NCBI GenBank assembly: GCA_021295775.1
Contig: JAGWBS010000002.1
Coordinates: forward strand, 31,986 to 95,985
Direction: 5' to 3'
From: Pseudomonadota bacterium
Lineage (GTDB): Bacteria > Myxococcota_A > UBA9160 > SZUA-336
Length of the DNA stretch: 64,000 nt
The notes beneath the pieces were generated by a model. The model ran no database searches, had not been told where the DNA came from, and worked only from the letters and a program-made list of their open reading frames with translations. A program made the translations under genes and the position numbers. This document shows, one piece after another, positions 1 to 64,000 of this stretch; position 1 is the first letter of the stretch; the number at the start of each line of letters is the position of its first letter.

Positions 1-460
1 CCGACAGGGATTCGCCCTTGGTGCCCAGCGGGTTGATCTGAAAGAAGTAGGCGTTGCGCTGGTCGTGGAACGGGTCGAGCAGGATGTTGATCCGGTCGTC
101 GGCCAGCATCTCGGCGTCCTGGGTCAGCTGCTTGGCGGTGATGCGCCCCGGATCGTCGAAACTGCGCACGCCGATGTAGAGAGCCCGGTCGTCCGCGCGC
201 AGCCAGACCTGGGTCGGGTAGGAGGGTTCCCGCCCCTCGCTGGGGTGAGCCATGCGCAGTTGGTCGATCTGGGGCTCGCCGCGCCAGGCGGGGTCGTCCA
301 GCCGGCCGTCGATGATCGGGGGCGTATCGATGCGCACCACGTCGACGACCGCCGAGTCGCGCACGGAGATCTGCGCCGGGGCGGCCGCCGCGAAACCGAG
401 CAACGCCCACAGAGCCGCCAAGCCGGCGAGCGGAAGGATGGTCCGTTCTGTCCCGTGCAC
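1..460 (-). CDS. Secreted CBM9/DOMON-like domain protein, N-terminal part only (rest of gene lies beyond the window start)
   Basis: My own minus-strand translation from GTG at 460: VHGTERTILPLAGLAALWALLGFAAAAPAQ (signal-peptide-like), then ISVRDSAVVDVVRIDTPPIIDGRLDDPAWRGEPQIDQL...DPFHDQRNAYFFQINPLGTKGESL. Absent from the ORF track because it is open at the window edge. High third-position GC. The IDGxLDDxxW N-terminus is typical of CBM9-like secreted proteins. The family call is from memory. Confidence 0.45.
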   Translation of the reverse strand, partial: MHGTERTILPLAGLAALWALLGFAAAAPAQISVRDSAVVDVVRIDTPPIIDGRLDDPAWRGEPQIDQLRMAHPSEGREPSYPTQVWLRADDRALYIGVRSFDDPGRITAKQLTQDAEMLADDRINILLDPFHDQRNAYFFQINPLGTKGESLS

Positions 461-539
461 TGGGTCACCTCGCGCGGCGCGAAGCCGGCGCGGGCGGGCC
501 GGAGTCTAATGCACGCCCGATTGATGCGCCGCCGGGGCC

Positions 540-1733
540 GTGCGCGCGAGCCTCCCCGCAGACGAATTAAGTGAGAGACTGCCGCCGGTGAATCCGGCCC
601 GCCTGTTTCCGATCCTGACCGTGCTGATGGCGGGCTACGGCTCGGTCTACACGCTGCTCGCCGAGATCCGCGACCAATTCGGCTTCGACGAGACCGCGGT
701 CGGGGCGATCGGCGCGGCGGGTTTCGCGGCCGGGTTCGCCGCGCAGGTCAGTCTGTCCCGGTTCGCCGACCGCGGCCACACCCGCGCGATGCTGCGCGCC
801 GGGGCGGCCAGCGCGCTTCTGGGCGTGGTCGGGATGGGCCTGGCGGACGCACTGTGGGAGTTCATCGCGTCACGCATCCTGCTGGGCCTCGGCACGGGCT
901 GTTTCGCACCGGCGGTGCGCCGCCTGGTGGTCGCCAGCGAGCCGGGGCGCGCGGGAGAGCGGCTGGGCTGGCTGGCCTCGTTCGAGATCGGGGGATTCCT
1001 GTGCGGGCCCGTTCTGGCCGCGGCGCTCAGCCAGCTCTGGGGCATGCGCTCGGTCTTCGCCCTGCTGGCGCTGGCGTTGCTCCTGTTGAGCCCGGCCCTG
1101 ATCCGGCTGGAGGCGATCCCCGCCACGGGAGGAGTCGCGCGCCAGCCGCTGCGCGCTCTGCTCCGGCGCCGGGGAGTCCGCGCCACGCTGCTGGCCGGCC
1201 TGGCCTTCTACACCACCGTCGGAGTCTTCGAAGCCCTTTGGGCCATCCTGTTGACCGACCGCGGCGCGGGGCCTCTCTTCATCGGGGCCACGTTGAGCCT
1301 CTTCAGTGTGCCGATGCTATTCCTGCCGCCGATCGCCGGACGCCTGGCCCAGCGCCGGGGGCCGATGCGCGTGGCGGCTGTCGGAATCGGCTGCGCGATT
1401 CCCTGCATGCTGGCCTACGGCTTCGTCACGCCGCTGTGGGCGCTGGCGGTGCTGGTGGCGCTGCACTCCGTCGCCGACTCGTACACCATGCCGGCCAATC
1501 AGCTCGCGATCGCGCGCGCCAGCGGACCCGAGCTGCTGGCCGCGGGCCAGGGCCTGCTGGGGGCTCTCGGCCAGGCCACCGCCGCGGCGACCGCGCTGGC
1601 CGGAGCCTGGGTCTACCAGGTCGCCGGACCCGGCCAGTTGTTCGGCGGCTCGGCTATTCTGATGCTCCTGCTGCTCGGCGGGGCCGTCCGGCTCGGCTCC
1701 GAGCTGCTTCATCCGGAGAGAGAAGGCGCGTGA
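540..1733 (+). CDS. MFS transporter
   Basis: 397-aa ORF with many Gly/Ala/Leu-rich hydrophobic helices. Has an MFS-like loop, SRFADRGHTRAML, after TM2. GTG start at 540 (alternative GTG at 588). Its stop overlaps the next gene's GTG (GTGA at 1730-1733). Confidence 0.8.
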   Translation: MRASLPADELSERLPPVNPARLFPILTVLMAGYGSVYTLLAEIRDQFGFDETAVGAIGAAGFAAGFAAQVSLSRFADRGHTRAMLRAGAASALLGVVGMGLADALWEFIASRILLGLGTGCFAPAVRRLVVASEPGRAGERLGWLASFEIGGFLCGPVLAAALSQLWGMRSVFALLALALLLLSPALIRLEAIPATGGVARQPLRALLRRRGVRATLLAGLAFYTTVGVFEALWAILLTDRGAGPLFIGATLSLFSVPMLFLPPIAGRLAQRRGPMRVAAVGIGCAIPCMLAYGFVTPLWALAVLVALHSVADSYTMPANQLAIARASGPELLAAGQGLLGALGQATAAATALAGAWVYQVAGPGQLFGGSAILMLLLLGGAVRLGSELLHPEREGA

Positions 1734-3346
1734 GCGAGCTTGCCTGGAACACGTTCCCGGAGGTGATCGAAGTCGGCCGGAAGCGCTTCGGCCCGCGTCC
1801 GGCCATCGTCGATCCCGAGGCGGGGCCCCTGACCTACGCCGAGCTGGCCGACGCGGTGGAACGCGCGGGCCGCGCCTTCATGGCGGCCGGGGTGCGGGCC
1901 GGAGACTCCGTGGGCGTGTGGGCGCCCAACATCCGCGAATGGGTGGTCGCGGCGCTGGGCCTGCAGAGCGCGGGCGGCGTGCTGGTGCCGATGAACACGC
2001 GCTACAAGGGACACGAGGCGGGCTACATCCTGCGCAAGAGCCGCGCCCGAATCCTGTGCACGGTCGTCAGGTTCCTGGACCAGGACTACGTCGATCTGCT
2101 GCGCGGGGCGGAGGGCGGCCCGGAGGACGGGCGTCCGGTGGGCGGGCTCCCCGAGCTGGAGCGGATCGTCGTGCTGCGCGGGGACGCGCCGCCGGCGACC
2201 CGGAGCTGGGGCGACTTCCTGAAGACCGCGGGCGATGTGCCGCTCGAGGATCTGCGATCGCGGCGCGCCGCGATCGACCCCGACGTGGACCTCTGCGACA
2301 TCCTTTTCACCTCGGGCACGACCGGACTTCCCAAGGGCGTGATGACGGGCCACTTCCAGGGGCTACGCTCGGTCGCCGCCTGGATCGACTGCGTGCGCCT
2401 GCGGGAGGGCGACCGCTATCAGATCGTCAACCCGTTCTTTCACGTCTTCGGCTACCGCTGCGGCTGGCTGGCCTCGCTGATGGTCGGCGCCACGGTCTAC
2501 CCCGAGGCCGTGCTCGACGTTCCCCGCGTGCTGCGGCGGGTGTCGGAAGAGCGGATCACCGTGCTGCCCGGCCCTCCCACGCTCTACCAGTCGATCCTGG
2601 CGCACCCCGATCTGGGGAGCTTCGATCTGTCCTCGCTGCGCATGGGCGTGACCGGAGCGGCCTCGATTCCCGTCGACCTGGTCAAGCGGGCCAAGAGCGA
2701 GCTGGGCTTCGAAGACTTCGTCACCGGCTACGGCCTGACCGAGAACTGCGGCACCGCCAGCATGACCACGCCCGACGACGATCCCGAGATCATCGCCACC
2801 ACCTCGGGCCGCGCGATCCCCGACGTGGAACTGCGCATCGTCGGCCCCGGCGGGGAGGCGCTCGGACCCGGCGAGGCCGGCGAGGTGGTGCTGCGCGGCC
2901 CCAACGTGATGAAGGGCTACCTCGACGATCCCGAGGCGACCGCCGAAGCGATCGACGCCGAGGGCTGGCTGCACACCGGCGACGTCGGGGTGCTGGACGA
3001 GGTCGGAAATCTGCGCATCACCGACCGCCTCAAGGACATGCTGATCGTGGGCGGCTTCAACGTCTACCCGGCCGAGGTCGAGAACACCCTGTCGGCGCAC
3101 CCCAAGGTGATGCACGCCGCCGTGATCGGCGTGCCCGACGAGCGCCTGGGCGAAGTCGCGCACGCCTGTCTGGTGCTGGCGCCCGGGGAAACGGCCGAGC
3201 CGGCCGAGATCCTCGCCTGGGCGCGCGAGCGTCTGGCCGGTTTCAAGCTGCCGCGCACGCTCGAGTTCCTGGACGAACTGCCCATGAACGCCACCGGCAA
3301 GGTCCAGAAGTTCTTGCTGCGCGAGCGCGCGGAGGCCGCGCGATAG
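1730..3346 (+). CDS. AMP-dependent acyl-CoA synthetase/ligase (FadD-like)
   Basis: In-frame GTG at 1730 inside track ORF 854..3346; the upstream part is Arg/Gly/Pro-rich junk overlapping the MFS gene. Adenylate-forming motifs present: FTSGTTGLPKGV, GYGLTE, HTGDVG...DRLKDMLIVGGFNVYP, and C-terminal GKVQK. Confidence 0.9.
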   Translation: MSELAWNTFPEVIEVGRKRFGPRPAIVDPEAGPLTYAELADAVERAGRAFMAAGVRAGDSVGVWAPNIREWVVAALGLQSAGGVLVPMNTRYKGHEAGYILRKSRARILCTVVRFLDQDYVDLLRGAEGGPEDGRPVGGLPELERIVVLRGDAPPATRSWGDFLKTAGDVPLEDLRSRRAAIDPDVDLCDILFTSGTTGLPKGVMTGHFQGLRSVAAWIDCVRLREGDRYQIVNPFFHVFGYRCGWLASLMVGATVYPEAVLDVPRVLRRVSEERITVLPGPPTLYQSILAHPDLGSFDLSSLRMGVTGAASIPVDLVKRAKSELGFEDFVTGYGLTENCGTASMTTPDDDPEIIATTSGRAIPDVELRIVGPGGEALGPGEAGEVVLRGPNVMKGYLDDPEATAEAIDAEGWLHTGDVGVLDEVGNLRITDRLKDMLIVGGFNVYPAEVENTLSAHPKVMHAAVIGVPDERLGEVAHACLVLAPGETAEPAEILAWARERLAGFKLPRTLEFLDELPMNATGKVQKFLLRERAEAAR

Positions 3347-3367
3347 CCGCGGCAGGTTCCGTGCGGC

Positions 3368-4270
3368 TCAGTCCAGCAGCACGTCGGGAACCAGCCGGTC
3401 GAGTTCGTCGAGCGACCACGGATCGATCTCGCGGTGGTCGCCGCGGTAGAGGACGCGCTGTTCGCGGTACTCGTTCCAGATCGAGACGTAGCCGCCCTTG
3501 GCGGTGAAGACCTGTCCGGTCACCCCGGAGGCCGCGTCGCTGACCAGCCAGGCCACGATCGGCGCGACGTACTCGGGAGGGGGCGTGGTCACGTAGGCGT
3601 TCCAGCCGTCCTCGCCGATGACTCCCTGCTCGTACAGCCGCTTGAACGTGCTCTCGCTCTTGCGGTGCAGGCGCGTGGCCGCGCCCGGGCCGATGCAGTT
3701 GACGGTCACTCCCGAGCCCTGGGTCTCGACGGCCATCGCCTTGGTCATGGAGATCACGCCGCCCATGGCCGCGGCGAAGGCGGGCTTGCCCAGAAAGCCC
3801 ATCGCTCCGTTCGAGGTGGTGTTGACCACCCGTCCCCAGCCCTGTTCGACCATGCGCGGGACGGCGTGGCGGCCGATGTAGAACTTCTGCGACATCTGCA
3901 GCGCGATGGTCCGCTCGTACTCCTCGACCGGCATGTCGAAGATGGTGCCGTCGATCGCGGCCCCGGCGCAGTTCACGCAGATGTCGATGCGGCCGAAGCG
4001 GCTCAGCGCGGTCTCGACGGCGCCGCCCGCGCCGTCGAACTCGGCCACCGAATCGTAGTTGGCGACCGCCGTGCCGCCGTCGCGTTCGATCTCCTCGACG
4101 GTCCGGTCGGCGTCGGCGCTGTTCTTGCCGCGGCCCTCCATGTCGGTGCCCCGGTCGTTCACCACCACCCGGGCGCCGTGGGCGGCGATCAGCCTGGCGC
4201 ACTCCTTGCCGACGCCGTTTCCCGCGCCGGTGACCAGCGCAACGCGTCCCTCGAGTCTCGCTCCGCCCAT
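3368..4270 (-). CDS. SDR-fold protein (MFE-2/FabG-like) with substituted catalytic dyad (FxxxM instead of YxxxK)
   Basis: 300 aa. Rossmann motif VALVTGAGNGVGK, NCAG motif and Ser in NTTSNG are present. At the YxxxK position the sequence reads PAFAAAMGG (F165, M169; codons checked at 3776-3778 and 3764-3766). Confidence 0.8.
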   Translation of the reverse strand: MGGARLEGRVALVTGAGNGVGKECARLIAAHGARVVVNDRGTDMEGRGKNSADADRTVEEIERDGGTAVANYDSVAEFDGAGGAVETALSRFGRIDICVNCAGAAIDGTIFDMPVEEYERTIALQMSQKFYIGRHAVPRMVEQGWGRVVNTTSNGAMGFLGKPAFAAAMGGVISMTKAMAVETQGSGVTVNCIGPGAATRLHRKSESTFKRLYEQGVIGEDGWNAYVTTPPPEYVAPIVAWLVSDAASGVTGQVFTAKGGYVSIWNEYREQRVLYRGDHREIDPWSLDELDRLVPDVLLD

Positions 4271-4341
4271 CCAGCCGCCCCCTCCGGTCTAGAATACGCG
4301 CGGCCGTTCGGACGCGGCAAACCACACCGGACGGGAGCCCT

Positions 4342-5052
4342 GTGAGCCGATCTTCGCACATCAACCAGCCGGGCGGCGTATTCCGCGAGAGCGTGCTGAA
4401 AAACGCGCGCGGCCGGGAGCGCGAGCTGCGCTCGCTGGCCGACGCCGTGCGCCGCCTGATCCACGTCACTGTGACCAACACCGCGTCGCGCGAGGAGACG
4501 GCGGAGGCCGCCCGCCAACTGCACGAGCTGGCCGACCGGCTCGAGCCCGGCCTGCCCGCCGAGCGCACGCCGCGCTACGCCGACATCGGCGAGCCGAGCG
4601 AGCCGCACGACTACTTCCTGTACGACTGCGTGCTCGGCCTCTACAACCCGCTGGCCCTGCCCGTCGAGATGGAGTGGGATCCGCCGCGGGCGCTGGGCCG
4701 GGCGCGCTTCACGACCGCCTACGAGGGGCCGCCGGGCTGCGTCCACGGGGCGGTCCTGGCCGCGGTCTTCGATCAGATCTTCAACATCGCCAACCTGATG
4801 TCGCGGACCGCCGGCCCCACCCGCGAACTCAGCCTGACCTACCGCCGCCCTACCCCTTTGGAGGCCGATCTGCTCTTCGAGGCGCAGGTCGAGGAGTACG
4901 ACGGCCGCCGCATCGTCACGACCGGGCGCGCGACCCACCGGGGAGTCGTCACCGTGGAGGCGCGCGGGCTCTTCATCGAACTGCCGCGCGATCACGTGCT
5001 GTCGATGGCCGACTGGGTGAACGACGCCGGCGGCAGCGAAGACGAGGGTTGA
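4342..5052 (+). CDS. Hotdog-fold (PaaI-like) thioesterase family protein
   Basis: 236 aa with a GTG start. The C-terminal half, GPPGCVHGAVLAAVFDQIFNIAN...ELSLTYRRPTPLEADLLFEAQV, matches the hotdog thioesterase pattern. Divergently arranged with the SDR at 3368-4270. Confidence 0.65.
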   Translation: MSRSSHINQPGGVFRESVLKNARGRERELRSLADAVRRLIHVTVTNTASREETAEAARQLHELADRLEPGLPAERTPRYADIGEPSEPHDYFLYDCVLGLYNPLALPVEMEWDPPRALGRARFTTAYEGPPGCVHGAVLAAVFDQIFNIANLMSRTAGPTRELSLTYRRPTPLEADLLFEAQVEEYDGRRIVTTGRATHRGVVTVEARGLFIELPRDHVLSMADWVNDAGGSEDEG

Positions 5053-5056
5053 TCCG

Positions 5057-5818
5057 CTAGGTCTCCATCGGCGTGTCGGTCTGGCGCGGCATGACGGCGA
5101 CGTCGTCGACGTAGCCGCGCACGGCCAGCACCGAGAGCACCGCCTCGGCCAGCACGTCGATGGACATGGTGGTGTTGGCCGGGAAGACGTTGCGCTCGAT
5201 CCAGATGCGCGTGATCCGCTGCGCCCTCTCCTCGCCCCACGCCAGCCCGAACTCGGAGCCTTCGGTGTTTCCGACCACCACGCGCGTGAAGCTCAACTCG
5301 GGGTGCTCGTTGCGGAACGACTCGATCAGGCCGTCGAGCGCCAGCTTGGAGACGCGGTACAGCGCCAGGCCCGGCATGCAGTTCCGCACCGCGTACGACG
5401 ACAGGTACACCGCCCGGCCCTGGCTGGCGCTCAGCAGCGGCAGGGCCGCGCGCGTGACCAGCGCGGCGCCGATCAGATTGGTCTCCATCACCGTCCGCCA
5501 CTCGTCGGCCGTGGCCTCGTCGAGCATCGCCAGCGGCGACATCCCGGTGGAGTAGACGAAGCCGTCGAGCCCGCCGAAGGCTTCGGCGGCCTGCGCCACG
5601 GCGCGCTCGCAGGCGTCCTCGTCGCGCACGTCGCAGGTCACGGCGACCGCGTCGCCGGAGGCCTCGCCGACGGCCTCTTCCAGCCGCTCGCGGCGCCGCG
5701 CCGCGAACGCCACCCGGGCGCCTGCCCGGCTGGCCTGCAGACCGATCTCCCTGCCGAGGCCCGAGGAGCCGCCGACGACCAGCAGCCGCTGCCCTTGCAG
5801 GTCATAGCTCACCGCCAC
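5057..5818 (-). CDS. SDR family oxidoreductase
   Basis: 253 aa. Has LLVVGGSSGLGREIG cofactor motif and an intact YRVSK (YxxxK) dyad. Confidence 0.85.
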   Translation of the reverse strand: MAVSYDLQGQRLLVVGGSSGLGREIGLQASRAGARVAFAARRRERLEEAVGEASGDAVAVTCDVRDEDACERAVAQAAEAFGGLDGFVYSTGMSPLAMLDEATADEWRTVMETNLIGAALVTRAALPLLSASQGRAVYLSSYAVRNCMPGLALYRVSKLALDGLIESFRNEHPELSFTRVVVGNTEGSEFGLAWGEERAQRITRIWIERNVFPANTTMSIDVLAEAVLSVLAVRGYVDDVAVMPRQTDTPMET

Positions 5819-5894
5819 GGCGGGCTACGGTACACGAGCGCCCGCCCGACTGCCGCGCTGCTACACTGCCCGCCCGCCGGGAGGTGTCGGGCCG

Positions 5895-7040
5895 TTGAGC
5901 GAGACCGTCGAGAAGTTCGAGATCCGGGTCGAGGATGCCGTGCTGGAGGATCTGCGGCGAAGGCTGTCCCAGACCCGCTTCCCCGACCAGATCGAAGGCA
6001 CCGACTGGGACTACGGCATGCCTCTGGCGTACATCCGGGAGCTGGTCGAGTACTGGCGCGACGCGTACGACTGGCGCGCCGAGGAGTCGCGGCTCAACCG
6101 GCTCGACCACTACCGCACGAGCATCGACGGGCAGTCGATCCACTTCGTCCACGCGCGCTCCGCCCGCGACGACGCCTTTCCGCTGCTGCTCTCGCACGGC
6201 TGGCCGGGCAGCGTGGTCGAGTTCCTGAAGGTGATCCCGCTGCTCACCGATCCCGAGGCGCACGGCGCGGACGGGGCCGACGCCTTCCACGTGATCGCCC
6301 CGTCGTTGCCCGGCTACGGCTTCTCCGAGCCCACCCGCACGCGCGGCTGGGGGACGCGGCGCATCGCCGAGGCGTTCAGCGCGCTGATGGGCCGGCTGGG
6401 CTACGCCCGCTACGGCGCTCAGGGCGGCGACTGGGGCGCGATGATCACCACCGACATCGGCAAGGTCGACCCGGAGCACTGCGCCGGCATCCACCTGAAC
6501 ATGCCGATCGCGTCGGTTCCCGACGACCCGGGCGAGCTGACGGAGACGGAGAAGGCCGACCTGGCCTACGGCGCGCACTTCCGCGCGGAGGAGAGCGGCT
6601 ACTCGCAGATCCAGGGCACCAAGCCGCAGACGCTGGGCCTGGGCCTGAACGATTCGCCGGCCGGCCTGGCGGGCTGGATCGTGGAGAAGTTCCGCACCTG
6701 GAGCGACTGCGACGGCCACCCCGAGAACGTCTACACGCGCGACGAGCTGCTGACCAACGTGATGGTCTACTGGGTCACGCAGACCATCACCTCGTCCACG
6801 CGCCTGTACTACGAGACCTTCCACGGAGCCAGTCCGGGGATCGGTCAGGACCGGGTCGAGGTCCCGACGGGGGTGGCGCGCTACCCCAAGGAAGTCATGC
6901 GCTTCCCCCGGCACTGGGTGGAGAGACACTACAACCTGACGCACTGGACGGACATGCCGCGCGGCGGCCACTTCGCGGCGATGGAGCAGCCCGAGCTCTT
7001 CGCCGAGGACGTACGCGCGTTCTTCCGTACGCTGCGCTGA
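5895..7040 (+). CDS. Epoxide hydrolase (microsomal EH-like, alpha/beta fold)
   Basis: 381 aa with a TTG start. Has the EH N-terminal domain (FEIRVEDAVLEDLRRRLSQTRFPD), the HGWPGS oxyanion motif and the GGDWG nucleophile elbow. Confidence 0.85.
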   Translation: MSETVEKFEIRVEDAVLEDLRRRLSQTRFPDQIEGTDWDYGMPLAYIRELVEYWRDAYDWRAEESRLNRLDHYRTSIDGQSIHFVHARSARDDAFPLLLSHGWPGSVVEFLKVIPLLTDPEAHGADGADAFHVIAPSLPGYGFSEPTRTRGWGTRRIAEAFSALMGRLGYARYGAQGGDWGAMITTDIGKVDPEHCAGIHLNMPIASVPDDPGELTETEKADLAYGAHFRAEESGYSQIQGTKPQTLGLGLNDSPAGLAGWIVEKFRTWSDCDGHPENVYTRDELLTNVMVYWVTQTITSSTRLYYETFHGASPGIGQDRVEVPTGVARYPKEVMRFPRHWVERHYNLTHWTDMPRGGHFAAMEQPELFAEDVRAFFRTLR

Positions 7041-7059
7041 ACCCGAAGGAGCGGAACCG

Positions 7060-7950
7060 GTGGCGAGCGAGATTCTCCAGACCATCATCGCGGGCATGCG
7101 GGCGCAGAACCCGCTGGCGAGCCTGGACGTGTTCGAGATGCGCGCGGGAATGCAGGCCATGGAGGGGCAGTTCCAGCCGCCCGACGACGTCCGCTACGAA
7201 TCGGTGAGCGCGGGCGGAGTGCCCGCGGAATGGACCGTGGCGGAGGACAGCGACGCGACCCGGGCCGTCGTCTACCTGCACGGCGGCGGCTACACCATCG
7301 GCGGCCTGGGCAGCCATCGGCCGCTCTGCACCCAGCTCGCGCTCGCCGGCCGGATTCCGGTGCTGAACGTGGACTACCGGCTGGCCCCGGAGAACCCGTT
7401 TCCCGCCGCGGTCGAGGACGCGGTCGCGGCCTACCGCTATGTGCTGGGGCGCGGCGTGTCGCCCGCCAGCGTCGCCATCGGCGGCGACTCGGCCGGGGGC
7501 GGCCTGACGCTGGCCACGCTGGCGGCGCTGTCCCAGGCCGGCGATCCGCTGCCCGGGGCGGGCGTGTGCATCTCGCCCTGGACCGACCTGACGCTGACCG
7601 CGGAGACGATTTCGAGCAAGGCCGAAGAGGACCCGATGGTCAGCGGCCCGCTGCTGGAAGTCATGCGCGACCACTACCTGGGCGGCGCCGACCCCGCCTC
7701 GCCCACCGCCTCGCCGCTTTTCGCCGATCCGTCGGGCTGGCCGCCGCTGCTCATCCAGGTGGGCACCGCGGAGATCCTGCTCGACGACGCCCGGCGCATG
7801 GCCGAGCGCGCCAGCGCCGCGGGCGTGGAAGTCGCCTACGAGCCCTGGGAGGAGATGATCCACGTCTGGCACACGCTGGCGCCGATGCTCCCCGAGGCGA
7901 CCCAGGCGATCGAACGCGTCGCCGGGTTCCTGTCCGAAAAACTGGACTGA
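7060..7950 (+). CDS. Alpha/beta hydrolase, HSL-family esterase/lipase
   Basis: 296 aa with a GTG start. Has the HGGGY oxyanion motif and the GDSAGG nucleophile motif. Confidence 0.85.
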   Translation: MASEILQTIIAGMRAQNPLASLDVFEMRAGMQAMEGQFQPPDDVRYESVSAGGVPAEWTVAEDSDATRAVVYLHGGGYTIGGLGSHRPLCTQLALAGRIPVLNVDYRLAPENPFPAAVEDAVAAYRYVLGRGVSPASVAIGGDSAGGGLTLATLAALSQAGDPLPGAGVCISPWTDLTLTAETISSKAEEDPMVSGPLLEVMRDHYLGGADPASPTASPLFADPSGWPPLLIQVGTAEILLDDARRMAERASAAGVEVAYEPWEEMIHVWHTLAPMLPEATQAIERVAGFLSEKLD

Positions 7951-7959
7951 GGCCGAAGC

Positions 7960-9399
7960 GTGCAGACCTACGAACAGCTCTACATCGGCGGACAGTGGGT
8001 CGCGCCCGCGGGCTCCGGCCGGATGGAGGTGATCTCTCCCACGAGCGAGGAGACGATCGCCCAGGTCCCCGACGTGGTGGAGGCCGACATCGACCGCGCC
8101 GTGGCCGCGGCCCGGGAGGCCTTCGACCACGGCCCCTGGCCGCGAATGAGCCCGTCCGAGCGCGCGGACGTGATGGAGCGCATCTCCAAGGGACTCGAAG
8201 CCCGCATCCCCGAGATGGCGCAGACCATCACGCGCGAGATGGGATCGCCGATCGGCTTCTCGATGGCCGGCCAGGCCTTCGCCCCCAAGATGGTGCTCGA
8301 CTACTACACCCAGCTCGCGCGCTCGTTCGAGTTCGAAGAGCCGCGCGGCGGGACCCTGGGGGGCCGCGTGCTGGTCCGGCGCGAGCCGGTCGGCGTGTGC
8401 GGCCTGATCATTCCCTGGAACGTCCCGCTGTACGTGACCATGCTCAAGCTCTCGCCCGCGCTGGCCTCGGGCAGCACCGCGGTCGTCAAGGCCGCGCCCG
8501 AGACGCCCCTCAACGGCTATCTGCTGGCCGAGATCGCCAGCGAAGCGGGCTTGCCCGAGGGCGTGCTGAGCATCCTGCACGCCCGGCGCGAGGCCTCCGA
8601 GCGCCTGGTCGTCCACCCCGAGGTGGACAAGATCGGCTTCACCGGCAGCACGGCGGTGGGCAAGCGCATCGCCCAGCTCTGCGGCGCGCAGCTCAAGCGC
8701 TTCACGCTGGAACTGGGCGGGAAATCGGCCGCCATCGTCTGCGACGACGCCGACCTGGACGCCTCCATCCCGCAGCTGCTCCCGGGCGCGCTGATGAACA
8801 ACGGCCAGGCCTGCATCGCCCAGACGCGCATCCTGGCGTCGCGGCGGCGCTACGCCGAGGTGGTCGACGCCCTGGTCCAGCAGGTGGGCGCGATGCGGGT
8901 CGGCGACCCGCTGGACGAGCAGACCGGCTGCGGTCCGCTCTTCGCCGAGCGCCAGCGCGAGCGCGTCGAGGGCTACATCGGGATCGGCCGCGACGAGGGC
9001 GCAAAGCTGGCCCTGGGCGGCGGCCGCCCCGAGGGTCTGGAGCGCGGCTGGTTCGTCGAGCCGACGATCTTCTCGGACGTCGACAACCGCATGCGCATCG
9101 CCCGGGAGGAGATCTTCGGCCCGGTGCTCGCGGTGATTCCCTACGAGGACGAGGACGACGCCGTGCGCATCGCCAACGACTCCGACTACGGTCTGTCGGG
9201 CTCCGTCTGGACCCCCGACGTCGAGCGCGGGACCGAGATCGGCCGCCGCGTCCGAACCGGCACCTACGGGGTCAACCAGGTCGGGATGGACTTCGGCGCC
9301 CCCTTCGGCGGCTTCAAGCAGTCGGGATTCGGCCGCGAACTCGGACCGGAGGGCCTGTCCGCCTACCTCGAGGCCAAAACCATCCTTTTGCCGGCCTAG
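7960..9399 (+). CDS. NAD(P)-dependent aldehyde dehydrogenase
   Basis: 479 aa. Has ELGGKSA, the catalytic-Cys motif NNGQACIAQTR, and PFGGFKQSGFGRE. Confidence 0.9.
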   Translation: MQTYEQLYIGGQWVAPAGSGRMEVISPTSEETIAQVPDVVEADIDRAVAAAREAFDHGPWPRMSPSERADVMERISKGLEARIPEMAQTITREMGSPIGFSMAGQAFAPKMVLDYYTQLARSFEFEEPRGGTLGGRVLVRREPVGVCGLIIPWNVPLYVTMLKLSPALASGSTAVVKAAPETPLNGYLLAEIASEAGLPEGVLSILHARREASERLVVHPEVDKIGFTGSTAVGKRIAQLCGAQLKRFTLELGGKSAAIVCDDADLDASIPQLLPGALMNNGQACIAQTRILASRRRYAEVVDALVQQVGAMRVGDPLDEQTGCGPLFAERQRERVEGYIGIGRDEGAKLALGGGRPEGLERGWFVEPTIFSDVDNRMRIAREEIFGPVLAVIPYEDEDDAVRIANDSDYGLSGSVWTPDVERGTEIGRRVRTGTYGVNQVGMDFGAPFGGFKQSGFGRELGPEGLSAYLEAKTILLPA

Positions 9400-9404
9400 C
9401 CAGC

Positions 9405-10448
9405 ATGAGGAGCGTCGTGTTTTCGGGAGTCCGCGCGGCGGAGACGGTCGATGTGGCCGACCCCGTCCTGCGCTCGCCGACCGACGTGATCCTGTCGGTC
9501 GAGCGGACGGCGATCTGCGGCAGCGATCTGCACCCCTACCGCGGCGAGTGGGGCGACCCCGGCGGGCAACGCCCCGGACACGAATTCATCGGCACCATCG
9601 TCGAGGCCGGTCGCGACGTCCGAAGCCGCCGCCGCGGCGAGCGCGTGCTGTGCTCGGGCGCGGTGGGCTGCGGCGAGTGCCCCGCCTGCGCCCAGGGCCT
9701 GTCGGCCGCCTGCGTCTCGGGCATGAAGGTCTTCGGCATCCCGATGATGACCGACTACCCTGGCGGCCAGGCGGAGTACGTCGCCGTCCCCTCGGCCGAT
9801 TTCAGTCTGCTCCCGATCCCCGAAGAGGTCGCCCCCGAAGCGGCGCTGCTGCTGACCGACAACCTGGCCACGGGCTGGCAGGCGGCCCAGCGGGCGGGCG
9901 TCCGCGAAGGCAACAGCGCGGTGGTGGTCGGATTCGGACCCGTCGGGATGTGCGCGGCGATGTCGGCCCGGGAGCTGGGCGCGTGGGACTTGTTCGTGAT
10001 CGACCCGCTGGGGAGCCGGCGGGAGTTCGCCGCCTCGCTCGGCTACCGGGCGTTCGACGCCACGCCGGAAGCCGAGGCCGAGATCGTGGAACTGACCGGC
10101 GGAGGCGCCGACTGCGTGCTCGAAACCGCCGGCCGCGACGCCTCGATGCGCAGCGCCGTCGCGGTCGCGCACCCCTCGGCCACGATTTCGTCGGTCTCGG
10201 TGCCCAGCGAGCCCTACTCCGCCGAGCCCTCGGAGCGGCGCCTGCCCACGCAGCGCTTCCGCAGCAGCGTGGCGTCCCCGCAGCGCGCCTGGCCGCAGCT
10301 GATCCCGCGCCTGGGATCGCCCGCCCTGGCGCGCCTGGCGGAGATCTTCAGCCACCGCCTGCCGCTGGCAAGGTCCGCCGAGGCCTACGCCCTGTTCTCC
10401 GAGCGCCCCGACGAGTGCCGCAAGATCCTGTTCGACCTGACTCTCTAG
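9405..10448 (+). CDS. Zinc-dependent alcohol dehydrogenase family protein
   Basis: ATG at 9405, in frame within the long track ORF 7230..10448 (whose upstream part is junk). Has CGSDLH, GHEFIGTIVEAG, the structural-zinc motif CGECPAC and VVGFGPVG Rossmann motif. Its end overlaps the convergent gene by 4 nt. Confidence 0.85.
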   Translation: MRSVVFSGVRAAETVDVADPVLRSPTDVILSVERTAICGSDLHPYRGEWGDPGGQRPGHEFIGTIVEAGRDVRSRRRGERVLCSGAVGCGECPACAQGLSAACVSGMKVFGIPMMTDYPGGQAEYVAVPSADFSLLPIPEEVAPEAALLLTDNLATGWQAAQRAGVREGNSAVVVGFGPVGMCAAMSARELGAWDLFVIDPLGSRREFAASLGYRAFDATPEAEAEIVELTGGGADCVLETAGRDASMRSAVAVAHPSATISSVSVPSEPYSAEPSERRLPTQRFRSSVASPQRAWPQLIPRLGSPALARLAEIFSHRLPLARSAEAYALFSERPDECRKILFDLTL

Positions 10449-11335
10449 GCGGCCGCCCGCAGGCCCAATAGCTCGGCGGCTTCGGAACGCGTCGCGACCG
10501 GACGGCCGACCTCTTCGCAAAGCGCGACGGCTTCCCGGACCAGCTCCAGGTTGGTCGGGCTGCGGCGGCCGGCGTGGTCCTCCAGGCCGACGCGCAGGTG
10601 GCCGCCGGCCTCCAGCGCCCGTCTGGCGATGCCGGACTCGACCACGTCGCCGCCGATCACCGCCACCGCCCAGGGCAGCCGGCTGTCCTCCATCAGCGCC
10701 AGGTAGGCGTCGAGGCTGGTCGGCGTCGGGGGCAGCCCGAAGCTGCTGCGATCGCCGAAGTAGAACTTGATGAACGCCCCGGAAGGAAGGCGGCCGGCCT
10801 TTTCGTAGGCCAGCGCCAGGCGCGCGAAGCCCGGCTCGAAGATCGCCATGCTCGGCCCCAGCCCGAGACGTTCGCACTGCTCGAACTTCCAGCGCACGTC
10901 GGCAAAGCTGTTTTCGTACACGAAGCCCGCCGGCAGGCCGTCTTTTCCCCGTCCGCCCAGATTGACCGAGCCGGGATCGACGTAGGCCATGCGCAGCAGG
11001 CCCTTCTCGGCCAGGACGAAGTGGTGGCGCCACTTGTATTCGATGTCGCCGTCCCAGTTGGCGGTCGGGTAGAGCACGGCGTCGGGGTACTGCTCCAGCA
11101 CGGGCCCGTAGACCGCGGCGCTCTTGGCCGCCATCCCTTCCGGGGAGGCTCCGCCGAGCATGCCCCCCCGGCCCAGGTCGTCGTGCTGGTGGACGATCTG
11201 CGCGCCGGCCTCGATGCAGGCCAGCGCGTCGCTCACCAGCTCGTCGACCGAGATCGGAACGTGCGGGTTGCGGCTCTTCTGGGTGCCCCCGTTGATCGCC
11301 GCCTCCAGCACGACGGGCGTATCGGCGCGGGCCAT
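10445..11335 (-). CDS. BKACE family enzyme (3-keto-5-aminohexanoate cleavage enzyme-like, DUF849)
   Basis: Start trimmed to ATG at 11335 (MARADTPVVLEAAINGG...). The VLEAAINGG...NPHVPISVDELVSDALACIEAGAQIVHQH N-terminus is typical of BKACE TIM-barrel enzymes. Confidence 0.75.
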   Translation of the reverse strand: MARADTPVVLEAAINGGTQKSRNPHVPISVDELVSDALACIEAGAQIVHQHDDLGRGGMLGGASPEGMAAKSAAVYGPVLEQYPDAVLYPTANWDGDIEYKWRHHFVLAEKGLLRMAYVDPGSVNLGGRGKDGLPAGFVYENSFADVRWKFEQCERLGLGPSMAIFEPGFARLALAYEKAGRLPSGAFIKFYFGDRSSFGLPPTPTSLDAYLALMEDSRLPWAVAVIGGDVVESGIARRALEAGGHLRVGLEDHAGRRSPTNLELVREAVALCEEVGRPVATRSEAAELLGLRAAA

Positions 11336-11336
11336 C

Positions 11337-12995
11337 TCAGGCGATCTCGGGCACGACGCCCGGCCGCGCCTCCTGCCCCTCGTGCACGGGCTCGCCGTCC
11401 CTGCGGATCGGCACGCCATTGACCAGCACGTGCGTCACGCCCGCGGGGCGGTCGGCGGTCAGCCGGTCGGCGTCGCCCGGGAAGTCCCGCACCCGGCGCA
11501 CCGGCCCGGGGTGGACCGTCTCCGGGTCGATCACCGCGACGTCCGCGAAGCCGCCCTCGCGCAGGTAGCCGCGGCCGACGAAGCCGAACAGGTCGGCGGG
11601 TTCGCCGGTGAGCTTGCGGATCGCGGTCTCCAGCGGCAGCGTGCCGCGCTCGCGCACCCAGTTGCCCAGCAGGTCGGTCGGCATCGGGGCGTCGCAGAGC
11701 TGACCGACGTGCGCGCCCGCGTCCGACAGGCCCAGCACCACGTGCTCGCGGGTCAGCAGATAGTCGACGCCCTCGGTGTCGTCGTTGGCGATGTACACGC
11801 GGAAGCGCGTCTTCAGGTCTTCTTCCAGCGCCAGCTCGCACATCACGTCCAGCGGCTCGCAGCCGCGCTCCTGCGCGATCTCGGAGACTTTGCGTCCTTC
11901 GAGCTCGGGGAAGCGCTCCGACTCGTCGACCCGGTAGGTCTCCCAGCGCGGCTTCATCACCTGCCGTTCCAGGTCCTCGGCCGCCCGCGCGCGCCACTGC
12001 GGGTCGCGGTAGGCCGCCTCGCGCGCCGGGCGCGACTCTTTCATCAGGTCGCCGAAGTAGCGCCCGAGGTTGAGCACGAAGGGGTCGGCCATGGTGATCT
12101 GCATCGTCACCGGGCGCGGCGTCACCTGCGGCCAGACCTGCGAGCCCCGCGCCCAGCCCTGGTCGTTGATCTCGACCTGCTTGCGGTAGCGGTCGCCCGG
12201 GAAGGTCAGCAGGGCGCCGTAGGTGAACGGCACGCCCACCCGGGGCTGGAGTTCGTACAGGTCCTTGATTCCGTAGGCCTCGCCCGGCGCGAAGTGGCAG
12301 ACGCCCCGGCCCGTGCCGCCGACCGCCAGGCACAGCGCCTCGATCTCGTCGCGCTCGGCGAAGCGGCTGGGGATGGGCTTGCCGTCCACGCCGCGGTGGG
12401 TGGGCGCCAGGCTGGTGGCGAAGCCGGGCGCGCCCGCCTCGATGCCCTCGTGCACCACCCGGCACATGCGCTCGACCTCCTCGGGCTTGGCGGCACGCTC
12501 GTAGGCCTCGTCGCCCATCACGAACAGCCGCAGCGCGGTGTGGCCCACGTAGGCGGTGAAGTTCAGCACCGTCCCGCGCCGCCGGATCGAGTCGAGGTAC
12601 TCCGGGAAGGTCTCGAAGTCCCAGGGAATGCCCGCCGCCAGGCTGGCGACGTTCATGTCCTCCACGTTCTCCAGCGTGCGCGCGATGGTCTCGTGGTGCT
12701 CGGGCCGCGTGGGGGCGATCGAGAAGCCGCAGTTGCCCGCCACCACGCTGGTCACGCCGTGAAACGACGAGGGCGTGAGCGAGGGGTCCCAGAAGACCTG
12801 CGCGTCGTAGTGGGTGTGGATGTCGATGAAGCCGGGCGCGACCACCTGCCCGCCTGCGTCGAGCTCCTGCTCCCCCTTCAGCCCCGGGCCGATCCCGCTG
12901 ATGCGGTCCCCGGTGATGGCGACGTCGGCGCGCCGTCCGGGCGCCCCGCTGCCGTCGACGACGGTCCCCCCTCGAATCACGATATCGGCGGACAT
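11337..12995 (-). CDS. D-aminoacylase / N-acyl-D-amino-acid deacylase family amidohydrolase
   Basis: Start trimmed to ATG at 12995 (MSADIVIRGGTVVDGSG...). Has the GFIDIHTHYD metal-binding HxH motif. About 552 aa. Its stop lies 1 nt upstream of the BKACE start, so the two are probably co-transcribed. Confidence 0.85.
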   Translation of the reverse strand: MSADIVIRGGTVVDGSGAPGRRADVAITGDRISGIGPGLKGEQELDAGGQVVAPGFIDIHTHYDAQVFWDPSLTPSSFHGVTSVVAGNCGFSIAPTRPEHHETIARTLENVEDMNVASLAAGIPWDFETFPEYLDSIRRRGTVLNFTAYVGHTALRLFVMGDEAYERAAKPEEVERMCRVVHEGIEAGAPGFATSLAPTHRGVDGKPIPSRFAERDEIEALCLAVGGTGRGVCHFAPGEAYGIKDLYELQPRVGVPFTYGALLTFPGDRYRKQVEINDQGWARGSQVWPQVTPRPVTMQITMADPFVLNLGRYFGDLMKESRPAREAAYRDPQWRARAAEDLERQVMKPRWETYRVDESERFPELEGRKVSEIAQERGCEPLDVMCELALEEDLKTRFRVYIANDDTEGVDYLLTREHVVLGLSDAGAHVGQLCDAPMPTDLLGNWVRERGTLPLETAIRKLTGEPADLFGFVGRGYLREGGFADVAVIDPETVHPGPVRRVRDFPGDADRLTADRPAGVTHVLVNGVPIRRDGEPVHEGQEARPGVVPEIA

Positions 12996-13092
12996 GCAGG
13001 CTCCTCCCACAGGCGGTGTGGATTGCGGACCCCATTCTCCCGTTCCGCGCGCCCGCGGGCAAGCTCCGCGGGCGCGTGAGAAAATCCCCCGC

Positions 13093-13866
13093 ATGACACA
13101 GCACGGAGTCGAGGGGAGGATCGTGATCGTCACCGGTGCCGGGCGCGGAATCGGTCGCGGGATCGCGCACCACATCGGGAAGAACGGCGCCCGTCTCTGC
13201 ATCTCGGACAAGCGCCCCGACCGGCTGGAGCGGGTGATGGCCGAGCTGGACGCGCGCGGCGTCGAGTTCATCGGCATGCCCTGCGACACCGCCAGCCGCG
13301 AATCGATCGACGCCATGGTGAGGGCGACCGCCGAGCGCTTCGGGCGGGTCGACGGGATCGTCAACAACGCCCAGGGCGTGCGCCCGACTTCGAACCTGGA
13401 GGAAGTGACCGAGGAGGTGATGGAGGTGCTGATGAACACCGGGCCCAAGGCCACGCTGCGCTGCATGCAGGCGGTCTTCCCGTACATGCGCGAGCAGGGC
13501 TGGGGCCGGATCGTCAACGTCGCCTCCTCGCTGGGCCTGGTGGGCGGCGCGGGCTACGGCCCCTACAACGCCGCCAAGGAGGCGATCCGGGCGCTGACCC
13601 GCACCGCGGCCAACGAGTGGGGGCGCCACGGAATCGTCGTCAACTGCTACTGCCCCGCCTCCACCGCCCACCGCAAGCCGCCGGGCGACGAGCCCTCCCA
13701 CCAGAAGGCGATCTACGACAGGATGTCCGAGGGGAAACCGATTGCCCGGGACGGCGACGCCGAGCACGACATCGCCCCGGTGGTGCAGTTCCTGCTCTCC
13801 GACGCCTGCCGCTACGTCACCGGCGAGACCATCAAGATCGACGGCGGCAGCTACATGAGCCCGTAG
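13093..13866 (+). CDS. SDR family oxidoreductase
   Basis: ATG at 13093 within track ORF 12814..13866. Has IVIVTGAGRGIGRGIA and an intact YNAAK dyad. Confidence 0.85.
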   Translation: MTQHGVEGRIVIVTGAGRGIGRGIAHHIGKNGARLCISDKRPDRLERVMAELDARGVEFIGMPCDTASRESIDAMVRATAERFGRVDGIVNNAQGVRPTSNLEEVTEEVMEVLMNTGPKATLRCMQAVFPYMREQGWGRIVNVASSLGLVGGAGYGPYNAAKEAIRALTRTAANEWGRHGIVVNCYCPASTAHRKPPGDEPSHQKAIYDRMSEGKPIARDGDAEHDIAPVVQFLLSDACRYVTGETIKIDGGSYMSP

Positions 13867-13870
13867 GCGG

Positions 13871-15574
13871 TCAGCGGATTTCGACCCAGTGGGTCGGCAG
13901 GTAGGCGAGTTCGCCTTCCAGCGGGAACCACAGCCAGTCCGGCAGCTGCGGCGGGGCGAGCGGCAGAAGCAGCTGGCGCAGGGTCGAGCCGGCGTCCGCG
14001 CTCATCAGTTCGGACAACTGCTCGAAGAAGCCGCGCGGCCCCGGATAGACGACCCGTTCCGGATCCACGTCCGCGGCGATGTCGGCCTTCTGCTTGGCCA
14101 GTTCGACGGCTTCGTGCAGCCCGCCGATCCGGTCGACCAGTCCGAGGTCGTGCGCAGCGCCGCCCAGCCAGACGCGGCCCTGGCCCACGCGGTCGACTTC
14201 CTCGGGATCGGCCCCCCGGCCCTCGTGGATCCGGTCGAGGAAGCCGCGGTAGGCCGCCTGCACGTAGTCGGCGGTGCGTTCGCGCTGCTCGGGGGTGAGC
14301 GGCTGGTCGCCGCCCATGACCGAGGCGTAGCGCCCGCGGGAGATGACCTCGCTGCCGATGTCGAGCTTCTCGTACACGCCCGCCAGCGACGCGCGCAGCA
14401 CGAAGACGCCGATCGAGCCGGTGAGCGTGGCCGAGCCGGAGACGATGGCGTCCGCCCCGCTGGCCACGTAGTAGCCGCCCGAGGCCGCGGCGTCGCCCAT
14501 CGACACCACCACGGGCTTGTCCTCGCGCGCGCGCATCAGCGTGCGCCAGAGCTGGTCCGAGGCCAGCGCGGAGCCGCCGCCCGAGTTGACCCGCAGCACG
14601 ATGGCCCTCACCTCGGGATCCTCGACGGCTTCCTCGATCGCCTCCGACACCCGGTCGGTCGCGAATCCCGGCGGCGAGAAGGGGCCCGAGCCGGACTGGA
14701 CGATCGCCCCGTCGCCGAAGACCATGGCGATCTTGGGACCGAAGCGCAGCCCCAGCGAGGTGGGCGAGACACGCCGGTAGTCGGCGGCGTCGACGCGCTT
14801 CTCGGCGTCGAGCCCGGCGCGCTCGAAGATCTCCGACGCCCCCGCGATGCCGTCGGCCAGGCCGGCGTCGACCAGTTCGCGGGCGGTCCCCGGCGCGCGG
14901 TCGATCCGCTCCGCGACCTCGGCCCGGCTCAGGCCGCGGCCCTCGGCGATGTCGTCCACCAGACGGGCGTAGAGGCCGTCGAAGATGGCCTCGGTCATTT
15001 CGCGCGCGGGGGCGCTCATCTCGCGCGAGGCGTAGCCTTCGACGGCCGACTTGTACTGCCCGACGCGCTCGTACTCGAAGGCCACGCCGAGGCGCTCGAA
15101 CAGGCCTCCCAGGTGCAGGTACTGGCCGGCGATGCCCGCGACCGGCCCCAGGTGCCCGGGGTCGACGTAGATCCGGTCCGCGGCGCTGGCCAGGTAGTAC
15201 TCGCGGGTGGCGTTGAGCGTCGCGAGGTCGAGCACCGCGATCACGCGCTTGCCCGCATCGCGCACCCGCCGCAGGGCCGCGCGCAGCTCCTGCAGGCGCG
15301 CGTAGCCGCAGTCGAGGGGACGCACGCGCACGACCAACTGCTCGATCCGCTCGTCCGCCGCCGCCATGTCCAGCAGCAGCAGAAGCGAGGGCAGCGCGGG
15401 GCCGCGCGCAACGAACTGCGCCAGCGGGTCGAGCGCGGGCGTCTCCTCGATCCGGCCCTCGAGTTCGAGCACCAGGATCCCTCCGTCGGGGACCTCCGGG
15501 GCCGGCGAATACAGCGGTAAAAGGAACATCGCCGCGACCAGCGCGATCAGGACTGCTCCGACAAGGCGCTTCAT
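13871..15574 (-). CDS. sppA: Signal peptide peptidase SppA (67K type, tandem S49 domains)
   Basis: Start trimmed to ATG at 15574 (MKRLVGAVLIALVAAMFLLPL, an N-terminal anchor). Two ClpP/S49-like halves are present, with GDAAASGGYYVASGAD containing the Ser nucleophile. Confidence 0.85.
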   Translation of the reverse strand: MKRLVGAVLIALVAAMFLLPLYSPAPEVPDGGILVLELEGRIEETPALDPLAQFVARGPALPSLLLLLDMAAADERIEQLVVRVRPLDCGYARLQELRAALRRVRDAGKRVIAVLDLATLNATREYYLASAADRIYVDPGHLGPVAGIAGQYLHLGGLFERLGVAFEYERVGQYKSAVEGYASREMSAPAREMTEAIFDGLYARLVDDIAEGRGLSRAEVAERIDRAPGTARELVDAGLADGIAGASEIFERAGLDAEKRVDAADYRRVSPTSLGLRFGPKIAMVFGDGAIVQSGSGPFSPPGFATDRVSEAIEEAVEDPEVRAIVLRVNSGGGSALASDQLWRTLMRAREDKPVVVSMGDAAASGGYYVASGADAIVSGSATLTGSIGVFVLRASLAGVYEKLDIGSEVISRGRYASVMGGDQPLTPEQRERTADYVQAAYRGFLDRIHEGRGADPEEVDRVGQGRVWLGGAAHDLGLVDRIGGLHEAVELAKQKADIAADVDPERVVYPGPRGFFEQLSELMSADAGSTLRQLLLPLAPPQLPDWLWFPLEGELAYLPTHWVEIR

Positions 15575-15713
15575 CCGCCCTCCATGGCGAGGGGTCAGTC
15601 TCCACGCGGGTGGAGTCGGGCGCAAGCGGTTGGACGGTGGCGGTCCCTCCGGCCCGCTTCGGGCTCTTCCTGGAGCCGGGGCCGTCCGTATACTCGTCTC
15701 GGCTGGAGGAGAG

Positions 15714-17087
15714 GTGGCGCGCAGCAAGCCGGACGCCCGGGACCGCCTGACCGCAGCGCTCGCGCGGTTGACGGTGGGGGTCTTCTACCGCAGCGTCGAC
15801 GTGGTCGACGCGCGGCGGGTTCCGGAGCGGGGGCCGCTTCTGCTGGTCGCCAACCACCCCAACAGCCTGGTCGACCCGCTGGTGCTGATGGCGAGCCTGG
15901 GCCGGGTGCCGCGCTTTCTGGGCAAGAGCACTCTCTGGGACATCCCCCCGCTGCGGCCCCTGCTGCGGCTGGCCAGGGTCATCCCGGTGTACCGGCGCCA
16001 GGACGCCGGAGCGGATGTCTCGCTCAACGAGCGGACTTTCGCGCGCTGCCGCGAAGAGCTGGCGGGCGGTTCCGCGGTCGCGCTCTTTCCGGAGGGAATC
16101 AGCTATCACGAACCGCGGATGCAGCCGCTGCGCAGCGGCGCGGCGCGCATCGCCGTGGGCGCCGAGGCGGCCTTTGGCCCGCTGGGCCTGTCGATCGTCC
16201 CGATCGGCCTGACCTTCGAGGACAAGGGCCGCTTCCGCTCGCGCGCGCTGGTCCAGGTGGGCGAAGCGATCGCCGCCGCCGACTACGCCGGCCCGCGGGG
16301 GGTCGAAGACCGCGCGGCCGTCGATCGTCTCACCCTGGCGCTGGAGAGCGGCCTGCGCGCCGTGACGCTCAACGCGGACTCCTGGCGGCAGGCGGAGCTG
16401 GTGCAGCACGCCTCGGACGTATTCGCTCAAGCGGGAGGCGAACTCCCGCTGCGCGCCTCGCTGGCCGAGCGCGTCCCTCTGCGCCGACGCTTCATCGACG
16501 CCTACCGCGAGCTGTCGCAGCGTTCTCCCGAGCGGCTCGACGCGCTGCTGGCACGTCTGCGCGAGTACGCGGCGCTACTGGAGGCGAGCGGCCTGGAGGA
16601 CCGGCACGTCCGGGCCCGCTACCGGGGCGTGCCGGGCTGGACCGGGACGCGCCTCGCCGAGCTGCTGTGCATGGCTCCCGCCGCCCTGCTGGGCGCGCTG
16701 ATCAACGCGCTGCCCTACCTGGTCACCCGCTGGATCGGATCCCGCTACCGGCGTCACCCGGAGCTGCCCGCCAGCTTCAAGCTGCTTTCGGGCGCAGTGC
16801 TCTTCCCGCTCGCGTGGCTGGCTGCGGCCCTGGTCTGCGGCCGGCTCTGGGGTCCCGTCGCCGGCTGGGCCGCGGCCGCGGCCGGCCCGCTCTGCGGCTA
16901 CGTCGGCGTGCTGTTCCGGGAGCGCCAGCGTTCGCTGCGGCGCGAAGCCCGGGCCCTGCTGGTGCTGCGGCGGGATCCGGCCCGCGGCGAGCGCCTGAGA
17001 CGCCTGCGCGGATCGCTGCGGCGCGAGTTCGCGCGCCTGGCCCGCGAACACTGGCCCGACGAGAGGCCCGAGGCCGGCCTGAACTGA
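15714..17087 (+). CDS. Lysophospholipid/glycerol-phosphate acyltransferase family protein (PlsC-like) with C-terminal membrane extension
   Basis: GTG at 15714 preceded by GGAGGA. Acyltransferase motifs VANHPNSLVDP and FPEGISY are present. The C-terminal region is hydrophobic. Confidence 0.75.
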   Translation: MARSKPDARDRLTAALARLTVGVFYRSVDVVDARRVPERGPLLLVANHPNSLVDPLVLMASLGRVPRFLGKSTLWDIPPLRPLLRLARVIPVYRRQDAGADVSLNERTFARCREELAGGSAVALFPEGISYHEPRMQPLRSGAARIAVGAEAAFGPLGLSIVPIGLTFEDKGRFRSRALVQVGEAIAAADYAGPRGVEDRAAVDRLTLALESGLRAVTLNADSWRQAELVQHASDVFAQAGGELPLRASLAERVPLRRRFIDAYRELSQRSPERLDALLARLREYAALLEASGLEDRHVRARYRGVPGWTGTRLAELLCMAPAALLGALINALPYLVTRWIGSRYRRHPELPASFKLLSGAVLFPLAWLAAALVCGRLWGPVAGWAAAAAGPLCGYVGVLFRERQRSLRREARALLVLRRDPARGERLRRLRGSLRREFARLAREHWPDERPEAGLN

Positions 17088-17148
17088 ACGGGTCGGCGGA
17101 GGGGTCCCCGGCCGTGGCGGGCCGGGGGCGGCCGGAGCCCCGCCGGGA

Positions 17149-17898
17149 TCAGGCCAGTCGTTCGATCAGCGCGGAGGCCAGCAGCCGCAGCGCGATCAGG
17201 GTCAGGACGGTCCGGTACAGGCGCGTGAACAGGACCTCGTCGACGCGCTCGAGCAGCCGGCTGCCGAGCGCGGTGCCGGCGATGACCATCGCCGACATCA
17301 GCGCCAGCAGCCCGGCGTGTTCCAGGTAGGCGAAGCCGACCCAGCCGAAGGCGGCGATCTTGGCCATGTGTCCCAGCGTCTGGCAGGCGGCCTTGGTGCC
17401 CACGACGCTCTGGCGCGACAGTCCCAGGTCCAGGAAGAACGGCGCGATCAACGGCCCCGTGGCCCCGATCAGGCTGCTCAGAAAGCCCGTGGCGCTGCCC
17501 AGCAGGGCGAAACGGCGGGCGACCCCGCCCGCGCCGGGCGGCCGGATCCGCAGCCAGCCCGGCCGCAGCGTGGCGACCAGCACGAACGCGCCGATCAGCG
17601 CCTTGCCCAGCACGGCCGGGATCGACAGCGCCACGTACACCCCCGCCAGGGCCAGGGGCAGCAGCGGCAGCGCGTACCAGCGGACGATCCCCCAGGCCAG
17701 GTGGCGCCGCTGGACGATCGAGCGCGTGCTGTTGGACACCAGCTGGACCACGCCGTGCAGGGGAATGGCGACGATCGGGTCGAAGAACAGCAGCATCACC
17801 GCCAGCAGAACGATCCCGCCGGCCATGCCGATCACGGCCGAAAGCACCGACGTCGCGAACGCCGCGCCGCACAGGAGTCCGATCGTCAGCGGATCCAC
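17149..17898 (-). CDS. TauE/SafE family sulfite/anion exporter
   Basis: Start trimmed to GTG at 17898 (VDPLTIGLLCGAAFATSVLSAVIGMAGGIVLL...). Polytopic membrane protein with the typical GxGGG-like N-terminal motif. The upstream part of the ORF is low-complexity and overlaps the TPR gene. Confidence 0.75.
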   Translation of the reverse strand: MDPLTIGLLCGAAFATSVLSAVIGMAGGIVLLAVMLLFFDPIVAIPLHGVVQLVSNSTRSIVQRRHLAWGIVRWYALPLLPLALAGVYVALSIPAVLGKALIGAFVLVATLRPGWLRIRPPGAGGVARRFALLGSATGFLSSLIGATGPLIAPFFLDLGLSRQSVVGTKAACQTLGHMAKIAAFGWVGFAYLEHAGLLALMSAMVIAGTALGSRLLERVDEVLFTRLYRTVLTLIALRLLASALIERLA

Positions 17899-17906
17899 GG
17901 GCGCCA

Positions 17907-18239
17907 ATGATAGACTCGGCCGGCGTGCCGGACCTGAAAGCGATTTACCAGGAAGCCTTCGCCGCCTTCGCCCGCGGCGAGTTGGAGACCGCGGTGGAGG
18001 GCTACCGCGCGGCGATCGAGGCGGATCCACGCTTCGCGCTGGCCTACCAGGGCCTGGCCGAGGCCTACAGCCGTCTGGACCGCCTTGACGAGGCGGTCGA
18101 AACCATCCACAAGGCGATCGAGATCGAGCCGGGCGAGTCGCTTTTCCACACCAGCCTGTCGCGCTTCCTGCAGCGCCAGGGCAGGATCCCCGAGGCGGAG
18201 GCCGCGGCGGCGCAGGCGAACCAGCTCCAGCAGAGCTGA
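17907..18239 (+). CDS. Small TPR-repeat protein
   Basis: 110 aa. Has TPR-like helices: AVEGYRAAIEADPRFALAYQGLAEAYSRLDRLDEAVETIHKAIEIEP. The start is uncertain (ATG at 17907 or GTG at 17925). Confidence 0.6.
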   Translation: MIDSAGVPDLKAIYQEAFAAFARGELETAVEGYRAAIEADPRFALAYQGLAEAYSRLDRLDEAVETIHKAIEIEPGESLFHTSLSRFLQRQGRIPEAEAAAAQANQLQQS

Positions 18240-18293
18240 TTCGACTTCGGATCGGGGGATCGGGCCTCCCCTGCGGCCGCTATACTCCGGCGC

Positions 18294-19304
18294 GTGCGCC
18301 CGATCGATCTGCGCAGCGACACGGTCACCCGACCCGGCGCGGCCATGCGCGAGGCGATGGCCAAGGCGGAGGTGGGCGACGACGTCTACGGAGAGGACCC
18401 GACCGTCAACCGCCTGCAGGAGATGGCGGCGGAGCGGCTGGGCAAGCAGGCCGCCCTGCTGGTCCCGTCGGGAACCATGGCCAACCAGGCCGCGCTGCGC
18501 GCCCAGACCCAACCCGGCGACGCGGCGATCGCCGGAGAGGGCGCACACGTCCAGCTCTACGAGTCGGCAGCCGCGGCCGCGATCTCGGGAGTCCAGTTCA
18601 CCACCGCGGGCCGGGGCGGCCTGTTCACGGCCTCGGACGTGGAGTCCTGCGTCTACCCGTCCGATTCGCACTACCCGCGCACCCGGATCGTCTGCCTGGA
18701 GAACACCCACAACCGCAGCGGCGGCCGGGTCTTTCCGTTCGATGAAGTGCGGGCGATCGTCGAAACCGCGAGCGCCCGCGGTCTGGCGCTGCACCTCGAC
18801 GGCGCGCGCCTGTTCAACGCGGAAGCGGCGACCGGCATCCCGGCCGCCCGCTGGGCCGAGGGTTTCGACAGCGTCTCGTTCTGCCTGTCCAAGGGGCTCG
18901 GGGCGCCGGTGGGCTCGCTGGTGGCGGGTTCGAGCGAGCTGATCGGGCGCGTCCACCGCGCGCGCAAGATGCTCGGCGGGGGCATGCGTCAGGCGGGCAT
19001 CCTGGCGGCGGCCGGGATCTACGCCCTCGATCACGGCGTCGCGCGCCTGGAGCAGGACCACCGCAACGCCCGCCGGCTCGCGGACGCGCTGCGCGGCGCC
19101 GACGGCATCGAACTCTTGGCGGAGCCCGAGACCAACATGGTCCTGTTGCGCGTGGCGGATGCGGAGGCCTTCGTCTCCCGGGCCGCCCGGGGCGGCGTGC
19201 GGGTCGGGGCGATGGGGCCGAAGGACGTCCGCGCCGTCACGCACCTGGACGTGACCTCGGACGACATCGACGCGGCCGCCGAGATCCTGCGGACGGCGGC
19301 ATGA
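18294..19304 (+). CDS. ltaE: Low-specificity L-threonine aldolase
   Basis: 336 aa with a GTG start. Has [23 protein letters not shown] and the PLP-lysine motif [12 protein letters not shown]. Confidence 0.85.
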
Positions 19305-19717
19305 GCGGGCTGCGCTTCGAGTGCACGCTCTGCGGCGCCTGCTGCACCGCGCGCGGCGAGTACGCGCACGTCTACCTCGACGAGCGGGAGGCCGAAGACC
19401 TGGCCGACTTCCTGGGTCTGGACAGCGACACGTTCGCGCGCCGCTACACCTTCCGGGACGAATACGGCTGGACCCAGCTCGCGATCCGCGAGGGGGTCTG
19501 CACATTCCTCGACCGCGAGACGAATACGTGCCGCGTCTACCCCGCCCGGCCCGGCCAGTGCCGCAGCTTCCCCTTCTGGCCTGAATACATCGAGCGCGGA
19601 CGCTGGACGCCCGAGGCGAAGCGGCTGTGCGAGGGCGTGGGGCGCGGGCGTCTCTACTCCGACGACGAGGTCGCCGTGCTGCTGAGCGAGCGCGAGGAGT
19701 CGGAGCGGGACGCGTAG
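19301..19717 (+). CDS. YkgJ-family (UPF0153) cysteine-cluster protein
   Basis: 138 aa. Has CTLCGACC (CxxCxxCC), a later C...C...C pattern and RSFPFWP. Its start overlaps the ltaE stop by 4 nt. Confidence 0.75.
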
Positions 19718-19755
19718 CCCGCCCCGCTGCGCGTCCGGGTCGGAGCGAACACCGC

Positions 19756-21267
19756 TCAGACGGGCGGAGACTCCCGGTAGGAGAGCGCCTCGGACAACTC
19801 CTCCGGCCCCACTTCGGGCCGGCCGGACAGGTCGGCGACGCTGCGGGCCACCCGCAGCACGCGGACGACCGCGCGCATCGACAGCGCCAGCCGGTCCACC
19901 GCCCGGCCCAGCAGTTCCCGGCCGGCCGGATTCAGGCGAACCAGCGGCGACTCGGGCGCGGCGGGCAGATCGGCGTTCGCGCTGCCCTCGCCGCCGGGGC
20001 GGCGGCGCGCCTGGAGGGCGCGCGCCTCCGCGACCCGCGCGCGCACCGAGGCGCTGGAGGTCGCCTCCCCCGGAGGCGACCCGATCTCGCGCCAGGACAG
20101 CGGAGAGACGAAGACATGCAGGTCGATCCGGTCCAGCAGGGGGCCGGAGACCCGCGCCCGGTAGCGCGCCACGCTGTGGTCGTCGCAGCTGCACTCGCGC
20201 CGCGGATCGCCGCGCAGGCCGCAGGGACAGGCGTTCATGGCGGCCACCAGCTGGAAGCGCGCCGGCAGGCTCAGCACGCCGCTCGCCCGCGCCAGACGCA
20301 CCTCGCCCTCCTCCAGCGGCTGACGCAGGACTTCGAGCGCGCGGCGCTGGAACTCGGGCAACTCGTCCAGGAACAGCACCCCGCGGTGCGCCAGCGAGAT
20401 CTCGCCCGGCCGCAGCGGCGAGCCGCCCCCCGCCAGCCCCACCGGCGAAACCGTGTGGTGCGGAGCGCGGTAGGGCGGGCGCCTGAGCGGAGCGGGCGAG
20501 CGCAACTCGCCGGCCACGCTGTGGACGCGCATGGCTTCGAGCGCGGCGCCCGGTTCCAGGTCGGGCAGCAGCCCGGCCAGACAGCGCGCGAGCAGCGTCT
20601 TGCCGCTGCCCGGCGGCCCGATCAGCAGCAGGTTGTGGCCGCCCGCCGCCGCGATCTCCAGGGCGCGTCGCGCCGACTCCAGTCCCCGGACCTCGGCCAG
20701 GTCCGGCCCGGGCTCCGGGTCGCGGGGGGGCGGTCCGGTTTGCGCGCGTTCGAGTTCGACTTCGCCGAGCGCGAAGCGCAGCGCGCTGCCGAGGTCGGGC
20801 GCGACGCTCGCCTCCAGCCCGGGGCAAAGACTCGCCTCGGTCGAGCTTTCCGAGGGCACCACCGCGCGCGACAGTCCCGCGGCGCGGGCGGCGCCGAGCA
20901 GCGCCAGGGTGCCCCGCACCTGCCTCAGCGCCCCGTCCAGTCCCAGCTCGCCCACCCACAGGGATTCGGCCAACCGAGAAGGCTCCAGCTCGACCCGACT
21001 CGCCGCGATCCCGACCGCGATCGGCAGGTCGAGGGCGGAACCCGACTTGGGCAGCTCCGTCGGCGCCAGATTGACGGTGACGCGGCCAGGCGGGAACTCG
21101 AGTCCGGTGCGCCGGAAGGCCGCCCGGATGCGGTCCCGGCTCTCCGAGATCACCCGGTCCGCCCGCCCCACGATGTGAAACGCCGGCAGCCCTCGTCCGG
21201 CGTCCACTTCCACGCGGACCGGGACTCCGTCGACGCCGTGCAGGGTCGCCCCGAACGCGCGGATCAT
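19756..21267 (-). CDS. YifB/ComM-family Mg-chelatase-like AAA+ ATPase
   Basis: Start trimmed to ATG at 21267 (MIRAFGATLHGVDGVPVRVEVD...). Has a Lon-like N-domain, Walker A GPPGSGKT and a Cys-rich insert (MNACPCG...CSC). Confidence 0.9.
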   Translation of the reverse strand: MIRAFGATLHGVDGVPVRVEVDAGRGLPAFHIVGRADRVISESRDRIRAAFRRTGLEFPPGRVTVNLAPTELPKSGSALDLPIAVGIAASRVELEPSRLAESLWVGELGLDGALRQVRGTLALLGAARAAGLSRAVVPSESSTEASLCPGLEASVAPDLGSALRFALGEVELERAQTGPPPRDPEPGPDLAEVRGLESARRALEIAAAGGHNLLLIGPPGSGKTLLARCLAGLLPDLEPGAALEAMRVHSVAGELRSPAPLRRPPYRAPHHTVSPVGLAGGGSPLRPGEISLAHRGVLFLDELPEFQRRALEVLRQPLEEGEVRLARASGVLSLPARFQLVAAMNACPCGLRGDPRRECSCDDHSVARYRARVSGPLLDRIDLHVFVSPLSWREIGSPPGEATSSASVRARVAEARALQARRRPGGEGSANADLPAAPESPLVRLNPAGRELLGRAVDRLALSMRAVVRVLRVARSVADLSGRPEVGPEELSEALSYRESPPV

Positions 21268-21350
21268 GCGGCAGCTCCGGCGGGACCGGGTCGGGGGCGA
21301 GGCCGGGGGCGCAAAGCCTATCCTTTGCGGGGGAAGGGGGAAAGGCCAAG

Positions 21351-22313
21351 GTGACGCCAGCGGCACGCGCTGTTTCGGGGATCGCTCTCGCCGCCGCCCT
21401 CAGCGCCTGCGAGGGGTCCGCCGGGCCGGAGACCGCCCCGTCCGCCTTCGACGGGCAACGCGCGTGGGCGGACTTGGTCTCTCAGGTGCGCATCGGTCCC
21501 CGGCCGGCGGGCTCGGAAGGCTCGCTCCGCGTCCGGCGGCTGATCTCCGACCGCCTGCGCCAGGCCGGCTGGCGCGTCGAGCCGCAGCGTTTCGAGGCGC
21601 GGCTTCCGGACGGGGCGGAGATCCCCATGACGAACCTGATCGCCCGCCTCGAAGGTGAATCCCCCGGCCGGATTCTGCTCGGGACGCATTTCGACACCAA
21701 GCGCATTGCGGACGCTCCCGACTTCGCCGGCGCCAACGACGGCGCCTCCGGGGTGGCGGTGCTGCTCGAACTGGCCCGCCAGCTGCGGCAGAGGCCGCGC
21801 GCCTGGAGTTACACGCTGCTGTTCTTCGACGGCGAGGAGGCGCTCGGCGAACGCATCACGCAGCGGGACGGGCTCTACGGCAGCCGGGCCCTGGCGGCGC
21901 GCATGCGGGACTCGGGCGAGTTCGAGCGGGTCCGCGCGTTCGTCCTGATCGACATGGTCGGGGACTCCGACCTGAACCTGCAGATCTCGGCGGACTCGGC
22001 CGGCTGGCTGGCGAGCCTGTGGCGCGAGGCGGCGGCCAAGCTGGGCCGGGGCGAACTGACCGACCCCGATCCCGTTCGTCTGGTGGACGACCACACGCCC
22101 TTCGTGCGGCTCGGGCTCGAGCCGGTCCTGGCGCTGATCGACTTCCAGTTCGGCGCGCGCTGGACGCCCGGGCCGTTCTGGCACACCGCGGCCGACGATT
22201 TGCGGTCCGTTTCGGCCGAAAGCCTGAATAGCGTGGGCGAAATCCTGGTCCAATTCCTGGTCGAACTGGAGGCGCATCTGGAAGCCGGCCGGGATGCAAA
22301 CAGTCGCCGATGA
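21351..22313 (+). CDS. M28-family peptidase / glutaminyl-cyclase-like lipoprotein
   Basis: 320 aa with a GTG start. Lipobox LSAC is present. Metal-ligand motifs: GTHFDT, NDGASGVAVLLE, FFDGEE, IDMVGD. Confidence 0.8.
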   Translation: MTPAARAVSGIALAAALSACEGSAGPETAPSAFDGQRAWADLVSQVRIGPRPAGSEGSLRVRRLISDRLRQAGWRVEPQRFEARLPDGAEIPMTNLIARLEGESPGRILLGTHFDTKRIADAPDFAGANDGASGVAVLLELARQLRQRPRAWSYTLLFFDGEEALGERITQRDGLYGSRALAARMRDSGEFERVRAFVLIDMVGDSDLNLQISADSAGWLASLWREAAAKLGRGELTDPDPVRLVDDHTPFVRLGLEPVLALIDFQFGARWTPGPFWHTAADDLRSVSAESLNSVGEILVQFLVELEAHLEAGRDANSRR

Positions 22314-22444
22314 TCTAAGCTTGCGCTCCACCCCGAGTCGGACGCATCGCTCGCTCGCGTCCGGCCGGAGGTCGAGCGACGCCGGCGGGCCGGGACCGCG
22401 GGCGAATTCGAGTTGGAGTCCGCCGCCCGCGAGGAGACAGAGCA

Positions 22445-23269
22445 GTGAGAGCGTCGCCGGCCTGGATCCTGATCGCCCTTCCGCTGCTCTGGGCCGCGCC
22501 TTCGGCCCCGGCCCAGCAGCCGGAAGCGGTCCAGGGACAGCCGGCAGCCGAGAGTTCCCCCGCCGCGGAGCGGGAGACCGCGGAACCGGCCGCTCCGCCC
22601 GCCGAAGGACGCACCCTCGCCGAGTGGTACGCCATGGGCGGCTGGGTCATGCACGTGCTGGTGGGCATGTCGGTGCTGAGCCTGATCGTCATCCTGGAGC
22701 GGTTCTGGTCGCTGCGACGCGGCGCAACGCTTCCGCGCGACTTTCTCGGCCAGTACCGCGACCACGCCCACCGCGGCGAACTGAAGCAGGTCGTGGAGCT
22801 CTGCTCCCAGTCGGACCACGCCGCGGCGCGCGTGCTGCGCTCGGGGCTGGTGCACTTCGACCAGGGGCTGGCCGACATGGTGGACGCCGCGTCGGTGGCC
22901 GGCGAGCAGGAGTCCGGCGGGCTGCGCCGCAACCTGCCCCTGCTGGCCGCGCTGGGAAACATGGCCACCATGCTGGGGCTGCTGGGCACGGTGCTGGGGA
23001 TGATCGAATCGTTCGACCTGATCGCCAAGACCGGCACCGGGGACGCGCGGGTGGTCGCCGGGGGGATCTTCCAGGCCCTGGTGACGACGGCCGCCGGGCT
23101 GATGGTCGGGCTGGTCGCCATCGGCGCGCACTCGCTGCTGCGCCGCAAGGCCGAAGGTCTCGAGGTCGAGCTGGTGGAGAAGTCCTCGCGCATGCTCGAG
23201 GACCTCTGGCTGAGGCGCGAGGCCTCCAAGCTGCCGCAGGGCGAGGCCAGCGAAGCGGCGGCGGGCTAG
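22445..23269 (+). CDS. exbB: MotA/TolQ/ExbB-family proton channel (ExbB-like) with N-terminal signal peptide and acidic/Pro-rich extension
   Basis: 274 aa. GTG start preceded by GAGGAG. N-terminus MRASPAWILIALPLLWAAPSAPAQ, then a linker. Family core: LPLLAALGNMATMLGLLGTVLGMIESF...GGIFQALVTTAAGLMVGLVAI. Confidence 0.85.
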   Translation: MRASPAWILIALPLLWAAPSAPAQQPEAVQGQPAAESSPAAERETAEPAAPPAEGRTLAEWYAMGGWVMHVLVGMSVLSLIVILERFWSLRRGATLPRDFLGQYRDHAHRGELKQVVELCSQSDHAAARVLRSGLVHFDQGLADMVDAASVAGEQESGGLRRNLPLLAALGNMATMLGLLGTVLGMIESFDLIAKTGTGDARVVAGGIFQALVTTAAGLMVGLVAIGAHSLLRRKAEGLEVELVEKSSRMLEDLWLRREASKLPQGEASEAAAG

Positions 23270-23272
23270 GCC

Positions 23273-23680
23273 GTGGCGCGCAACCGCGACGAGGACTCCG
23301 GCCTGGGGCTGACGCCGCTGGTCGACGTGGTCCTGCTGCTGCTGATCTTCTACATCGTCACGACCTCCTTCGTGGACCGGGAGATCGAACTCCGCCTGCC
23401 CGACTCCCAGGCGTCGGCGATCCCGGAGGAGAGGAAGAAGCTCACGATCGAGATCGGCCGCGAACCCGGCCAGCTCGCGCTCAACGGGGAGTCGCTCAGC
23501 GTCGAAGCCCTCGACCTGCGCATCGGCTCGGCCGCGCAAGCCGACGTCATCACCGCGGTCGAGATCCGGGCCGACCGCCTGGCGGTTCACGGCCGAGTCG
23601 TCGAAGTCCTGGGCATCGTCAAGAAGCACGGCGTCGACAACGTCGGAATCGCCGTGCGCCCGGTCGAAGCCCGCACCTGA
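23273..23680 (+). CDS. exbD: ExbD/TolR-family biopolymer transport protein
   Basis: 135 aa, starting 4 nt after the exbB stop. Its N-terminus LTPLVDVVLLLLIFYIV carries the conserved membrane Asp. Has an ExbD-like periplasmic domain. Confidence 0.85.
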   Translation: MARNRDEDSGLGLTPLVDVVLLLLIFYIVTTSFVDREIELRLPDSQASAIPEERKKLTIEIGREPGQLALNGESLSVEALDLRIGSAAQADVITAVEIRADRLAVHGRVVEVLGIVKKHGVDNVGIAVRPVEART

Positions 23681-23756
23681 AGGCAGCTTCGGAACACGCG
23701 TGCGAGAGCAGTTCGAGCCGGACCGGGGGAGAAACCGTCAGGTGGTCAGCGGATCC

Positions 23757-24623
23757 ATGAAGTCCCCCTCGCTTTCCCTGCTCGCGAGCCTCTTGTGCGC
23801 CTTGCTCGTCGCGGCCGGCTGCTCCGCCAAGCGGCCCGAACTCCCCAGTACGTCGACGCCGCAAGTCCCCTCCGAGATGCCCTCCTCGGAGCGCAGCGCC
23901 GAGGGCCCCTCCGGCGGCTCCGGCCAGCAGTCCGGCGGCGGCGCGAGCGCGGGAGCGGGGAGCGCATCCGGCGGCTCCGCCGGCCTCGGCGACGAACGCT
24001 CTTCCCTTGGCGTATCCCCACCACCCGGCTCCGGCGCGGGCGGGAGCGCCGGCCCGGGTTCCGAAGCTCCCACCGCCTCGCGGGACGGCTCCGGCGCAGG
24101 CCCGACCCGGACCGAGCGCATAGAGGTCCTGGACCGGCGTTACTACGGCGTGCTCAGCGGCGGTGGATCCGGTGGCGATCCCGGCGGCGGCAGCGGCGCG
24201 GGCGGATCGCACAGCGGCACCGCCGGCGACGGCGGCGACGGGACCGCCGGCGAAGACGGACTCTCCGCCTCGCGTCCCGCCCTGGGAGTGCGAGGCGGCG
24301 AGAAGTCCGGCCGCGACGGCGAGCCGTCATCCGCGGCCGCCTCCGGAGTCTCTGGCGGCGAAGACTCCGAAGCCGGTCCATCGACCGGCGACCAGAGCCG
24401 GCCCTTCGAAACTTCGGGCAGCGGCGCGAACCCGGAGGACATCCCGCCGGTCGACAACGACGACGAGTTCGCGCGCCAGCTCCGCCGCGCGGCGGAAACC
24501 GAGACCGACCCCGAGCGCCGGCGCAAGCTCTGGAACGAGTACCGTCGCTACAAGGGCTTGCCCGAGCGAGCGGAAACCCAGCAGAGTGAGGAGGACGAGA
24601 CTCCTCGAGGAGACGACTCATGA
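23757..24623 (+). CDS. Gly/Ser-rich low-complexity lipoprotein with conserved-looking charged C-terminal helix
   Basis: ATG at 23757 within track ORF 23700..24623. Lipoprotein signal MKSPSLSLLASLLCALLVAAGC. About 200 aa of G/S/A/P/D-rich sequence follow. C-terminus: DDEFARQLRRAAETETDPERRRKLWNEYRRYKG. High GC3 in this frame. Confidence 0.65.
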   Translation: MKSPSLSLLASLLCALLVAAGCSAKRPELPSTSTPQVPSEMPSSERSAEGPSGGSGQQSGGGASAGAGSASGGSAGLGDERSSLGVSPPPGSGAGGSAGPGSEAPTASRDGSGAGPTRTERIEVLDRRYYGVLSGGGSGGDPGGGSGAGGSHSGTAGDGGDGTAGEDGLSASRPALGVRGGEKSGRDGEPSSAAASGVSGGEDSEAGPSTGDQSRPFETSGSGANPEDIPPVDNDDEFARQLRRAAETETDPERRRKLWNEYRRYKGLPERAETQQSEEDETPRGDDS

Positions 24624-25843
24624 GAGAACAGCCCGGCCCGGCCGCGAGATCCCTGGCTCTGGTCCTCGCCGCCGCCGTCTTCTCCGCGGCTTGCGGCGCC
24701 ACGGCCACCGGCCCGGCCCCGTCGGTCGTCGGCCCGAAGAGTTCGACCCAGGCCGAAGCGGAGGCGTCCGCCCCCCTCGCCGGAGGCGGCACGCTCGAAG
24801 TCGTCGTGCCGGTCTTCGATCCCGGACTGCCCGAGGACGAATCTTCCGAGGTCGACAAGGGCGTTTTTCCCGAGCTGCGAAAAGCCGAGGCGGTGCGCTT
24901 CGCCCAGAAGCTCAGGCTGGAACTCGAGTCGACCCGCGCTTTCGAAACCGTGCGCGTGGTTCCCGACGCCGAGAGCGCCGCCGATCTCTACCTGCGAGGC
25001 GAGATCCTCCATTCGGACGGCGCGACCCTGAAGATCCGCTTGACCGCGGAGGACGCCTCCAACCGTCGCTGGCTCTCCGAAACCTTCTCCCGCAAGGTCG
25101 GCCCGAGGTTCTTCGAGAGCCCGCGCAACGCGGGGCAGGACCCCTACGACCCGCTTTTCGCCGAGGCCGCTGAGGCGGTGGCCGACAAGCTGCGAAAGCT
25201 CGACCCCGAGCGCCTGGCCGAAATCGAGCGGATCGGGGAGATCCGCTTCGCCCGCAGCCTCAGCGAAGAGGCCTTCGCGGACTACGGAGGCTGGAGAAAC
25301 CGGCAGTTCGTGCTGACCGGGTTCCCCGACGAGAACGATCCGATGCTCAAGCGCGCGCGCGCGGCGCGCGTCCGGGACCGCATGTTCGTCGACGACTGGC
25401 AGACCTGGTACGAGGGCTTCTCGGGGGAGATGGACGAGAGCTACCGGCAGTGGCAGGAGCAGAGCCTGACCGAGGTACTGGCGCACCGTCAGGCCCGCAA
25501 CGAAGCCATCGCCAAGGCCGTGGTCGGAGCCGTCCTGGTCGCCGGCGCCGCGGCCGCCGCATCGCAGGGGACGGACCTCGGCACGGCGGGCGCCGTCGTC
25601 GGCGGCGTGGGGGCGATCGCCGCCGCCGCCCAGGCGCTCGAAGCCCGCAGGCAGGCCAAATTCCACCGCGAAGCTCTGCACGAGATCGCACAGTCCATCG
25701 ACGCCGAAATGGCCCCGAACGTCATGCGGCTGGAGGAGCGCGAAGTGGAGCTGACCGGCAGCGCCGCCGAGCAGTTCCGTCAGTGGAGGGCTCTGCTGCG
25801 CGAAATCTACGCCGAGGAAGCCGTCCCCGACGTCGATCTCTGA
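24620..25843 (+). CDS. Lipoprotein with C-terminal Gly/Ala-zipper hydrophobic segment (unknown function)
   Basis: 407 aa. ATGA overlap with the upstream stop. Signal/lipobox LALVLAAAVFSAAC. Glycine-zipper-like AVVGAVLVAGAAAAASQGTDLGTAGAVVGGVGAIAAAA near the C-terminus. Confidence 0.7.
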   Translation: MREQPGPAARSLALVLAAAVFSAACGATATGPAPSVVGPKSSTQAEAEASAPLAGGGTLEVVVPVFDPGLPEDESSEVDKGVFPELRKAEAVRFAQKLRLELESTRAFETVRVVPDAESAADLYLRGEILHSDGATLKIRLTAEDASNRRWLSETFSRKVGPRFFESPRNAGQDPYDPLFAEAAEAVADKLRKLDPERLAEIERIGEIRFARSLSEEAFADYGGWRNRQFVLTGFPDENDPMLKRARAARVRDRMFVDDWQTWYEGFSGEMDESYRQWQEQSLTEVLAHRQARNEAIAKAVVGAVLVAGAAAAASQGTDLGTAGAVVGGVGAIAAAAQALEARRQAKFHREALHEIAQSIDAEMAPNVMRLEEREVELTGSAAEQFRQWRALLREIYAEEAVPDVDL

Positions 25844-25849
25844 GACCGC

Positions 25850-27328
25850 GTGCCTGACCCGACCAACGACCCGGACCCGCGCGGGAAATCCGAAGCTCTC
25901 GACGACGCCAACGAACGCGCCTGGGCACGGCGCGGGAGATATCTCGGCGGGGCCGCCGGGGTGCTGCTGGCGACCGTCGTCGCCGTCGTCGGGATGAGCG
26001 TGTTCTTCCCCGGCGCGGACGCTACCCACTCCGATCCCCCCGAAACCGAAGTTCCGCCGGAGTTGCCGGTTCCGGCCCCCTTTCCCGACCGCGAGGCCCG
26101 CGAACTCTTCCTGCAGGCGCTCGAGGACTACCGCGTCGGACCCAAGCCGGAAGTCGAGTCCGAGGCTTTCGCCGCCTGGAGTTCCGAGGCCCGGGCGCGT
26201 CTCGAAGCCGGCGAGAAGGCCGCGGTGGAGGCCTTCGCGAACAGCGCCTTCGGCGAGGCTCTGCGACTCCTGACCGAGACCGCCGAACGCGCCGAGCGCG
26301 AGCTGGAGTCCCGCGACACGGCCTTTCGCGAAGCCCTCGACGACGCCGAGACGGCCCGCGCGGCCGCGGATCACGCGCGCGCATCGAGCCGCATCGCTCA
26401 GGCCCTGAAATGGAAGCCCGCCGACCCCGAGGCGCAGGTCCTGGCCCGGCGAATCGACGAGCTGCCGGCGGTCGCCGAGGCACTGGAAGAGGCCCGCGTG
26501 GCGCGCGCAGAAAACCGCCCCCGGCGCGAACTCGAAGCCCTGCGCAAGGCCCTCGCCGCGGATCCCGACCGCCCCGACGCGAGAGCCCGGGCGGAAGCGA
26601 TCTTTCGGGATCTCGCCGCGAAACGCTACGCGCGCGCACTGAACCGGGGTCTCGCCGCCGCCTCGGCCGGGGACCTGGACCGCGCCCGGGCCCGGCTGGC
26701 CGATGCCCGGTCCCTCGCCCCCGACCGCGAAGAGACGCTCGCGCTCGAGCGCGAAGTGGAAGCTCTGGCCAGACGCGGCGAAGTCCGGCGCGCTTTCGAG
26801 CGCGCCGAAGCGGACGCGCTCGAAGACCGCTGGCGCGAAGCCGCCGCCGGCTACGCCGCCGTCCTGATGCAGGATCCCGTCCACGCCCCGGCTTCCGGAC
26901 GCCTGGACCGCGCCCGGGAAATTCTCGCCACCCGGGCAGCGGTCGAGGGGCTGCTCGCCCGGCCCGAGCGTCTCGCCGAGGCGGGGGCCGAGCGCGCGGT
27001 CGCCGCCCTGATCGAACGAGGTCTCGCGCTCTCGGCACACAGTCCGAGCCTGGCCGGCTCCCTGCGGGAACTCGGCCGCCAGAGCGAGCGCTACCGCAGA
27101 GAGATCAGCGTGCTCGTGATCTCTGACGGACGCACCAGCGTCGCCGTCCGCGGCCTCGGGCGCATCGGCGAGGTTGAAAACAAGTCTCTTCGGCTGCGCC
27201 CCGGCCGCTACACTTTCGAGGGTAGGCGCAAGGGCTATCGCGACAAGCTGGTCGCCGTCGCGCTGACTCCCGAGGACGACGGCCGGGAGATCGAGGTGAG
27301 CTGTGACATCCCTCTCGAAACCAGGTGA
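25850..27328 (+). CDS. Single-pass membrane protein with long Ala/Arg/Glu-rich helical (coiled-coil/TPR-like) region and C-terminal PEGA-like beta domain
   Basis: 492 aa with a GTG start. TM segment YLGGAAGVLLATVVAVVGMSVFF. About 330 aa of helical repeats follow. C-terminus ISVLVISDGRTSVAVRGLGRIGEVENKSLRLRPGRYTFEGRRKGYRDKLVAV resembles a PEGA domain. Confidence 0.65.
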   Translation: MPDPTNDPDPRGKSEALDDANERAWARRGRYLGGAAGVLLATVVAVVGMSVFFPGADATHSDPPETEVPPELPVPAPFPDREARELFLQALEDYRVGPKPEVESEAFAAWSSEARARLEAGEKAAVEAFANSAFGEALRLLTETAERAERELESRDTAFREALDDAETARAAADHARASSRIAQALKWKPADPEAQVLARRIDELPAVAEALEEARVARAENRPRRELEALRKALAADPDRPDARARAEAIFRDLAAKRYARALNRGLAAASAGDLDRARARLADARSLAPDREETLALEREVEALARRGEVRRAFERAEADALEDRWREAAAGYAAVLMQDPVHAPASGRLDRAREILATRAAVEGLLARPERLAEAGAERAVAALIERGLALSAHSPSLAGSLRELGRQSERYRREISVLVISDGRTSVAVRGLGRIGEVENKSLRLRPGRYTFEGRRKGYRDKLVAVALTPEDDGREIEVSCDIPLETR

Positions 27329-27410
27329 ACTCGTGAATTCCCGGCGGACCGGGCGAGGTCCGCGGCGCGCCCGGTCCGAGTCCTCGCCGGCGGGCGACTG
27401 AAGCGAATCC

Positions 27411-28487
27411 ATGCCCTTCCGACGCCGCGAGCCGCCCGGCACCAACCTCGCCCTGCTGGACGTGATGTCCTGCGGGCTCGGCGCCGTGATCCTGGTGCTG
27501 ATGCTCGCCAAGCCTCATCTGGCGACCACCGAGATCCCCGCCCAGGCCGAAGTCCTCGAGGCCGAACTGGTCGGCTTGAACGCCCGGCGCGAAGCGCTGA
27601 ACGCCGAGCTGGCCCGCGCCGAGAGCGAAGCCGAGCGCGAGCGCGTGCGCGTGCTGGCCCTGCGCCGGCGCAGCGGCGTGCTCGAGGCCCGCCGTCGCGA
27701 CCAGTCCCTCGAGACGGCGCAGCGGCGGAGTTCCCTGTCGGCGGTCGAGAGCCTGCTGGAAAACCGTCCGGACCCGCCGACCGCCCCGACGCCCGACACG
27801 GTCGAGTTGGAGGCCAACAACGAGGCCGAGTACCTGATCGGCCTGAAGGTCGAGGGCCGGCGCATCGCCATCCTGATCGACGCCAGCGCCTCGATGACCG
27901 AGGAGAGGCTGATCGAAGTAATCCGGCGCAAAACCGGCACGCCGGACGAGCGTCGCGCCGGCCCCAAGTGGCAGCGCGCCCGCCGCGTCCTGCGCTGGCT
28001 CCTGGCCCGCCTCCCCCCCGACTCCCAGGTCGCGGTCCTCACCTACGCGGAGAAGGCCGAGTTCCTGGGCGAGCAGCGCTGGACGGACGCCTCCGATTCC
28101 GCGGCCCTCGGCGCTCTGGCCGTGGCGCTCGACGAGGTCGATCCCCGGGGTCCGACGAACTTCCGCGCCGGTCTCGACGCCGTCTGGGCGGAGCGTCCCG
28201 ACAGCCTCTACGTGGTCACCGACGGCCTGCCCACCCAGGGACGCGAGAGGAGCTTGCCCCGCCGATTCCTGAGCGGGATCAAGGGCGGCTGCGGGAACTC
28301 GAACACCATCTCGGGGGAATGCCGCCGGGCGCTGATGAACGAGGCCATCGACCGGAACTGGAACGGGCGGGTCGCGAACGCCATCCTGCTGCCGCTCGAA
28401 GGCGATCCCGAAGCTCCGGCGGTCTACGCGAACTGGACGAGAGGCACGGGCGGGCGCCTGCTCGCGCCGAGCCCGGACTGGCCATGA
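27411..28487 (+). CDS. ExbD/TolR/MotB-like Asp-TM anchor + coiled coil + VWA (MIDAS) domain protein, paralog 1
   Basis: 358 aa. N-terminus MPFRRREPPGTNLALLDVMSCGLGAVILVLMLA is a short basic tail followed by LLD at the start of a single TM helix. Coiled coil: EAELVGLNARREALNAELARAESEAERERVRVLALRRR. VWA domain with MIDAS DASAS (IAILIDASASM), a later T (GPTNF) and D (VVTDG). Confidence 0.75.
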   Translation: MPFRRREPPGTNLALLDVMSCGLGAVILVLMLAKPHLATTEIPAQAEVLEAELVGLNARREALNAELARAESEAERERVRVLALRRRSGVLEARRRDQSLETAQRRSSLSAVESLLENRPDPPTAPTPDTVELEANNEAEYLIGLKVEGRRIAILIDASASMTEERLIEVIRRKTGTPDERRAGPKWQRARRVLRWLLARLPPDSQVAVLTYAEKAEFLGEQRWTDASDSAALGALAVALDEVDPRGPTNFRAGLDAVWAERPDSLYVVTDGLPTQGRERSLPRRFLSGIKGGCGNSNTISGECRRALMNEAIDRNWNGRVANAILLPLEGDPEAPAVYANWTRGTGGRLLAPSPDWP

Positions 28488-29455
28488 GACGGCGGCGGCG
28501 CGCGTTCGACGTCTTCAGCATCTCGTTTCTGGACGCGATCGCCTGCGGTTTCGGCGCGGTGATCCTGCTGCTGATCGTCAGCCTGAACGCCGACCGCGCT
28601 CCGGCGGGAGCCCCGCCCGATGTCTCCGCCCTGCTCGACTCGGCCGTCGAAACCCGCCTCGAGACCACCGCCCTGAAAGAGCGTCTGGAACTCAGCCGGT
28701 CGGTGGACGCCGATGCCCGCGCCGAGGCGGCGGAACTCGAAGCGCGCATCCTCGCGGCGAGGGCCGCCTACGAAGCCGACCGCCGGGAAGCCCAACGGCT
28801 CGAGCGCCGACTGGCGAAGCTCATCCCGCCCGAAGAGCGCCCGGCCAGCGCCGCCACGCGCACCCCGGGCCCGGCGGAGGAACGCGACGACGAAGTGGGC
28901 GGGATCCCCGTCGGCAGCGAGTACGTGATCTTCGTGATCGACACCTCGGGATCGATGCGGAGCATCTGGGAAAAGGTCGTCGGGCGCCTCGAAGCCGTGA
29001 TCGACGCCCACCCGACGGTCAGCGGCTTTCAGGTCGTCAACGACAACGGCACCTACCTGCTCCCCGCGTACAAAGGGCGCTGGATCTCGGACACCCCCTC
29101 GCGCCGCCGCAGCGTCAAGAAAATGCTCCGGAATTGGAACAGCCTGTCCAACAGCAGTCCCGTCGAAGGCCTCGAAGAGGCCCTGGAACGCTACGCCCGT
29201 CCCGGCCGCAGGCGCTCGGTGTATGTATTCGGCGACGAGTACACCGGCGGCTCGTACGACGTGGTGCTCGATTCGCTGGAGCGCCACAATCGGGACCCGG
29301 TCAGCGGGCAACCGCTGGCGGAGGTTCACGCCCTGGGCTTCTTCTCGACCGCGGGGGCGACGAGCGCGAGCTACCTGCTGTCGTCGGCGCGTTTTTCGAT
29401 CCTCATGCGCGAGGTCGTGCGGCGCAACCGGGGAACCTACCTGACCGTGCCCTGA
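28484..29455 (+). CDS. ExbD/TolR/MotB-like Asp-TM anchor + coiled coil + VWA (MIDAS) domain protein, paralog 2
   Basis: ATG at 28484 (ATGA overlap with the paralog 1 stop), in frame within track ORF 27968..29455. N-terminus MRRRRRAFDVFSISFLDAIACGFGAVILLLIVS. Coiled-coil segment present. MIDAS DTSGS (VIFVIDTSGSM). 323 aa. Confidence 0.75.
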   Translation: MRRRRRAFDVFSISFLDAIACGFGAVILLLIVSLNADRAPAGAPPDVSALLDSAVETRLETTALKERLELSRSVDADARAEAAELEARILAARAAYEADRREAQRLERRLAKLIPPEERPASAATRTPGPAEERDDEVGGIPVGSEYVIFVIDTSGSMRSIWEKVVGRLEAVIDAHPTVSGFQVVNDNGTYLLPAYKGRWISDTPSRRRSVKKMLRNWNSLSNSSPVEGLEEALERYARPGRRRSVYVFGDEYTGGSYDVVLDSLERHNRDPVSGQPLAEVHALGFFSTAGATSASYLLSSARFSILMREVVRRNRGTYLTVP

Positions 29456-29518
29456 TGCCCGGAGCGGGCTTGGCGACCCGACCTCGCGCCGGCGGGGGCG
29501 CGTGGCAGGGACGCCGTC

Positions 29519-30301
29519 TCAGCCAGTCCCGTCGGGATCGGGGGCTGGAAGCGCGCTGATGCGCCCGACCAGCACCTCGTCGCAGTAGCGGCGGGTGTCG
29601 ATCACCAGGCCGTCCTGCAGGCGCTGAAGCTGGTGCAGGAAGAACATCAGCACGATGCTGATCAGCAGCGCCACCAGGGTCGAGTTGAAGGCCAGGCCCA
29701 GACTCTCGGTCATCGCGAAGATGTCGCCCGCCAGCGCCTGGTCCGCCTGGGACAGCGCCCGCCCGATGCCGCGCACGGTGCCGATGAAGCCGATCGAAGG
29801 GATCGCCCAGATCAGGTAGCGGATCAGCGAGTTCTCGGCCTCCTGCTGGGCCGCCAGAGCGTCCACGCCGGCCTCGATCGCCTCGGAGGCGTTCTGCACG
29901 TCGCGCTGGACCGCGAAGCGCCGCAGACCGGCGGCCAGCGTCTGGACCAGGGGCGTGCGCCAGACGTCGGGGCGCTGGCGTCCCAGCTCCTCGAAGCTCC
30001 GGACGGCCCGGGCGGGATCGCCCGAGACGTCGGTGTCCTCGAGCAGGTCGGTGTCGAACAGGTACTGCTGGCGCAGGATCGTCCGGTACTTGTCGAAGAT
30101 CAGGAACAGCCCCCAGACCATCAGCACCAGACAGATTTCCTGCTCGTAGTCCTTCAGTACGATCCAGAGATTGCGCGGAGTCGCCATGCCCGCCTCCATG
30201 GCGGCCTCGATCGACCGCTCTGCCTGGGGGCGGACCCAGCCCAGGTAGGCGGCGTGGATCCCGACGATGGAGGCGGCCAGGGCGGCCAGGCTTCGAAACA
30301 T
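29519..30301 (-). CDS. MotA/TolQ/ExbB-family proton-channel protein, 4-TM MotA-like topology (orphan stator A-subunit)
   Basis: 260 aa. Four hydrophobic helices with a cytoplasmic insert between TM2 and TM3. Family core: LIWAIPSIGFIGTVRGIGRAL...ESLGLAFNSTLVALLISIVLMFFLHQL. Confidence 0.75.
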   Translation of the reverse strand: MFRSLAALAASIVGIHAAYLGWVRPQAERSIEAAMEAGMATPRNLWIVLKDYEQEICLVLMVWGLFLIFDKYRTILRQQYLFDTDLLEDTDVSGDPARAVRSFEELGRQRPDVWRTPLVQTLAAGLRRFAVQRDVQNASEAIEAGVDALAAQQEAENSLIRYLIWAIPSIGFIGTVRGIGRALSQADQALAGDIFAMTESLGLAFNSTLVALLISIVLMFFLHQLQRLQDGLVIDTRRYCDEVLVGRISALPAPDPDGTG

Positions 30302-30302
30302 T

Positions 30303-30431
30303 TCAGATGTCCACCGGGAAGGTCGTGGGCGAGTTCAGACTGAGGCGCCCCTGCGCGATCGCCACCCCGGCCGCCGCGGCGGCCGTCACGGCCAGGGCGA
30401 CCAAGAGCCAGAGAATGCGCCGACGCTGCAT
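30303..30431 (-). CDS. 42-aa single-pass membrane micro-protein (not in ORF track)
   Basis: Hand translation gives MQRRRILWLLVALAVTAAAAAGVAIAQGRLSLNSPTTFPGDI*. GGAGGA lies 6 nt upstream of the ATG (30431). It starts 9 nt after the upstream stop (30441), and its own stop is 1 nt before the MotA-like ATG (30301). High GC3. Confidence 0.5.
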   Translation of the reverse strand: MQRRRILWLLVALAVTAAAAAGVAIAQGRLSLNSPTTFPVDI

Positions 30432-30440
30432 GGTCTCCTC

Positions 30441-32420
30441 CTATAGATAGCGGCCGATGCGAAAGCCTAGGTCATCCCGGCGGCCGCCGAACCCTTCGCG
30501 GCGGGCGGCGCGAAGTCCGCTGCGCGTCCCCGTGCGCCAGCTCGCTCCCTTGACCACGTGAACGCTTCCGTAGCCGGGACCCAGGGGGTCGATTTCGACC
30601 GATCCCGGGGCCGGAGGCTCGAGCAGATAGAAGTCGTGGACCCACTCGCTGGCGTTGCCGGTCAGGTCGAACAGTCCCGAGCGCTCGGGCGCGAAGCTGC
30701 CGACCGGGGCGAGCCGGGCGAATCCGTCCGAGTAGCGGGGGACGTAGGTTTCGACCGACCCCTTGGCAGTCTCGTCGGCGACGTTGCCCACTCCGGACGG
30801 CAGCGTATCCGAGTCGCCCCAGGGAAAGACCGTCCGGCGCCCGCGCCCGGCCTGCCGCGCCAACCACTCCCACTCCGCCTCGGTCAGCAGGCGGTAGCCG
30901 TCCGGCGGATCCTGGCCTCCTCCCGCGTGGGCGTAGAACGGAGTCAGGCCCTCCCGGACGCTCAGCCAGTCGCAGAACGCCACCGCCTCCGCCCAGGAGA
31001 CCGAGGTCGCGGGGTGGTCGCCCCGCTCCCCGGGGTGCCCGGGGCGGAAGCTGCGGAACTGCTCCAGGCTGACTTCGTGCAGTCCGGCGTAGAACGGCCG
31101 GCTCAGCCGGACGTCGCGCTCGAACTCGTTGGCGCGCTGTCCCTTCTCGCCGCGCGGATCGCCCATCCGGAACGCCCCCGCCGCGCCGGGATTGAGCAGC
31201 ACCAGGCTCGCGCCGACGGAGTTGGTGTAGCGGACGGGCGCGCGCGCCAGCCGCGCCTCCCGCTCGGTCAGCAGGGTCTCCCGCAGCAGCGTGGCCCGCT
31301 CGGGGTCCGGAGCGAGCGTGCGGCGGACCGTCTCGTAGCCGCGGCGCTGCAGCTCGATCCGCGTTTCCTGCGCCGGCAGAACCAGATCGAGGGGGGTCCG
31401 GCCGGCGGGCTCGCCGTCGATCCGCACCTCGGAAACGGGATCGGATTCGATCCGCGCGCGCCCGGTCTTGCGGGTCAGGTGCAGCTCCAGGGTCCGCGTC
31501 TCCCCCCGGTCGAGGGTCGCGTGCAGGGTGCGGGGAAAGTAGCCCTCCAGCGAGTAGCGCACGCTGTGCTCGGCGTGCGCCGCTACGCGCTCGGGATTCG
31601 AGGCGCGGAATCCGTCGACCAGCAGCAACCCTCCCGCTGGGGACAGGTCGAAGCGCAGCTCGGCGGAGGGAGGGACCAGGCGGTAGTTGCGGCGGGCCAG
31701 GGGCCGGTCGCGGGTCAGCTCCAGCGTGTCGCGGACGGGCGCGTAGCCCGGCAGTCGGAGCGCGACCGGATAGCGCCCCGCGGGCAACTCCCGCTCCAAA
31801 GGCGTCGGCAGGGGGTCGAGGCCTTCGATCTCGACCGACGCCCCGCTCGGCTCGGAGCGCAGTTCGAGCCGTCCCCGGGCGCGACTCAGCGGCAACGAGA
31901 CCTCCAATCGGGCGCCCCGCTCGACCTGGATGTCGAGGTCGGCGATCTCGTACCAGTCGTGGCGGGCGGAGAGACGGTAGGCTCCGGCGTGCAGTTCGTG
32001 CTCCAGGAGCGCGCCGATGCCCGCCAGCGCGTCGTCCACGTACCAGCGTGTTTCCACCTCGGGAGGATGCGTGGAAGCGTGGACCCGTCCGGGCAGCGGC
32101 TCGAGCGCGACGCTCAGGGTCCGGCCGGGGGTGTGGATCGGCAGCGTCCTGGCGGCGAACCCGGGTGCCGAAACGCGAACCTCCAGTTCGCCCCCGAGAT
32201 CGTAGACCCGGCCCAGGATCACCAGCGCCCAGCCGGACGCGAGTTCGATCCGGGCGTTCTCCGACGCCTCCGGGGGTTGCACCTCGACGGGCGTGCCGCG
32301 CGTCAGCGCCAGCGTCACGCCCAGCACCAGCGCGCCGACCGCCAAGCCCAGCGCGGCGTAGAGGGAGCGGAGCCACCAGCGCCTCTGCACCCTTCGAAGC
32401 TGGCGTTCAGTGGGAGACAT
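30441..32420 (-). CDS. Membrane-anchored PEGA-repeat protein with C-terminal FGE-sulfatase-like (SUMF1/GldK-like) domain lacking the FGE cysteine pair
   Basis: 659 aa. TM segment WWLRSLYAALGLAVGALVLGVTLAL. At least 3 PEGA-like units (e.g. LRSEPSGASVEIEG...LPAGRYPVALRLPGYAPVRDTLEL; IESDPVSEVRIDGEPAGRTPLDLVLPA...LQRRGYETV). FGE-like C-terminus: HPATSVSWAEAVAFCDWL...YRLLTEAEWEWLAR...GNASEWVHD...VVKGASWRTGTRSGLRAARRE...DLGFRIGR. No Cys occurs where FGE has its CxxxxC. Confidence 0.8.
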   Translation of the reverse strand: MSPTERQLRRVQRRWWLRSLYAALGLAVGALVLGVTLALTRGTPVEVQPPEASENARIELASGWALVILGRVYDLGGELEVRVSAPGFAARTLPIHTPGRTLSVALEPLPGRVHASTHPPEVETRWYVDDALAGIGALLEHELHAGAYRLSARHDWYEIADLDIQVERGARLEVSLPLSRARGRLELRSEPSGASVEIEGLDPLPTPLERELPAGRYPVALRLPGYAPVRDTLELTRDRPLARRNYRLVPPSAELRFDLSPAGGLLLVDGFRASNPERVAAHAEHSVRYSLEGYFPRTLHATLDRGETRTLELHLTRKTGRARIESDPVSEVRIDGEPAGRTPLDLVLPAQETRIELQRRGYETVRRTLAPDPERATLLRETLLTEREARLARAPVRYTNSVGASLVLLNPGAAGAFRMGDPRGEKGQRANEFERDVRLSRPFYAGLHEVSLEQFRSFRPGHPGERGDHPATSVSWAEAVAFCDWLSVREGLTPFYAHAGGGQDPPDGYRLLTEAEWEWLARQAGRGRRTVFPWGDSDTLPSGVGNVADETAKGSVETYVPRYSDGFARLAPVGSFAPERSGLFDLTGNASEWVHDFYLLEPPAPGSVEIDPLGPGYGSVHVVKGASWRTGTRSGLRAARREGFGGRRDDLGFRIGRYL

Positions 32421-32440
32421 CGCAGACGATCGGGTTCGGC

Positions 32441-33553
32441 TCAGTAGACGAGATCCGTATCGGTAATCTCCTGGCGGACCAGCCGGCCCTCGCGGTAGTA
32501 GGACGTGACCTCGACATCCCCATCGCCGTTCAGGTCCTCTTCCTTGCGGGCCAGGACCGGCCGGGCTGGGTCGTCGCCTTCATAGTATTCCCAGACGTCG
32601 GAACGTCCGTCTTCATTCGCGTCGATCTCGGCGCGCTCCGGGAAACCGGAAAGATCGTAGAAGGTACGGATCTCCATCCCGCCGGAAAAATCCCGGTCTT
32701 CCAGCTCGATGGCGCGACGCCGGCCCTCGTACTCCACCCGCCGGTCGATGCTTCCGTCGTTGTTGGTGTCGTGCTCCTCGTCGGTCAGCCAGCCGTTCGC
32801 GTAGCGGAACAAGCCGTCGCGGACCCCGTCGAAGTCCCGGTCGACCACGACCCGCGTCGCGCGGCCGTCCGCGCCGTACTCGGTCCAGCGGTCCGGCATC
32901 CCGTCGTGGTTGGTGTCCTGTTCGCGAGAGGCGATCCCGCCGGAGCCGTGGTAGGCGTTGACCGTGTCGAAGCGGCCGTCGTAGTCGGTGTCCTCCAAAC
33001 GCGCGAGCAGGGCGCCGCTGCGCGCGTCGTGCTCGATGCGGATTTCCGGATTCCCGTCGCGGTCCGCGTCCAGCAGCTTGACCAGCAGCTCCTGTTCGCC
33101 GACGCGGTGAAGTTCGCGTTCGAAGATGGATTCCGGCAGATCCCGCTCGACCGGTGCGCGCGGAGCTGCCAGCGGATCGACGGACGCCCGGGGCTCGGCG
33201 CCGCCCGCGGCGGCCGCCCCGCTGCGAGCCAGCTTCTCTTCGCGTCGGATCTGCTCCAGCAGCTCTTCCTGCCGCCGGAGTTCGGCCTCGATCTCGTCCT
33301 CCAGCGCCCGCTGGCGCCAGAGTTCGCCCTCGATCTCGGCTTCCAGGATTTCTTCGGAGCGAGCGCTGCCCTGCTGGCTGCGGACGGGCAGGCTTCCGTC
33401 GTCCCCCCGGCGCTCGGTCGCGGCGAAAGGCACCGAGGGGCCGAACGCAGCCGCGCTGGCGGCTCCGGCGCTCCCGGCCGGGGCGCCTCCGAGCAGCGCA
33501 GCCAGCAGCCAGACGGGGGTGGAGAAGGGCGCTGCAGGGCTACGAATGCGCAT
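32441..33553 (-). CDS. Secreted coiled-coil protein with 8 Dx[DN]xDG-type repeats (short paralog of the giant repeat protein)
   Basis: Start trimmed to ATG at 33553, preceded by GGAGGCGGAGGAA. Signal-like N-terminus MRIRSPAAPFSTPVWLLAALLGGAPAGSAGA. Acidic coiled coil: EILEAEIEGELWRQRALEDEIEAELRRQEELLEQIRREEK. Repeats such as DTDYDGRFDTV, DTNHDGMPDRW, DTNNDGSIDRR, DANEDGRSDVW. Confidence 0.7.
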   Translation of the reverse strand: MRIRSPAAPFSTPVWLLAALLGGAPAGSAGAASAAAFGPSVPFAATERRGDDGSLPVRSQQGSARSEEILEAEIEGELWRQRALEDEIEAELRRQEELLEQIRREEKLARSGAAAAGGAEPRASVDPLAAPRAPVERDLPESIFERELHRVGEQELLVKLLDADRDGNPEIRIEHDARSGALLARLEDTDYDGRFDTVNAYHGSGGIASREQDTNHDGMPDRWTEYGADGRATRVVVDRDFDGVRDGLFRYANGWLTDEEHDTNNDGSIDRRVEYEGRRRAIELEDRDFSGGMEIRTFYDLSGFPERAEIDANEDGRSDVWEYYEGDDPARPVLARKEEDLNGDGDVEVTSYYREGRLVRQEITDTDLVY

Positions 33554-33613
33554 TTCCTCCGCCTCCCGGCACCGGGCTCGAAAAGCTAGCACGCGCCCGG
33601 GCCGCGGCCCGGG

Positions 33614-36600
33614 CTATCGCTTCCAGAAATCGCTGAACCCGCCGCAGCTCAGCGCCCCGAATTCCTTCGTTCCCGTGGGCGCCGCTTCGCCGTCGACCTC
33701 TACCGCCCGCTCGCTGGCCAGGTCGAAACGCACGTCCACGCGGCCGTCGAAGTCGCGGTCCTCGGCCTGCACGCTGGGGGCGCCAGCGGCGTAATCGACC
33801 CAGACGTCCGGGCGGCGGTCGGCATTGGTGTCCGCCTCCATGCGCAGCGGCACCCCGTCCTCGTACAGGTTGCGGCGGTCGCCGTAGCCGTCCCGGCTCG
33901 AGTCCTCGACGCTGACCCGGATCACGCCCGCTTCGTACTCGATCCGGGTGCGCGGCGTGCAGCGCCACTGTGCGTTGCCCTCGGCGTCGAAGCGCGTGAG
34001 CCGGTCCGGGAGGCCGTTGCAGTTGCGGTCCTCCTCCTGGGCGGCGATCCGCTCGCCGTCGAAGAGGAAGACGATGTTGGGGCGGGTGCAGCTCCCGCGG
34101 GCCTCGGCCTGGATCCGCTTGACGCCGCCTTCCAGGTGCTCCCAGACATCGATCCAGCCGTTCTGGTTGGTGTCCCGCTCCACGCGCCGGACCTCGCCGC
34201 CGGCCAGGAAGGTGAAGGTGTCGTAGGCGCAGTCTCCGTCGCTGTCCACGGCGTCCTCGACCACCTGCCCATCCGGTGAGAAACGCTGCCGGTGATCCAG
34301 GCAGCCCGCCCCCCGGTCCTCCTCGAGTTCCGCGGCCACGCCGTCCGCGAAGCGCGTCACGCGCTCGGGCTCGCCGTCCTCGTCCAGGTCTTCGATCCGC
34401 TCGCGGGGCTCGCCGGCGGCGTCGAAGACGAGGCTCAGGTCGGGCTCGCCGTTGGCGTCGGTGTCGCGCCGCTCCAGGGCGATCTTCCCGTCCGGGGCGA
34501 GGTCGAGCCAGCGGTCGACCCGGCCGTCGGCGTCGGTGTCGTGCTCCTGGCGCAGCTCGACCCCCGCCTCGAGGTAGACGCGGACGTCGAAGCGGCCGTC
34601 GCCGTCGGTGTCCCTGCGGACTTCGCGCGGTTCCGACTCGCCCGCGGCGTAGAGATCGATCTTGTCCACCCGGCCGTCGGCGTCCGCGTCGGACTCGACC
34701 CGCGAAAGCGCGCCATCGAGGTAGTGGGAGACGGTCTCGAAGCGGCCGTCGCCGTCGAGGTCCGATTCCTGCCGCGCGAGCCGCCCGTCCTCGTAGTGGG
34801 ACAGACTGTCGAACTCGCCGTCGAAGTCGGTGTCCGAGCGCAGGCGAACTTGAACGCCGTGCCGGAATTCGCCGATGTGGTCGTCCCGGCCGTCGAAGTC
34901 GCGGTCCTCGGCCTGGCCGGTCTGAATCCCCTGCGCGTAGGTCTTCGCGGCATCGGTGCGGCCGTCGCCGTTGGTGTCCACGCGCTCGAGCCGCGGGCGG
35001 CCCGCGGCGTCGAACTCGGTCCACTGGTCGAAGGCGCCGTCGCCGCTCGCATCCCGCATCTGGCGGGCGATACGGCCCGCCTCGAACTCGCTGACCGCCT
35101 CGGCGAAGCCGTCGCCGTCGGCGTCGCGCTCCTCGCGCACCCGCCTCTCTCCGCTGTCGTCGTAGAGCGTGGACACCTCCGGGACGCCGTTTCCGTCGGC
35201 GTCGAGTTCGACCCGCGCGCGGCGCTCCCGGCGATAGTGGACGATCGCCTCGAAGACGCCGTCGAAGTCCTCGTCGCTGAAATCGCGGGCGATGGAACCC
35301 TGGGCGTCGTATTCGGCGCGGTAGTCCACTCGGCCGTCGAAGTTGCGGTCCTCCGTCAGCCCCGCGGCGAGTTCGCCCGACAGCCGCGCGGTCCGGTCCG
35401 GCTCCCCGTCGCCGTTGGTGTCGGTCTCCACCCGAGTGCGCGCGCCGCCGGCGTAGTCCGTCCAGGTGTCCACCCGGCCGTCGCCGCTGGTGTCCTCCAG
35501 CACGCGCTGGGGCTCGCCGGAAACCGGGTCGAGCATCACCCACTGGTCGGGCTGGCCGTCGCCCCGCGTGTCGCGCTCCTGCTTGTGCATGCGGCCGTCC
35601 TCGAAGAAGCTCCACAGGTCCGTGCGGCCGTCGAAATCCTCGTCCAGGAACTGCTGCAGCGGCCGGCCGTCCCGCAGCTTCTCCGTGAAGTCGACGCGAC
35701 CGTCGGCGTTGCGGTCCTGTTCGCGCTCGCTGGGCTGGCCGTCCGCGAAGCGCGTGCGCAGTTCGAGCGCGCCGTCGCCGTCGCTGTCCTCGCGCTGCTC
35801 GGCGAGCTGCCCCGCGAGGAAGTCGTACTCCACGTCCACGCGACCGTCGTAGTCGCGGTCCTCGCGCTGGACCGAGCGCTGGCCGCCCGCGAACTCCACC
35901 CAGGTGTCGACCGCACCGTCCGCGTTGGTGTCGCGCTCGCTGGCGACCTTGGCGCCGTCGCGGTAGCGATCGTCCACGTCGGCCGTTCCGTCGCCGTCCG
36001 CGTCGCGCGTCTCGCGCTCCAGCGCGTCGTCCCGGTATTCGCGCCAGACGTCGAAGACGCCGTCGGCGTCGCTGTCGATCTCCTCGCGGACCCGCACTTC
36101 CCGCTCGTCGTAGTGGACCGCGATCTCTATCCGACCGTCGCTGTCCGCGTCGCGTTCCTGGCGCACCCGCCGGCCGTCCCGGAAAAACAGCAGCGTCTCG
36201 TGGCGGCCGTCGTGGTCCACGTCGACCTCCTCGCGCGCGAGCGCCTCGCCCCGGTAGTGGCCGATCCGGTCGGGCGAGCCGTCGCCGCTGGTGTCTTCCT
36301 CGGTGCGGATCTTGAGCCCCTCGGCGTAGTGGATGCGCAGGTTAAGCTCACCGTCGCCGGTCGTGTCCTGCTCCTCGAGCTGCTTGTTCCCCTGGGCGTC
36401 GAAGGTCGAAAGCGCCTCAGGCCGGCCGTCTTCGTCCGGGTCGAGCCACTTCTGGTAGACCCGGTCGCCGCGGTACAGGGTGACGTCGTTCGGCTTGCCG
36501 TTGCCGTCGGGATCCCGTTCCAGCCGCGTCCGGACGCCCGCCTCGAAATACAGGTGGGTGTCCGGTCGTCCGTCGAAGTCGCTGTCGTCCCGCTGCAGCG

Positions 36601-36931
36601 AAGGCCTTCCCTCGGCGTCCAGGTCCACCCAGCGGTCGGGCCGGCCGTCGCCCGAGCGGTCCTCTTCGACGCGGATCTCCCGGCCGTCCTCGAAGAAGCG
36701 CCACTGGTCGACCCGGCCGTCGCGGTCGCCGTCCAGCTCGATGCGCTCGATCTCCCCGTCCAGGAAGTGGTCCCAGCGGTCGGGGGAGCCGTCCCCGTCG
36801 AGGTCCGCGACCTGCCGCAGAAGTTGTCCGGTCGCGGGGTCGAACTCGCGAACCACCCCCGCCCGGGCCAGGTCGGGCCCGAACGCCGACAGCAGCAGGC
36901 CAGCGGCGCAGGCCCGAGCGATCACGGGCAC
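33614..36931 (-). CDS. Giant secreted tandem-repeat protein (about 1105 aa, about 40 Dx[DN]xDG Ca-loop-like repeats, Cys-containing C-terminal region)
   Basis: Lies in the frame of track ORF 33614..38071, whose part upstream of 36931 overlaps tonB in another frame and is junk. Candidate starts are GTG at 36931 (VPVIARACAAGLLLSAFGPDLARAG, signal-like) or GTG at 36925 (GTGA overlap with the tonB stop). Repeat period is about 24-25 aa, e.g. EEDRSGDGRPDRWVDLDAEGRPSLQR / ERDTNADGAVDTWVEFAGGQRSVQR. Confidence 0.75.
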   Translation of the reverse strand: MPVIARACAAGLLLSAFGPDLARAGVVREFDPATGQLLRQVADLDGDGSPDRWDHFLDGEIERIELDGDRDGRVDQWRFFEDGREIRVEEDRSGDGRPDRWVDLDAEGRPSLQRDDSDFDGRPDTHLYFEAGVRTRLERDPDGNGKPNDVTLYRGDRVYQKWLDPDEDGRPEALSTFDAQGNKQLEEQDTTGDGELNLRIHYAEGLKIRTEEDTSGDGSPDRIGHYRGEALAREEVDVDHDGRHETLLFFRDGRRVRQERDADSDGRIEIAVHYDEREVRVREEIDSDADGVFDVWREYRDDALERETRDADGDGTADVDDRYRDGAKVASERDTNADGAVDTWVEFAGGQRSVQREDRDYDGRVDVEYDFLAGQLAEQREDSDGDGALELRTRFADGQPSEREQDRNADGRVDFTEKLRDGRPLQQFLDEDFDGRTDLWSFFEDGRMHKQERDTRGDGQPDQWVMLDPVSGEPQRVLEDTSGDGRVDTWTDYAGGARTRVETDTNGDGEPDRTARLSGELAAGLTEDRNFDGRVDYRAEYDAQGSIARDFSDEDFDGVFEAIVHYRRERRARVELDADGNGVPEVSTLYDDSGERRVREERDADGDGFAEAVSEFEAGRIARQMRDASGDGAFDQWTEFDAAGRPRLERVDTNGDGRTDAAKTYAQGIQTGQAEDRDFDGRDDHIGEFRHGVQVRLRSDTDFDGEFDSLSHYEDGRLARQESDLDGDGRFETVSHYLDGALSRVESDADADGRVDKIDLYAAGESEPREVRRDTDGDGRFDVRVYLEAGVELRQEHDTDADGRVDRWLDLAPDGKIALERRDTDANGEPDLSLVFDAAGEPRERIEDLDEDGEPERVTRFADGVAAELEEDRGAGCLDHRQRFSPDGQVVEDAVDSDGDCAYDTFTFLAGGEVRRVERDTNQNGWIDVWEHLEGGVKRIQAEARGSCTRPNIVFLFDGERIAAQEEDRNCNGLPDRLTRFDAEGNAQWRCTPRTRIEYEAGVIRVSVEDSSRDGYGDRRNLYEDGVPLRMEADTNADRRPDVWVDYAAGAPSVQAEDRDFDGRVDVRFDLASERAVEVDGEAAPTGTKEFGALSCGGFSDFWKR
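33725..36805 (-). repeat. Protein-level tandem repeat array (about 40 units of roughly 72-75 nt) inside the giant CDS; boundaries approximate
   Basis: By-eye enumeration of 40 clear and 3 degenerate units, each with E-x-D-x-[DN]-x-DG-x-x-D-x-[WF/aliphatic]...G. The units are divergent at the DNA level, so this is not a simple nucleotide repeat. Confidence 0.7.
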
Positions 36932-37977
36932 CGATCCGGATCCGGGCAACTTCCGTCTTGAGTGAAGATCAGGCGCATCGGCTTGTTCACGATGTAGTGG
37001 ATGCTCGTGGGCGGAGGCGGAAAGGGGCTGGCGTGCCGGAACGCCCGGCTGGCCGTCTCGCCCAGCAGCGTGTCGGTGATTCGCGCAACCTCCACGTCGT
37101 GCGCGGATCCGCCGCGGTCCAGCCGGAAGCTCAGCGTCACCTGGCCGTCGCCCAGTTCGGGGGGCACGGACCAGCGCTCGTACACGCGCCGGCGGATCCG
37201 CTCCAGGTACTCCACGCAGACGGGGTCGGCCATGCAGTCTCTCTGCTCTCCGACCAGCGCGCCGCGACGGCCCGCGCCGTCGAGCAGCGCCCGGGAATCC
37301 CCGACCTCGACGTCGGCCACGCGCGCGCCGATCACGTCGCCTTCGACGGCGTTGTCGGCGATCACTCCGCGCGCGACGTTCGGAGCCGAGACCAGCGCGG
37401 GGCGCGGGCTGACCTCGGGGGAAGCGGCCTCCATCAGCCTCGGGCCGCGGGTCGTCGGCGCGGCCCGCACGCGGGTGACCTCGGCGCTCGCGGCCCGGGG
37501 AATCCGCTTGGGCTGCGCCACGGGTCGCTCGGAGAATACGCTCAGCGCGCGGGCCTCGACCTGCATCCGGCGGGGAGAGGCGGTCACGGCGGTGCGCGTG
37601 ACTTCGGCGAGCTGGGTGCTTTCCAGCCGCTCGACCCGGCTCTTCTCCACGATCTCCGGCTGATGGGTCGGCCGGTGGCGGATCACGCTGGCGTCCGGCA
37701 CGCGCTGCGCGAGCCGCTTGCGCCGCAGCTCGGGCGGCTGGGGCACGGGCTCGGGCTCGAACACCCGCACCAGCACGACCTCCTCCCGGGGGAGAACCGC
37801 GCCCAGGATCACGTTCCAGAACGCCGCCAGCAGCGCCAGGTGCAGGCCGATCGACACCACTGCGATCGCCCAGCGGGGCACCCGCCCGCCGCGATCGTCG
37901 AGCGGGTCGTAGCGGGGGACGCTCGCGGCGATCTCCGGCCCGAGGGGGCCGCTGGCCAGGGGACTCGCGCTCGCCAT
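36922..37977 (-). CDS. tonB: TonB-family energy transducer
   Basis: 351 aa. N-terminal anchor RWAIAVVSIGLHLALLAAFW contains the SxxxH motif (SIGLH). Pro-rich stretch EPEPVPQPPE. C-terminal TonB_C-like domain: YLERIRRRVYERWSVPPELGDGQVTLSFRLDRGGSAHDVEVA...ASRAFRHASPFPPPP. Confidence 0.8.
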   Translation of the reverse strand: MASASPLASGPLGPEIAASVPRYDPLDDRGGRVPRWAIAVVSIGLHLALLAAFWNVILGAVLPREEVVLVRVFEPEPVPQPPELRRKRLAQRVPDASVIRHRPTHQPEIVEKSRVERLESTQLAEVTRTAVTASPRRMQVEARALSVFSERPVAQPKRIPRAASAEVTRVRAAPTTRGPRLMEAASPEVSPRPALVSAPNVARGVIADNAVEGDVIGARVADVEVGDSRALLDGAGRRGALVGEQRDCMADPVCVEYLERIRRRVYERWSVPPELGDGQVTLSFRLDRGGSAHDVEVARITDTLLGETASRAFRHASPFPPPPTSIHYIVNKPMRLIFTQDGSCPDPDRCP

Positions 37978-38291
37978 CGGAAAGTTTGGATTGCCTCTGC
38001 GTGCGTTCTGTTCGACCGTCGGTCCGGAATGCCGAACTCTCCGAAAGACCGCGCGGCCAGAAGCGGCTCAACCTAGAATCGCCCCGCCTTGCGTGTCAAC
38101 CCGAGCCGGGTCGTAACTGCTCGACAATTCAGCCAATTCGAGATTTCCAACGGAGCCGCGGAGGGGGCCGGGAGCCCGGGCCGGGTCGGGGCTCCGAGCG
38201 CCGCGCGAATTGTCCGCGGCTTGAACCGGAGCTCAGTTTCGGTTATCGTTCGCGGCCTGCGGCGTGTTCCTGGCGGCTAGTCGCACGTTTC

Positions 38292-39041
38292 ATGTGCACC
38301 CTGATCCTGCTGGACCGAGTCGTGCCCGGAATCCCCATTCTGGTCGCGGCAAACCGGGACGAATTCCTGTCGAGGCCCGCGGCTCCGCCCGCGGTCTTCC
38401 GTCCTGGGGGCCTGCCGGCCATCGCGGCACCCCAGGATCTCGAAGCCGGAGGGACATGGATGGGCGTCAACGCCGCGGGCCTGTTCGCGGGGCTCACCAA
38501 CCGCCCCGCGGAAAGCCGGGACGAAAGGCGACGCTCGAGGGGGCTGCTGGTGATGGACGCACTGGGGAGCCGGGACGTGGCGGAAGTCGAAGCGGGGCTC
38601 GGTGGAGACCCACACCGGCGCTACAACCCGTTCTTCCTGTTGAGCGCCGACGGCCGCCGCTGTTCGCTGGCGAGCGTGAGCGAGACCTTCACGCGCGTGC
38701 GGGCGCTGGAGCCCGGAGTGCACGTGGTCGGCAACGAGGACCCGAGCGATCCCGGCTCCGACAAGATCTCCCGGATCCGCTCGGACGCGGAGCGGAAGAT
38801 CGACCCGCAGGAGTCCTTCGAGGCGCTTTTCGCCGGACTGGTCGAGATCCTGGGCGGCCACGAACTCGATTCCGACCCGTTCCGGAACACCTGCGTGCAC
38901 ACCCCGGACTACGGTACGCGCTCCGCCGCGGTCCTGGCGCTGGGTCCGCGGGCCCGGGGCTACTGGGCGAGCGAAGGCCCTCCCTGCAAGACGAAGTTCA
39001 ACGACTACACCAGCCTGCTGGACGCTCTGCCGCAGGCCTGA
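38292..39041 (+). CDS. NRDE-family (TANGO2/DUF833-like) protein
   Basis: ATG at 38292 within track ORF 37986..39041. N-terminus MCTLILL...PILVAANRDEF has Cys2 and the NRDE motif that names the family. 249 aa. Confidence 0.8.
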   Translation: MCTLILLDRVVPGIPILVAANRDEFLSRPAAPPAVFRPGGLPAIAAPQDLEAGGTWMGVNAAGLFAGLTNRPAESRDERRRSRGLLVMDALGSRDVAEVEAGLGGDPHRRYNPFFLLSADGRRCSLASVSETFTRVRALEPGVHVVGNEDPSDPGSDKISRIRSDAERKIDPQESFEALFAGLVEILGGHELDSDPFRNTCVHTPDYGTRSAAVLALGPRARGYWASEGPPCKTKFNDYTSLLDALPQA

Positions 39042-39054
39042 CCCGAGGGAAGAC

Positions 39055-39375
39055 TTGAAGCGAATCGGAAGCAATCTGAGGCCTGCGGACCAGAAGCCGC
39101 AGCGCAATCTGACCAACATCATCGTCTACAGCGAGGACGAGAAGCCGCGCAACGACTACCCGGAGAAGATCATCTCCCCCGCGCTGCCGAAGTCCTGCTG
39201 CACGGACGAGAACCGCGAACTCGTCGGCAACACCAAGGAAGTCGACGGCTTCAAGTTCTGCTACAAGATCTGCCAGGTCTGCGGACACGCCGTGCGCTAC
39301 TTCTACCCGGCCGTCGAGACCAACGACGAAGCGGTTCGCGAGTACCGCGCCTGGAAGCGCTACATGGCGCAGTAG
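39055..39375 (+). CDS. Small Lys/Cys-containing hypothetical protein (possible zinc-ribbon)
   Basis: 106 aa. TTG start with GAGGGA 7 nt upstream, 13 nt after the NRDE stop. High GC3. Cysteines at KSCC...FCYKICQVCGH. Confidence 0.5.
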   Translation: MKRIGSNLRPADQKPQRNLTNIIVYSEDEKPRNDYPEKIISPALPKSCCTDENRELVGNTKEVDGFKFCYKICQVCGHAVRYFYPAVETNDEAVREYRAWKRYMAQ

Positions 39376-39433
39376 GCGGGGCCCGCCCGCGCTGGCGCCG
39401 GGCGAGACGGACCCGCGGCGCGGAGCGGGGCGC

Positions 39434-40762
39434 ATGCTCGAAACTCTGCGGGAAGCCGAACGCTACCTCGACGGGCTGATCGACCTGGAGCGCCGGGCCG
39501 ACTTCGATTACGAGTCGCTGGGCCTGGCGCGCATCGAGGCGCTGCTGGCCGCGATCGGCGAGCCGCAGAAGGGTCTGGCGTGCGTGCACGTGGCGGGCTC
39601 GAAGGGCAAGGGCGCGACGACCCTCGCCGGCGCCGCTCTGCTGCGCGCCGCCGGCCGGCGCAGCGGCAGCTTCACCTCGCCGCATCTGGAGAGCTGGCGG
39701 GAGCGCTTTCAGATCGACGGCGAGCCGGTCGGCGAAGCGACCCTGCTGGCCGGCCTGAGGCGCATCCGGCCGGCCGTCGACCGCCTGCGGGCCGACCCCC
39801 GGCTGCGGCCGAGCTTCTTCGACGTCAGCACCGCGCTGGCCCTGGAGCTGTTCCGGGACGCGGGGATCGAGTGGGCGGCCGTCGAGGTGGGTCTCGGGGG
39901 GCGGCTCGATTCGACCAACCGGGTCGAGTCGCGCGTCTCGGTGATCACCGGCATTCAGCTGGAGCACACCGACAAGCTCGGCTCCACGCTGTCCCGGATC
40001 GCGCGCGAGAAGGCGGGCATCCTGCGCCGGGGCGTGCCGGCCGTGGTCGGGCCGCTGGAGCCCGAGGCCCGACGGACGATCGAGGGGCGAGCCCGCGAGC
40101 TGGGAATCCGCCTGCGGCACGTGCCCGCCCCCGAAGTGCGCGCCACGCCCGAAGGCCTGAGCTTTCGCCTGGCCGATGGACGGCCGCTGTCGGTCCCGCT
40201 GCTGGGAGCTCACCAGGCGCTGAATCTGGCCCTGGCCGTGGAGTCGGTGGAAACCGCGCTGGAGCGCCGCCTCGATGCGCGGGAGCTGGACGCGCTGCGC
40301 GGCCTCTCGCTGCCCGCGCGCATCGAACGGATGGGCGGCGCGATCCTGGACTGCTCGCACACGCCGGACTCGGTGCGGGCGCTGCGGCGCGCGCTCGATG
40401 ACGCCTGGCCCGGCCGGCGCTGGACGCTGGGCCTGTGCGTCTCCCGCGACAAGGACGTCGACCGCATGCTCGCCGAACTCGCTCCGCGGGTGCGCGCCTG
40501 CGTGGTCAGCGCCGCCGAGCCCACCCGCTCCCTGGACCCCCACGAGCTGGCGGAGCGGGCGCGGGCGGCGGGGATCGAAACCGTGCACGTCGAGCCGGAC
40601 CCGCTCGAGGCGCTGCGGCGGACCCGCGATTCGGCCCGTCCGGACGAGCTGGTCGTGCTGACGGGTTCGGTCTATTTCGCGGGGGCGGTCCGCGCCGAAC
40701 TGCGCCGGCTCTCCAGTGCCGGGGAGGCCGAAAGCGGCTCTCCCGCGGGGGGCGATCGGTAA
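39434..40762 (+). CDS. folC: Bifunctional folylpolyglutamate synthase / dihydrofolate synthase
   Basis: 442 aa. Has HVAGSKGKGAT P-loop, TSPHLESWRERF, and Mur-ligase middle and C-terminal domains. Confidence 0.85.
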   Translation: MLETLREAERYLDGLIDLERRADFDYESLGLARIEALLAAIGEPQKGLACVHVAGSKGKGATTLAGAALLRAAGRRSGSFTSPHLESWRERFQIDGEPVGEATLLAGLRRIRPAVDRLRADPRLRPSFFDVSTALALELFRDAGIEWAAVEVGLGGRLDSTNRVESRVSVITGIQLEHTDKLGSTLSRIAREKAGILRRGVPAVVGPLEPEARRTIEGRARELGIRLRHVPAPEVRATPEGLSFRLADGRPLSVPLLGAHQALNLALAVESVETALERRLDARELDALRGLSLPARIERMGGAILDCSHTPDSVRALRRALDDAWPGRRWTLGLCVSRDKDVDRMLAELAPRVRACVVSAAEPTRSLDPHELAERARAAGIETVHVEPDPLEALRRTRDSARPDELVVLTGSVYFAGAVRAELRRLSSAGEAESGSPAGGDR

Positions 40763-40845
40763 CGCGCCGGTCTCTCGAGGGGCGCGCCGGGCGGCTTGAT
40801 TCGCCCGCCGGCACCCGCTCTAATGGCGACCTCCGAGGGCGATCC

Positions 40846-41961
40846 ATGAACTTCGACTTCTCCGACGAACAGAAGCTGCTGCAGAAGACCGCGCGCGACT
40901 TCCTGCAGGAGCATTCCCCGCTGGCGGTGTGCCGCCGGGTGCTGGAGTCGGACGACGAGCTCTACGCCGAGGATCTCTGGAGCGGGGCGGCGGAGATGGG
41001 TTGGCAGGGCGCGGCCATTCCCGAGGAGTTCGGCGGGGCGGGGTTCGGCTACCTGGAGCTAGTACTGATCGCCGAAGAGATGGGCCGCGCGCTGGCGCCG
41101 ATCCCTTTCGGCTCGTCCGTGTATCTGGCGACCGAGGCGATCCTGGCCGCAGGCGGCGACGAGCAGAAGAAGCGCTGCCTGCCGGAGTTGGCCTCCGGGC
41201 GATGGATCGGGGCCCTGGCCCTGGCCGAGCGCCCGGGACGTCCCGACCCCGCCCGGATCGAGACGCGCCTGGAAGGCGGTCGGTTGACCGGCACGAAGCG
41301 GGCCGTCCCGGACGCCGCCGCCGCGAACCGCGCCGTGGTGCTGGCCGCCGCGCCGGAGGGCCCGGCGCTGGCGCTGGTCGACCTGGACGGAGAGGGCGTC
41401 TCGCGCGAAGTCCTCGCGAGCCTGGACCCGTCGCGCCCGGGGGCGACGCTGCGCTTCGACGCGGCGCCCGCCGAGCCGCTGGGCCCGGCCGGTGGCGGTT
41501 GGGAGATCCTGGAGCGGGTGCTGCGGCGGGCGGCCGTGCTGCAGGCCTTCGAACAGCTCGGCGGCGCCGCGCGCGCGCTGGAGATCACGCGCGACTTCAC
41601 GCTGGGCCGTTACGCCTTCGGGCGGCCGATCGCCTCGTTCCAGGCGCTCAAGCACCGCCTGGCGGACGTCTACGTGGCCGTCGAGCTGGCGCGCTCCAAC
41701 TGCTTCTACGGCGCCTGGGCGCTGGAACAGGAGGCCCCGGAGTTGGGCGAGGCCGCCTGCAGCGCCCGCGTGAGCGCGACCGACGCCTTCGAGCTGGCCA
41801 CCACCGAAATGATCCAGATGCACGGCGGCGTGGGCTACACCTGGGAATACGACTGCCACCTCTTCTACCGCCGCGCCAAGTGGCTCGCCGCCAGCCTGGG
41901 AGGCGCCGCCGACTGGCGCGACCGCCTGGTCGGCGAGCTGACCGCCGGCGGCGGCGCCTGA
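40846..41961 (+). CDS. Acyl-CoA dehydrogenase family protein (small subunit-like; canonical catalytic Glu positions not evident)
   Basis: ATG at 40846 within track ORF 40435..41961. N-terminus MNFDFSDEQKLLQKTARDF. Has ACAD middle and C-terminal domains (IQMHGGVGYTWEYDCHLFYRRAK). 371 aa. Confidence 0.8.
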   Translation: MNFDFSDEQKLLQKTARDFLQEHSPLAVCRRVLESDDELYAEDLWSGAAEMGWQGAAIPEEFGGAGFGYLELVLIAEEMGRALAPIPFGSSVYLATEAILAAGGDEQKKRCLPELASGRWIGALALAERPGRPDPARIETRLEGGRLTGTKRAVPDAAAANRAVVLAAAPEGPALALVDLDGEGVSREVLASLDPSRPGATLRFDAAPAEPLGPAGGGWEILERVLRRAAVLQAFEQLGGAARALEITRDFTLGRYAFGRPIASFQALKHRLADVYVAVELARSNCFYGAWALEQEAPELGEAACSARVSATDAFELATTEMIQMHGGVGYTWEYDCHLFYRRAKWLAASLGGAADWRDRLVGELTAGGGA

Positions 41962-41976
41962 CCGGACGGGACATCC

Positions 41977-43194
41977 ATGGACTTCAACGATACGTCGGAA
42001 GAAGCCGCGTTCCGGGCCGAGGCCCGCGCGTTCCTGGAAGCGCACGTTGCGCCGCTCGAGCCGGGCCAGCGCGCCTCGTTCGAGACCGAAGACCCACAGA
42101 CGGTCGAGGCCGCCCAGCACTGGCAGGCGCTCAAGAAGGACAACGGCTGGGCGTGCCTGACCTGGCCCGTCGAGTACGGCGGGCGCGGCGCGCGGCCGAT
42201 CGAGTCGGTGATCTGGAACCAGGAAGAGGCGCGCTTCCGGGTTCCGCCCAATATCTTCGGCATCGGGATCGGCATGCTCGGCCCCACGCTGATGGCGCAC
42301 GGAACGCCGGAGCAGCGCGAGCGCTACCTGCAGAAGATGGCGCGCGGCGACGAGATCTGGTGCCAGCTTTTCAGCGAGCCCGGCGCGGGTTCGGACCTGG
42401 CCGGCCTGCAGACCTCGGCCGTCCGCGACGGCGGGGACTGGCGGATCAACGGCCAGAAGATCTGGACCAGCGGCGCCCACTTCTGCCGCTGGGGGATGAT
42501 CGTCACCCGCACCGACCCGACCGCCGAGAAGCACGACGGGCTGACCTACTTCATCGTCGACATGAAGGCGCCGGGCGTCGAGATCCGGCCGATCCGGCAG
42601 ATCAACGGCGGGGCGAACTTCAACCAGGTGTTCTTCAGCGATGTGCGCGTTCCCGACGCGAACCGGGTGGACGCGGTGGGCAACGGCTGGCGCGTGTCCA
42701 TGACCACGCTGCTGAACGAGCGCGCCTCGGTGGGCGGCGCCGGGGGCGGCGGCCTCGGCGTGCGCGACCTGATCCGGCTGGCCGGCCAACTCGAGATCGA
42801 CGGCCGTCCGGCGCTCGAGGACTCGCACGTGCGCCAGCGCATCGCCGACTTCTACGTGCGGCTGCGCGGCGTGCAGCACACCGGCAACCGCACGCTGACG
42901 GCGCTCTCCCGCGGCCAGACCCCGGGGCCGGAGGCGTCGATCAGCAAACTGGTCACCGCGCCCCTGGCCCAGCAACTGGCCAGCTTCGCGATTGAACTGC
43001 AGAGCCTCGCGGGCGGAGAGATGGCCGCTTCGGGTTTCCAGGACGGCTACCTCGGCAGCCCCGGAATGCGCATCGCCGCGGGTACCGACGAGATCCTGCG
43101 CAACATCCTGGCGGAGCGCGTGCTGGGACTGCCCCGCGAACCGCGCATGGACAAGGGCATCCCCTTCAAGGACATCCCCACGGGCACCGCCTGA
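41977..43194 (+). CDS. Acyl-CoA dehydrogenase family protein
   Basis: 405 aa. Has WCQLFSEPGAGSDLAGL, KIWTSGAH and C-terminal RIAAGTDEILRNILAERVLGLP. Starts 15 nt after the preceding ACAD. Confidence 0.85.
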   Translation: MDFNDTSEEAAFRAEARAFLEAHVAPLEPGQRASFETEDPQTVEAAQHWQALKKDNGWACLTWPVEYGGRGARPIESVIWNQEEARFRVPPNIFGIGIGMLGPTLMAHGTPEQRERYLQKMARGDEIWCQLFSEPGAGSDLAGLQTSAVRDGGDWRINGQKIWTSGAHFCRWGMIVTRTDPTAEKHDGLTYFIVDMKAPGVEIRPIRQINGGANFNQVFFSDVRVPDANRVDAVGNGWRVSMTTLLNERASVGGAGGGGLGVRDLIRLAGQLEIDGRPALEDSHVRQRIADFYVRLRGVQHTGNRTLTALSRGQTPGPEASISKLVTAPLAQQLASFAIELQSLAGGEMAASGFQDGYLGSPGMRIAAGTDEILRNILAERVLGLPREPRMDKGIPFKDIPTGTA

Positions 43195-43222
43195 ACCGGG
43201 TTCCGGGTTAGGCTGGTCCGGC

Positions 43223-44089
43223 ATGGTCCGCGAACTGGTCGCCGCCGACACCGCCGAAGCCTGCAAGTTGCTGCGCGAGCGACCGCTCCACAACGTCTTC
43301 CTGGACCACGTGATCTCCAGCGGCATCCTCGGCCGCGCGCCCGGTTTCTACGGCTTCGCCCCGCGGGGACGGCTGGAAGCCATCCTGATGATCGGCCCGC
43401 TCGGCGGCACGATCCTGGAGGCGCGCGCCGAGGACGCCTACGAGCCGCTGGCCGAGTGCGCGGCCGCGGCCCGACCGCGGCCGCGCCACATCGTCGGCTG
43501 CGAGGAAGTCACCCGGCCCTTCTTCCGCGCCTACTCCCGGCGCGCCCCGGAGGTGATCTGGGAGCGGCGCGAACACTACTACGTGATCTCCGCGCGCGAC
43601 CGGGACGGGCAGGACCCGCGCTCCGAGGCCGAGATCGAGCAGGCCACCCAGCGGGACTTCGAAGCGACCCTCGCCAACAGCGCGCGGCAGCACCGCGAGG
43701 ACCTGAACGACGACCGCTACGGCGCCGACCCCGAAGGCTTCCGGCGACGTCACCTGCGCGATCTGCAGAACGGACGCTGGTGGGTGCTGCGCGAGCGCGG
43801 CGAGGTGGTCTTCCAGGTTCACGTCGGCGCGGAGAACCGGCAACTGGTTCAGCTCGGCGGGGTGATCACGGTGCCCGAAGCGCGCAGCCGCGGTCTGGCG
43901 ACGCGCGGCATGCAGGCGATCGTCGAGCACCTGCTGGCACGGCGGCCGGCGGTCGGCCTGTTCTGCAACGTGGCCAACCGCACCGCCTGCGGCGTCTACG
44001 AGCGCGTGGGCTTCCAGCGCGCCTTCGACTACCGCAGCTGGCTGCTCGACGAGCCCCTCGAGCCCGAGCGCGAAGCGACCTACGCCTGA
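43223..44089 (+). CDS. GNAT-family N-acetyltransferase (two-domain, DUF4081-like N-terminus)
   Basis: ATG at 43223 within track ORF 42992..44089. The C-terminal acetyl-CoA motif region is VPEARSRGLATRGMQAIVEHLL...GVYERVGF. Confidence 0.65.
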   Translation: MVRELVAADTAEACKLLRERPLHNVFLDHVISSGILGRAPGFYGFAPRGRLEAILMIGPLGGTILEARAEDAYEPLAECAAAARPRPRHIVGCEEVTRPFFRAYSRRAPEVIWERREHYYVISARDRDGQDPRSEAEIEQATQRDFEATLANSARQHREDLNDDRYGADPEGFRRRHLRDLQNGRWWVLRERGEVVFQVHVGAENRQLVQLGGVITVPEARSRGLATRGMQAIVEHLLARRPAVGLFCNVANRTACGVYERVGFQRAFDYRSWLLDEPLEPEREATYA

Positions 44090-44131
44090 AGCCCCAGGGG
44101 CGGCGTCCCCCGATCCCGAGTTCGAAAAGTC

Positions 44132-46066
<1,935 letters not shown>

Positions 46067-46112
46067 GCGCGGCTCCCGGAGCGCGGGCAGGCGGCTCGCC
46101 CGTTCCGCATGC

Positions 46113-47138
46113 TCAGCGCAGGCCGCGTCCGATCAGCTCTTCGGCGATCTGGACGGCGTTGGTGGCGGCGCCCTTGCGCAGATTGTCGCCGCACTCCCAA
46201 AACCACAGCCGGGAACTCGACAGATCCCGGCGCACGCGTCCGACCAGGACCTCGTCGCGGCCGGCGACCATGTCCTGAGTGGGGAAGCGGCCGCGCTCCG
46301 GCTCGTCGATCAACTCGATTCCGGGGAAGGCCGCGAAGGCCTCGCGCGCCTCCTCGGCCGAAAGCGGGCGCCCGGTCTCGACCAGCACGCTGGCGGCGTG
46401 TCCGACCGGCACCGGCACGCGCGTGCAGGTCATGGTCACGCGCAGCTCGGGATCGTCCAGGATCTTGCGCGTCTCGTGCAGCAGCTTGATCTCTTCGGTC
46501 GAATAGCCGTTGTCCAGGAAGGTTTCGCACAGCGGCACCACGTTGTCGGCGATCGGTGCGGCGAAGGCCCGCGGCTCCGGCCGCGGCTCTCCCGCCTGCC
46601 TCGCGCGCTGCTGGTTCTCCAGCTCCTCGAGCCCGGGCAGTCCGGCCCCGCTGACCGCTTGGAAGGTCGTCACGATGGCTTCGCGAACCTCCGCCACGCG
46701 GCGCAATGCCTCGAGGGTCATCGCGAGCGGAGTCGTGGTGCAGTTCGGACAGGAGACGATCCCCCGATGCTTTTCGACCGCGGCGCCGTTGACCTCCGGC
46801 ACGACCAGCGGCACGTCGGCCTCCATCCGCCAGGTGCTGGACTTGTCGATCGCCACCGCCCCGCGCCGCGCCGCCTCGGGCGCCAGCTCCTTGGAGAGCG
46901 AACCGGTGGCCGCGAAGAACACGAAGTCGACGCCGTCGAAAGCGTCCGGCTCCGCCAGGCGGACCGGCACGTCCTGCCCGCGAAAGCGCACCGTCGACCC
47001 TTCCGAGCGCGCGCTGGCGAGGGCGCGCAGCTCCGACACCGGAAAGGATCGCTCCTCGAGCACCCGCAGCAGCACCTCGCCGACAGCGCCGGTGGCGCCG
47101 ACCACGGCCACCGTTCTTCCGCGCTCGTCAACCGACAT
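46113..47138 (-). CDS. asd: Aspartate-semialdehyde dehydrogenase
   Basis: Start trimmed to ATG at 47138 ([24 protein letters not shown]...). Active-site motif SCPNCTT. 341 aa. Confidence 0.9.
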
Positions 47139-47277
47139 CCCGCTCTCCCAGGCGATCAGGGCGCACCATGCTAGTCCTTGCCGGGACTCGCCGCCAAACC
47201 CTCTGGAGCGGACCTCGAGACCGTCCTCGGGGTCCGGGGAGAGCTTCGCCCACCGGGGATCCGCTGCCGCGTCGTCC

Positions 47278-48522
47278 TCACAGCAGCAGGCCGGCGATGG
47301 CGCCGGTGAGGAAGGTGGCCAGGGAGCCGGCGGCGACCGCGCGCAGTCCGTCGCGGGCGATGTCCGCGCGGCGCTCGGGGGCCAGGCCGCCAAGTCCGCC
47401 GATCAGGATGGCGATCGAGCCCAGGTTGGCGAAGCCGCACAGGGCGTAGCTGGCGATGATCAGCGAGCGCGGGGACAGTTCGGCGCGCGCGGAGGACAGC
47501 ATTTCGTAGGCGACGAACTCGTTGAGGACGGTCTTGACGCCGAGCAGCTCGCCGACGCGCAGGGCGTCTTCGGCGGGCACGCCGAGCGCGAAGGCGACGG
47601 GCGCGAGCAGATAGCCCAGCAGGGCCTCGAAGGTCAGGTCCCCGGCGCCGAACCACGACCCGGCCGCCCCCAGCAGCGCGTTGAGCAGGTGGATCAGAGC
47701 GACGAAGGCGACCAGCATCGCGCCGATGTTCAGCGACAGGCGCAGACCCACGGCGGCGCCCTGCGCCGCGGCGTCGATCGCGTTGACCGATTCGGTGCCG
47801 ACGTCGATGCGCGCGCCGCCCAGCGTCTTCGGCTCGTCCTGCTCGGGGACCCACAGCTTGGCCAGCGCCACCGCCGCCGGGGCGGACATGAAGCTGGCGG
47901 CGATCAGGTGCGCGGAGTGCTCGGGCCCGACCAGGCCCATGTACGCGACCAGCACCGTGCCCGCCACCGTCGACAGTCCCGCCGTCATCACCAGGAACAG
48001 CTCGCTGCGCGTCAGCGCCGCGACGTAGGGCCGGATCATGACCGGCGCCTCGGTCATCCCGAAGAAGACATTGGCCGCGGTCGCCAGCGACTCGGCGCCG
48101 CTGATTCTCAGACTGCGATGGAGCAGCAGGGCCAGACCGCGTACCAGGCGCTGCAGGATCCCGTAGTGCTGCAGCACGCCGAACAGGCTGCTCATGAAGA
48201 TCAGGATCGGGAGCACGCGGAACGCGAACACCTGCGGCAGGGAGACGGGATCCCCCTCCACTCCCATCACCTGGGCGGGCCAGGCACCGAAGACGAATTC
48301 GATCCCGGCGTCCGCGGAGCGCGTCAGGGCGAGCACCGCGTCGTTCAGCCAGACGAAGAGCGCCCGGCCGGGGGCGGTGCGGAGCACCGCGAAGGCGATC
48401 AGGAACTGCACCCCGAGGGCGACGCCGACGGTGCGCCAGTCGACGGCCCGGCGGCGGGCCGACGCCAGCCAGGAGACGGCGACGATCCCGGCGATCCCGA
48501 GCAGGCCGATCCAGCGCTCCAA
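47278..48522 (-). CDS. NupC/NupG-family concentrative nucleoside transporter
   Basis: 414 aa polytopic membrane protein. N-terminus GLLGIAGIVAVSWLASARRRAVDWRTVGVALGVQFLIAF and C-terminal CGFANLGSIAILIGGLG are typical of CNT transporters. Confidence 0.85.
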   Translation of the reverse strand: MERWIGLLGIAGIVAVSWLASARRRAVDWRTVGVALGVQFLIAFAVLRTAPGRALFVWLNDAVLALTRSADAGIEFVFGAWPAQVMGVEGDPVSLPQVFAFRVLPILIFMSSLFGVLQHYGILQRLVRGLALLLHRSLRISGAESLATAANVFFGMTEAPVMIRPYVAALTRSELFLVMTAGLSTVAGTVLVAYMGLVGPEHSAHLIAASFMSAPAAVALAKLWVPEQDEPKTLGGARIDVGTESVNAIDAAAQGAAVGLRLSLNIGAMLVAFVALIHLLNALLGAAGSWFGAGDLTFEALLGYLLAPVAFALGVPAEDALRVGELLGVKTVLNEFVAYEMLSSARAELSPRSLIIASYALCGFANLGSIAILIGGLGGLAPERRADIARDGLRAVAAGSLATFLTGAIAGLLL

Positions 48523-48525
48523 GCT

Positions 48526-49161
48526 CTAGGCCCTCCCCGCGGCTTCGAAACGCCGCTGCAGCTCGCGCGTGGCGGCGGCGGGGACGGCGGCGTCCGCGAC
48601 CGCGCCGATCAGGGCCGCCGCGGCCGCCCCCGCGCGCGCGACCCCGTCGATGTTCTCCGCATCGATTCCGCCGATCGCCACCACCGGGTGCCGGGCGGCG
48701 GCGACCGCCTCCGCCAGCCGCTCCAGGCCGCGCGCGGAGTACTCCGAGGTCTTGGAGCGGGTTCCGAAGACGGGACCGAAGCCGATGTAGTCGATCGGCC
48801 GATCCCGGCTCTGGCGCACCTGCTCCAGCGTGTGGGTCGAGAGCCCGATCGCCAGGCGTTCCCGCAGCGGCGCGGGGATCTCTTCGGGGGCTACGTCGTC
48901 CTGGCCGAGATGCACGCCTTCGGCCCCGGCCAGATCCGCCAGGTCGAAACGGTCGTTGACGATCAGCGCCGCTCCGGCAAAGCGGCAGCGCCCGACGGCC
49001 CAGCGCGCCAGCTCGAGCGCCTGGGCATCGGGCGTGCGCTTCAGGCGGAGCTGGACCGCGATCGCGCCGCCGGCGATCGCGCCTTCCACCACCCGGCGCG
49101 CGGGCCAACGGCGCTCCGGCGCGTCGTCGGCCAGCGCACACACCCCCCGCAGCGGAATCAA
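48526..49161 (-). CDS. thiE: Thiamine-phosphate synthase
   Basis: 211 aa. Has VQLRLK, NDRFDLA, GVHLGQDD and IGGI motifs. Overlaps the upstream regulator stop by 4 nt. Confidence 0.85.
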   Translation of the reverse strand: MIPLRGVCALADDAPERRWPARRVVEGAIAGGAIAVQLRLKRTPDAQALELARWAVGRCRFAGAALIVNDRFDLADLAGAEGVHLGQDDVAPEEIPAPLRERLAIGLSTHTLEQVRQSRDRPIDYIGFGPVFGTRSKTSEYSARGLERLAEAVAAARHPVVAIGGIDAENIDGVARAGAAAAALIGAVADAAVPAAATRELQRRFEAAGRA

Positions 49162-50582
49162 GCGTCTTCCCGATCGCGCAGGCCCAGTTCCGACATCTTC
49201 TTGCGCAGCGTGTTGCGGTTGATGCCCAACAGACCGGCCGCGCGGATCTGGTTCCGGCCGGAGCGCTCCAGGGCCTCTTCGATGATGGACCGTTCGAGAC
49301 GTTCGACGAAGCCCCAGTAGGGTCCCCGCTCGCCGTCGGGGCGCGGCTGGTCGAGAACCTTGCCGAACTCCTCGCGCGCCGCGCGGGTCCAGTCGTCGTC
49401 GCGCGAGGCGGGCGGCTGCGCGGCATCGCGCACGTCCTCGAGCGAGATCACGTCCCCCGAGGACAGCACCAGGGCCCGTTTCACGACGTTCTCCAGCTCG
49501 CGCACGTTGCCGGGCCAGGGCAGCTCGCCCAGCCAGTCCAGCGCCGCCTGGGTGGGCCAGCGCCGCGGGACGTCCAGCTCGCGCGCAAAGCGCTCCACGA
49601 AGTGCTGCATCAGCGGGCCGATGTCGCTGCGCCGCTCGCGCAGCGGCGCGATCTGCAGCGGCACGACGTTGAGCCGGAAATACAGGTCTTCCCGGAAGCT
49701 GCGCTCCCGGACGCGCGCCTCCAGGTCCTGGTGGGTCGCCGCCAGGATCCGCACGTCGATCGGCAGCGCCTGCTTGCCGCCCAGCGGCGTGACTTCTCTT
49801 TCCTGCAGCACGCGCAGCAGCTTGGCCTGCAGGCCGGGCGGGAGGTCGCCGACCTCGTCGAGCAGCAGGCTGCCGCCCGCGGCCTCGCGGAAGCGTCCCG
49901 CCCGCGCCTCGGTGGCACCGGTGTAGGCGCCGCGCTCGTGGCCGAAGAGCTCCGCCTCGATCAGCTCCGAGGGCAGGGCCGACATGTTCACCGCCACGAA
50001 CGGCCCTTCGCTGCGCCGGCTGTGATAGTGGATCGCCCGGGCGACCAGCTCCTTGCCCGTGCCGCTCTCGCCCCGGATCAGGACCGACGCCTCGCTGGCC
50101 GCGACGCGCCCGATCAGCTTGAGCGTCTCGAGCATCGCCGAGCTCTGGCCGACCAGGGTCTCGCCCTCCCGGAAGGCCTGGCCCAGCTCGCGGCGCAGCC
50201 GGGTGACCTCGCCGCGCAGGCGGCGCTGCTGCTCGACCTTGGCGACCAGGGCCTCGATCTGCTTCAGGTCGAAGGGCTTGGTCAGGTAGTCGAAGGCGCC
50301 GCGCTTCATCGCCTCGATGGCGTTTTCGAAGGTGTTCTGCGCGGTCATGATGATCACGTCGGGCCCGCCGCCCCGCTGGCGCAACTCTTCGAGCAGTTCC
50401 AGGCCCGAGGTGCCCGGCATCAGGATGTCGAAGAAGGCCAGGTCGAAGCGCTCGCCGGCCAACTGCTCGCGCGCGGCGTCGCCGTCGGCGGCCTCGACCA
50501 CCTGGTTGCCCGAGTCCTCCAGCGCTTCGCGCAGCACGAAGCGGATCGATTCCTCGTCGTCGGCAATCAGAATGCGACTCAT
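49158..50582 (-). CDS. Sigma-54-dependent response regulator (NtrC family)
   Basis: 474 aa. Receiver domain (ILIADDE...FDILMPG), AAA+ domain with GESGTGKE and the GAYTGA-type motif, and a C-terminal Fis-type HTH (AAGLLGINRNTLRKKM). Confidence 0.9.
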   Translation of the reverse strand: MSRILIADDEESIRFVLREALEDSGNQVVEAADGDAAREQLAGERFDLAFFDILMPGTSGLELLEELRQRGGGPDVIIMTAQNTFENAIEAMKRGAFDYLTKPFDLKQIEALVAKVEQQRRLRGEVTRLRRELGQAFREGETLVGQSSAMLETLKLIGRVAASEASVLIRGESGTGKELVARAIHYHSRRSEGPFVAVNMSALPSELIEAELFGHERGAYTGATEARAGRFREAAGGSLLLDEVGDLPPGLQAKLLRVLQEREVTPLGGKQALPIDVRILAATHQDLEARVRERSFREDLYFRLNVVPLQIAPLRERRSDIGPLMQHFVERFARELDVPRRWPTQAALDWLGELPWPGNVRELENVVKRALVLSSGDVISLEDVRDAAQPPASRDDDWTRAAREEFGKVLDQPRPDGERGPYWGFVERLERSIIEEALERSGRNQIRAAGLLGINRNTLRKKMSELGLRDREDA

Positions 50583-51670
50583 TCGTCCCTCCGCAGCGGC
50601 AGCCGCACGCTCACGCGCGTGCCCTCTCCGACCCGGCTCGAGATCTGAATCCGCCCGCCGTGCCGCACCACCCAGTGCTGGGCGATCGCCAGTCCAAGGC
50701 CCGTCCCCCCCGAGCGGCGGCGCGAGAAGAAGGGCGTGAAGACATGCGGCAGGTCCTCTTCGGGGATGCCCCGGCCGGAGTCGATCACGTCCACGCGCAC
50801 CATGTGCAGCGGACGCTCGCCCTCGGAGAGGTGGTAGTCGGCCTCGACGCGCGTCCTCAGCACCAGCGTGCCGGAGTGGTCGATCGCCTGGGCGGCGTTG
50901 CGGATCAGGTTGAGAAAGACCTGGGTGATGCGGTCCGAGTCCAGCCGCAGCTCGGGGATGCTCGGGTCGTATTCCCGCCGGTAGCGCACGCGCTTCCAGT
51001 TCTCCGACTGCCCCTGCAGGTCCAGCAGGTTGTCCAGCAGCGCGTGCAGATTGTCGGGCCGCAGACGCAGATCTCCCCCCTGGGTCAGTTCCGAGAGGTC
51101 GTCGAGCAGGCGGCGCATGCGATCCGCCTCGCCGCGGATCAGGCGCGGAAAGCGGCTCAGCCCGTCGTCGCCAAGCTTGCCGAGCAGCAGCTCGGCGGCG
51201 CCGCGGATGCCGCCCAGCGGGTTGCGCAGCTCGTGCGCCATGCCGGCGGCCAGGCGCGCGAAGACTTCCGAGCGCGTCTCCTGGTCGGCGCGCTGTTCGA
51301 GCTCCTGGCGGATGGTCCGGTCGTACAGCAGCGCCACCACGCCGCCCGGGGGATTGGCGTGGGGCACGGCCGACACGGCCGCGTCCACGATCCGCTCCTC
51401 GCCGGCCAGCCGCGGCGGGATGCGGAGCGCGTTGAAGGCCAGGTCGCGGTCGCCGTCCAGCGTCTCGCGGATCAGCTCCGACAGCGGGTGGTCCGCGCCG
51501 TAGCCCTGCTCGAACGGACGGCCGATCGCGGTCTCGGCCGAGATTCCCAGGATGCGGCTGGCCTCCACGTTCTGAAGCTCCACCACGCCCTGGCCGTCCA
51601 CCGCGACGATTCCCGCGCGCACCGCTCCCAGGATCTCGTCGAGGCGCTTGAGGTCGGGTGTCGCGGGCAT
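50579..51670 (-). CDS. PAS-domain sensor histidine kinase (NtrB-like)
   Basis: 363 aa. H-box AAGMAHELRNPLGGI. N, G1 and G2 boxes present (NLIRNA, DSGRGIP, GGTGLGLAI). 4-nt overlap with the regulator gene. Confidence 0.9.
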   Translation of the reverse strand: MPATPDLKRLDEILGAVRAGIVAVDGQGVVELQNVEASRILGISAETAIGRPFEQGYGADHPLSELIRETLDGDRDLAFNALRIPPRLAGEERIVDAAVSAVPHANPPGGVVALLYDRTIRQELEQRADQETRSEVFARLAAGMAHELRNPLGGIRGAAELLLGKLGDDGLSRFPRLIRGEADRMRRLLDDLSELTQGGDLRLRPDNLHALLDNLLDLQGQSENWKRVRYRREYDPSIPELRLDSDRITQVFLNLIRNAAQAIDHSGTLVLRTRVEADYHLSEGERPLHMVRVDVIDSGRGIPEEDLPHVFTPFFSRRRSGGTGLGLAIAQHWVVRHGGRIQISSRVGEGTRVSVRLPLRRDE

Positions 51671-51754
51671 GGCCGGTCCGGTTGCATTTCCCGCACGCGC
51701 CGGGGGATCTTCCCCGTTGCCCGCGCGCGGCTGGCGTTTGGGGCGCGGCGTCGA

Positions 51755-51773
51755 TTGCCTAACCTATAGGCAA
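51755..51773. promoter_or_regulatory. 7-5-7 inverted repeat TTGCCTA-ACCTA-TAGGCAA in the divergent ntrB-like/moeA intergenic region (candidate operator)
   Basis: The perfect 7-bp arms were read directly. It lies in a locally less GC-rich patch 53 nt upstream of the moeA ATG. No regulator can be assigned. Confidence 0.25.
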
Positions 51774-51825
51774 GCAACCGCGTCTGCGCCGGTCGGGCCG
51801 CGGGCGGCCGTTCACGGAGAGTCGA

Positions 51826-53082
51826 ATGACACAGGCCCGGATCCGGCCGCAGAGGCAGTCGATCACGGTGAGCGAGGCGCGCGAACTGGTGCTGGCTTCG
51901 GCCCACCCGCTGCCGTCCGAGACCGTGGGACTGACCGAGTGCCCGGGCCGGGTCCTGGCCGAAGACGTCGCCGCGGACATCTCCATTCCCCCGGCCGACA
52001 ACTCGGCGATGGACGGCTTCGCCGTGCGCGCGGCGGACGTCTCGGAAGTTCCCGCCGAGCTGCGCGTGGTGGACGACCTGCCGGCCGGCCGGGAATCCCG
52101 CAAACCCGTCGGCGCCGGGGAGGCGGCCCGCATCATGACGGGCGCGGCGATCCCGGAGGGCGCGGATGCGGTGGTGATGATCGAGGACACCGAGCCGCTG
52201 GCCGGGGGGGTGAGGATCCTGGCCACGGCCGAACCCGGCCAGCACGTCCGCCGCGCGGGCTCGGACGTGAGTCCGGGCACTCCGATCGCGAGCGCCGGCG
52301 ACGCCTTGCGTCCGGCGCTGGTCGGCATGCTGGCGGCCATCGGGCGCACCGCGGTGCGGGTCCGCCAGCGCCCGACGGTGGCGGTGCTGGCCACCGGGGA
52401 CGAGCTGGTCGAGCCGGACCGCCTGCGCGACGACGGCCGGATCGTCTCCTCCAACTCCTACAACCTGCAGGCCGCCCTGAAGGAGATCGGAGCCCGGCCG
52501 GTCTACCTGGGGATCTCTCCCGACGAACCCGACCGGATCGAGGACCGGTTTCGCCAGGCGCTGCGCTGCGACGTGGTGATCTCGACCGGGGGCGTCTCGG
52601 TGGGCGACCGCGACTGGATCAAGCAGGTCCTGGCGGGACTGGGCGGCGAGATGCGGCTGTGGCGGGTGCGGATGCGGCCCGGCGCGCCGCTGGCCTTCGT
52701 GGTCGCCGAGGAGCGGCCGGTCTTCGGCCTGCCGGGCAATCCCGTCTCCACGCTGGTCGCCTTCGAGCAGTTCGTGCGGCCCGTCCTGCTGCGGATGATG
52801 GGCCACCGGCGCGTGTTCCGGCCCGTCGCGTCCGCGATCCTGGAGCGCGACTACCGCAAGCCGGCGGGGCGAATGCACTTCGTGCGCGTGAGCCTGAGCG
52901 AGCGGGACGGACGCCTGCACGCCACCCCCACCGGGGACCAGGCGTCGAACATCCTGCTGTCGATGGTTCGGGCGGACGCGCTGGCAATCGTCGACGCCGA
53001 GGCGACGCGGGTGGCGGCCGGCACTCCGGTCCCGGTGCAGCTGATCCTGCGCGACGACCTGCGCGAGGATCCCGGCTTTTGA
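51826..53082 (+). CDS. moeA: Molybdopterin molybdotransferase
   Basis: 418 aa. Has PPADNSAMDGFAVRAAD, ATGDEL and STGGVSVGDRD motifs. Confidence 0.9.
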   Translation: MTQARIRPQRQSITVSEARELVLASAHPLPSETVGLTECPGRVLAEDVAADISIPPADNSAMDGFAVRAADVSEVPAELRVVDDLPAGRESRKPVGAGEAARIMTGAAIPEGADAVVMIEDTEPLAGGVRILATAEPGQHVRRAGSDVSPGTPIASAGDALRPALVGMLAAIGRTAVRVRQRPTVAVLATGDELVEPDRLRDDGRIVSSNSYNLQAALKEIGARPVYLGISPDEPDRIEDRFRQALRCDVVISTGGVSVGDRDWIKQVLAGLGGEMRLWRVRMRPGAPLAFVVAEERPVFGLPGNPVSTLVAFEQFVRPVLLRMMGHRRVFRPVASAILERDYRKPAGRMHFVRVSLSERDGRLHATPTGDQASNILLSMVRADALAIVDAEATRVAAGTPVPVQLILRDDLREDPGF

Positions 53083-53501
53083 TCCTGCACGTCGAGGCCG
53101 CGGTGTGCCCGGGCCCGGCCCAGGAGCGCACGGCGGCGGTCCTGAGCGAGTGCGTCGCCCGCGTGTGGCGCCCCGCCGGCCGGGAGACCGAATCGAGCTT
53201 CGACGTCCTGCGCGCGGCGCTGGGCGAATGCGGCTCCGCCGGAGTGCTGCTGGCGACCGCGGACCTGCGGCGGATCGAAGCTCGCGCCGCGCTGGCGATC
53301 CTGGCGCTGGTCGCGGCGGTCGACGCCCCCGACATCGTGGCGCCGAGCTGCGACGCCGGCGAGGTGCCCCCGCTGGCCTTCTACCACCGGCGGCTGCTGG
53401 GCCGAATGGACGCCGGGACCGGCGACCTGCCGGCGCTGCTGGCGGGGGCGGAGGTGCTCTGGATCCCGCTCGAAGAGCTGCGCCCTCTGGGGTGGAGCTG
53501 A
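53079..53501 (+). CDS. Hypothetical protein translationally coupled to moeA (possibly a divergent/truncated MobA-like protein)
   Basis: Tail of track ORF 51648..53501. TTG at 53079 overlaps the moeA stop. Strong GC3 bias in this frame. No diagnostic motif. The start is uncertain. Confidence 0.4.
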   Translation: MILHVEAAVCPGPAQERTAAVLSECVARVWRPAGRETESSFDVLRAALGECGSAGVLLATADLRRIEARAALAILALVAAVDAPDIVAPSCDAGEVPPLAFYHRRLLGRMDAGTGDLPALLAGAEVLWIPLEELRPLGWS

Positions 53502-53565
53502 ACGCCGGGGACTCGATCCGGTCCGACCGCGGACGTCCTCGGTTCCCGGTCCGTTTCGGAGCCCC

Positions 53566-54069
53566 CTAGTCCGCCCCGGACGCGGCGCGGTCCAGCAGCA
53601 GGGTCGTGCGCGCGCCCGGAATCTGGCGCAGGTGGACGAAGCGGCCGCCCAGGTCCTCGATCGCCGCCTGCTCCGGAATCCGCTCCCCGCGGTACTCGCC
53701 GCCCTTGCAGGCGATGTCGGGGCGGAGGGCCCGGATCAGCGGCCCGGCGTCGTTCTCGCCGAACAGGACCACGCGCTCCACGCAGGCGAGCGCCGCGACC
53801 ATCTCCGCGCGCCGCCGCTCGCCGACGAGCGGACGCCCCGCGCCCTTGAGCTCGCGCACCCGACGGTCGCGGTTGACCCCCACGACCAGAATGTCGCCCA
53901 ACTCCCGCGCGGCCTCGAAGCTGCGCACGTGTCCGATGTGCAGCAGGTCGAAGCAGCCGCTCGTGAACACCACGCGCTGGCCGCCGCGACGCCAGCGGGC
54001 GATCTCGCGCGCCAGCTCACGGCGCGTCCGGACGCGTCGCCTCGCCGGTTCCGGAGTCTTCGTCGCCAT
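53566..54069 (-). CDS. Cytidylyltransferase-fold D-beta-D-heptose 1-phosphate adenylyltransferase-like protein (RfaE domain II-like)
   Basis: 167 aa. Has FTSGCFDLLHIGH (HxGH) and VVGVNRD. The annotated start overlaps the upstream AsmA-like gene by 53 nt, so the start is uncertain. Confidence 0.75.
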   Translation of the reverse strand: MATKTPEPARRRVRTRRELAREIARWRRGGQRVVFTSGCFDLLHIGHVRSFEAARELGDILVVGVNRDRRVRELKGAGRPLVGERRRAEMVAALACVERVVLFGENDAGPLIRALRPDIACKGGEYRGERIPEQAAIEDLGGRFVHLRQIPGARTTLLLDRAASGAD

Positions 54070-56575
54070 CGTCCTTTCCGCCGCCCGCCGCCTTCCGGAT
54101 CAACCCGAACAGGCTCCGCGCGCTCTGTCCGATCACGCCCGTGACGGCCTGCACCGCTCCCGGGGGAACATAGGTCACACTGAGATTCTCGCGCGGGCCG
54201 CGGATCCGGAAGCTGGTGGCCAGCAGGTTGCCGTCTTTGCCCAGCAGGACGTTGACCACCGGCACGCTTCCGAGCACTCGATCGACGGTGTTCAGGAACA
54301 TCAACGTCACCAGCGCGTCCGTCGGGGCGCCGGGCTGCGTCAACTCGATGCGAGCGTCGGCCACGCCGCGCAGCTCCGGACCCTTCAGATTCAGCTCGGT
54401 CAGATCCATCCGACCCTGCGCCAGCCGCAGGTGAGTGTCGAGGGTGTCGAAGAGCAGCGGCCGGCCCAGCAGGGCGCGCGCGCCCTGGATCGACGGCAGC
54501 CGGGCAATGGCCATGACCCAGGGCAGGCCTCCCAGGGTCCCCTCGGTCGCGTTCAGCCGCAGATCGACTTCGGCGTGGCGGGCATAGGGCGCCCCGCTGC
54601 CCAGCCGGCCGCCCAGCTTCCCGCTGGCCGACAGCCTCCCGGTCAGATTGGCGGGGTCGAGTCCGAAGGCCGGTGCGGCGGCGGAGGCGTCGGCCCCCTC
54701 GACCCGAAGCTGGAATTCGTAGGGAACGCCGCCCTCTTCGGCCAGCGAGAGCCAGCCGCTTCCGGCCGCCTCCCCGCCGGCCAGCAGGCCTTCGATCCGG
54801 CGCAGTTCGGCTCGGGCGCCGCGGGCGTGGACCCAGCCGGAAGGATCCTCCAGCAGCAGTTTCCCCAGCGGCAGCCGCGGCATTTCGAGGCGGCCCCGGA
54901 GCCACTCCTCGGCGGGCTCCGGTCTGGGACTCGCCTCGCCCGGGAGATAGGCCACGTCCAGCCTCAATTCGCCGCTCTGCCGGTTCCAGTCCACGGCGAG
55001 ACTCGCCGGCGCGCCTCCCAGCACCGCCTCGGGCGCCCGCAACGACAGCGCTCCGTCGGCGTAGACGAGCTCGCCGGTCGCTCCGCGCACGGGCAGGACC
55101 GCGTAGGGATGCTGCATCTCCAGCTTGTCGAAGGCCAGCCGGACGCCCGCGGCGGAGCCTTCCTCCGCGCGCGGGGCGAAGCCCGCAAAAAGCCGGGCCA
55201 GTCCCGGCAGCGGGACGCCGGGTTGGACTTCGATCCGGCGCTCTTCCCGGGGGAGGTGGCAGAGCCGCCGCATTCCGGCCAGGCGCAGTGCGATTCGCGG
55301 GCTGGCGGAGCCCCCGGAGACGAATCCCGCCCCCGAGATTTTCAGCACGTCTCCCGAGATCCTCACCTGCCCGGAGACCTGTTCGAGCGGGGGCGCGTCG
55401 TCGAAAGGCCGAAAGGTCGCCCCCGACAGCGCCAGTTCGATCTCCAGCTCGTCGGGGGTCGACTCGCGCCGGAAGGCGAACGTTTCCGCGGCCTGGGCGC
55501 GCGGCACGTCCCAGCGCAGGCCAACTTCGCCGACCCGGCCGCCGGAGATCCGGCGGTTGATCCTGTCCCAGATGGCGAAGCGCGTCCCGAGCGCGGACAG
55601 CGGGTGAAGGCGAGCGCTCGGGCCCGGCACGAACGGGGCGATCGTCAGGTCTCCGAGAATGCGTCCGTCCTCGGCGAAATCGACGGAAACCCGGCCGCGC
55701 AGATCCAGGTCGTCCAGCGTCAGCCGGTCCAGACCGATCTCCAGCAGCGGCCGGCTCCAGTCCACGCCCAGACGCAGCAGCGAGCGCTCGGCCCGGAGCG
55801 GGGATTCGAAGCCGGGCGGCCGGAACTCGGGACCCTCGACCTCGAGCACGGTCGTCACCCGCAGCCGCTCCGGGGAGTGCTCGATCTCGAAGTCCCCGCT
55901 GGCCGAGCCGCGCAGCTCTACCGCCCCCGGCGACAGGCGCGAGAGATCCAGGCGCCGGAGGTCGCCCCGCAGGACCGCTCGGTCGAGCCAGCCCTCGAAG
56001 TTCAGCCGCAGCGCAGTCACCAGGACGCCGCCCTGAAAAAGATTTCCGGCCAGATGGCCGCTGGCGCTGCCCCAAAGCTTCCCGCGCTGGGCCTCGACGC
56101 GCAGGCCGCGCAACTCCAGAGGCTCCGAGGCGCCTCCCCTGCGCCACTCGACCCGCCCGTCCACCACACTCAGGTCGAGCTCGGGAACCGGAGGCGGGGC
56201 CGAGCCCGGGGTCGTGCCCGACAGCCGGACGACGGGCCCCTCCAGCTCCCAGCGCCGCGGAAAGAGCTGTCCGGTCAGAAGCCGCGGCCACGACTGCCGG
56301 CCGACGGCGCGCCGGACCTCGAACGCGGCCGGTTCGTCCCCCGCGGCGTCCTGCGCGCGGGCCCTCAGCTCCCGGAGTTCCAGCTCGACCCCGGCCTCCA
56401 GGCGCAACTCGAGGGCGCCGATCTCGACGCGCAACCCGAACATCCGGGACAGCAGCGCCTCCGCCAGTTCTTCGCGCGGAGGCAGCGCGAGCAGGCTCGA
56501 GCCGGCGATTCCCGCGGCCAGCAGCAGCGCGGCGAGCGCCAGCAGGCGTCTCCTGCGTCGCCCCGTTTCGGCCAT
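54017..56575 (-). CDS. AsmA-family / large periplasm-spanning envelope-biogenesis protein
   Basis: Start trimmed to ATG at 56575 (MAETGRRRRRLLALAALLLAAGIAGSSLLAL, an N-terminal anchor). About 852 aa of beta-rich sequence. The C-terminal region resembles an AsmA_2-like domain (RGPELRGVADARIEL...DGNLLATSFRIRGPRENLSV). Confidence 0.65.
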   Translation of the reverse strand: MAETGRRRRRLLALAALLLAAGIAGSSLLALPPREELAEALLSRMFGLRVEIGALELRLEAGVELELRELRARAQDAAGDEPAAFEVRRAVGRQSWPRLLTGQLFPRRWELEGPVVRLSGTTPGSAPPPVPELDLSVVDGRVEWRRGGASEPLELRGLRVEAQRGKLWGSASGHLAGNLFQGGVLVTALRLNFEGWLDRAVLRGDLRRLDLSRLSPGAVELRGSASGDFEIEHSPERLRVTTVLEVEGPEFRPPGFESPLRAERSLLRLGVDWSRPLLEIGLDRLTLDDLDLRGRVSVDFAEDGRILGDLTIAPFVPGPSARLHPLSALGTRFAIWDRINRRISGGRVGEVGLRWDVPRAQAAETFAFRRESTPDELEIELALSGATFRPFDDAPPLEQVSGQVRISGDVLKISGAGFVSGGSASPRIALRLAGMRRLCHLPREERRIEVQPGVPLPGLARLFAGFAPRAEEGSAAGVRLAFDKLEMQHPYAVLPVRGATGELVYADGALSLRAPEAVLGGAPASLAVDWNRQSGELRLDVAYLPGEASPRPEPAEEWLRGRLEMPRLPLGKLLLEDPSGWVHARGARAELRRIEGLLAGGEAAGSGWLSLAEEGGVPYEFQLRVEGADASAAAPAFGLDPANLTGRLSASGKLGGRLGSGAPYARHAEVDLRLNATEGTLGGLPWVMAIARLPSIQGARALLGRPLLFDTLDTHLRLAQGRMDLTELNLKGPELRGVADARIELTQPGAPTDALVTLMFLNTVDRVLGSVPVVNVLLGKDGNLLATSFRIRGPRENLSVTYVPPGAVQAVTGVIGQSARSLFGLIRKAAGGGKDDGDEDSGTGEATRPDAP

Positions 56576-56711
56576 CTGCCCGTTCGACTCCCCTGCGGGC
56601 GGAGCGCTTCGACCCTGCCCGCGGCGCGGCGCTCGAACGGCCCCGCGCCGGCTGCGCCCCCGGAACTTCGCACATCGGGCGCTCCGGTGCCGTCCCGCTA
56701 GAGTAGGACGG

Positions 56712-59036
56712 ATGCCCCAGTCCACGGAGCTCCTGCGCGACGTCGGCCGCATCCTCACCCGCAGCCACGACCTGGACGAGACGCTGGCCAACATCGTGCG
56801 GCTGGTGGCGCGCTGGATGCAGGGAGACGCGTGCTCCGTCTACCTGCTCGAGGACGACGACCGCGGGCTGGTTCTGAGGGCCACCCGGGGCCTGCGGCGC
56901 AGCGCGGTCGGCCAGGTGCGGCTGGGGATCGGGGAGGGCCTCACGGGCGCCTGCGTCGCCGCGCGCGAGCCGGTGGCGGTCCCCGACGTAACCCTCGACG
57001 AGCGCAACATCGCGTTTCCGGAGTCGGGAGAGCACCGCTTCCGCTCGATGCTGGCGGTGCCGCTGATCGTCGGCGAGCGGGTGGTCGGCGCGCTGACCTT
57101 CCAGAACGCCCGGGCGCGCGTTTTCGAGAACGAGGAGATCGAGCTGCTGCAGATGATCGCGGCCCAGGTGGCCTCGATCGCGCTCAACGCGCGGCTGCTC
57201 GCCTACGCCTCGAGCCCGCCGGTCGCCGCGCCCGAGGCCGGGGCGCCCGAGCGGCCCGCTCCGTTCGCCCCCTCCACCCTCGTGCGCGCGATCGGCGTCT
57301 CGCCGGGGCTGGCGCTGGGGCCGGTTCACCTGCACATCCCCCCGCTCGACCTCGACCACATGGACTACCGCCCCGCCCCCACGCCGGCGGGGGAGTGGCG
57401 CGCGGTCCTGCGCGCGCTGCGCGAAACCATCCGACAGGTCGGAGACCAGCGCGAGGCCGTCGGCGTGCGCTTCGGCGAGGAGTTCGCCGACGTCTTCACC
57501 ACGCACATCATGATCCTGGAAGACCAGAGCTTCCGCTCCAGGCTGCGGCAGGGAGTGGAGGAGTCGGGCGACGGGTCGCGGGCGCTGACCGAGACCATGC
57601 GGGAGTACTCGCGGGCGCTCGGGAGCCTGCCGGACGCGACCCTGCGCGAGCGCGCGCTCGACATCGAAGACGTGGTGCGTCGCGTGATCGCCGAACTGGT
57701 CGGTCTGCGCAGCCGCACCGCGACGCTGCGCGACGGGGTGATCGTGGTCGCGGACCGGATCGCGCCCAGCGACTTCGTCCTGCTCGAGACCGAGAAGATC
57801 GCCGGTCTGGTCACCTCGCACGGCGGGGCGACCAGCCACGCGGCGATCTTCGCGCGCTCGCTCTCGATCCCCGCGGTCAGCGGCGTGCCCGAACTGCTGG
57901 AGCGCGTGCGTCCGAAAGACGACATGATCGTCGACGGTCTGAACGGTTCGCTGATCGTCGCGCCCAGCGAGAAGCAGCGGAATCGGTTCCAGGGCTATTC
58001 CGAGCGCTACGCCGCCTCGCTGGAGCGCCTGGAGCAGCTCCGCGAGCTGCCCTCAATAACACAGGACGGTGTCGATGTGGGACTGGGCGCGAACATCGGC
58101 GGGCTGTACGACCTCGATCACGTCGAGGAGCACGGCGCGCGCGGAGTGGGCCTGTTCCGCACCGAGGTGCTGGTGCTTTCCGCGCGGGCGATTCCCGACG
58201 AGGAGGAGCAGTTCCAGATCTACCGCCGCATGGCCGAGCGGTTGCGGCCGGATCCGGTGACGATCCGCTGCTTCGACCTGGGAGGAGACAAGCTCGCCCC
58301 GGGGCCGGAGGCCCGCGAGTCCAACCCCCAGCTCGGCTGGCGCTCGGTGCGCCTGCTGCTCGACCGGCCGGACATCCTGCGGGCCCAGTTGCGCGCGATC
58401 GTCCGCGCCAACGCGAGCGGCAATCTGCGCATCCTGGTGCCGATGCTCACCACGCTCGAAGAGTTTCGGGCCGTGCGCGAGCGGGTGGCCGAGGTCGCCG
58501 GGGAACTCGACGCCGCCGAGCCGCCGCCTCTGGGCGCGATGATCGAAACCCCGGCGGCCGTGGGCATCGCCCGATTCCTGGCGCGCGAGGCCGACTTCTT
58601 CTCTATCGGCAGCAACGACCTGGTGCAGTACACCCTCGGCGCGGACCGCGAAAACGAACGCGTGGCCGACCTCTACGACCCCTTCCATCCGGCGGTCTGG
58701 GGTCAGATCCTGCAGATCACCGAGGCGGCGGAGCGGGCGGAGATCCCGTGTTCGATCTGCGGCGAGCTGGCTTCCCATCCGCTGGCGGTGCCGCTGCTGG
58801 GCGGTTGCGGACTGCGCGAGCTTTCGATGGCCCCGCTGTCCATCAACGCGATCCGACCGATTGTGCGCGCCCTCCACAGCGAGAAGGCCGGAGCCCTCGC
58901 GCGCGAGATCTGCGACCTGGCGCTCGCCGAAGAGGTCCGGCAACGGGTGCTGGAAACCTGCCGGGAATGGGGGCTGATGAAAGATCCCGAACTGCGACTT
59001 ATCCTGGAGAGCACCGAGGCTTCCCGAAAGCGTTGA
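56712..59036 (+). CDS. ptsP: GAF-domain phosphoenolpyruvate-protein phosphotransferase (EI-Ntr)
   Basis: ATG at 56712 within track ORF 56214..59036. N-terminal GAF domain (ACSVYLLEDD...GEGLTG). Phospho-His motif GGATSHAAIFARSLSIPAV. PEP-utiliser motif IGSNDLVQY. Confidence 0.9.
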   Translation: MPQSTELLRDVGRILTRSHDLDETLANIVRLVARWMQGDACSVYLLEDDDRGLVLRATRGLRRSAVGQVRLGIGEGLTGACVAAREPVAVPDVTLDERNIAFPESGEHRFRSMLAVPLIVGERVVGALTFQNARARVFENEEIELLQMIAAQVASIALNARLLAYASSPPVAAPEAGAPERPAPFAPSTLVRAIGVSPGLALGPVHLHIPPLDLDHMDYRPAPTPAGEWRAVLRALRETIRQVGDQREAVGVRFGEEFADVFTTHIMILEDQSFRSRLRQGVEESGDGSRALTETMREYSRALGSLPDATLRERALDIEDVVRRVIAELVGLRSRTATLRDGVIVVADRIAPSDFVLLETEKIAGLVTSHGGATSHAAIFARSLSIPAVSGVPELLERVRPKDDMIVDGLNGSLIVAPSEKQRNRFQGYSERYAASLERLEQLRELPSITQDGVDVGLGANIGGLYDLDHVEEHGARGVGLFRTEVLVLSARAIPDEEEQFQIYRRMAERLRPDPVTIRCFDLGGDKLAPGPEARESNPQLGWRSVRLLLDRPDILRAQLRAIVRANASGNLRILVPMLTTLEEFRAVRERVAEVAGELDAAEPPPLGAMIETPAAVGIARFLAREADFFSIGSNDLVQYTLGADRENERVADLYDPFHPAVWGQILQITEAAERAEIPCSICGELASHPLAVPLLGGCGLRELSMAPLSINAIRPIVRALHSEKAGALAREICDLALAEEVRQRVLETCREWGLMKDPELRLILESTEASRKR

Positions 59037-59083
59037 CACCCCCGGAGCCGGCCGATAGGTTCGGCAACTCCGCGAAGGATCGC

Positions 59084-59548
59084 ATGCCCGCCCCCTCCGA
59101 AGTCGCCCAGCGCGCGCACCGGCGCCTCTCGGATTACCTGAGCCGGCACGGTCTGAAGCAGACCCGCCAGCGCGACGCCATTCTGGAGTCGTTCCTCGAC
59201 ACGGACGGGCACATCACCAGCGAGGAGCTCTACGAGCGCGTGCGCCGAGAGCATCCGGAGATGGGCTCCGCGACCGTCTACCGCACGCTGAAGCTGTTCT
59301 GCGAGGCGGGAATCGCGAACGCCCATCATTTCCGCGACGGCGTAACCCTGTACGAGCGCGAGGGTCATCACCACGAGCACCTGATCTGCACCGACTGCGG
59401 CGCCATCGTCGAGTTCGAGTCCGAGCTGGTCGAACAGGAGCAGGATCGGGTCGCCAAGAGTCGGGGCTTCGACCTGGTGGGACACCGGCACATCCTGTAC
59501 GGCGTCTGCGTCCGCTCCGACTGCCCGCGCCGTCCGGAAGCTCCCTGA
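59084..59548 (+). CDS. fur: Fur-family transcriptional regulator
   Basis: ATG at 59084 within track ORF 56831..59548. Has TRQRDAILESFL...ITSEELY, SATVYRTLKLF, HHHEHLICTDCG and a C-terminal CxxxxC. Confidence 0.9.
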   Translation: MPAPSEVAQRAHRRLSDYLSRHGLKQTRQRDAILESFLDTDGHITSEELYERVRREHPEMGSATVYRTLKLFCEAGIANAHHFRDGVTLYEREGHHHEHLICTDCGAIVEFESELVEQEQDRVAKSRGFDLVGHRHILYGVCVRSDCPRRPEAP

Positions 59549-59634
59549 GATTCGGGGGCTCGGGGGGTTCGGCCCATCGGGTTCCGGCCCGCCGGCCGGG
59601 TCTGCCCGTGGGGAAAAATTAATTCGATAGAGGT

Positions 59635-59653
59635 ATTGATTTTCATTCTCATT
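59635..59653. promoter_or_regulatory. Candidate Fur box (ATTGATTTTCATTCTCATT) in an AT-rich island between fur and bfd
   Basis: The core TGATTTT-C-ATTCTCA matches the 7-1-7 Fur motif TGATAAT-n-ATTATCA at 11 of 14 arm positions (hand-aligned). It is about 50 nt upstream of the bfd ATG. The surrounding GGGGAAAAATTAATTCGATAGAGGTATT is strikingly AT-rich for this window. Confidence 0.6.
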
Positions 59654-59699
59654 ACGGATAGGCTCCCCCGATCTTCAGCCTGGGCCGGAGTTCCTCCTC

Positions 59700-59915
59700 A
59701 TGATCGTTTGCCACTGCCACGTGGTGTCCGACCGGGAAATCCGACGCGCGGGGCGCGCCGGAGCCACCAGCGTCGGCGACGTCGCCCGCCAGTGCCGCGC
59801 CGCCTCGGGCTGCGGGGGCTGCGCCGAAACGGTCGAGGAAATTCTGAGCGAGTCCGAGGGCGAAGCCTACTCGCGCGATGCCCTGCCGCTGCTCCAGGTC
59901 CACCCGGAGATCTAG
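59700..59915 (+). CDS. bfd: Bacterioferritin-associated ferredoxin-like (2Fe-2S)-binding protein
   Basis: 71 aa. Has the Bfd pattern MIVCHCHVVSDREIRRA...CRAASGCGGC (C-x-C...C-x-x-C). Confidence 0.8.
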   Translation: MIVCHCHVVSDREIRRAGRAGATSVGDVARQCRAASGCGGCAETVEEILSESEGEAYSRDALPLLQVHPEI

Positions 59916-59993
59916 CGAACGGGTCTTGCCCCGCGGGCACCGGCCCTCCCGCATGATACGCCCCTGCCCCGCCGACCCCGGGCCACCGAGGCC

Positions 59994-60848
59994 CTATTCG
60001 ATCAACGAGAGCTGGGCCGGCTCCTCCAGCGGATCGCCAGGGGAACGCGAGGCGGCTTCGCCGTCGCCTTCCGTCGCTGTCGGCTCCTCGCGGAAGGCGG
60101 GGCAGAGTTCGCGGTAGTCGCACCAGCGGCAGAGCGGTCCGGTGCGCGCGGGGTATTCGCTGGCCGCCTCGATCGTGTCGATCAGCTCCATCGTGTCCCG
60201 CCGCAACTGCTCAAGCTGTTCGCTCGAGCGGCGGGAGCGCAACGTCCGGTTCTGGGCCAGGTAGTGCCAGACCAGCTCGACCTCGGCGACGTCTCCGTAG
60301 CTCTGCTCCAGCCCGATCTGGTACAGGGCGAGCTGGCGCTCGCGGTCGATCTGGCGCTGGCTGGGCAGGCGGCTGCCGGTCTTGTAGTCGTGGATTTCGT
60401 AGCGCCCCTCGCCAAAGCGCACGATCCGGTCGGCGATGCCCACCATGCGGTAGCGCCCCTCGGGGTCCAGACTCAGCCGCAGCCGTTCCTCGATGCCCAC
60501 GCTCTCGCCTTCGCTGAACGGATAGTGGGCGCGGTAGTAGTTCTCCAGGCAGTCCGCTCCGCGCTGGCGGTAGTCCTCGGGCGAAATCTCCTGCCGCACG
60601 ATGGTCACCCGGTCGTGCCACTCGCCCTCCCAGGCCTTGGCGTAGCGCTCCAGCACCTGGCGCAGGCTGGGCGGACGTCCGAAACGTCCGACGTGGTGGT
60701 AGAGGCGCTCGAGGATCTCGTGGACGCGCTTGCCCACGAACGCCTCGATCCCTTCGCTGTCCGTCTCGACCTTCTCGACGTACCGGAACGCGAACTTGCG
60801 CGGGCAGTCCTCGTACGTCGACAGGCGGGAGTGGCTGTATTCCGGCAA
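59994..60848 (-). CDS. PD-(D/E)XK nuclease family protein with Cas4/AddB-type Cys cluster
   Basis: 284 aa. N-terminal SHSRLSTYEDCPRKFAFRY. Nuclease core GIADRIV...YEIHDYKTG...QLALY. C-terminal CRWCDYRELC (C...CxxC-x5-C with the N-terminal Cys). Confidence 0.75.
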   Translation of the reverse strand: MPEYSHSRLSTYEDCPRKFAFRYVEKVETDSEGIEAFVGKRVHEILERLYHHVGRFGRPPSLRQVLERYAKAWEGEWHDRVTIVRQEISPEDYRQRGADCLENYYRAHYPFSEGESVGIEERLRLSLDPEGRYRMVGIADRIVRFGEGRYEIHDYKTGSRLPSQRQIDRERQLALYQIGLEQSYGDVAEVELVWHYLAQNRTLRSRRSSEQLEQLRRDTMELIDTIEAASEYPARTGPLCRWCDYRELCPAFREEPTATEGDGEAASRSPGDPLEEPAQLSLIE

Positions 60849-61071
60849 CGGCGGGTCTGCTTTGGGTGGAGCGGAGCGAGGGGAGAGCCAGTATGCGAGT
60901 CCCCCGCCCGGCTCGTCAACGCGAGCCCCGCGCTGGTCCCGCGCCCGATCGCCGACGCCCGCAGGCGGCGCCGGCGCTTCGCGGCGCGCGGGCCGAAACG
61001 CCGTCCGGAGCTTTGAAATTCCCGGGTCTCCGGCCTAGCTTGCTGGGTTCCTGGCTGCGAGGAGAGCGAGC

Positions 61072-61902
61072 TTGACGAGCCCCACCGAGGTGATCGCCCA
61101 GCGGCTGGCGGCGCTGCGCGACCGCGGAGACCCCGTGAGCAAGGGCCGAACGCAGGCCAACCCGGACAGTGCCTGGATCGTCGAGGTGCTGGAGAAGCTG
61201 CGGGCGATCGTGCTGGAGCAGACGCCCGCCGAGCGCCTGGTCTCTGACATCGAAGTCGTGCACGGACTGATCGCGGGCCTGGTGGGCGCCGACAAGTCGA
61301 CCCGCGTGATCGATCAGCTCCCCGACATCCGCCACTGCCTGGCGATGGACGTGGAGGCCGCCTTCAACGGGGATCCCGCCTCCCAGACCTACGCCGAGAT
61401 CATCGCCGCCTACCCCTCGATCTACGCCGTGTCGGCCTACCGGATCGCGCATCCGTTCTACCGGCTCGGCGAGGGGGTGATCGCGCGGGTGATGGCCGAG
61501 CACGCGCACAGCCGGACCGGGATCGACATTCACCCCGGCGCCGAGATCGGCTGCCATTTCTTCATCGACCACGGCACCGGCGTGGTCGTGGGCGAGACGA
61601 CCGTCATCGGCAACCGCGTCAAGATGTACCACGGCGTGACCCTCGGGGCGTTCTCCAACAAGCAGGGGCGCGGCGACGAGGGCAAGAAGCGCCACCCGAC
61701 GATCGAGGACGACGTCACCATCTACCCCAACGCGACCATCCTGGGCGGGCAGACCGTGGTCGGCACCGGCTCGGTGATCGGGGGCAACACCTGGCTGACG
61801 CGCTCGGTGCCGCCCCACAGCCGGGTCCAGACCGAGCCTCCGGCCCTGACGGTCCGGCAGAAGTCCGGCCCTTCCGACGACGCGCTCCGCTACGACATCT
61901 GA
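61072..61902 (+). CDS. cysE: Serine O-acetyltransferase
   Basis: 276 aa with a TTG start. Has DPASQTYAEII, IDIHPGAEIG, FFIDHGTGVVVGETTVIG and hexapeptide repeats. Confidence 0.8.
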   Translation: MTSPTEVIAQRLAALRDRGDPVSKGRTQANPDSAWIVEVLEKLRAIVLEQTPAERLVSDIEVVHGLIAGLVGADKSTRVIDQLPDIRHCLAMDVEAAFNGDPASQTYAEIIAAYPSIYAVSAYRIAHPFYRLGEGVIARVMAEHAHSRTGIDIHPGAEIGCHFFIDHGTGVVVGETTVIGNRVKMYHGVTLGAFSNKQGRGDEGKKRHPTIEDDVTIYPNATILGGQTVVGTGSVIGGNTWLTRSVPPHSRVQTEPPALTVRQKSGPSDDALRYDI

Positions 61903-61904
61903 TC

Positions 61905-62621
61905 TCAGACCGCGTCGTGGAAAATGATCCCGAGCGCCGTGCGGCGGCCGCTGCGGACGCGGCTGAGGCCGTGCTGCACGGAGACCCGCGCCTCTCCGCG
62001 CGCTCCGCGGACGGGCCGCTCGCCACCGGGAAAGATCAGCAGGGCTCCCCGCTCCGGGTTCAGCGCCTCGGCCCGACTCTGCTGGCGGGGGACGTTCTCG
62101 AGCAGCAGGAACTCGCCGCCGGTGAACTCGCGGCCCGGCCGGCTCAGGCAGCAGGCCACCTGCAGCGGAAACCAGAGCGCTCCGTAGCGGTCCTGGTGCA
62201 GCCGGTTGTGGCCGCCCGCGGCGTAGTCCAGCAGCAGCGGCGTGGGCAGACGCTGTCCGCCGGCGTGGCAAAGGTCCAGGAACTCGCGCAGCGAGCCGGG
62301 GTAGCGCTCGGCGCGCCGCAGCCGCTCCGCCCAGCGGTTCGCGATCCTGGCCAGCGGCGGATACAGCCGCCGTCTCAGCTCGTACACCGGCCGCGGCAGC
62401 GGATAGCGGAAGTAGCGGTACTCCCCTTCTCCGTAGTTCCGCCTCGCCATCTCGACCCGCTTGCGGAAGCGCCGGGGCTGCTCCAGCAGCGCCGCGATCT
62501 CCCGGCACTGCCCGGCGGACAGCACGGGCGGCGTCAGCGCGTAGCCGCGCCGGTCGAGCGAGGACTGCAGCGCATCCCAGTCGAGTCGGTCGAGGCGGGC
62601 GCGCAGCGCGGGGGCCGCCAT
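61905..62621 (-). CDS. 2OG-Fe(II) oxygenase superfamily protein (DNA-repair-associated type suspected)
   Basis: 238 aa. HxD in NRLHQDRYG. Distal His and Arg in RVSVQHGLSRVRSGRR. Its start is 2 nt after the xthA stop. Confidence 0.65.
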   Translation of the reverse strand: MAAPALRARLDRLDWDALQSSLDRRGYALTPPVLSAGQCREIAALLEQPRRFRKRVEMARRNYGEGEYRYFRYPLPRPVYELRRRLYPPLARIANRWAERLRRAERYPGSLREFLDLCHAGGQRLPTPLLLDYAAGGHNRLHQDRYGALWFPLQVACCLSRPGREFTGGEFLLLENVPRQQSRAEALNPERGALLIFPGGERPVRGARGEARVSVQHGLSRVRSGRRTALGIIFHDAV

Positions 62622-62622
62622 C

Positions 62623-63387
62623 TCAAACGTCGAGTTCGAGGCCGATCGGACAGTGGTCCGAGCCGTGGATCTCGGGCTGGTGGAAGGCGCGGCGCAGGGC
62701 CGGGGCGAACTCGACGTTGACGCAGAAGTAGTCGATCCGCCAACCGATGTTGCGCTCGCGGATGGTCGGCCGGTAGCTCCACCAGGTGTAGTGCCCCGGC
62801 TCGTCGCAGAAACGTCGGAAGGCGTCGACGTAGCCGTTCTTCAGGAAGCGCTCCATCCAGGCGCGCTCCTCGGGCAGGAACCCGGCGTTGTTCTGGTTCT
62901 GCTTGGGGTTGCGCAGGTCGATCGGTCGGTGCGCGATGTTGTAGTCGCCGCAGAGCACCAGATTGCGCCCCTCGCGGCGCATGCGGTTCAGCCGCCGGGT
63001 GATCGCCCGGCAGAAGCTCAGCTTGTAGTCCAGCCGGGCGTGTTCGCGCTGACTGTTGGGGAAGTAGGCGTTGATGAGGGTGAAGTCGGGAAACTCCGTC
63101 ATCAGCACCCGCCCCTCGCGGTCGAAGTCCTCCCGCCCCAGGCCGTAGGTCACCGACAGCGGCTCCTGTCGGGCGAAGGTCGTCACCCCGCTGTAGCCGC
63201 GGCGTTCGGCGGGATGCCAGTAGGAGCGGTAGCCCAGCGGGTGGAGCAACTCGTCGTCGAGCTGTTCCGGGTGCGCCTTGACCTCCTGGATGCAGACCAC
63301 GTCGGGCCGTTGGCTCCGCAGCCAGTCGGCGAAGCCGTTGCGCCAGACCGCTCGCACCCCGTTCACGTTCCAGGAAAACAGCAGCAT
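62623..63387 (-). CDS. xthA: Exodeoxyribonuclease III
   Basis: 254 aa. Has SWNVNG, CIQE, GDYNIA, WWSYR and SDHCP motifs of the EEP/ExoIII family. Confidence 0.9.
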   Translation of the reverse strand: MLLFSWNVNGVRAVWRNGFADWLRSQRPDVVCIQEVKAHPEQLDDELLHPLGYRSYWHPAERRGYSGVTTFARQEPLSVTYGLGREDFDREGRVLMTEFPDFTLINAYFPNSQREHARLDYKLSFCRAITRRLNRMRREGRNLVLCGDYNIAHRPIDLRNPKQNQNNAGFLPEERAWMERFLKNGYVDAFRRFCDEPGHYTWWSYRPTIRERNIGWRIDYFCVNVEFAPALRRAFHQPEIHGSDHCPIGLELDV

Positions 63388-63507
63388 CCGCGCCGAGCTT
63401 GCGGCAAGCTCCGCGGCCGCGCAAGACGACGGGCGGGCGGTTCTCGGCTAGACTCGCCGCCCGGTCGGCCCTCCCCGGGGCCGGCGCGGAACAGTCGGGA
63501 GAGCAGC

Positions 63508-63885
63508 GTGGCCAACGAACCCGAAGCCAGACAGATCGCGGACATCAAGTTCGACCGCAAGAACCTCTACCGCGAAGAGACCATCACCGACCTCAAGGTC
63601 GGGACGATCCAGCGGCTCACGCCGATCAAGGTCGACGGCACCAAGGACCAGAGCCGCCCCCACCTGTTCGTAGGCCAGACGCAGCTCCTCTCGCAGAGCG
63701 GTCCCGTTCCGGTCTCGTCGCGGATCGAAGCCGAGACGCTGGAGGAGGCGATCCGGCTGTTTCCCGAAACCATGCAGAAGGCGGTCGAGCGGCTGGTGGA
63801 CGAGGTGAAGCAGCTTCAGCGCGAACAGATGGGCCGGATCGTCGTGCCGGGCCAGACACCGGGCGGGCCCAAGATCATCACTTGA
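63508..63885 (+). CDS. Conserved-looking hypothetical cytoplasmic protein
   Basis: GTG at 63508 with GGGAGAG upstream, in frame within track ORF 62653..63885 (whose upstream part is junk antisense to xthA). 125 aa: VANEPEARQIADIKFDRKNLYREETITDLKVGTIQRLTPIK... No motif recognised. Confidence 0.5.
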   Translation: MANEPEARQIADIKFDRKNLYREETITDLKVGTIQRLTPIKVDGTKDQSRPHLFVGQTQLLSQSGPVPVSSRIEAETLEEAIRLFPETMQKAVERLVDEVKQLQREQMGRIVVPGQTPGGPKIIT

Positions 63886-63915
63886 GCGTCGCCGCCCCCA
63901 GGGGGCGGAGGCGGA

Positions 63916-64000
63916 TCAGCCGTCCTCGGCGATCTGAAGCGCCTGCCGCGGGCAGAGCCGGACCGCAGCCTCGACCTTGGCGCGAAGTTCCTCGCCGGGA
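63916..64000 (-). CDS. C-terminal end of a ferredoxin-like protein (gene starts beyond the window end)
   Basis: Hand translation gives ...PGEELRAKVEAAVRLCPRQALQIAEDG*. The CPxxAL ending is typical of small single-cluster ferredoxins. Only 28 codons are visible. Confidence 0.3.
   Translation of the reverse strand, partial: PGEELRAKVEAAVRLCPRQALQIAEDG

Follow-up and report, generated by a model that had tools for sequence, protein, structure and literature searches.

PorK and GldK (with GldJ) share an FGE-like fold, the fold of formylglycine-generating enzymes, with no catalytic Cys pair, and act as structural docking hubs near a proton-driven motor (PMC12421860; available text of PMC12635249). 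In PorK, which stands next to the PorLM motor, this fold is a docking hub without enzymatic activity (PMC12421860). These proteins are outer-membrane lipoproteins with large insertion domains and a Cys in disulfide linkage to outer-membrane partners, and they form 32-33-mer rings with PorN that are driven by PorLM/GldLM.

TPH-vWA motors, which combine a TolQ-like protein with a pair of trans-pore-helix vWA proteins, are a predicted type of motor, and the paper on them presents a three-gene core alone (Williams-Jones et al., Mol Biol Evol 2025;42:msaf138, PMC12204202); FGE, PEGA and sulfatase appear nowhere in that text. Cys-less FGE-fold domains are the rule rather than the exception among bacterial FGE-domain proteins, which commonly lack the catalytic cysteines (available text of PMC5915273). 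PEGA is among the N-terminal extensions found on such Cys-less domains in the 'OCTIN superfamily' (Nguyen et al., PLoS Biol 2018, PMC5915273), and in the available part of that paper the PEGA class is given neither a genomic context nor a function.

The locus described here lies in the window, that is, the whole stretch of 64,000 nucleotides that was analysed. It contains a gene for a PEGA-FGE protein together with a channel gene and two genes for transmembrane-anchored vWA proteins of the same class as those of the TPH-vWA motors. As in those motors, the vWA genes are paired and no tolR/exbD-type gene is present inside the cluster. What is new with respect to PMC12204202 is the PEGA-FGE protein, its near-absolute linkage to the motor genes and its place directly upstream of the channel gene; with respect to the 'OCTIN superfamily', as far as the available text goes, it is the link to a motor cluster.

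Architecture of the PEGA-FGE protein

The PEGA-FGE gene (30441..32420, minus strand) encodes 659 amino acids. The protein matches Pfam FGE-sulfatase (PF03781) at 3.4e-32 over residues 414-655, with 112.5 bits against a gathering cut-off of 23.3, and Pfam PEGA (PF08308) at 1.5e-25, with 89.3 bits against a cut-off of 20.8. Full-length homologs are found with identities of 27-82%, and the start, an ATG at 32420, agrees with their conserved N-terminus MSx..FE..L..AR.RQ.

A single transmembrane helix at about residues 17-40 (32301..32372, minus strand) corresponds to a helix within residues 3-39 of the AlphaFold2 model and follows a basic cytoplasmic tail of ∼16 residues that includes RRVQRRWW. 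The topology is set as N-in/C-out by the cytoplasmic FHA-like domain that long-form homologs have N-terminal to the helix. The SxxxH motor-binding motif of the TonB/TolA type is not seen in the aligned transmembrane region of the homologs, and a TonB/TolA-like docking of this helix to the motor is rejected on that ground.

For residues 41-385 (31266..32300, minus strand), AlphaFold2, Pfam and Foldseek together predict a stalk in the periplasm, made of five beta-sandwich modules of PEGA type that are bounded in the AlphaFold2 model at approximately 41-108, 109-179, 180-250, 251-316 and 317-385, with the FGE domain next. The model has a mean pLDDT of 84, and the stalk exceeds 90. When modules are scanned singly against Pfam PEGA, modules 3 and 5 give clear matches (2.9e-11 and 6.9e-9) and module 4 a weak one (0.021), and the likeness of modules 1-2 lies in the predicted structure only. 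Homologs have 4-5 PEGA stretches each. By Foldseek, the stalk matches tandem Ig-like rods.

The FGE-fold head comprises residues 397-659 (30444..31232, minus strand) and is assigned as non-catalytic from its domain model, Foldseek and the family profile. Modelled as a separate domain, it has a pLDDT of 95 and a pTM of 0.93. It bears a patch that is specific to the family, R423-x3-G-x-R-A-N-E432. Foldseek places it near Tvp1 (TM 0.78), PvdO (0.72) and true FGEs (0.69-0.73), with PorK at 0.54. Tvp1 of Treponema denticola (2y3c), PvdO (5hha) and pFGE/SUMF2 (1y4j) are the structures nearest to the head (TM 0.63-0.78) and are similarly compact and non-catalytic, but they are single-domain soluble proteins or lipoproteins, with neither a transmembrane-PEGA stalk nor a motor context.

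The first-pass annotation had claimed an N-terminal transmembrane helix, at least three PEGA-like beta domains and an FGE/SUMF1-type domain, all of which are borne out, the last by a structure prediction and Foldseek search that return the FGE fold. On these models, the protein would be a bitopic inner-membrane protein with a periplasmic PEGA-type stalk and a compact FGE-fold head at its tip.

Lost and retained features of the FGE-fold head

The relationship of the head to FGE itself (SUMF1; the S. coelicolor and T. curvata enzymes) is one of fold (TM ∼0.7) and of profile, human FGE being the top match of the PEGA-FGE family profile in the PDB (9e-31, with PorK at 3e-25). The former active-site loop, GASWRTGTRSGLRAARR (residues 625-641; 30498..30548, minus strand), has no Cys. 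In the alignment to human FGE, Cys336 is opposite T630 and Cys341 opposite G635, so that both copper-binding cysteines are missing, and no Cys occurs at these positions or in the loop in any of 17 alignable orthologs. This agrees with the first reading of the sequence, which had reported no Cys after the GASW motif, and inspection of the active-site columns adds the loss of the Trp299 equivalent. C483 is the sole Cys of the protein, and the disulfide partners of FGE are also missing.

The Trp of the O2 pocket (human W299, tcFGE W228) is replaced by S591, with Ser or Ala at this position in all orthologs. In addition, the interval from the EVT motif to the VSW motif is shorter than in true FGEs by ∼54 residues; residues 459-465 of the protein face 61 residues of human FGE in the alignment. 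Loop lengths of L086, the true-FGE reference in the tree, were left out of this comparison because its domain cut was incomplete N-terminally. The tcFGE residues that bind the CxPxR peptide, Trp84, Phe86, Met99, Ala101 and Trp108/109, fall in the missing interval by residue numbering, as distinct from a direct alignment to tcFGE.

Other features of FGE are kept. The Ser of the O2 pocket (human S333, tcFGE S266) is retained as S627, as is the Glu equivalent to E130. D565, D585, G588 and E592 are invariant across the PEGA-FGE family and stand at what we take to be positions of Ca2+ ligands; both structural Ca2+ sites of FGE may be retained in the head. Opposite the ligands reported for human FGE, N259/I260/D273/F275 and N293/G296/A298/E300 (Dierks et al. 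2005), the head has N546 or D549, D565 and F567, and D585, G588, A590 and E592. Human N259 and D273 are sites of disease mutations.

In its model the head has the FGE fold; judged from its sequence, it should be unable to make formylglycine, because the copper-binding Cys pair, the O2-pocket Trp and the ∼54-residue segment are all missing. Some Cys-less FGE-fold domains do belong to enzymes (EgtB, PvdO context).

Linkage to a predicted motor

The gene for a TolQ/MotA-like ring subunit, the channel (29519..30301, minus strand; Pfam MotA_ExbB, 1e-13), adjoins the PEGA-FGE gene, with a micro-ORF of 42 codons between them (30303..30431, minus strand) that encodes a signal peptide and the C-terminus ...SPTTFPVDI. 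At the junction, the PEGA-FGE stop codon TAG is directly followed by GGAGGAG and the ATG of the micro-ORF, whose TGA is one base from the ATG of the channel gene. This arrangement indicates that the three genes are translationally coupled. A same-place ORF ending in FP(V/I)DI or a close variant is present at 56 loci, in a selection that required P[VIL][DE] close to the C-terminus.

The remaining genes of the cluster are on the plus strand. Two encode transmembrane-anchored vWA proteins, the predicted axle subunit vWA protein 1 (27411..28487; VWA_2, 6.9e-6), whose class has been described (PMC12204202), and its paralog vWA protein 2 (28484..29455; VWA_3, 1.1e-4); synteny supports both assignments, and the gene of vWA protein 1 is a conserved neighbour of the channel gene at every locus with room for it. 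A bitopic helical/TPR-like protein with a PEGA-like domain at its C-terminal end (25850..27328), assigned by synteny, has homologs that show TPR and PEGA, and its long forms gain an N-terminal Ser/Thr kinase. There is also a conserved lipoprotein of 407 amino acids (24620..25843), recovered by tblastn at 1e-37 to 3e-100 in the same cluster position of ortholog loci, and a low-complexity lipoprotein (23700..24623) with a C-terminal helix that is conserved in most of these loci.

At 18 full-length ortholog loci, the canonical order is lipoprotein, lipoprotein, TPR-PEGA, PEGA-FGE, (micro-ORF), TolQ-like, (extra gene), vWA1, vWA2, with the TPR-PEGA gene directly upstream of PEGA-FGE; this order and the motor genes are found in all of the 18 that have enough flank, as against none of 62 loci of other FGE-domain genes. 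The PEGA-FGE gene and motor genes occur together in ∼125 of 126 testable loci. Of 52 metagenome loci retrieved by way of the TolQ-like gene, 51 carry PEGA-FGE immediately upstream, and vWA genes lie downstream in 42 of 42; three further lookups return the same architecture. A cultured carrier, Sneathiella sp. HT1-7, has the whole operon in its short form (L002). The cluster persists through two different rearrangements, that of the window and that of locus L175. Co-occurrence of channel and PEGA-FGE gene is strict: of 401 genomes of the phylum, six have a strong match to the one gene, and exactly these six have a strong match to the other.

In one sister family, 20 of 25 genomes have a second-tier TolQ-like subfamily, whose neighbours bear their own ExbD-like helices. 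PEGA-FGE is not found beside this subfamily there, and it is a different system. A Zorya-like defence system was also considered and rejected; the ZorA match of the channel is marginal (0.001), and the other cluster proteins have none.

The early claim that the gene stands just upstream of a stator-type channel holds, the channel being of MotA/TolQ/ExbB type. The first reading had named three findings that would count against it: catalytic residues after all, an adjacent sulfatase regulon, or a lack of co-occurrence with the MotA-like gene. None of them was obtained, and the co-occurrence is near absolute in both directions. From synteny and co-occurrence, the PEGA-FGE protein is probably a core, conserved subunit of a predicted TolQ-like/TPH-vWA motor gene cluster.

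Sulfatases do not show such an association. The first-pass annotation had seen no sulfatase gene in the window, and indeed no sulfatase-family match lies on the window's contig, those of the genome being on contigs C60, C3 and C2. Across 105 ortholog loci and the window (1.2 Mb), a search for an adjacent sulfatase regulon yields one weak match ∼7 kb away and none directly adjoining any locus. Carrier genomes have from 1 to 61 sulfatase-family matches, and the phyletic profile of PEGA-FGE follows the TolQ-like gene, not these counts.

Proposed role and significance

The favoured explanation, to which we give a probability of roughly 0.55, casts the PEGA-FGE protein as a non-catalytic subunit, a scaffold or docking element in the periplasm, of the predicted TolQ-like/vWA motor. 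The motor would consist of a TolQ-like pentamer and a heterodimeric, transmembrane-anchored vWA 'axle' (TPH-vWA). The PEGA stalk would hold the FGE-fold head at some distance from the inner membrane, where it could bind at least one partner: the vWA heads, the two lipoproteins, the TPR/PEGA partner or the micro-protein. The proton-driven axle would then have a fixed element to work against. A structural or binding module rather than a sulfatase maturase had been proposed at the outset; the results support this, and we infer the role from the lost chemistry together with the linkage.

The two PEGA proteins may act as a pair; this is suggested because in some lineages an FHA-like domain is present on PEGA-FGE and a Ser/Thr kinase on the partner. 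The extra gene of locus L003 ends in an FHA domain and was counted with this pairing. That the micro-protein tail (S/T-F-P-V-D) docks in the head's ancestral (C/S)xPxR groove is a weakened proposal, because the deletion takes away the segment that apparently bore the residues for binding Pro and Arg; it survives only within the bolder reading given below. For the acidic tail, the metal site of the vWA proteins is no less plausible as a receptor.

The original suggestion of a gldK-gldL echo stands in part. The order of an FGE-like gene, a ring subunit gene and axle subunit genes does recall gldK-gldL-gldM, but this is a likeness by analogy only, that of an FGE-fold hub gene beside genes of a 5:2-type motor. 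True orthology to GldK/PorK, which would make the cluster a divergent form of the T9SS or gliding machinery, is exceedingly improbable, even though PorK is the top PDB match of the single sequence (1e-13) and GldK its best NCBIfam match (TIGR03525, 1.2e-15). The latter amounts to 57.8 bits over profile positions 219-339 only, against an equivalog cut-off of 350; real GldK proteins score 569-586 bits, and unrelated FGE-domain paralogs ∼21-114. The family profile favours true FGEs over PorK, which ranks 33rd by Foldseek, and in the tree the PEGA-FGE family is a separate clade (100/98) to which GldK is not sister. The protein has no lipobox Cys, compared with SASC and YSC lipoboxes in the GldK sequences examined, and the ∼100-residue insertion and KGC loop of GldK face gaps in its alignment. 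We infer the Cys of this loop to be Cys343, which forms a disulfide to SprF/PorG (available text of PMC12635249). The neighbours, a MotA_ExbB-family channel that is not GldL and vWA proteins, are likewise not gldL/M/N (porL/M/N). Score, profile, fold comparison, tree, lipobox, insertion, Cys and neighbours all speak against orthology. In place of the features of PorK/GldK, PEGA-FGE has an inner-membrane transmembrane anchor, a PEGA stalk, a compact head free of insertions and disulfide Cys, and a true TolQ-family channel beside it.

An unlikely but reasonable role is that of an extracytoplasmic sensor or regulator. On binding a ligand in the periplasm, the head would send a signal along the transmembrane helix that turns the motor on or off; long forms would route this signal via their FHA-like domain and the Ser/Thr kinase of the partner. 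Fusions of Ser/Thr kinases with FGE domains are common (P0066, P0067; available text of PMC5915273), and long-form clusters gain a kinase, the FHA-like N-domain and an extra gene, FHA-ended in L003. However, the window's form and those at 25 of 47 loci with enough flank carry no cytoplasmic signalling domain, the tail being only ∼16 residues long; the FHA-like consensus, as we read it, does not show the usual phosphothreonine-binding motif GR...SxxH, and its top PDB match is of the EssC type. The five-module stalk also fits a spacer better.

Very little probability attaches to a cryptic enzyme, either a Cys-independent periplasmic sulfatase maturase or an oxidase with some other substrate, for instance a product of the cluster. 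A small opening for a maturase is left by the genome itself, which has three Cys-type sulfatases (CSPTR, CSPTR, CAPSR) and no recognised canonical FGE or anSME in an assembly that is 89% complete. Likewise, in three carriers with 19-61 sulfatase-family matches, no further FGE-domain match is both strong and full-length, and no anSME match passes the cut-off. Public pipelines name these proteins 'formylglycine-generating enzyme required for sulfatase activity' or 'nonheme iron enzyme', and the EgtB and PvdO examples leave room for other chemistry. EgtB-type enzymes have their iron ligands in a DinB domain, and this domain is absent from the PEGA-FGE protein. Against an enzyme stand the loss of the Cys pair, of Trp299 and of the apparent substrate-groove segment, with one Cys in 659 residues; carriers G116 and G196, which have just 1-2 sulfatase-family matches; and a phyletic profile that follows the motor gene. 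A sulfatase maturase in particular is rejected on the missing sulfatase adjacency and on the finding that PEGA-FGE does not track sulfatase counts.

A bolder and rather doubtful form of the scaffold reading is that 5:2-type proton motors have twice, independently, taken up the FGE fold as their working partner in the periplasm. Copies of PEGA-FGE, held by their transmembrane helices and in some lineages bearing YscD/EssC-like FHA domains, would then form a periplasmic ring or cage around the TolQ-like/vWA motor. The rotating vWA axle would engage their heads, or they would catch the secreted micro-protein by FPVDI, its invariant C-terminal tail. If this is true, the cluster would be a counterpart outside Bacteroidota of the hub-and-motor principle of PorK/GldK.

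The public labels, FGE and 'nonheme iron enzyme', have no support in the sequence and would distort inventories of sulfatase maturation in marine genomes. Motors with a TolQ-like ring and a vWA axle are a predicted class, widespread in marine and other diderm bacteria, and the PEGA-stalked non-catalytic FGE-fold protein accompanies their genes as constantly as these accompany each other. As a scaffold or docking subunit, it would be a concrete candidate for the element that the motor works on or against, and a second case, besides T9SS and gliding, in which the FGE fold is predicted to be used beside a proton motor.

Architecture of the PEGA-FGE protein

The PEGA-FGE gene (positions 30441-32420, minus strand) encodes a protein of 659 residues. 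Because the G+C content of the window is ∼72%, many spurious open reading frames overlap it, and the reading frame is identified by its Pfam matches and by full-length homologs with 27-82% identity. The start ATG at 32420 agrees with the N-terminus conserved among these homologs. The first-pass annotation described an N-terminal transmembrane helix, at least three PEGA-like domains and an FGE/SUMF1-type domain, and each of these is recovered. Pfam displays a PEGA match (1.5e-25) and an FGE-sulfatase match at residues 414-655 (3.4e-32). An AlphaFold2 model built from a 33-sequence alignment (mean pLDDT 84 for the full protein) places a transmembrane helix within residues 3-39, followed by a run of five beta-sandwich modules (about residues 41-385, pLDDT >90), then a short helix and finally the FGE domain. 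In single-module scans, modules 3 and 5 are clearly PEGA and module 4 weakly so; modules 1 and 2 are recognisable from the predicted structure only. Homologs carry four to five PEGA stretches, and in Foldseek searches the stalk resembles the tandem Ig-like rods of pilins and adhesins.

Homologs of ∼800 amino acids have an extra domain N-terminal to the transmembrane helix, whose profile matches the FHA domains of EssC, FhaA and GarA (1.7e-4 to 0.03). A domain of FHA type at this location places the N-terminus in the cytoplasm and the stalk and head in the periplasm.

The FGE-fold head and sulfatase maturation

The absence of catalytic cysteines after the GASW motif, pointed out in the first-pass annotation, is confirmed by alignment with human FGE. 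Cys336 and Cys341 correspond to T630 and G635, and Trp299 to S591. All 17 alignable orthologs likewise lack a loop cysteine and have either Ser or Ala at position 591. The sole cysteine, C483, is within a conserved FC(N/D)W motif. In addition, 61 residues of human FGE face only residues 459-465 of PEGA-FGE. The Pro and Arg in the CxPxR substrate of T. curvata FGE are bound by Trp84, Phe86, Met99, Ala101 and Trp108/109; placed by residue numbering, these binding residues would fall in the interval opposite 459-465.

The fold itself is predicted to be retained. A domain-only model of the head (pLDDT 95, pTM 0.93) superposes on Tvp1 (TM 0.78), PvdO (0.72) and true FGEs (0.69-0.73) in Foldseek searches, and the best solved structure for the family profile is human FGE (9e-31). 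Residues N259/D273 and N293/G296/A298/E300 of human FGE, which we take to be the Ca2+ ligand positions, align to N546 or D549 and D565, and to D585, G588, A590 and E592, respectively; D565, D585, G588 and E592 are invariant across the family.

An FGE domain without the cysteines is ordinary: the FGE-type pair is at the catalytic positions in just one of 67 other FGE-domain sequences sampled, and PEGA is already on record, in a 2018 paper, as one extension of bacterial FGE domains that lack the cysteines (PMC5915273). Unlike cysteine loss, a charged motif, R423-x3-G427-x-R429-A-N431-E432, is specific to PEGA-FGE. It is at least 93% conserved among 55 orthologs, and its residues are rare (3-19%) in other FGE domains.

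A role as a sulfatase maturase has one circumstance in its favour. The window's own genome, 89% complete, encodes three Cys-type sulfatases (C60:14873-15874, C3:76267-77481 and C2:13224-14147, with motifs CSPTR, CSPTR and CAPSR), yet no canonical FGE and no anSME were found in it; three sulfatase-rich carriers (19-61 matches) look alike in this respect. Its only other FGE-domain gene, ∼4-5 kb past the end of the window (C82, about 99770-101450; 1273-2949 in the extracted locus L176), has a DinB-like N-terminal half and an FGE-like C-terminal half, the sequence pattern of EgtB, ergothioneine sulfoxide synthase. However, PEGA-FGE is without the residues needed for FGE chemistry, and for this reason the maturase role is considered very improbable. 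Nor is there linkage to sulfatase genes. Carrier genomes have 1 to 61 sulfatase-family matches. The 105 ortholog loci and the window (1.2 Mb) contain a single weak match, ∼7 kb away; the window's contig has none, and the first-pass annotation had likewise reported no sulfatase gene in the window and favoured a structural or binding module over a maturase. JGI annotates homologs as 'formylglycine-generating enzyme required for sulfatase activity', and NCBI as 'SUMF1/EgtB/PvdO family nonheme iron enzyme'. Judged from the residues present, these enzyme labels are unsupported.

Linkage to the cluster of a predicted TolQ-like/vWA motor

A recent paper (Mol Biol Evol 2025;42:msaf138) predicts a class of motors in which a TolQ-like pentamer is combined with two transmembrane-anchored vWA proteins, their helices taking the place of TolR/ExbD. 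The words FGE, PEGA and sulfatase are absent from the text of that paper. In the window, PEGA-FGE is just upstream of a TolQ-like channel gene (29519-30301, minus strand), as first noted for a MotA-like gene, and this adjacency is general. A scan of one genome per species yielded 18 full-length orthologs and 62 loci matching the FGE domain only. All ortholog loci with enough flank display, on one strand, two lipoprotein genes, TPR-PEGA, PEGA-FGE, a micro-ORF where present, TolQ-like, in some loci an extra gene, then vWA1 and vWA2; TolQ-like or vWA genes are found at none of the 62 control loci. Conversely, in metagenome loci collected with the TolQ-like gene, PEGA-FGE ends within 700 nt upstream on the same strand in 51 of the 52 with upstream room, and vWA genes are downstream in all 42 with downstream room. 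Three further lookups, one a Limisphaerales record, share the architecture. Of 401 genomes drawn from the phylum of the window, six have strong full-length matches to PEGA-FGE (E below 1e-190), and it is in precisely these six, and no others, that the TolQ-like profile also matches strongly (E below 1e-90).

The cluster is a single co-directional operon in nearly all other loci compared (L001-L018, L175). In the window (23700-32420) the PEGA-FGE, micro-ORF and TolQ-like module is relocated behind vWA2 (28484-29455, plus strand) and inverted, and a relative of the same class (L175) shows another arrangement, with the cluster divided into two convergent halves. That all parts stay together through both rearrangements argues for a functional rather than an accidental linkage. 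A case can be made from these data that PEGA-FGE is a core subunit of the motor cluster.

PEGA-FGE, the micro-ORF (30303-30431, minus strand) and the TolQ-like gene are tightly coupled in the window. Immediately after the PEGA-FGE stop TAG come GGAGGAG and the micro-ORF ATG, and one base separates the micro-ORF TGA from the channel ATG. The micro-ORF encodes a signal peptide, and the mature peptide may be only ∼16 residues. Open reading frames ending in FP(V/I)DI or a close variant are at the equivalent position in 56 loci, a count preselected for P[VIL][DE] near the end and hence not an independent frequency; the C-terminus is nearly always (S/T/A)FPVDI. This tail bears a loose resemblance to the sulfatase (C/S)xPxR motif, with charge of the opposite sign, and an acidic C-terminus would also fit a vWA metal site.

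Other genes are more loosely associated. The window's TonB-like gene (36922-37977), which heads a minus-strand operon, is not with the cluster in other loci, nor are its two Asp-rich repeat genes or its ExbB/ExbD pair. In two other lineages (L169 571-1899, L171 1-1421), however, the cluster is preceded by a TPR gene that matches TonB_C faintly, and proteins of the TonB_C type may recur as loose associates. Two more small genes (∼210-250 amino acids) with no Pfam match follow vWA2 in three loci (L167 9435-10759, L169 12095-13512, L171 12139-13613); none is seen in the window. Of 25 genomes from one sister family, 20 carry a second TolQ-like subfamily that is more distantly related (E about 1e-35 to 1e-43). 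At L173 8394-9722 (genome G271) and L174 6651-10060 (genome G221), its downstream neighbours have ExbD-like N-terminal helices and PEGA-FGE is not found beside it; this is probably another undescribed motor variant.

In the FGE-domain tree, the window's head domain groups with metagenome-assembled genomes labelled Methylophaga and 'delta proteobacterium', and with Sneathiella (Alphaproteobacteria). The system is found in none of the 14 genomes of the window's own family in the phylum sample. Together these suggest horizontal transfer of the short-form cluster.

Comparison with GldK/PorK and a proposed role

The first-pass annotation likened the gene order to gldK-gldL. In part the likeness stands: as with gldK/porK, an FGE-like gene, a ring subunit and axle subunits follow in parallel order, and in the type IX secretion system the cysteine-less FGE-like fold of PorK provides a docking hub adjacent to the motor, PorLM (PMC12421860). 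GldK and PorK are also reported to form disulfide bonds with partners in the outer membrane, on a track that moves (PMC12635249). Membership in the GldK family does not stand. PEGA-FGE scores 57.8 bits with the GldK model against a cut-off of 350, where real GldK proteins score 569-586 and unrelated paralogs up to 114. Its family profile ranks true FGEs above PorK, PorK ranks 33rd against the head in Foldseek, and a tree built from 84 FGE domains puts the family in a clade of its own (100/98), to which GldK is not sister. Compared with GldK, there is no lipobox, large insertion or cysteine in the KGC loop, and unlike the GldK/PorK systems, the channel is a genuine MotA/TolQ/ExbB member. Orthology is rejected, as it fails on every feature tested; a functional parallel, if real, would have arisen independently.

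In some lineages the cluster has a long form (L003, genes at 7239-9500, 9482-11899 and 13092-14453; also L004, L012, L017, L147 and L166). There the TPR-PEGA partner has an additional Ser/Thr kinase (3e-26) at its N-terminus and PEGA-FGE has the FHA-like domain, which by a reading of its consensus appears to be without the usual GR...SxxH motif. An extra gene of ∼380-480 amino acids lies between the channel and vWA1, with a C-terminal FHA domain in L003. Among loci with enough flank, the kinase is found only together with the extra gene (7/7). These additions suggest joint action of the two PEGA proteins, and they would also fit PEGA-FGE as a sensor or regulator, a reading that is possible but rather unlikely. 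The more probable role is that of a non-catalytic periplasmic scaffold or docking subunit. The five beta-sandwich modules would hold the FGE-fold head well away from the inner membrane, where its partners could be the vWA heads, the lipoproteins, the TPR-PEGA protein or the micro-protein.

The architecture class combining PEGA with a cysteine-less FGE domain (PMC5915273, 2018) and the motor core (2025) were already known, and a literature search found no paper connecting the two. New here are the case for PEGA-FGE as a core subunit of the motor cluster, a description, residue by residue, of which features the FGE-fold head has lost and which it has kept, and the formal exclusion of GldK as an ortholog.

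What the first reader, a model, noticed from the sequence alone, without database searches (positions are those of the whole stretch)
33614..36931. About 1105-aa secreted protein made almost entirely of about 40 Dx[DN]xDG-type (EF-hand-loop-like) 24-25-aa repeats, with a Cys-bearing C-terminal end
Seen: after a signal-like N-terminus I count by eye 40 clear and 3 degenerate units. Examples are EEDRSGDGRPDRWVDLDAEGRPSLQR, ERDTNADGAVDTWVEFAGGQRSVQR and EHDTDADGRVDRWLDLAPDGKIALER. The pattern is [ED]xDx[DN]xDG[RKE]xDx[W/aliphatic]xx[FY]xxGxxxxx[ER]. All 6 cysteines of the mature protein (C8 lies in the signal-like N-terminus) sit in its last 220 or so residues (GCLDH, GDCAYD, GSCTRP, RNCNG, WRCTP, LSCGG), and the protein ends in FSDFWKR. 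Known: DxDxDG loops coordinate Ca2+ in EF-hands, thrombospondin type 3 repeats and many bacterial surface proteins. Inference: this is a Ca2+-stabilised extended solenoid or fibre, plausibly the surface or periplasm-spanning element of the cluster. I cannot place the repeat in a named family from memory.
Basis: partly seen in the sequence, partly recalled or inferred. Interest (0 to 1): 0.7.

Follow-up and report, generated by a model that had tools for sequence, protein, structure and literature searches.

The report
Calcium-loop beta-ribbon protein partnered with TonB
This gene encodes a secreted, very acidic 122-kDa protein predicted to be one long ribbon of 43 beta-hairpins with calcium-binding-type loops along one edge; in about 60 uncultured bacteria it always follows a TonB-type gene near an ExbB/ExbD motor, so it looks like an undescribed partner of these envelope motors.

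Summary
Window 33614..36931 (-) is a real 1105-codon gene. It has a signal peptide, 43 contiguous 24-26-aa units and a conserved Cys/aromatic C-terminal tail.

AlphaFold models each unit as a beta-hairpin joined to the next by a 9-residue Dx[DN]x[DN]GxxD loop (pLDDT 96 for 8 units). The full-length model is one continuous hairpin ribbon. Locally it resembles Rhs/YD and OspA sheets, but it is not a closed shell.

No curated family claims the repeat. DUF6802 and the Lsa25.6 adhesin model both score below their cut-offs.

Seventy-seven related loci, almost all uncultured Myxococcota, keep the array collinear and of fixed length. A TonB/TolA-type gene lies directly upstream in essentially every locus with enough sequence, and an ExbB/ExbD pair lies nearby in 47.

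Three further lines support the Ton link:
- A Nitrospinae operon reads ExbB-ExbD-TonB-repeat protein.
- A separate roughly 580-aa repeat family heads repeat-ExbB-ExbD-TonB operons in about 41 of 43 metagenome loci.
- Natural fusions of the repeats to a TonB C-terminal domain exist.

Best reading: a calcium-stiffened envelope ribbon that works with a dedicated Ton/Tol-like motor. Calcium binding, location and physical contact are all untested.

The parts
33614..36931 (-). Coding sequence of the 1105-aa repeat protein ('BigRep'). An alternative GTG start lies at 36925.
   Evidence: It aligns collinearly with 30 orthologues.
36860..36931 (-). Signal peptide, residues 1-24 (h-region AAGLLLSAF, ARA|G cleavage-type site).
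   Evidence: Read from the sequence. All 31 aligned orthologues start with a hydrophobic segment ending in a small-x-small (AxA-type) site, by eye. pLDDT is below 50 for residues 1-23.
36812..36859 (-). Conserved mature N-terminus (GVVREFDPATGQLLRQ). It is modelled as the first, capping hairpin and forms the free edge strand of the ribbon.
   Evidence: Conserved V-x-E-[YF]-D segment. Strands 26-30 and 37-42 in the full-length model.
33695..36811 (-). Array of 43 units of 24-26 aa (residues 41-1079). Each unit is a 9-residue Dx[DN]x[DN]GxxD loop, a strand, a 2-residue turn and a strand.
   Evidence: units and statistics. (structure models). (conserved length and unit-by-unit orthology).
33617..34321 (-). 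Cys-bearing C-terminal third (residues 871-1105). C877/C901 and C991/C1096 are conserved family-wide. C948/C971 and units 34 and 38 are subgroup-specific.
33614..33694 (-). C-terminal tail with the invariant motif L-x-C-G-x-F-x-x-F-W followed by basic residues, plus the stop codon.
   Evidence: Alignments. Low model confidence for residues 1087-1105.
36922..37977 (-). TonB/TolA-family transducer gene (351 aa), translationally coupled to BigRep. It has a cytoplasmic N-terminus, a transmembrane helix with SxxxH, a Pro-rich stretch, a linker and a TonB_C-type C-terminal domain.
   Evidence: Pfam TonB_2 23.3 bits (cut-off 22) and a NCBIfam tolA_full sub-threshold hit. Conserved SxxxH. Directly upstream of BigRep in 54 gene-called loci plus 5 seen only as ORF hits. 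NCBI names it 'TonB C-terminal domain-containing protein'.
32441..33553 (-). Second, small repeat protein (370 aa): signal peptide, charged coiled-coil-like stretch, 8 units of the same repeat.
   Evidence: NCBI MCE2389990.1, 'hypothetical protein'. An equivalent gene (420-553 aa as called) is present at this position in the closest subgroup.
22445..23269 (+). ExbB/TolQ-type proton-channel subunit, orthologous to the one linked to BigRep in related loci.
   Evidence: Pfam MotA_ExbB 86 bits. Best NCBIfam hit is TolQ, sub-threshold. Orthology by phmmer. ORF.
23273..23680 (+). ExbD/TolR-type subunit.
   Evidence: Pfam ExbD 85.6 bits. Best NCBIfam hit is TolR, sub-threshold..
29519..32420 (-). Distal genes of the same minus-strand operon: a PEGA + FGE-sulfatase-domain protein (30441..32420) and a second MotA/ExbB-like protein (29519..30301). 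These are specific to this genome and are not part of the conserved module.
   Evidence: Pfam hits. No counterpart in 77 related loci.

Best explanation
BigRep is an exported envelope protein, most likely periplasmic. It folds into one long antiparallel beta-sheet ribbon of 43 hairpins (about 88 strands). The hairpin-to-hairpin connections are 9-residue Dx[DN]x[DN]GxxD loops of the calcium-binding type. By the topology of a meander sheet they all lie on one edge of the ribbon, so up to about 40 Ca2+ ions would stiffen that edge. Disulfides lock the C-terminal part.

It is the dedicated partner of a TonB/TolA-family transducer. That transducer is made from the same, translationally coupled message and is energised by an ExbB/ExbD (TolQ/TolR-like) proton-driven stator. 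I propose that the ribbon is a fixed-length arm, tether or load. On this proposal the transducer's C-terminal domain engages it by beta-strand addition to a free edge strand at the conserved N-terminal or C-terminal end, the way TonB and TolA bind their known partners.

Shown here:
- the repeat anatomy;
- confident hairpin models;
- fixed length and unit-by-unit orthology of the array;
- genetic coupling to TonB and ExbB/ExbD across lineages and gene orders;
- natural fusions of the repeats to a TonB C-terminal domain.

Inferred only:
- calcium occupancy;
- periplasmic location;
- direct contact with the transducer;
- what the force is used for.
For: Structure:
- The 8-unit model has pLDDT 96.3 and pTM 0.85. 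Every 24-aa unit has two strands and a 9-residue loop.
- The full-length model has 88 strands in an unbroken array.
- Foldseek aligns more than 1100 columns to Rhs/teneurin hairpin sheets (E 1e-19), but TM is 0.08-0.10 and rmsd about 55 A, so the model is an open ribbon.

Motif: PMC3123361 reports that the Dx[DN]xDG motif binds calcium in at least twelve families, is biased towards periplasmic, surface or secreted proteins, and can be completed by an Asp as few as two residues after the motif. That Asp is present here.

Constraint: the repeat span is 1061-1067 aa in the closest subgroup and mostly 1011-1020 aa in the rest, at about 35% identity. Thirty-one orthologues align collinearly in 1219 columns. 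Conservation is even along the array.

Linkage:
- A TonB-like gene lies directly upstream in 54 loci by gene calls, plus 5 more seen only as ORF hits.
- An ExbB/ExbD pair is present in 47 loci, divergent upstream in one subgroup and convergent downstream in the other.
- The TonB-like stop overlaps the BigRep start.
- The TonB-like protein keeps SxxxH in its transmembrane helix and a TonB_C-type domain.
- A Nitrospinae locus has the operon ExbB-ExbD-TonB-like-430-aa repeat protein, with no TolB or Pal.
- In the separate roughly 580-aa repeat family, of 43 loci with enough downstream sequence, 39 have ExbB, 42 ExbD and 41 TonB directly downstream.
- Fusions of the repeats to TonB_C exist in P0151 and P0042, both above the Pfam cut-offs. 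P0139 is a third by phmmer only, with no Pfam hit.
Against: - No experiment of any kind supports this, and nothing shows contact between the two proteins.
- The global shape is uncertain (pTM 0.34), and I could not inspect coordinates.
- Other proteins with the same repeat are not Ton-linked (P0006 and P0158), so the repeat is a general building block.
- Part of the synteny within Myxococcota could be inherited gene order. Housekeeping genes such as EPSP synthase and phosphoglycerate dehydrogenase are also syntenic.
- No membrane anchor, peptidoglycan-binding domain or outer-membrane domain was found in BigRep, so how it would bear a load is unexplained.
Confidence: 0.5

Rival explanations
1. 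It is a surface adhesin or matrix fibre exported beyond the outer membrane, like the Leptospira adhesin Lsa25.6 or the calcium-stiffened RTX-type adhesins. The neighbouring Ton genes would then serve export, retention or regulation rather than mechanical coupling.
For: The only named model that matches is the NCBIfam Lsa25.6 family adhesin (99.5 bits, 7 stretches). Lsa25.6 is listed among the leptospiral fibrinogen-binding outer membrane proteins. The motif is biased towards surface or secreted proteins. The protein is long, acidic and disulfide-bonded.
Against: The Lsa25.6 hit is below its cut-off of 150, so only the repeat is shared. No known outer-membrane sorting signal, secretion partner gene or anchor was found in the locus. 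Fixed length and unit-level orthology are unusual for adhesins, which commonly vary in repeat number (established knowledge). The strict pairing with a TonB-family gene is not explained.
Confidence: 0.15
2. It is a periplasmic metal store or shuttle for calcium, lanthanides or another cation, and is an accessory to TonB-dependent uptake rather than a mechanical element.
For: There are thirty to forty acidic loops per chain and a net charge of about -135. The only PDB sequence hit is lanmodulin, whose loops have the same roughly 24-residue spacing (E 0.03). The roughly 580-aa relative P0156 lies between a TonB-dependent receptor and ExbB-ExbD-TonB, followed by a periplasmic binding protein and a FecCD-type ABC importer.
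Against: The lanmodulin match is not significant and covers loops only. Receptor and ABC genes are variable neighbours, whereas ExbB, ExbD and TonB are constant. The BigRep loci contain no TonB-dependent receptor. A store does not obviously need a fixed number of units with unit-by-unit orthology.
Confidence: 0.12
3. The array closes into a compact body instead of a ribbon. Candidates are an Rhs/YD-like cocoon or strings of beta-propellers built from 'calcium blades' (two units per four-stranded blade).
For: The best Foldseek matches are Rhs, teneurin and Tc shells. The conserved unit number would suit a closed architecture. The consensus repeat touches FG-GAP models. Tandem calcium-blade propellers are known.
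Against: TM-scores to the shells are 0.08-0.10 with rmsd about 55 A. There is no Rhs core, plug or toxin domain and no Pfam RHS_repeat hit on this protein. FG-GAP matches cover only the 10-11-residue loop. There is no two-unit super-repeat: adjacent units and i+2 units are both 28% identical. Propellers appear only as weak, low-probability matches.
Confidence: 0.08
4. It is a stand-in for TolB in a Tol-Pal-like system, because it occupies the gene position after the TolA-like gene.
For: ExbB and ExbD score best against the TolQ and TolR models, and the transducer touches the tolA_full model. In the closest subgroup an OmpA-type peptidoglycan-binding lipoprotein lies in the ExbB/ExbD operon, and a TPR protein of 240-285 aa follows BigRep in several loci.
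Against: All Tol-specific model scores are far below their cut-offs. BigRep has neither the TolB N-terminal domain nor a beta-propeller. The lipoprotein is YiaD-type rather than Pal, and the TPR protein does not hit the CpoB model. Whether these genomes also carry a canonical tolB could not be checked.
Confidence: 0.1

Closest known systems
Ton and Tol-Pal trans-envelope systems (ExbB-ExbD-TonB; TolQ-TolR-TolA-TolB-Pal)
   Same: A MotA/ExbB-family channel, an ExbD/TolR subunit and a transducer with SxxxH in its transmembrane helix and a TonB_C-type C-terminal domain are all present and genetically coupled.
   Different: The coupled fourth gene is neither a TonB-dependent receptor nor TolB or Pal. 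It is a 43-hairpin calcium-loop ribbon with no counterpart in the described systems. All equivalog model scores are below their cut-offs.
Dx[DN]xDG calcium sites flanked by beta-strands ('calcium blades' of integrin alpha, PilY1, rhamnogalacturonan lyase; PMC3123361)
   Same: The same 9-residue Dx[DN]x[DN]GxxD loop, set between two beta-strands in an exported protein.
   Different: Here there are two strands per loop, repeated 43 times in an open meander rather than in a four-stranded propeller blade. Pfam FG-GAP models match only the loop.
Rhs / YD-repeat / teneurin / Tc-toxin shells
   Same: A very long antiparallel sheet built from tandem hairpin repeats of about 20-25 aa. These are the best structural matches (E 1e-19, prob 1.0).
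   Different: No closed cocoon (TM 0.08-0.10). No YD motif, Rhs core, plug or cargo domain. It carries calcium-type loops instead.
Single-layer beta-sheet of Borrelia OspA and its engineered extensions
   Same: An elongated meander sheet made of consecutive hairpins. TM normalised to the target is 0.24-0.30.
   Different: OspA has a few hairpins capped by globular domains and no calcium loops. Whether the BigRep sheet stays single-layered is unknown, because one face carries the W/V/L, A/I/V and L/V positions.
Pfam DUF6802 and NCBIfam NF050087 (Lsa25.6 family adhesin)
   Same: These are the only library models that cover whole units rather than just the loop.
   Different: Scores are below the cut-offs: 26.9 against 27 on one fragment, and 99.5 against 150. 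DUF6802 has no known function and no paper in the library mentions it. Lsa25.6 is a 25.6-kDa surface adhesin.
RTX beta-roll adhesins and toxins
   Same: A functional analogy only: many tandem acidic repeats that bind calcium outside the cytoplasm to become rigid.
   Different: RTX uses GGxGxD nonapeptides that form a parallel beta-roll and are secreted by type I systems. None of that is present here (read from the sequence).

Membership tests
EF-hand | A 12-residue calcium loop flanked by two helices (helix-loop-helix), usually paired. | tested here: not met
   The loops are flanked by beta-strands in both models. Pfam EF-hand models give only loop-length hits below their cut-offs (E 0.008-9.5). 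The lanmodulin hit has E 0.03.
Dx[DN]xDG calcium-binding motif class (Rigden and Galperin) | Linear motif Dx[DN]xDG with a further acidic ligand nearby. | tested here: met
   There are 36 strict motifs and 30 complete Dx[DN]x[DN]Gxx[DE] loops. The motif definition comes from PMC3123361.
Dx[DN]xDG calcium-binding motif class (Rigden and Galperin) | Actual binding of Ca2+. | not testable with these tools
   Needs metal analysis or a structure of recombinant protein.
FG-GAP / integrin-type calcium-blade beta-propeller | Four-stranded blades closing into a propeller, with a match to FG-GAP models over the blade. | tested here: not met
   No natural fragment of this protein hits FG-GAP or FG-GAP_3. 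Only an idealised 4-unit consensus does, over 10-11 residues of the loop. The 8-unit model matches meander sheets, not propellers. There is no two-unit periodicity.
Thrombospondin type 3 repeat | A TSP_3 model match with the repeat's cysteine framework. | tested here: not met
   TSP_3 matches only 12 residues of the idealised consensus. The only hit on a natural fragment is E 7.3. There are no cysteines in units 1-34.
Rhs / YD-repeat shell | YD-repeat sequence signature (Pfam RHS_repeat). | tested here: not met
   No RHS_repeat hit on this protein or its fragments.
Rhs / YD-repeat shell | Sheet spirals into a closed cocoon, with a plug and an Rhs core domain. | tested here: not met
   TM 0.08-0.10 and rmsd about 55 A to all shells, despite local similarity. 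No extra domains are present. The caveat is the model's pTM of 0.34.
MORN-variant / YwqK hairpin repeats | A match to Pfam MORN_2. | tested here: not met
   No MORN_2 hit on BigRep. One relative is named YwqK by JGI and one has a faint MORN_2 hit. A distant relationship cannot be excluded.
Pfam DUF6802 | Score at or above the gathering threshold (27 bits). | tested here: inconclusive
   The whole protein gives no hit. One 99-aa fragment scores 26.9 bits over 58 residues. The small repeat protein scores 16.2 bits. Twenty-five of 60 repeat-bearing relatives match at E<=0.001.
NCBIfam NF050087, Lsa25.6 family adhesin | Equivalog score at or above 150 bits. | tested here: not met
   99.5 bits spread over 7 stretches. 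The repeat type is shared, but the protein is not an equivalog.
TonB/TolA-family transducer (the neighbouring gene 36922..37977) | N-terminal transmembrane helix with SxxxH, a periplasmic linker and a TonB_C-fold C-terminal domain. | tested here: met
   SIGLH lies in the helix and the S/H positions are conserved at consensus level in the 44-sequence alignment. TonB_2 scores 23.3 bits against a cut-off of 22. tonB_Cterm scores 34.6 bits against 27.1 in the L014 orthologue.
TolB (as the protein encoded after tolA) | N-terminal alpha/beta domain plus a six-bladed beta-propeller that binds Pal. | tested here: not met
   No TolB or PD40 model hit. The model is all hairpin ribbon.
RTX beta-roll | GGxGxD nonapeptide repeats. 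| tested here: not met
   The period is 24-26 aa with a different consensus.

The most novel reading that the evidence does not exclude
Calcium-loop hairpin-ribbon proteins are an unrecognised fourth component class of Ton/Tol-type proton-driven envelope motors. They would act as a rigid periplasmic arm of defined length (about 14, 22 or 43 hairpins in different lineages) that the TonB-family C-terminal domain grips by strand addition. This would give these motors a mechanical output other than opening a TonB-dependent receptor or moving Pal.
Probability: 0.35. Interest if true: 0.8.

Novelty: new variant of a known kind. Interest (0 to 1): 0.62.

Why it matters
Only a few outputs are known for ExbB/TolQ-type motors: nutrient import, Pal mobilisation, gliding and flagella. 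How force is carried across the periplasm is still debated.

A conserved, co-translated partner made of about 40 calcium-type loops on a fixed-length beta-ribbon would be a new kind of load or strut for such motors. It would also give a function to a widespread repeat. The representative search found 3264 proteins at E<=0.001 among clusters built at 50% identity, and that repeat is currently filed as 'hypothetical', DUF6802 or 'adhesin'.

The smaller repeat-ExbB-ExbD-TonB operons offer a simpler system in which to test the idea.

Tried and rejected
- Pfam, NCBIfam and PADLOC scans of the whole protein gave no family at threshold. Scanning 4-unit fragments and an idealised consensus gave only loop-length hits, plus the borderline DUF6802 hit.
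- A PDB sequence search found only lanmodulin at E 0.03.
- The word-indexed homologue search was saturated by low-complexity words. It returned 7-8 proteins even when queried with a 31-sequence profile, so orthologues had to come from the genome scan.
- A self-alignment of overlapping 12-unit segments was useless because MAFFT staggered the identical overlaps. I replaced it with non-overlapping 8-unit segments.
The full-length model therefore rests on 6 sequences.
- The Rhs-cocoon reading was rejected on TM-scores. The propeller reading was rejected on the fold matches and the lack of a 2-unit period.
- The idea that BigRep sits in a canonical Tol-Pal operon was rejected. The Nitrospinae operon is followed by unrelated genes, and the Tol models score below their cut-offs.
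- P0032 looked like a fusion of TonB_C to the repeats, but by eye it appears to be a frameshift-ridden chimera of the two adjacent genes, so I discarded it.
- MYXO-CTERM, PEP-CTERM and lipoprotein sorting were considered. No model hit was found, the tail after the conserved Cys is too short for a membrane helix, and the N-terminal Cys positions do not follow a lipobox.
- Literature searches for DUF6802, for Ton systems with MORN-like or calcium-binding partners, and for calcium single-layer sheets found no description of this module.

Full report
**1.

Window 33614..36931 on the minus strand is an open reading frame of 1105 codons. Third-position G+C is 0.83 in a 72% G+C window, the signature of a real gene there. 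Another pipeline calls the same 1105-aa product on a contig of the same organism. The long ORFs in other frames are the usual by-product of high G+C.

After a signal-like N-terminus I count 43 contiguous units of 24-26 residues, from residue 41 to 1079. The consensus is EEDTDGDGRPDVWTHYADGRRARQ.

The strict motif occurs 36 times, against a mean of 0.9 in 1000 shuffles. Twenty-nine successive spacings fall at 24-26 residues, against a mean of 0.00 in the shuffles. Units are only about 28% identical to each other, and Tandem Repeats Finder sees no DNA repeat. The array is therefore ancient, not a recent expansion.

The six mature cysteines are at 877, 901, 948, 971, 991 and 1096. The mature protein is 122 kDa with pI 4.35 and 285 acidic against 150 basic residues.

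**2. What each unit looks like**

I predicted units 17-24 with an alignment built from non-overlapping 8-unit blocks of this protein, its small neighbour and three homologues. The model has pLDDT 96.3 and pTM 0.85. Each unit is a 9-residue loop (D-x-[DN]-x-[DN]-G-x-x-D), a six-residue strand, a two-residue turn (the 'xG' at unit positions 18-19) and a seven-residue strand.

In a meander sheet successive connections alternate between the two edges. All the acidic loops therefore line one edge and all the tight turns line the other. This follows from the topology; I could not inspect coordinates.

The full-length model (six sequences; pLDDT 78.5, pTM 0.34) is an unbroken array of 88 strands from residue 26 to 1078. 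Its only weak spots are the signal peptide, two subgroup-specific units and the last 19 residues.

Foldseek finds Rhs, teneurin and Tc-toxin YD-repeat sheets as the best matches (E down to 1e-19, more than 1100 aligned columns). TM-scores are only 0.08-0.10 and rmsd is about 55 A. Engineered OspA single-layer sheets follow, with TM 0.24-0.30 normalised to the target. Locally, then, this is a YD- or OspA-like hairpin sheet. Globally the model is open and elongated, not a cocoon. If flat, 88 strands at about 4.8 A would give roughly 42 nm. This is my estimate from standard sheet geometry, and the low pTM means the overall curvature is unknown.

**3. What the loops are**

The loop is the Dx[DN]xDG calcium-binding motif with an extra Asp two residues after the Gly. 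PMC3123361 makes three relevant statements:
- The motif binds calcium near-identically in at least a dozen families.
- It is strongly biased towards periplasmic, surface or secreted proteins.
- The extra ligand can be an Asp as few as two residues after the motif.

That paper also describes the strand-loop-strand context as the 'calcium blade' of integrins, PilY1 and others. Here 30 loops are complete and about 37 nearly so.

The resemblance to EF-hands stops at the loop: there are no flanking helices.

**4. Family placement**

No Pfam family matches the whole protein. Four-unit fragments and an idealised consensus hit FG-GAP, TSP_3, EF-hand, Excalibur and dockerin models only over the 10-14 residues of the loop. 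One fragment reaches 26.9 bits on DUF6802 (cut-off 27) over 58 residues. DUF6802 also matches 25 of 60 other proteins with the repeat, and no paper in the library mentions it.

NCBIfam's Lsa25.6 adhesin model matches in seven stretches at 99.5 bits (cut-off 150), so it shares the unit but is not the same protein.

An exhaustive HMMER search of 1.84 billion representatives gave 3264 proteins at E<=0.001 and 797 at E<=1e-10. Most are 200-650 aa. The repeat is a widespread, essentially unannotated building block. In NCBI the neighbouring small repeat protein of this very genome is a 'hypothetical protein'.

**5. The orthologous family**

The C-terminal 310 residues are specific to true orthologues. 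They carry conserved cysteines and an invariant ending, L-x-C-G-x-F-x-x-F-W plus basic residues.

Scanning one genome per species with that region returned 77 loci, nearly all from uncultured Myxococcota or 'Deltaproteobacteria' genomes assembled from metagenomes. The window itself comes from an NCBI metagenome-assembled genome labelled 'Proteobacteria bacterium'.

Full-length members are remarkably uniform. The repeat span is 1061-1067 residues in the closest subgroup. In the rest it is mostly 1011-1020, with a minority at about 940-990. This holds at only about 35% identity. Thirty-one orthologues align in 1219 columns without register shifts. Conservation of non-motif positions is even along the array. 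The two extra units of the closest subgroup (units 34 and 38) account for the length difference.

Each unit therefore has its own orthologue, and the number of units is under selection. That suggests a defined length or many specific contacts, and argues against a loosely evolving adhesin stalk.

All 31 aligned members start with a hydrophobic segment ending in a small-x-small site (read by eye) followed by a conserved V-x-E-[YF]-D strand.

**6. Genetic coupling to a Ton/Tol-type motor**

The gene just upstream (36922..37977) encodes a 351-aa protein with these parts:
- a cytoplasmic N-terminus;
- a transmembrane helix containing SIGLH, the SxxxH signature of TonB and TolA (established knowledge);
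- a Pro-rich stretch and a linker;
- a TonB_C-type domain.

Its stop codon overlaps the BigRep start.

Across the related loci this gene lies directly upstream of BigRep in 54 cases by my gene calls. In five more it is visible as an ORF hit that my caller masked. Together that is every full-length locus with enough upstream sequence.

An ExbB-like and ExbD-like pair is present in 47 loci. In one subgroup it is divergent upstream. In the subgroup closest to the window it is convergent downstream. Linkage that survives such rearrangement argues for selection rather than inertia.

In the window the orthologous pair is ExbB at 22445..23269 and ExbD at 23273..23680 on the plus strand. Their best NCBIfam matches are TolQ and TolR, but far below the cut-offs.

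**7. The link is not confined to one lineage**

- A Nitrospinae locus has a same-strand operon ExbB-ExbD-TonB-like-430-aa repeat protein, followed by unrelated genes and no TolB or Pal.
- A 581-aa relative, P0156 (22 units by eye), sits between a TonB-dependent receptor and ExbB-ExbD-TonB, followed by a periplasmic binding protein and a FecCD-type ABC importer.
- Scanning metagenomes for that second family gave 80 loci at 39-62% G+C. Of 43 with at least 2.2 kb downstream, 39 have ExbB, 42 have ExbD and 41 have TonB immediately downstream on the same strand. Receptor and ABC genes come and go.
- Three representative proteins fuse the repeats directly to a TonB C-terminal domain: P0151, P0042 and P0139. 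Two are confirmed above Pfam cut-offs. P0139 was found by phmmer only and has no Pfam hit. A fourth, P0032, appears by eye to be a frameshifted chimera and was discarded.

Not every carrier of the repeat is Ton-linked.

**8. How it most likely works**

The evidence fits a model with four steps:
1. BigRep is exported by the Sec pathway.
2. It folds with calcium into a stiff ribbon of fixed length. Conserved cysteine pairs (877/901 and 991/1096) suggest disulfides and an oxidising compartment.
3. It acts together with the TonB/TolA-type transducer that is made with it.
4. That transducer is powered by the ExbB/ExbD stator.

An open meander sheet has a free edge strand at each end, and both ends are conserved here. 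TonB and TolA bind their partners by beta-strand addition (abstracts; established knowledge). I therefore propose that the transducer's C-terminal domain docks on one end of the ribbon.

What the assembly does is not known. It could tether or space the envelope layers, move something, or anchor the motor. I put 0.5 on the core claim that BigRep is a functional partner of the motor, and less on the details.

**9. Rivals**

- A surface adhesin or matrix fibre is possible. It leaves the strict TonB pairing, the fixed unit number and the absence of any export or anchoring signal unexplained.
- A metal store or shuttle fits the chemistry and the uptake-type neighbours of P0156. Those neighbours are variable, however, and BigRep loci lack receptors.
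- A closed cocoon or propeller string is disfavoured by the models.
- A TolB replacement is suggested by gene order, by an OmpA-type lipoprotein in the ExbB/ExbD operon and by a TPR gene after BigRep in several loci. None of the Tol-specific tests is met, and I could not check whether canonical tolB exists elsewhere in these genomes.

**10. Novelty and verdict**

The protein is real and the description is accurate.

It is not a member of any characterised family. It combines a known calcium loop with a hairpin meander, in a configuration whose solved-structure matches are only local. I found no paper describing the module, although the searches were limited to open-access text.

I rate it a new variant of a known kind: a Ton/Tol-type system with an unprecedented partner. 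Interest is 0.62. The reading that such ribbons are a general fourth component of some Ton/Tol motors has a probability of about 0.35, and would deserve about 0.8 if true.

Noticed in passing
window 29519..32420 (-): The BigRep operon ends with a PEGA + FGE-sulfatase-domain protein (best NCBIfam hit GldK/PorK, 57.8 bits against a cut-off of 350) and a second MotA/ExbB-like protein. Neither has a counterpart in the 77 related loci.
   Followed up: partly
window 27411..28487 (+) and 28484..29455 (+): Two proteins have a C-terminal von Willebrand A domain and an N-terminal membrane segment carrying an Asp (LALLDVMSCGLGAVILVLML; ISFLDAIACGFGAVILLLIV). This is reminiscent of the essential Asp of ExbD, TolR and MotB, and together with the nearby MotA-like gene may form a second, unusual stator. 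This was seen by eye only.
   Followed up: partly
window 21351..29455 (+): One long plus-strand run, with some genes abutting or overlapping: M28 peptidase, ExbB, ExbD, a Gly/Ser/Asp/Glu-rich putative lipoprotein (23700..24623), two unknown proteins (24620..25843 and 25850..27328) and the two VWA proteins. In the closest related loci the ExbB/ExbD operon instead carries a VWA protein, a YiaD-type OmpA lipoprotein and the M28 peptidase.
   Followed up: partly
window 32441..33553 (-): A small 370-aa protein has a signal peptide, a charged coiled-coil-like stretch and 8 units of the same repeat, and ends in DLVY. Relatives (P0005-P0007) carry TPR repeats in front of 4-6 such units.
   Followed up: partly
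loci L086-L165 (and L081:8001-9746): A separate family of repeat proteins of about 580 aa is the first gene of repeat-ExbB-ExbD-TonB operons in sediment and other metagenomes (39-62% G+C). A TonB-dependent receptor or FecCD-type ABC importer is often nearby.
   Followed up: yes
proteins P0151, P0042, P0139: These are natural fusions of the repeat array to a TonB C-terminal domain. P0139 starts with a lipoprotein-like signal (AIGC). P0042 adds an alpha/beta-hydrolase-like tail.
   Followed up: yes
L001:8866-15445 and L002:4501-11080: An 1814-aa protein (P0004) is built from a different acidic repeat, shorter by eye ('DFDGDGxPE'). It is immediately preceded by, and overlaps, an FGE-sulfatase-domain gene. 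This echoes the FGE-sulfatase gene in the window's operon.
   Followed up: no
about 20 group-B loci, e.g. L053, L055, L066: A GldA/GldF/GldG-like ABC set (ABC ATPase, ABC-2 permease, ABC_transp_aux) lies just beyond the ExbB/ExbD pair in many loci, together with EPSP synthase and phosphoglycerate dehydrogenase. It may be no more than conserved gene order.
   Followed up: no
L011, L012, L014, L023, L046 downstream of BigRep: A TPR protein of 240-285 aa directly follows BigRep in four of these loci (not L023). On the opposite strand lies a small cluster with an exosortase-family protein (XrtH-like, 80 bits against a cut-off of 86) and a clan AA aspartic protease. BigRep has no PEP-CTERM-like tail.
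   Followed up: partly
window 37986..39375 (+): A TANGO2-family protein and a 106-aa protein without family lie divergently upstream of the TonB-like gene. They are syntenic in the closest related loci. A Mur-ligase-like gene follows (39434..40762).
   Followed up: no
window 33614..36931: The exact 1105-aa sequence is not in the 15-billion-protein collection, although both neighbours from the same NCBI assembly are. NCBI may have chosen another start or not called the gene.
   Followed up: partly
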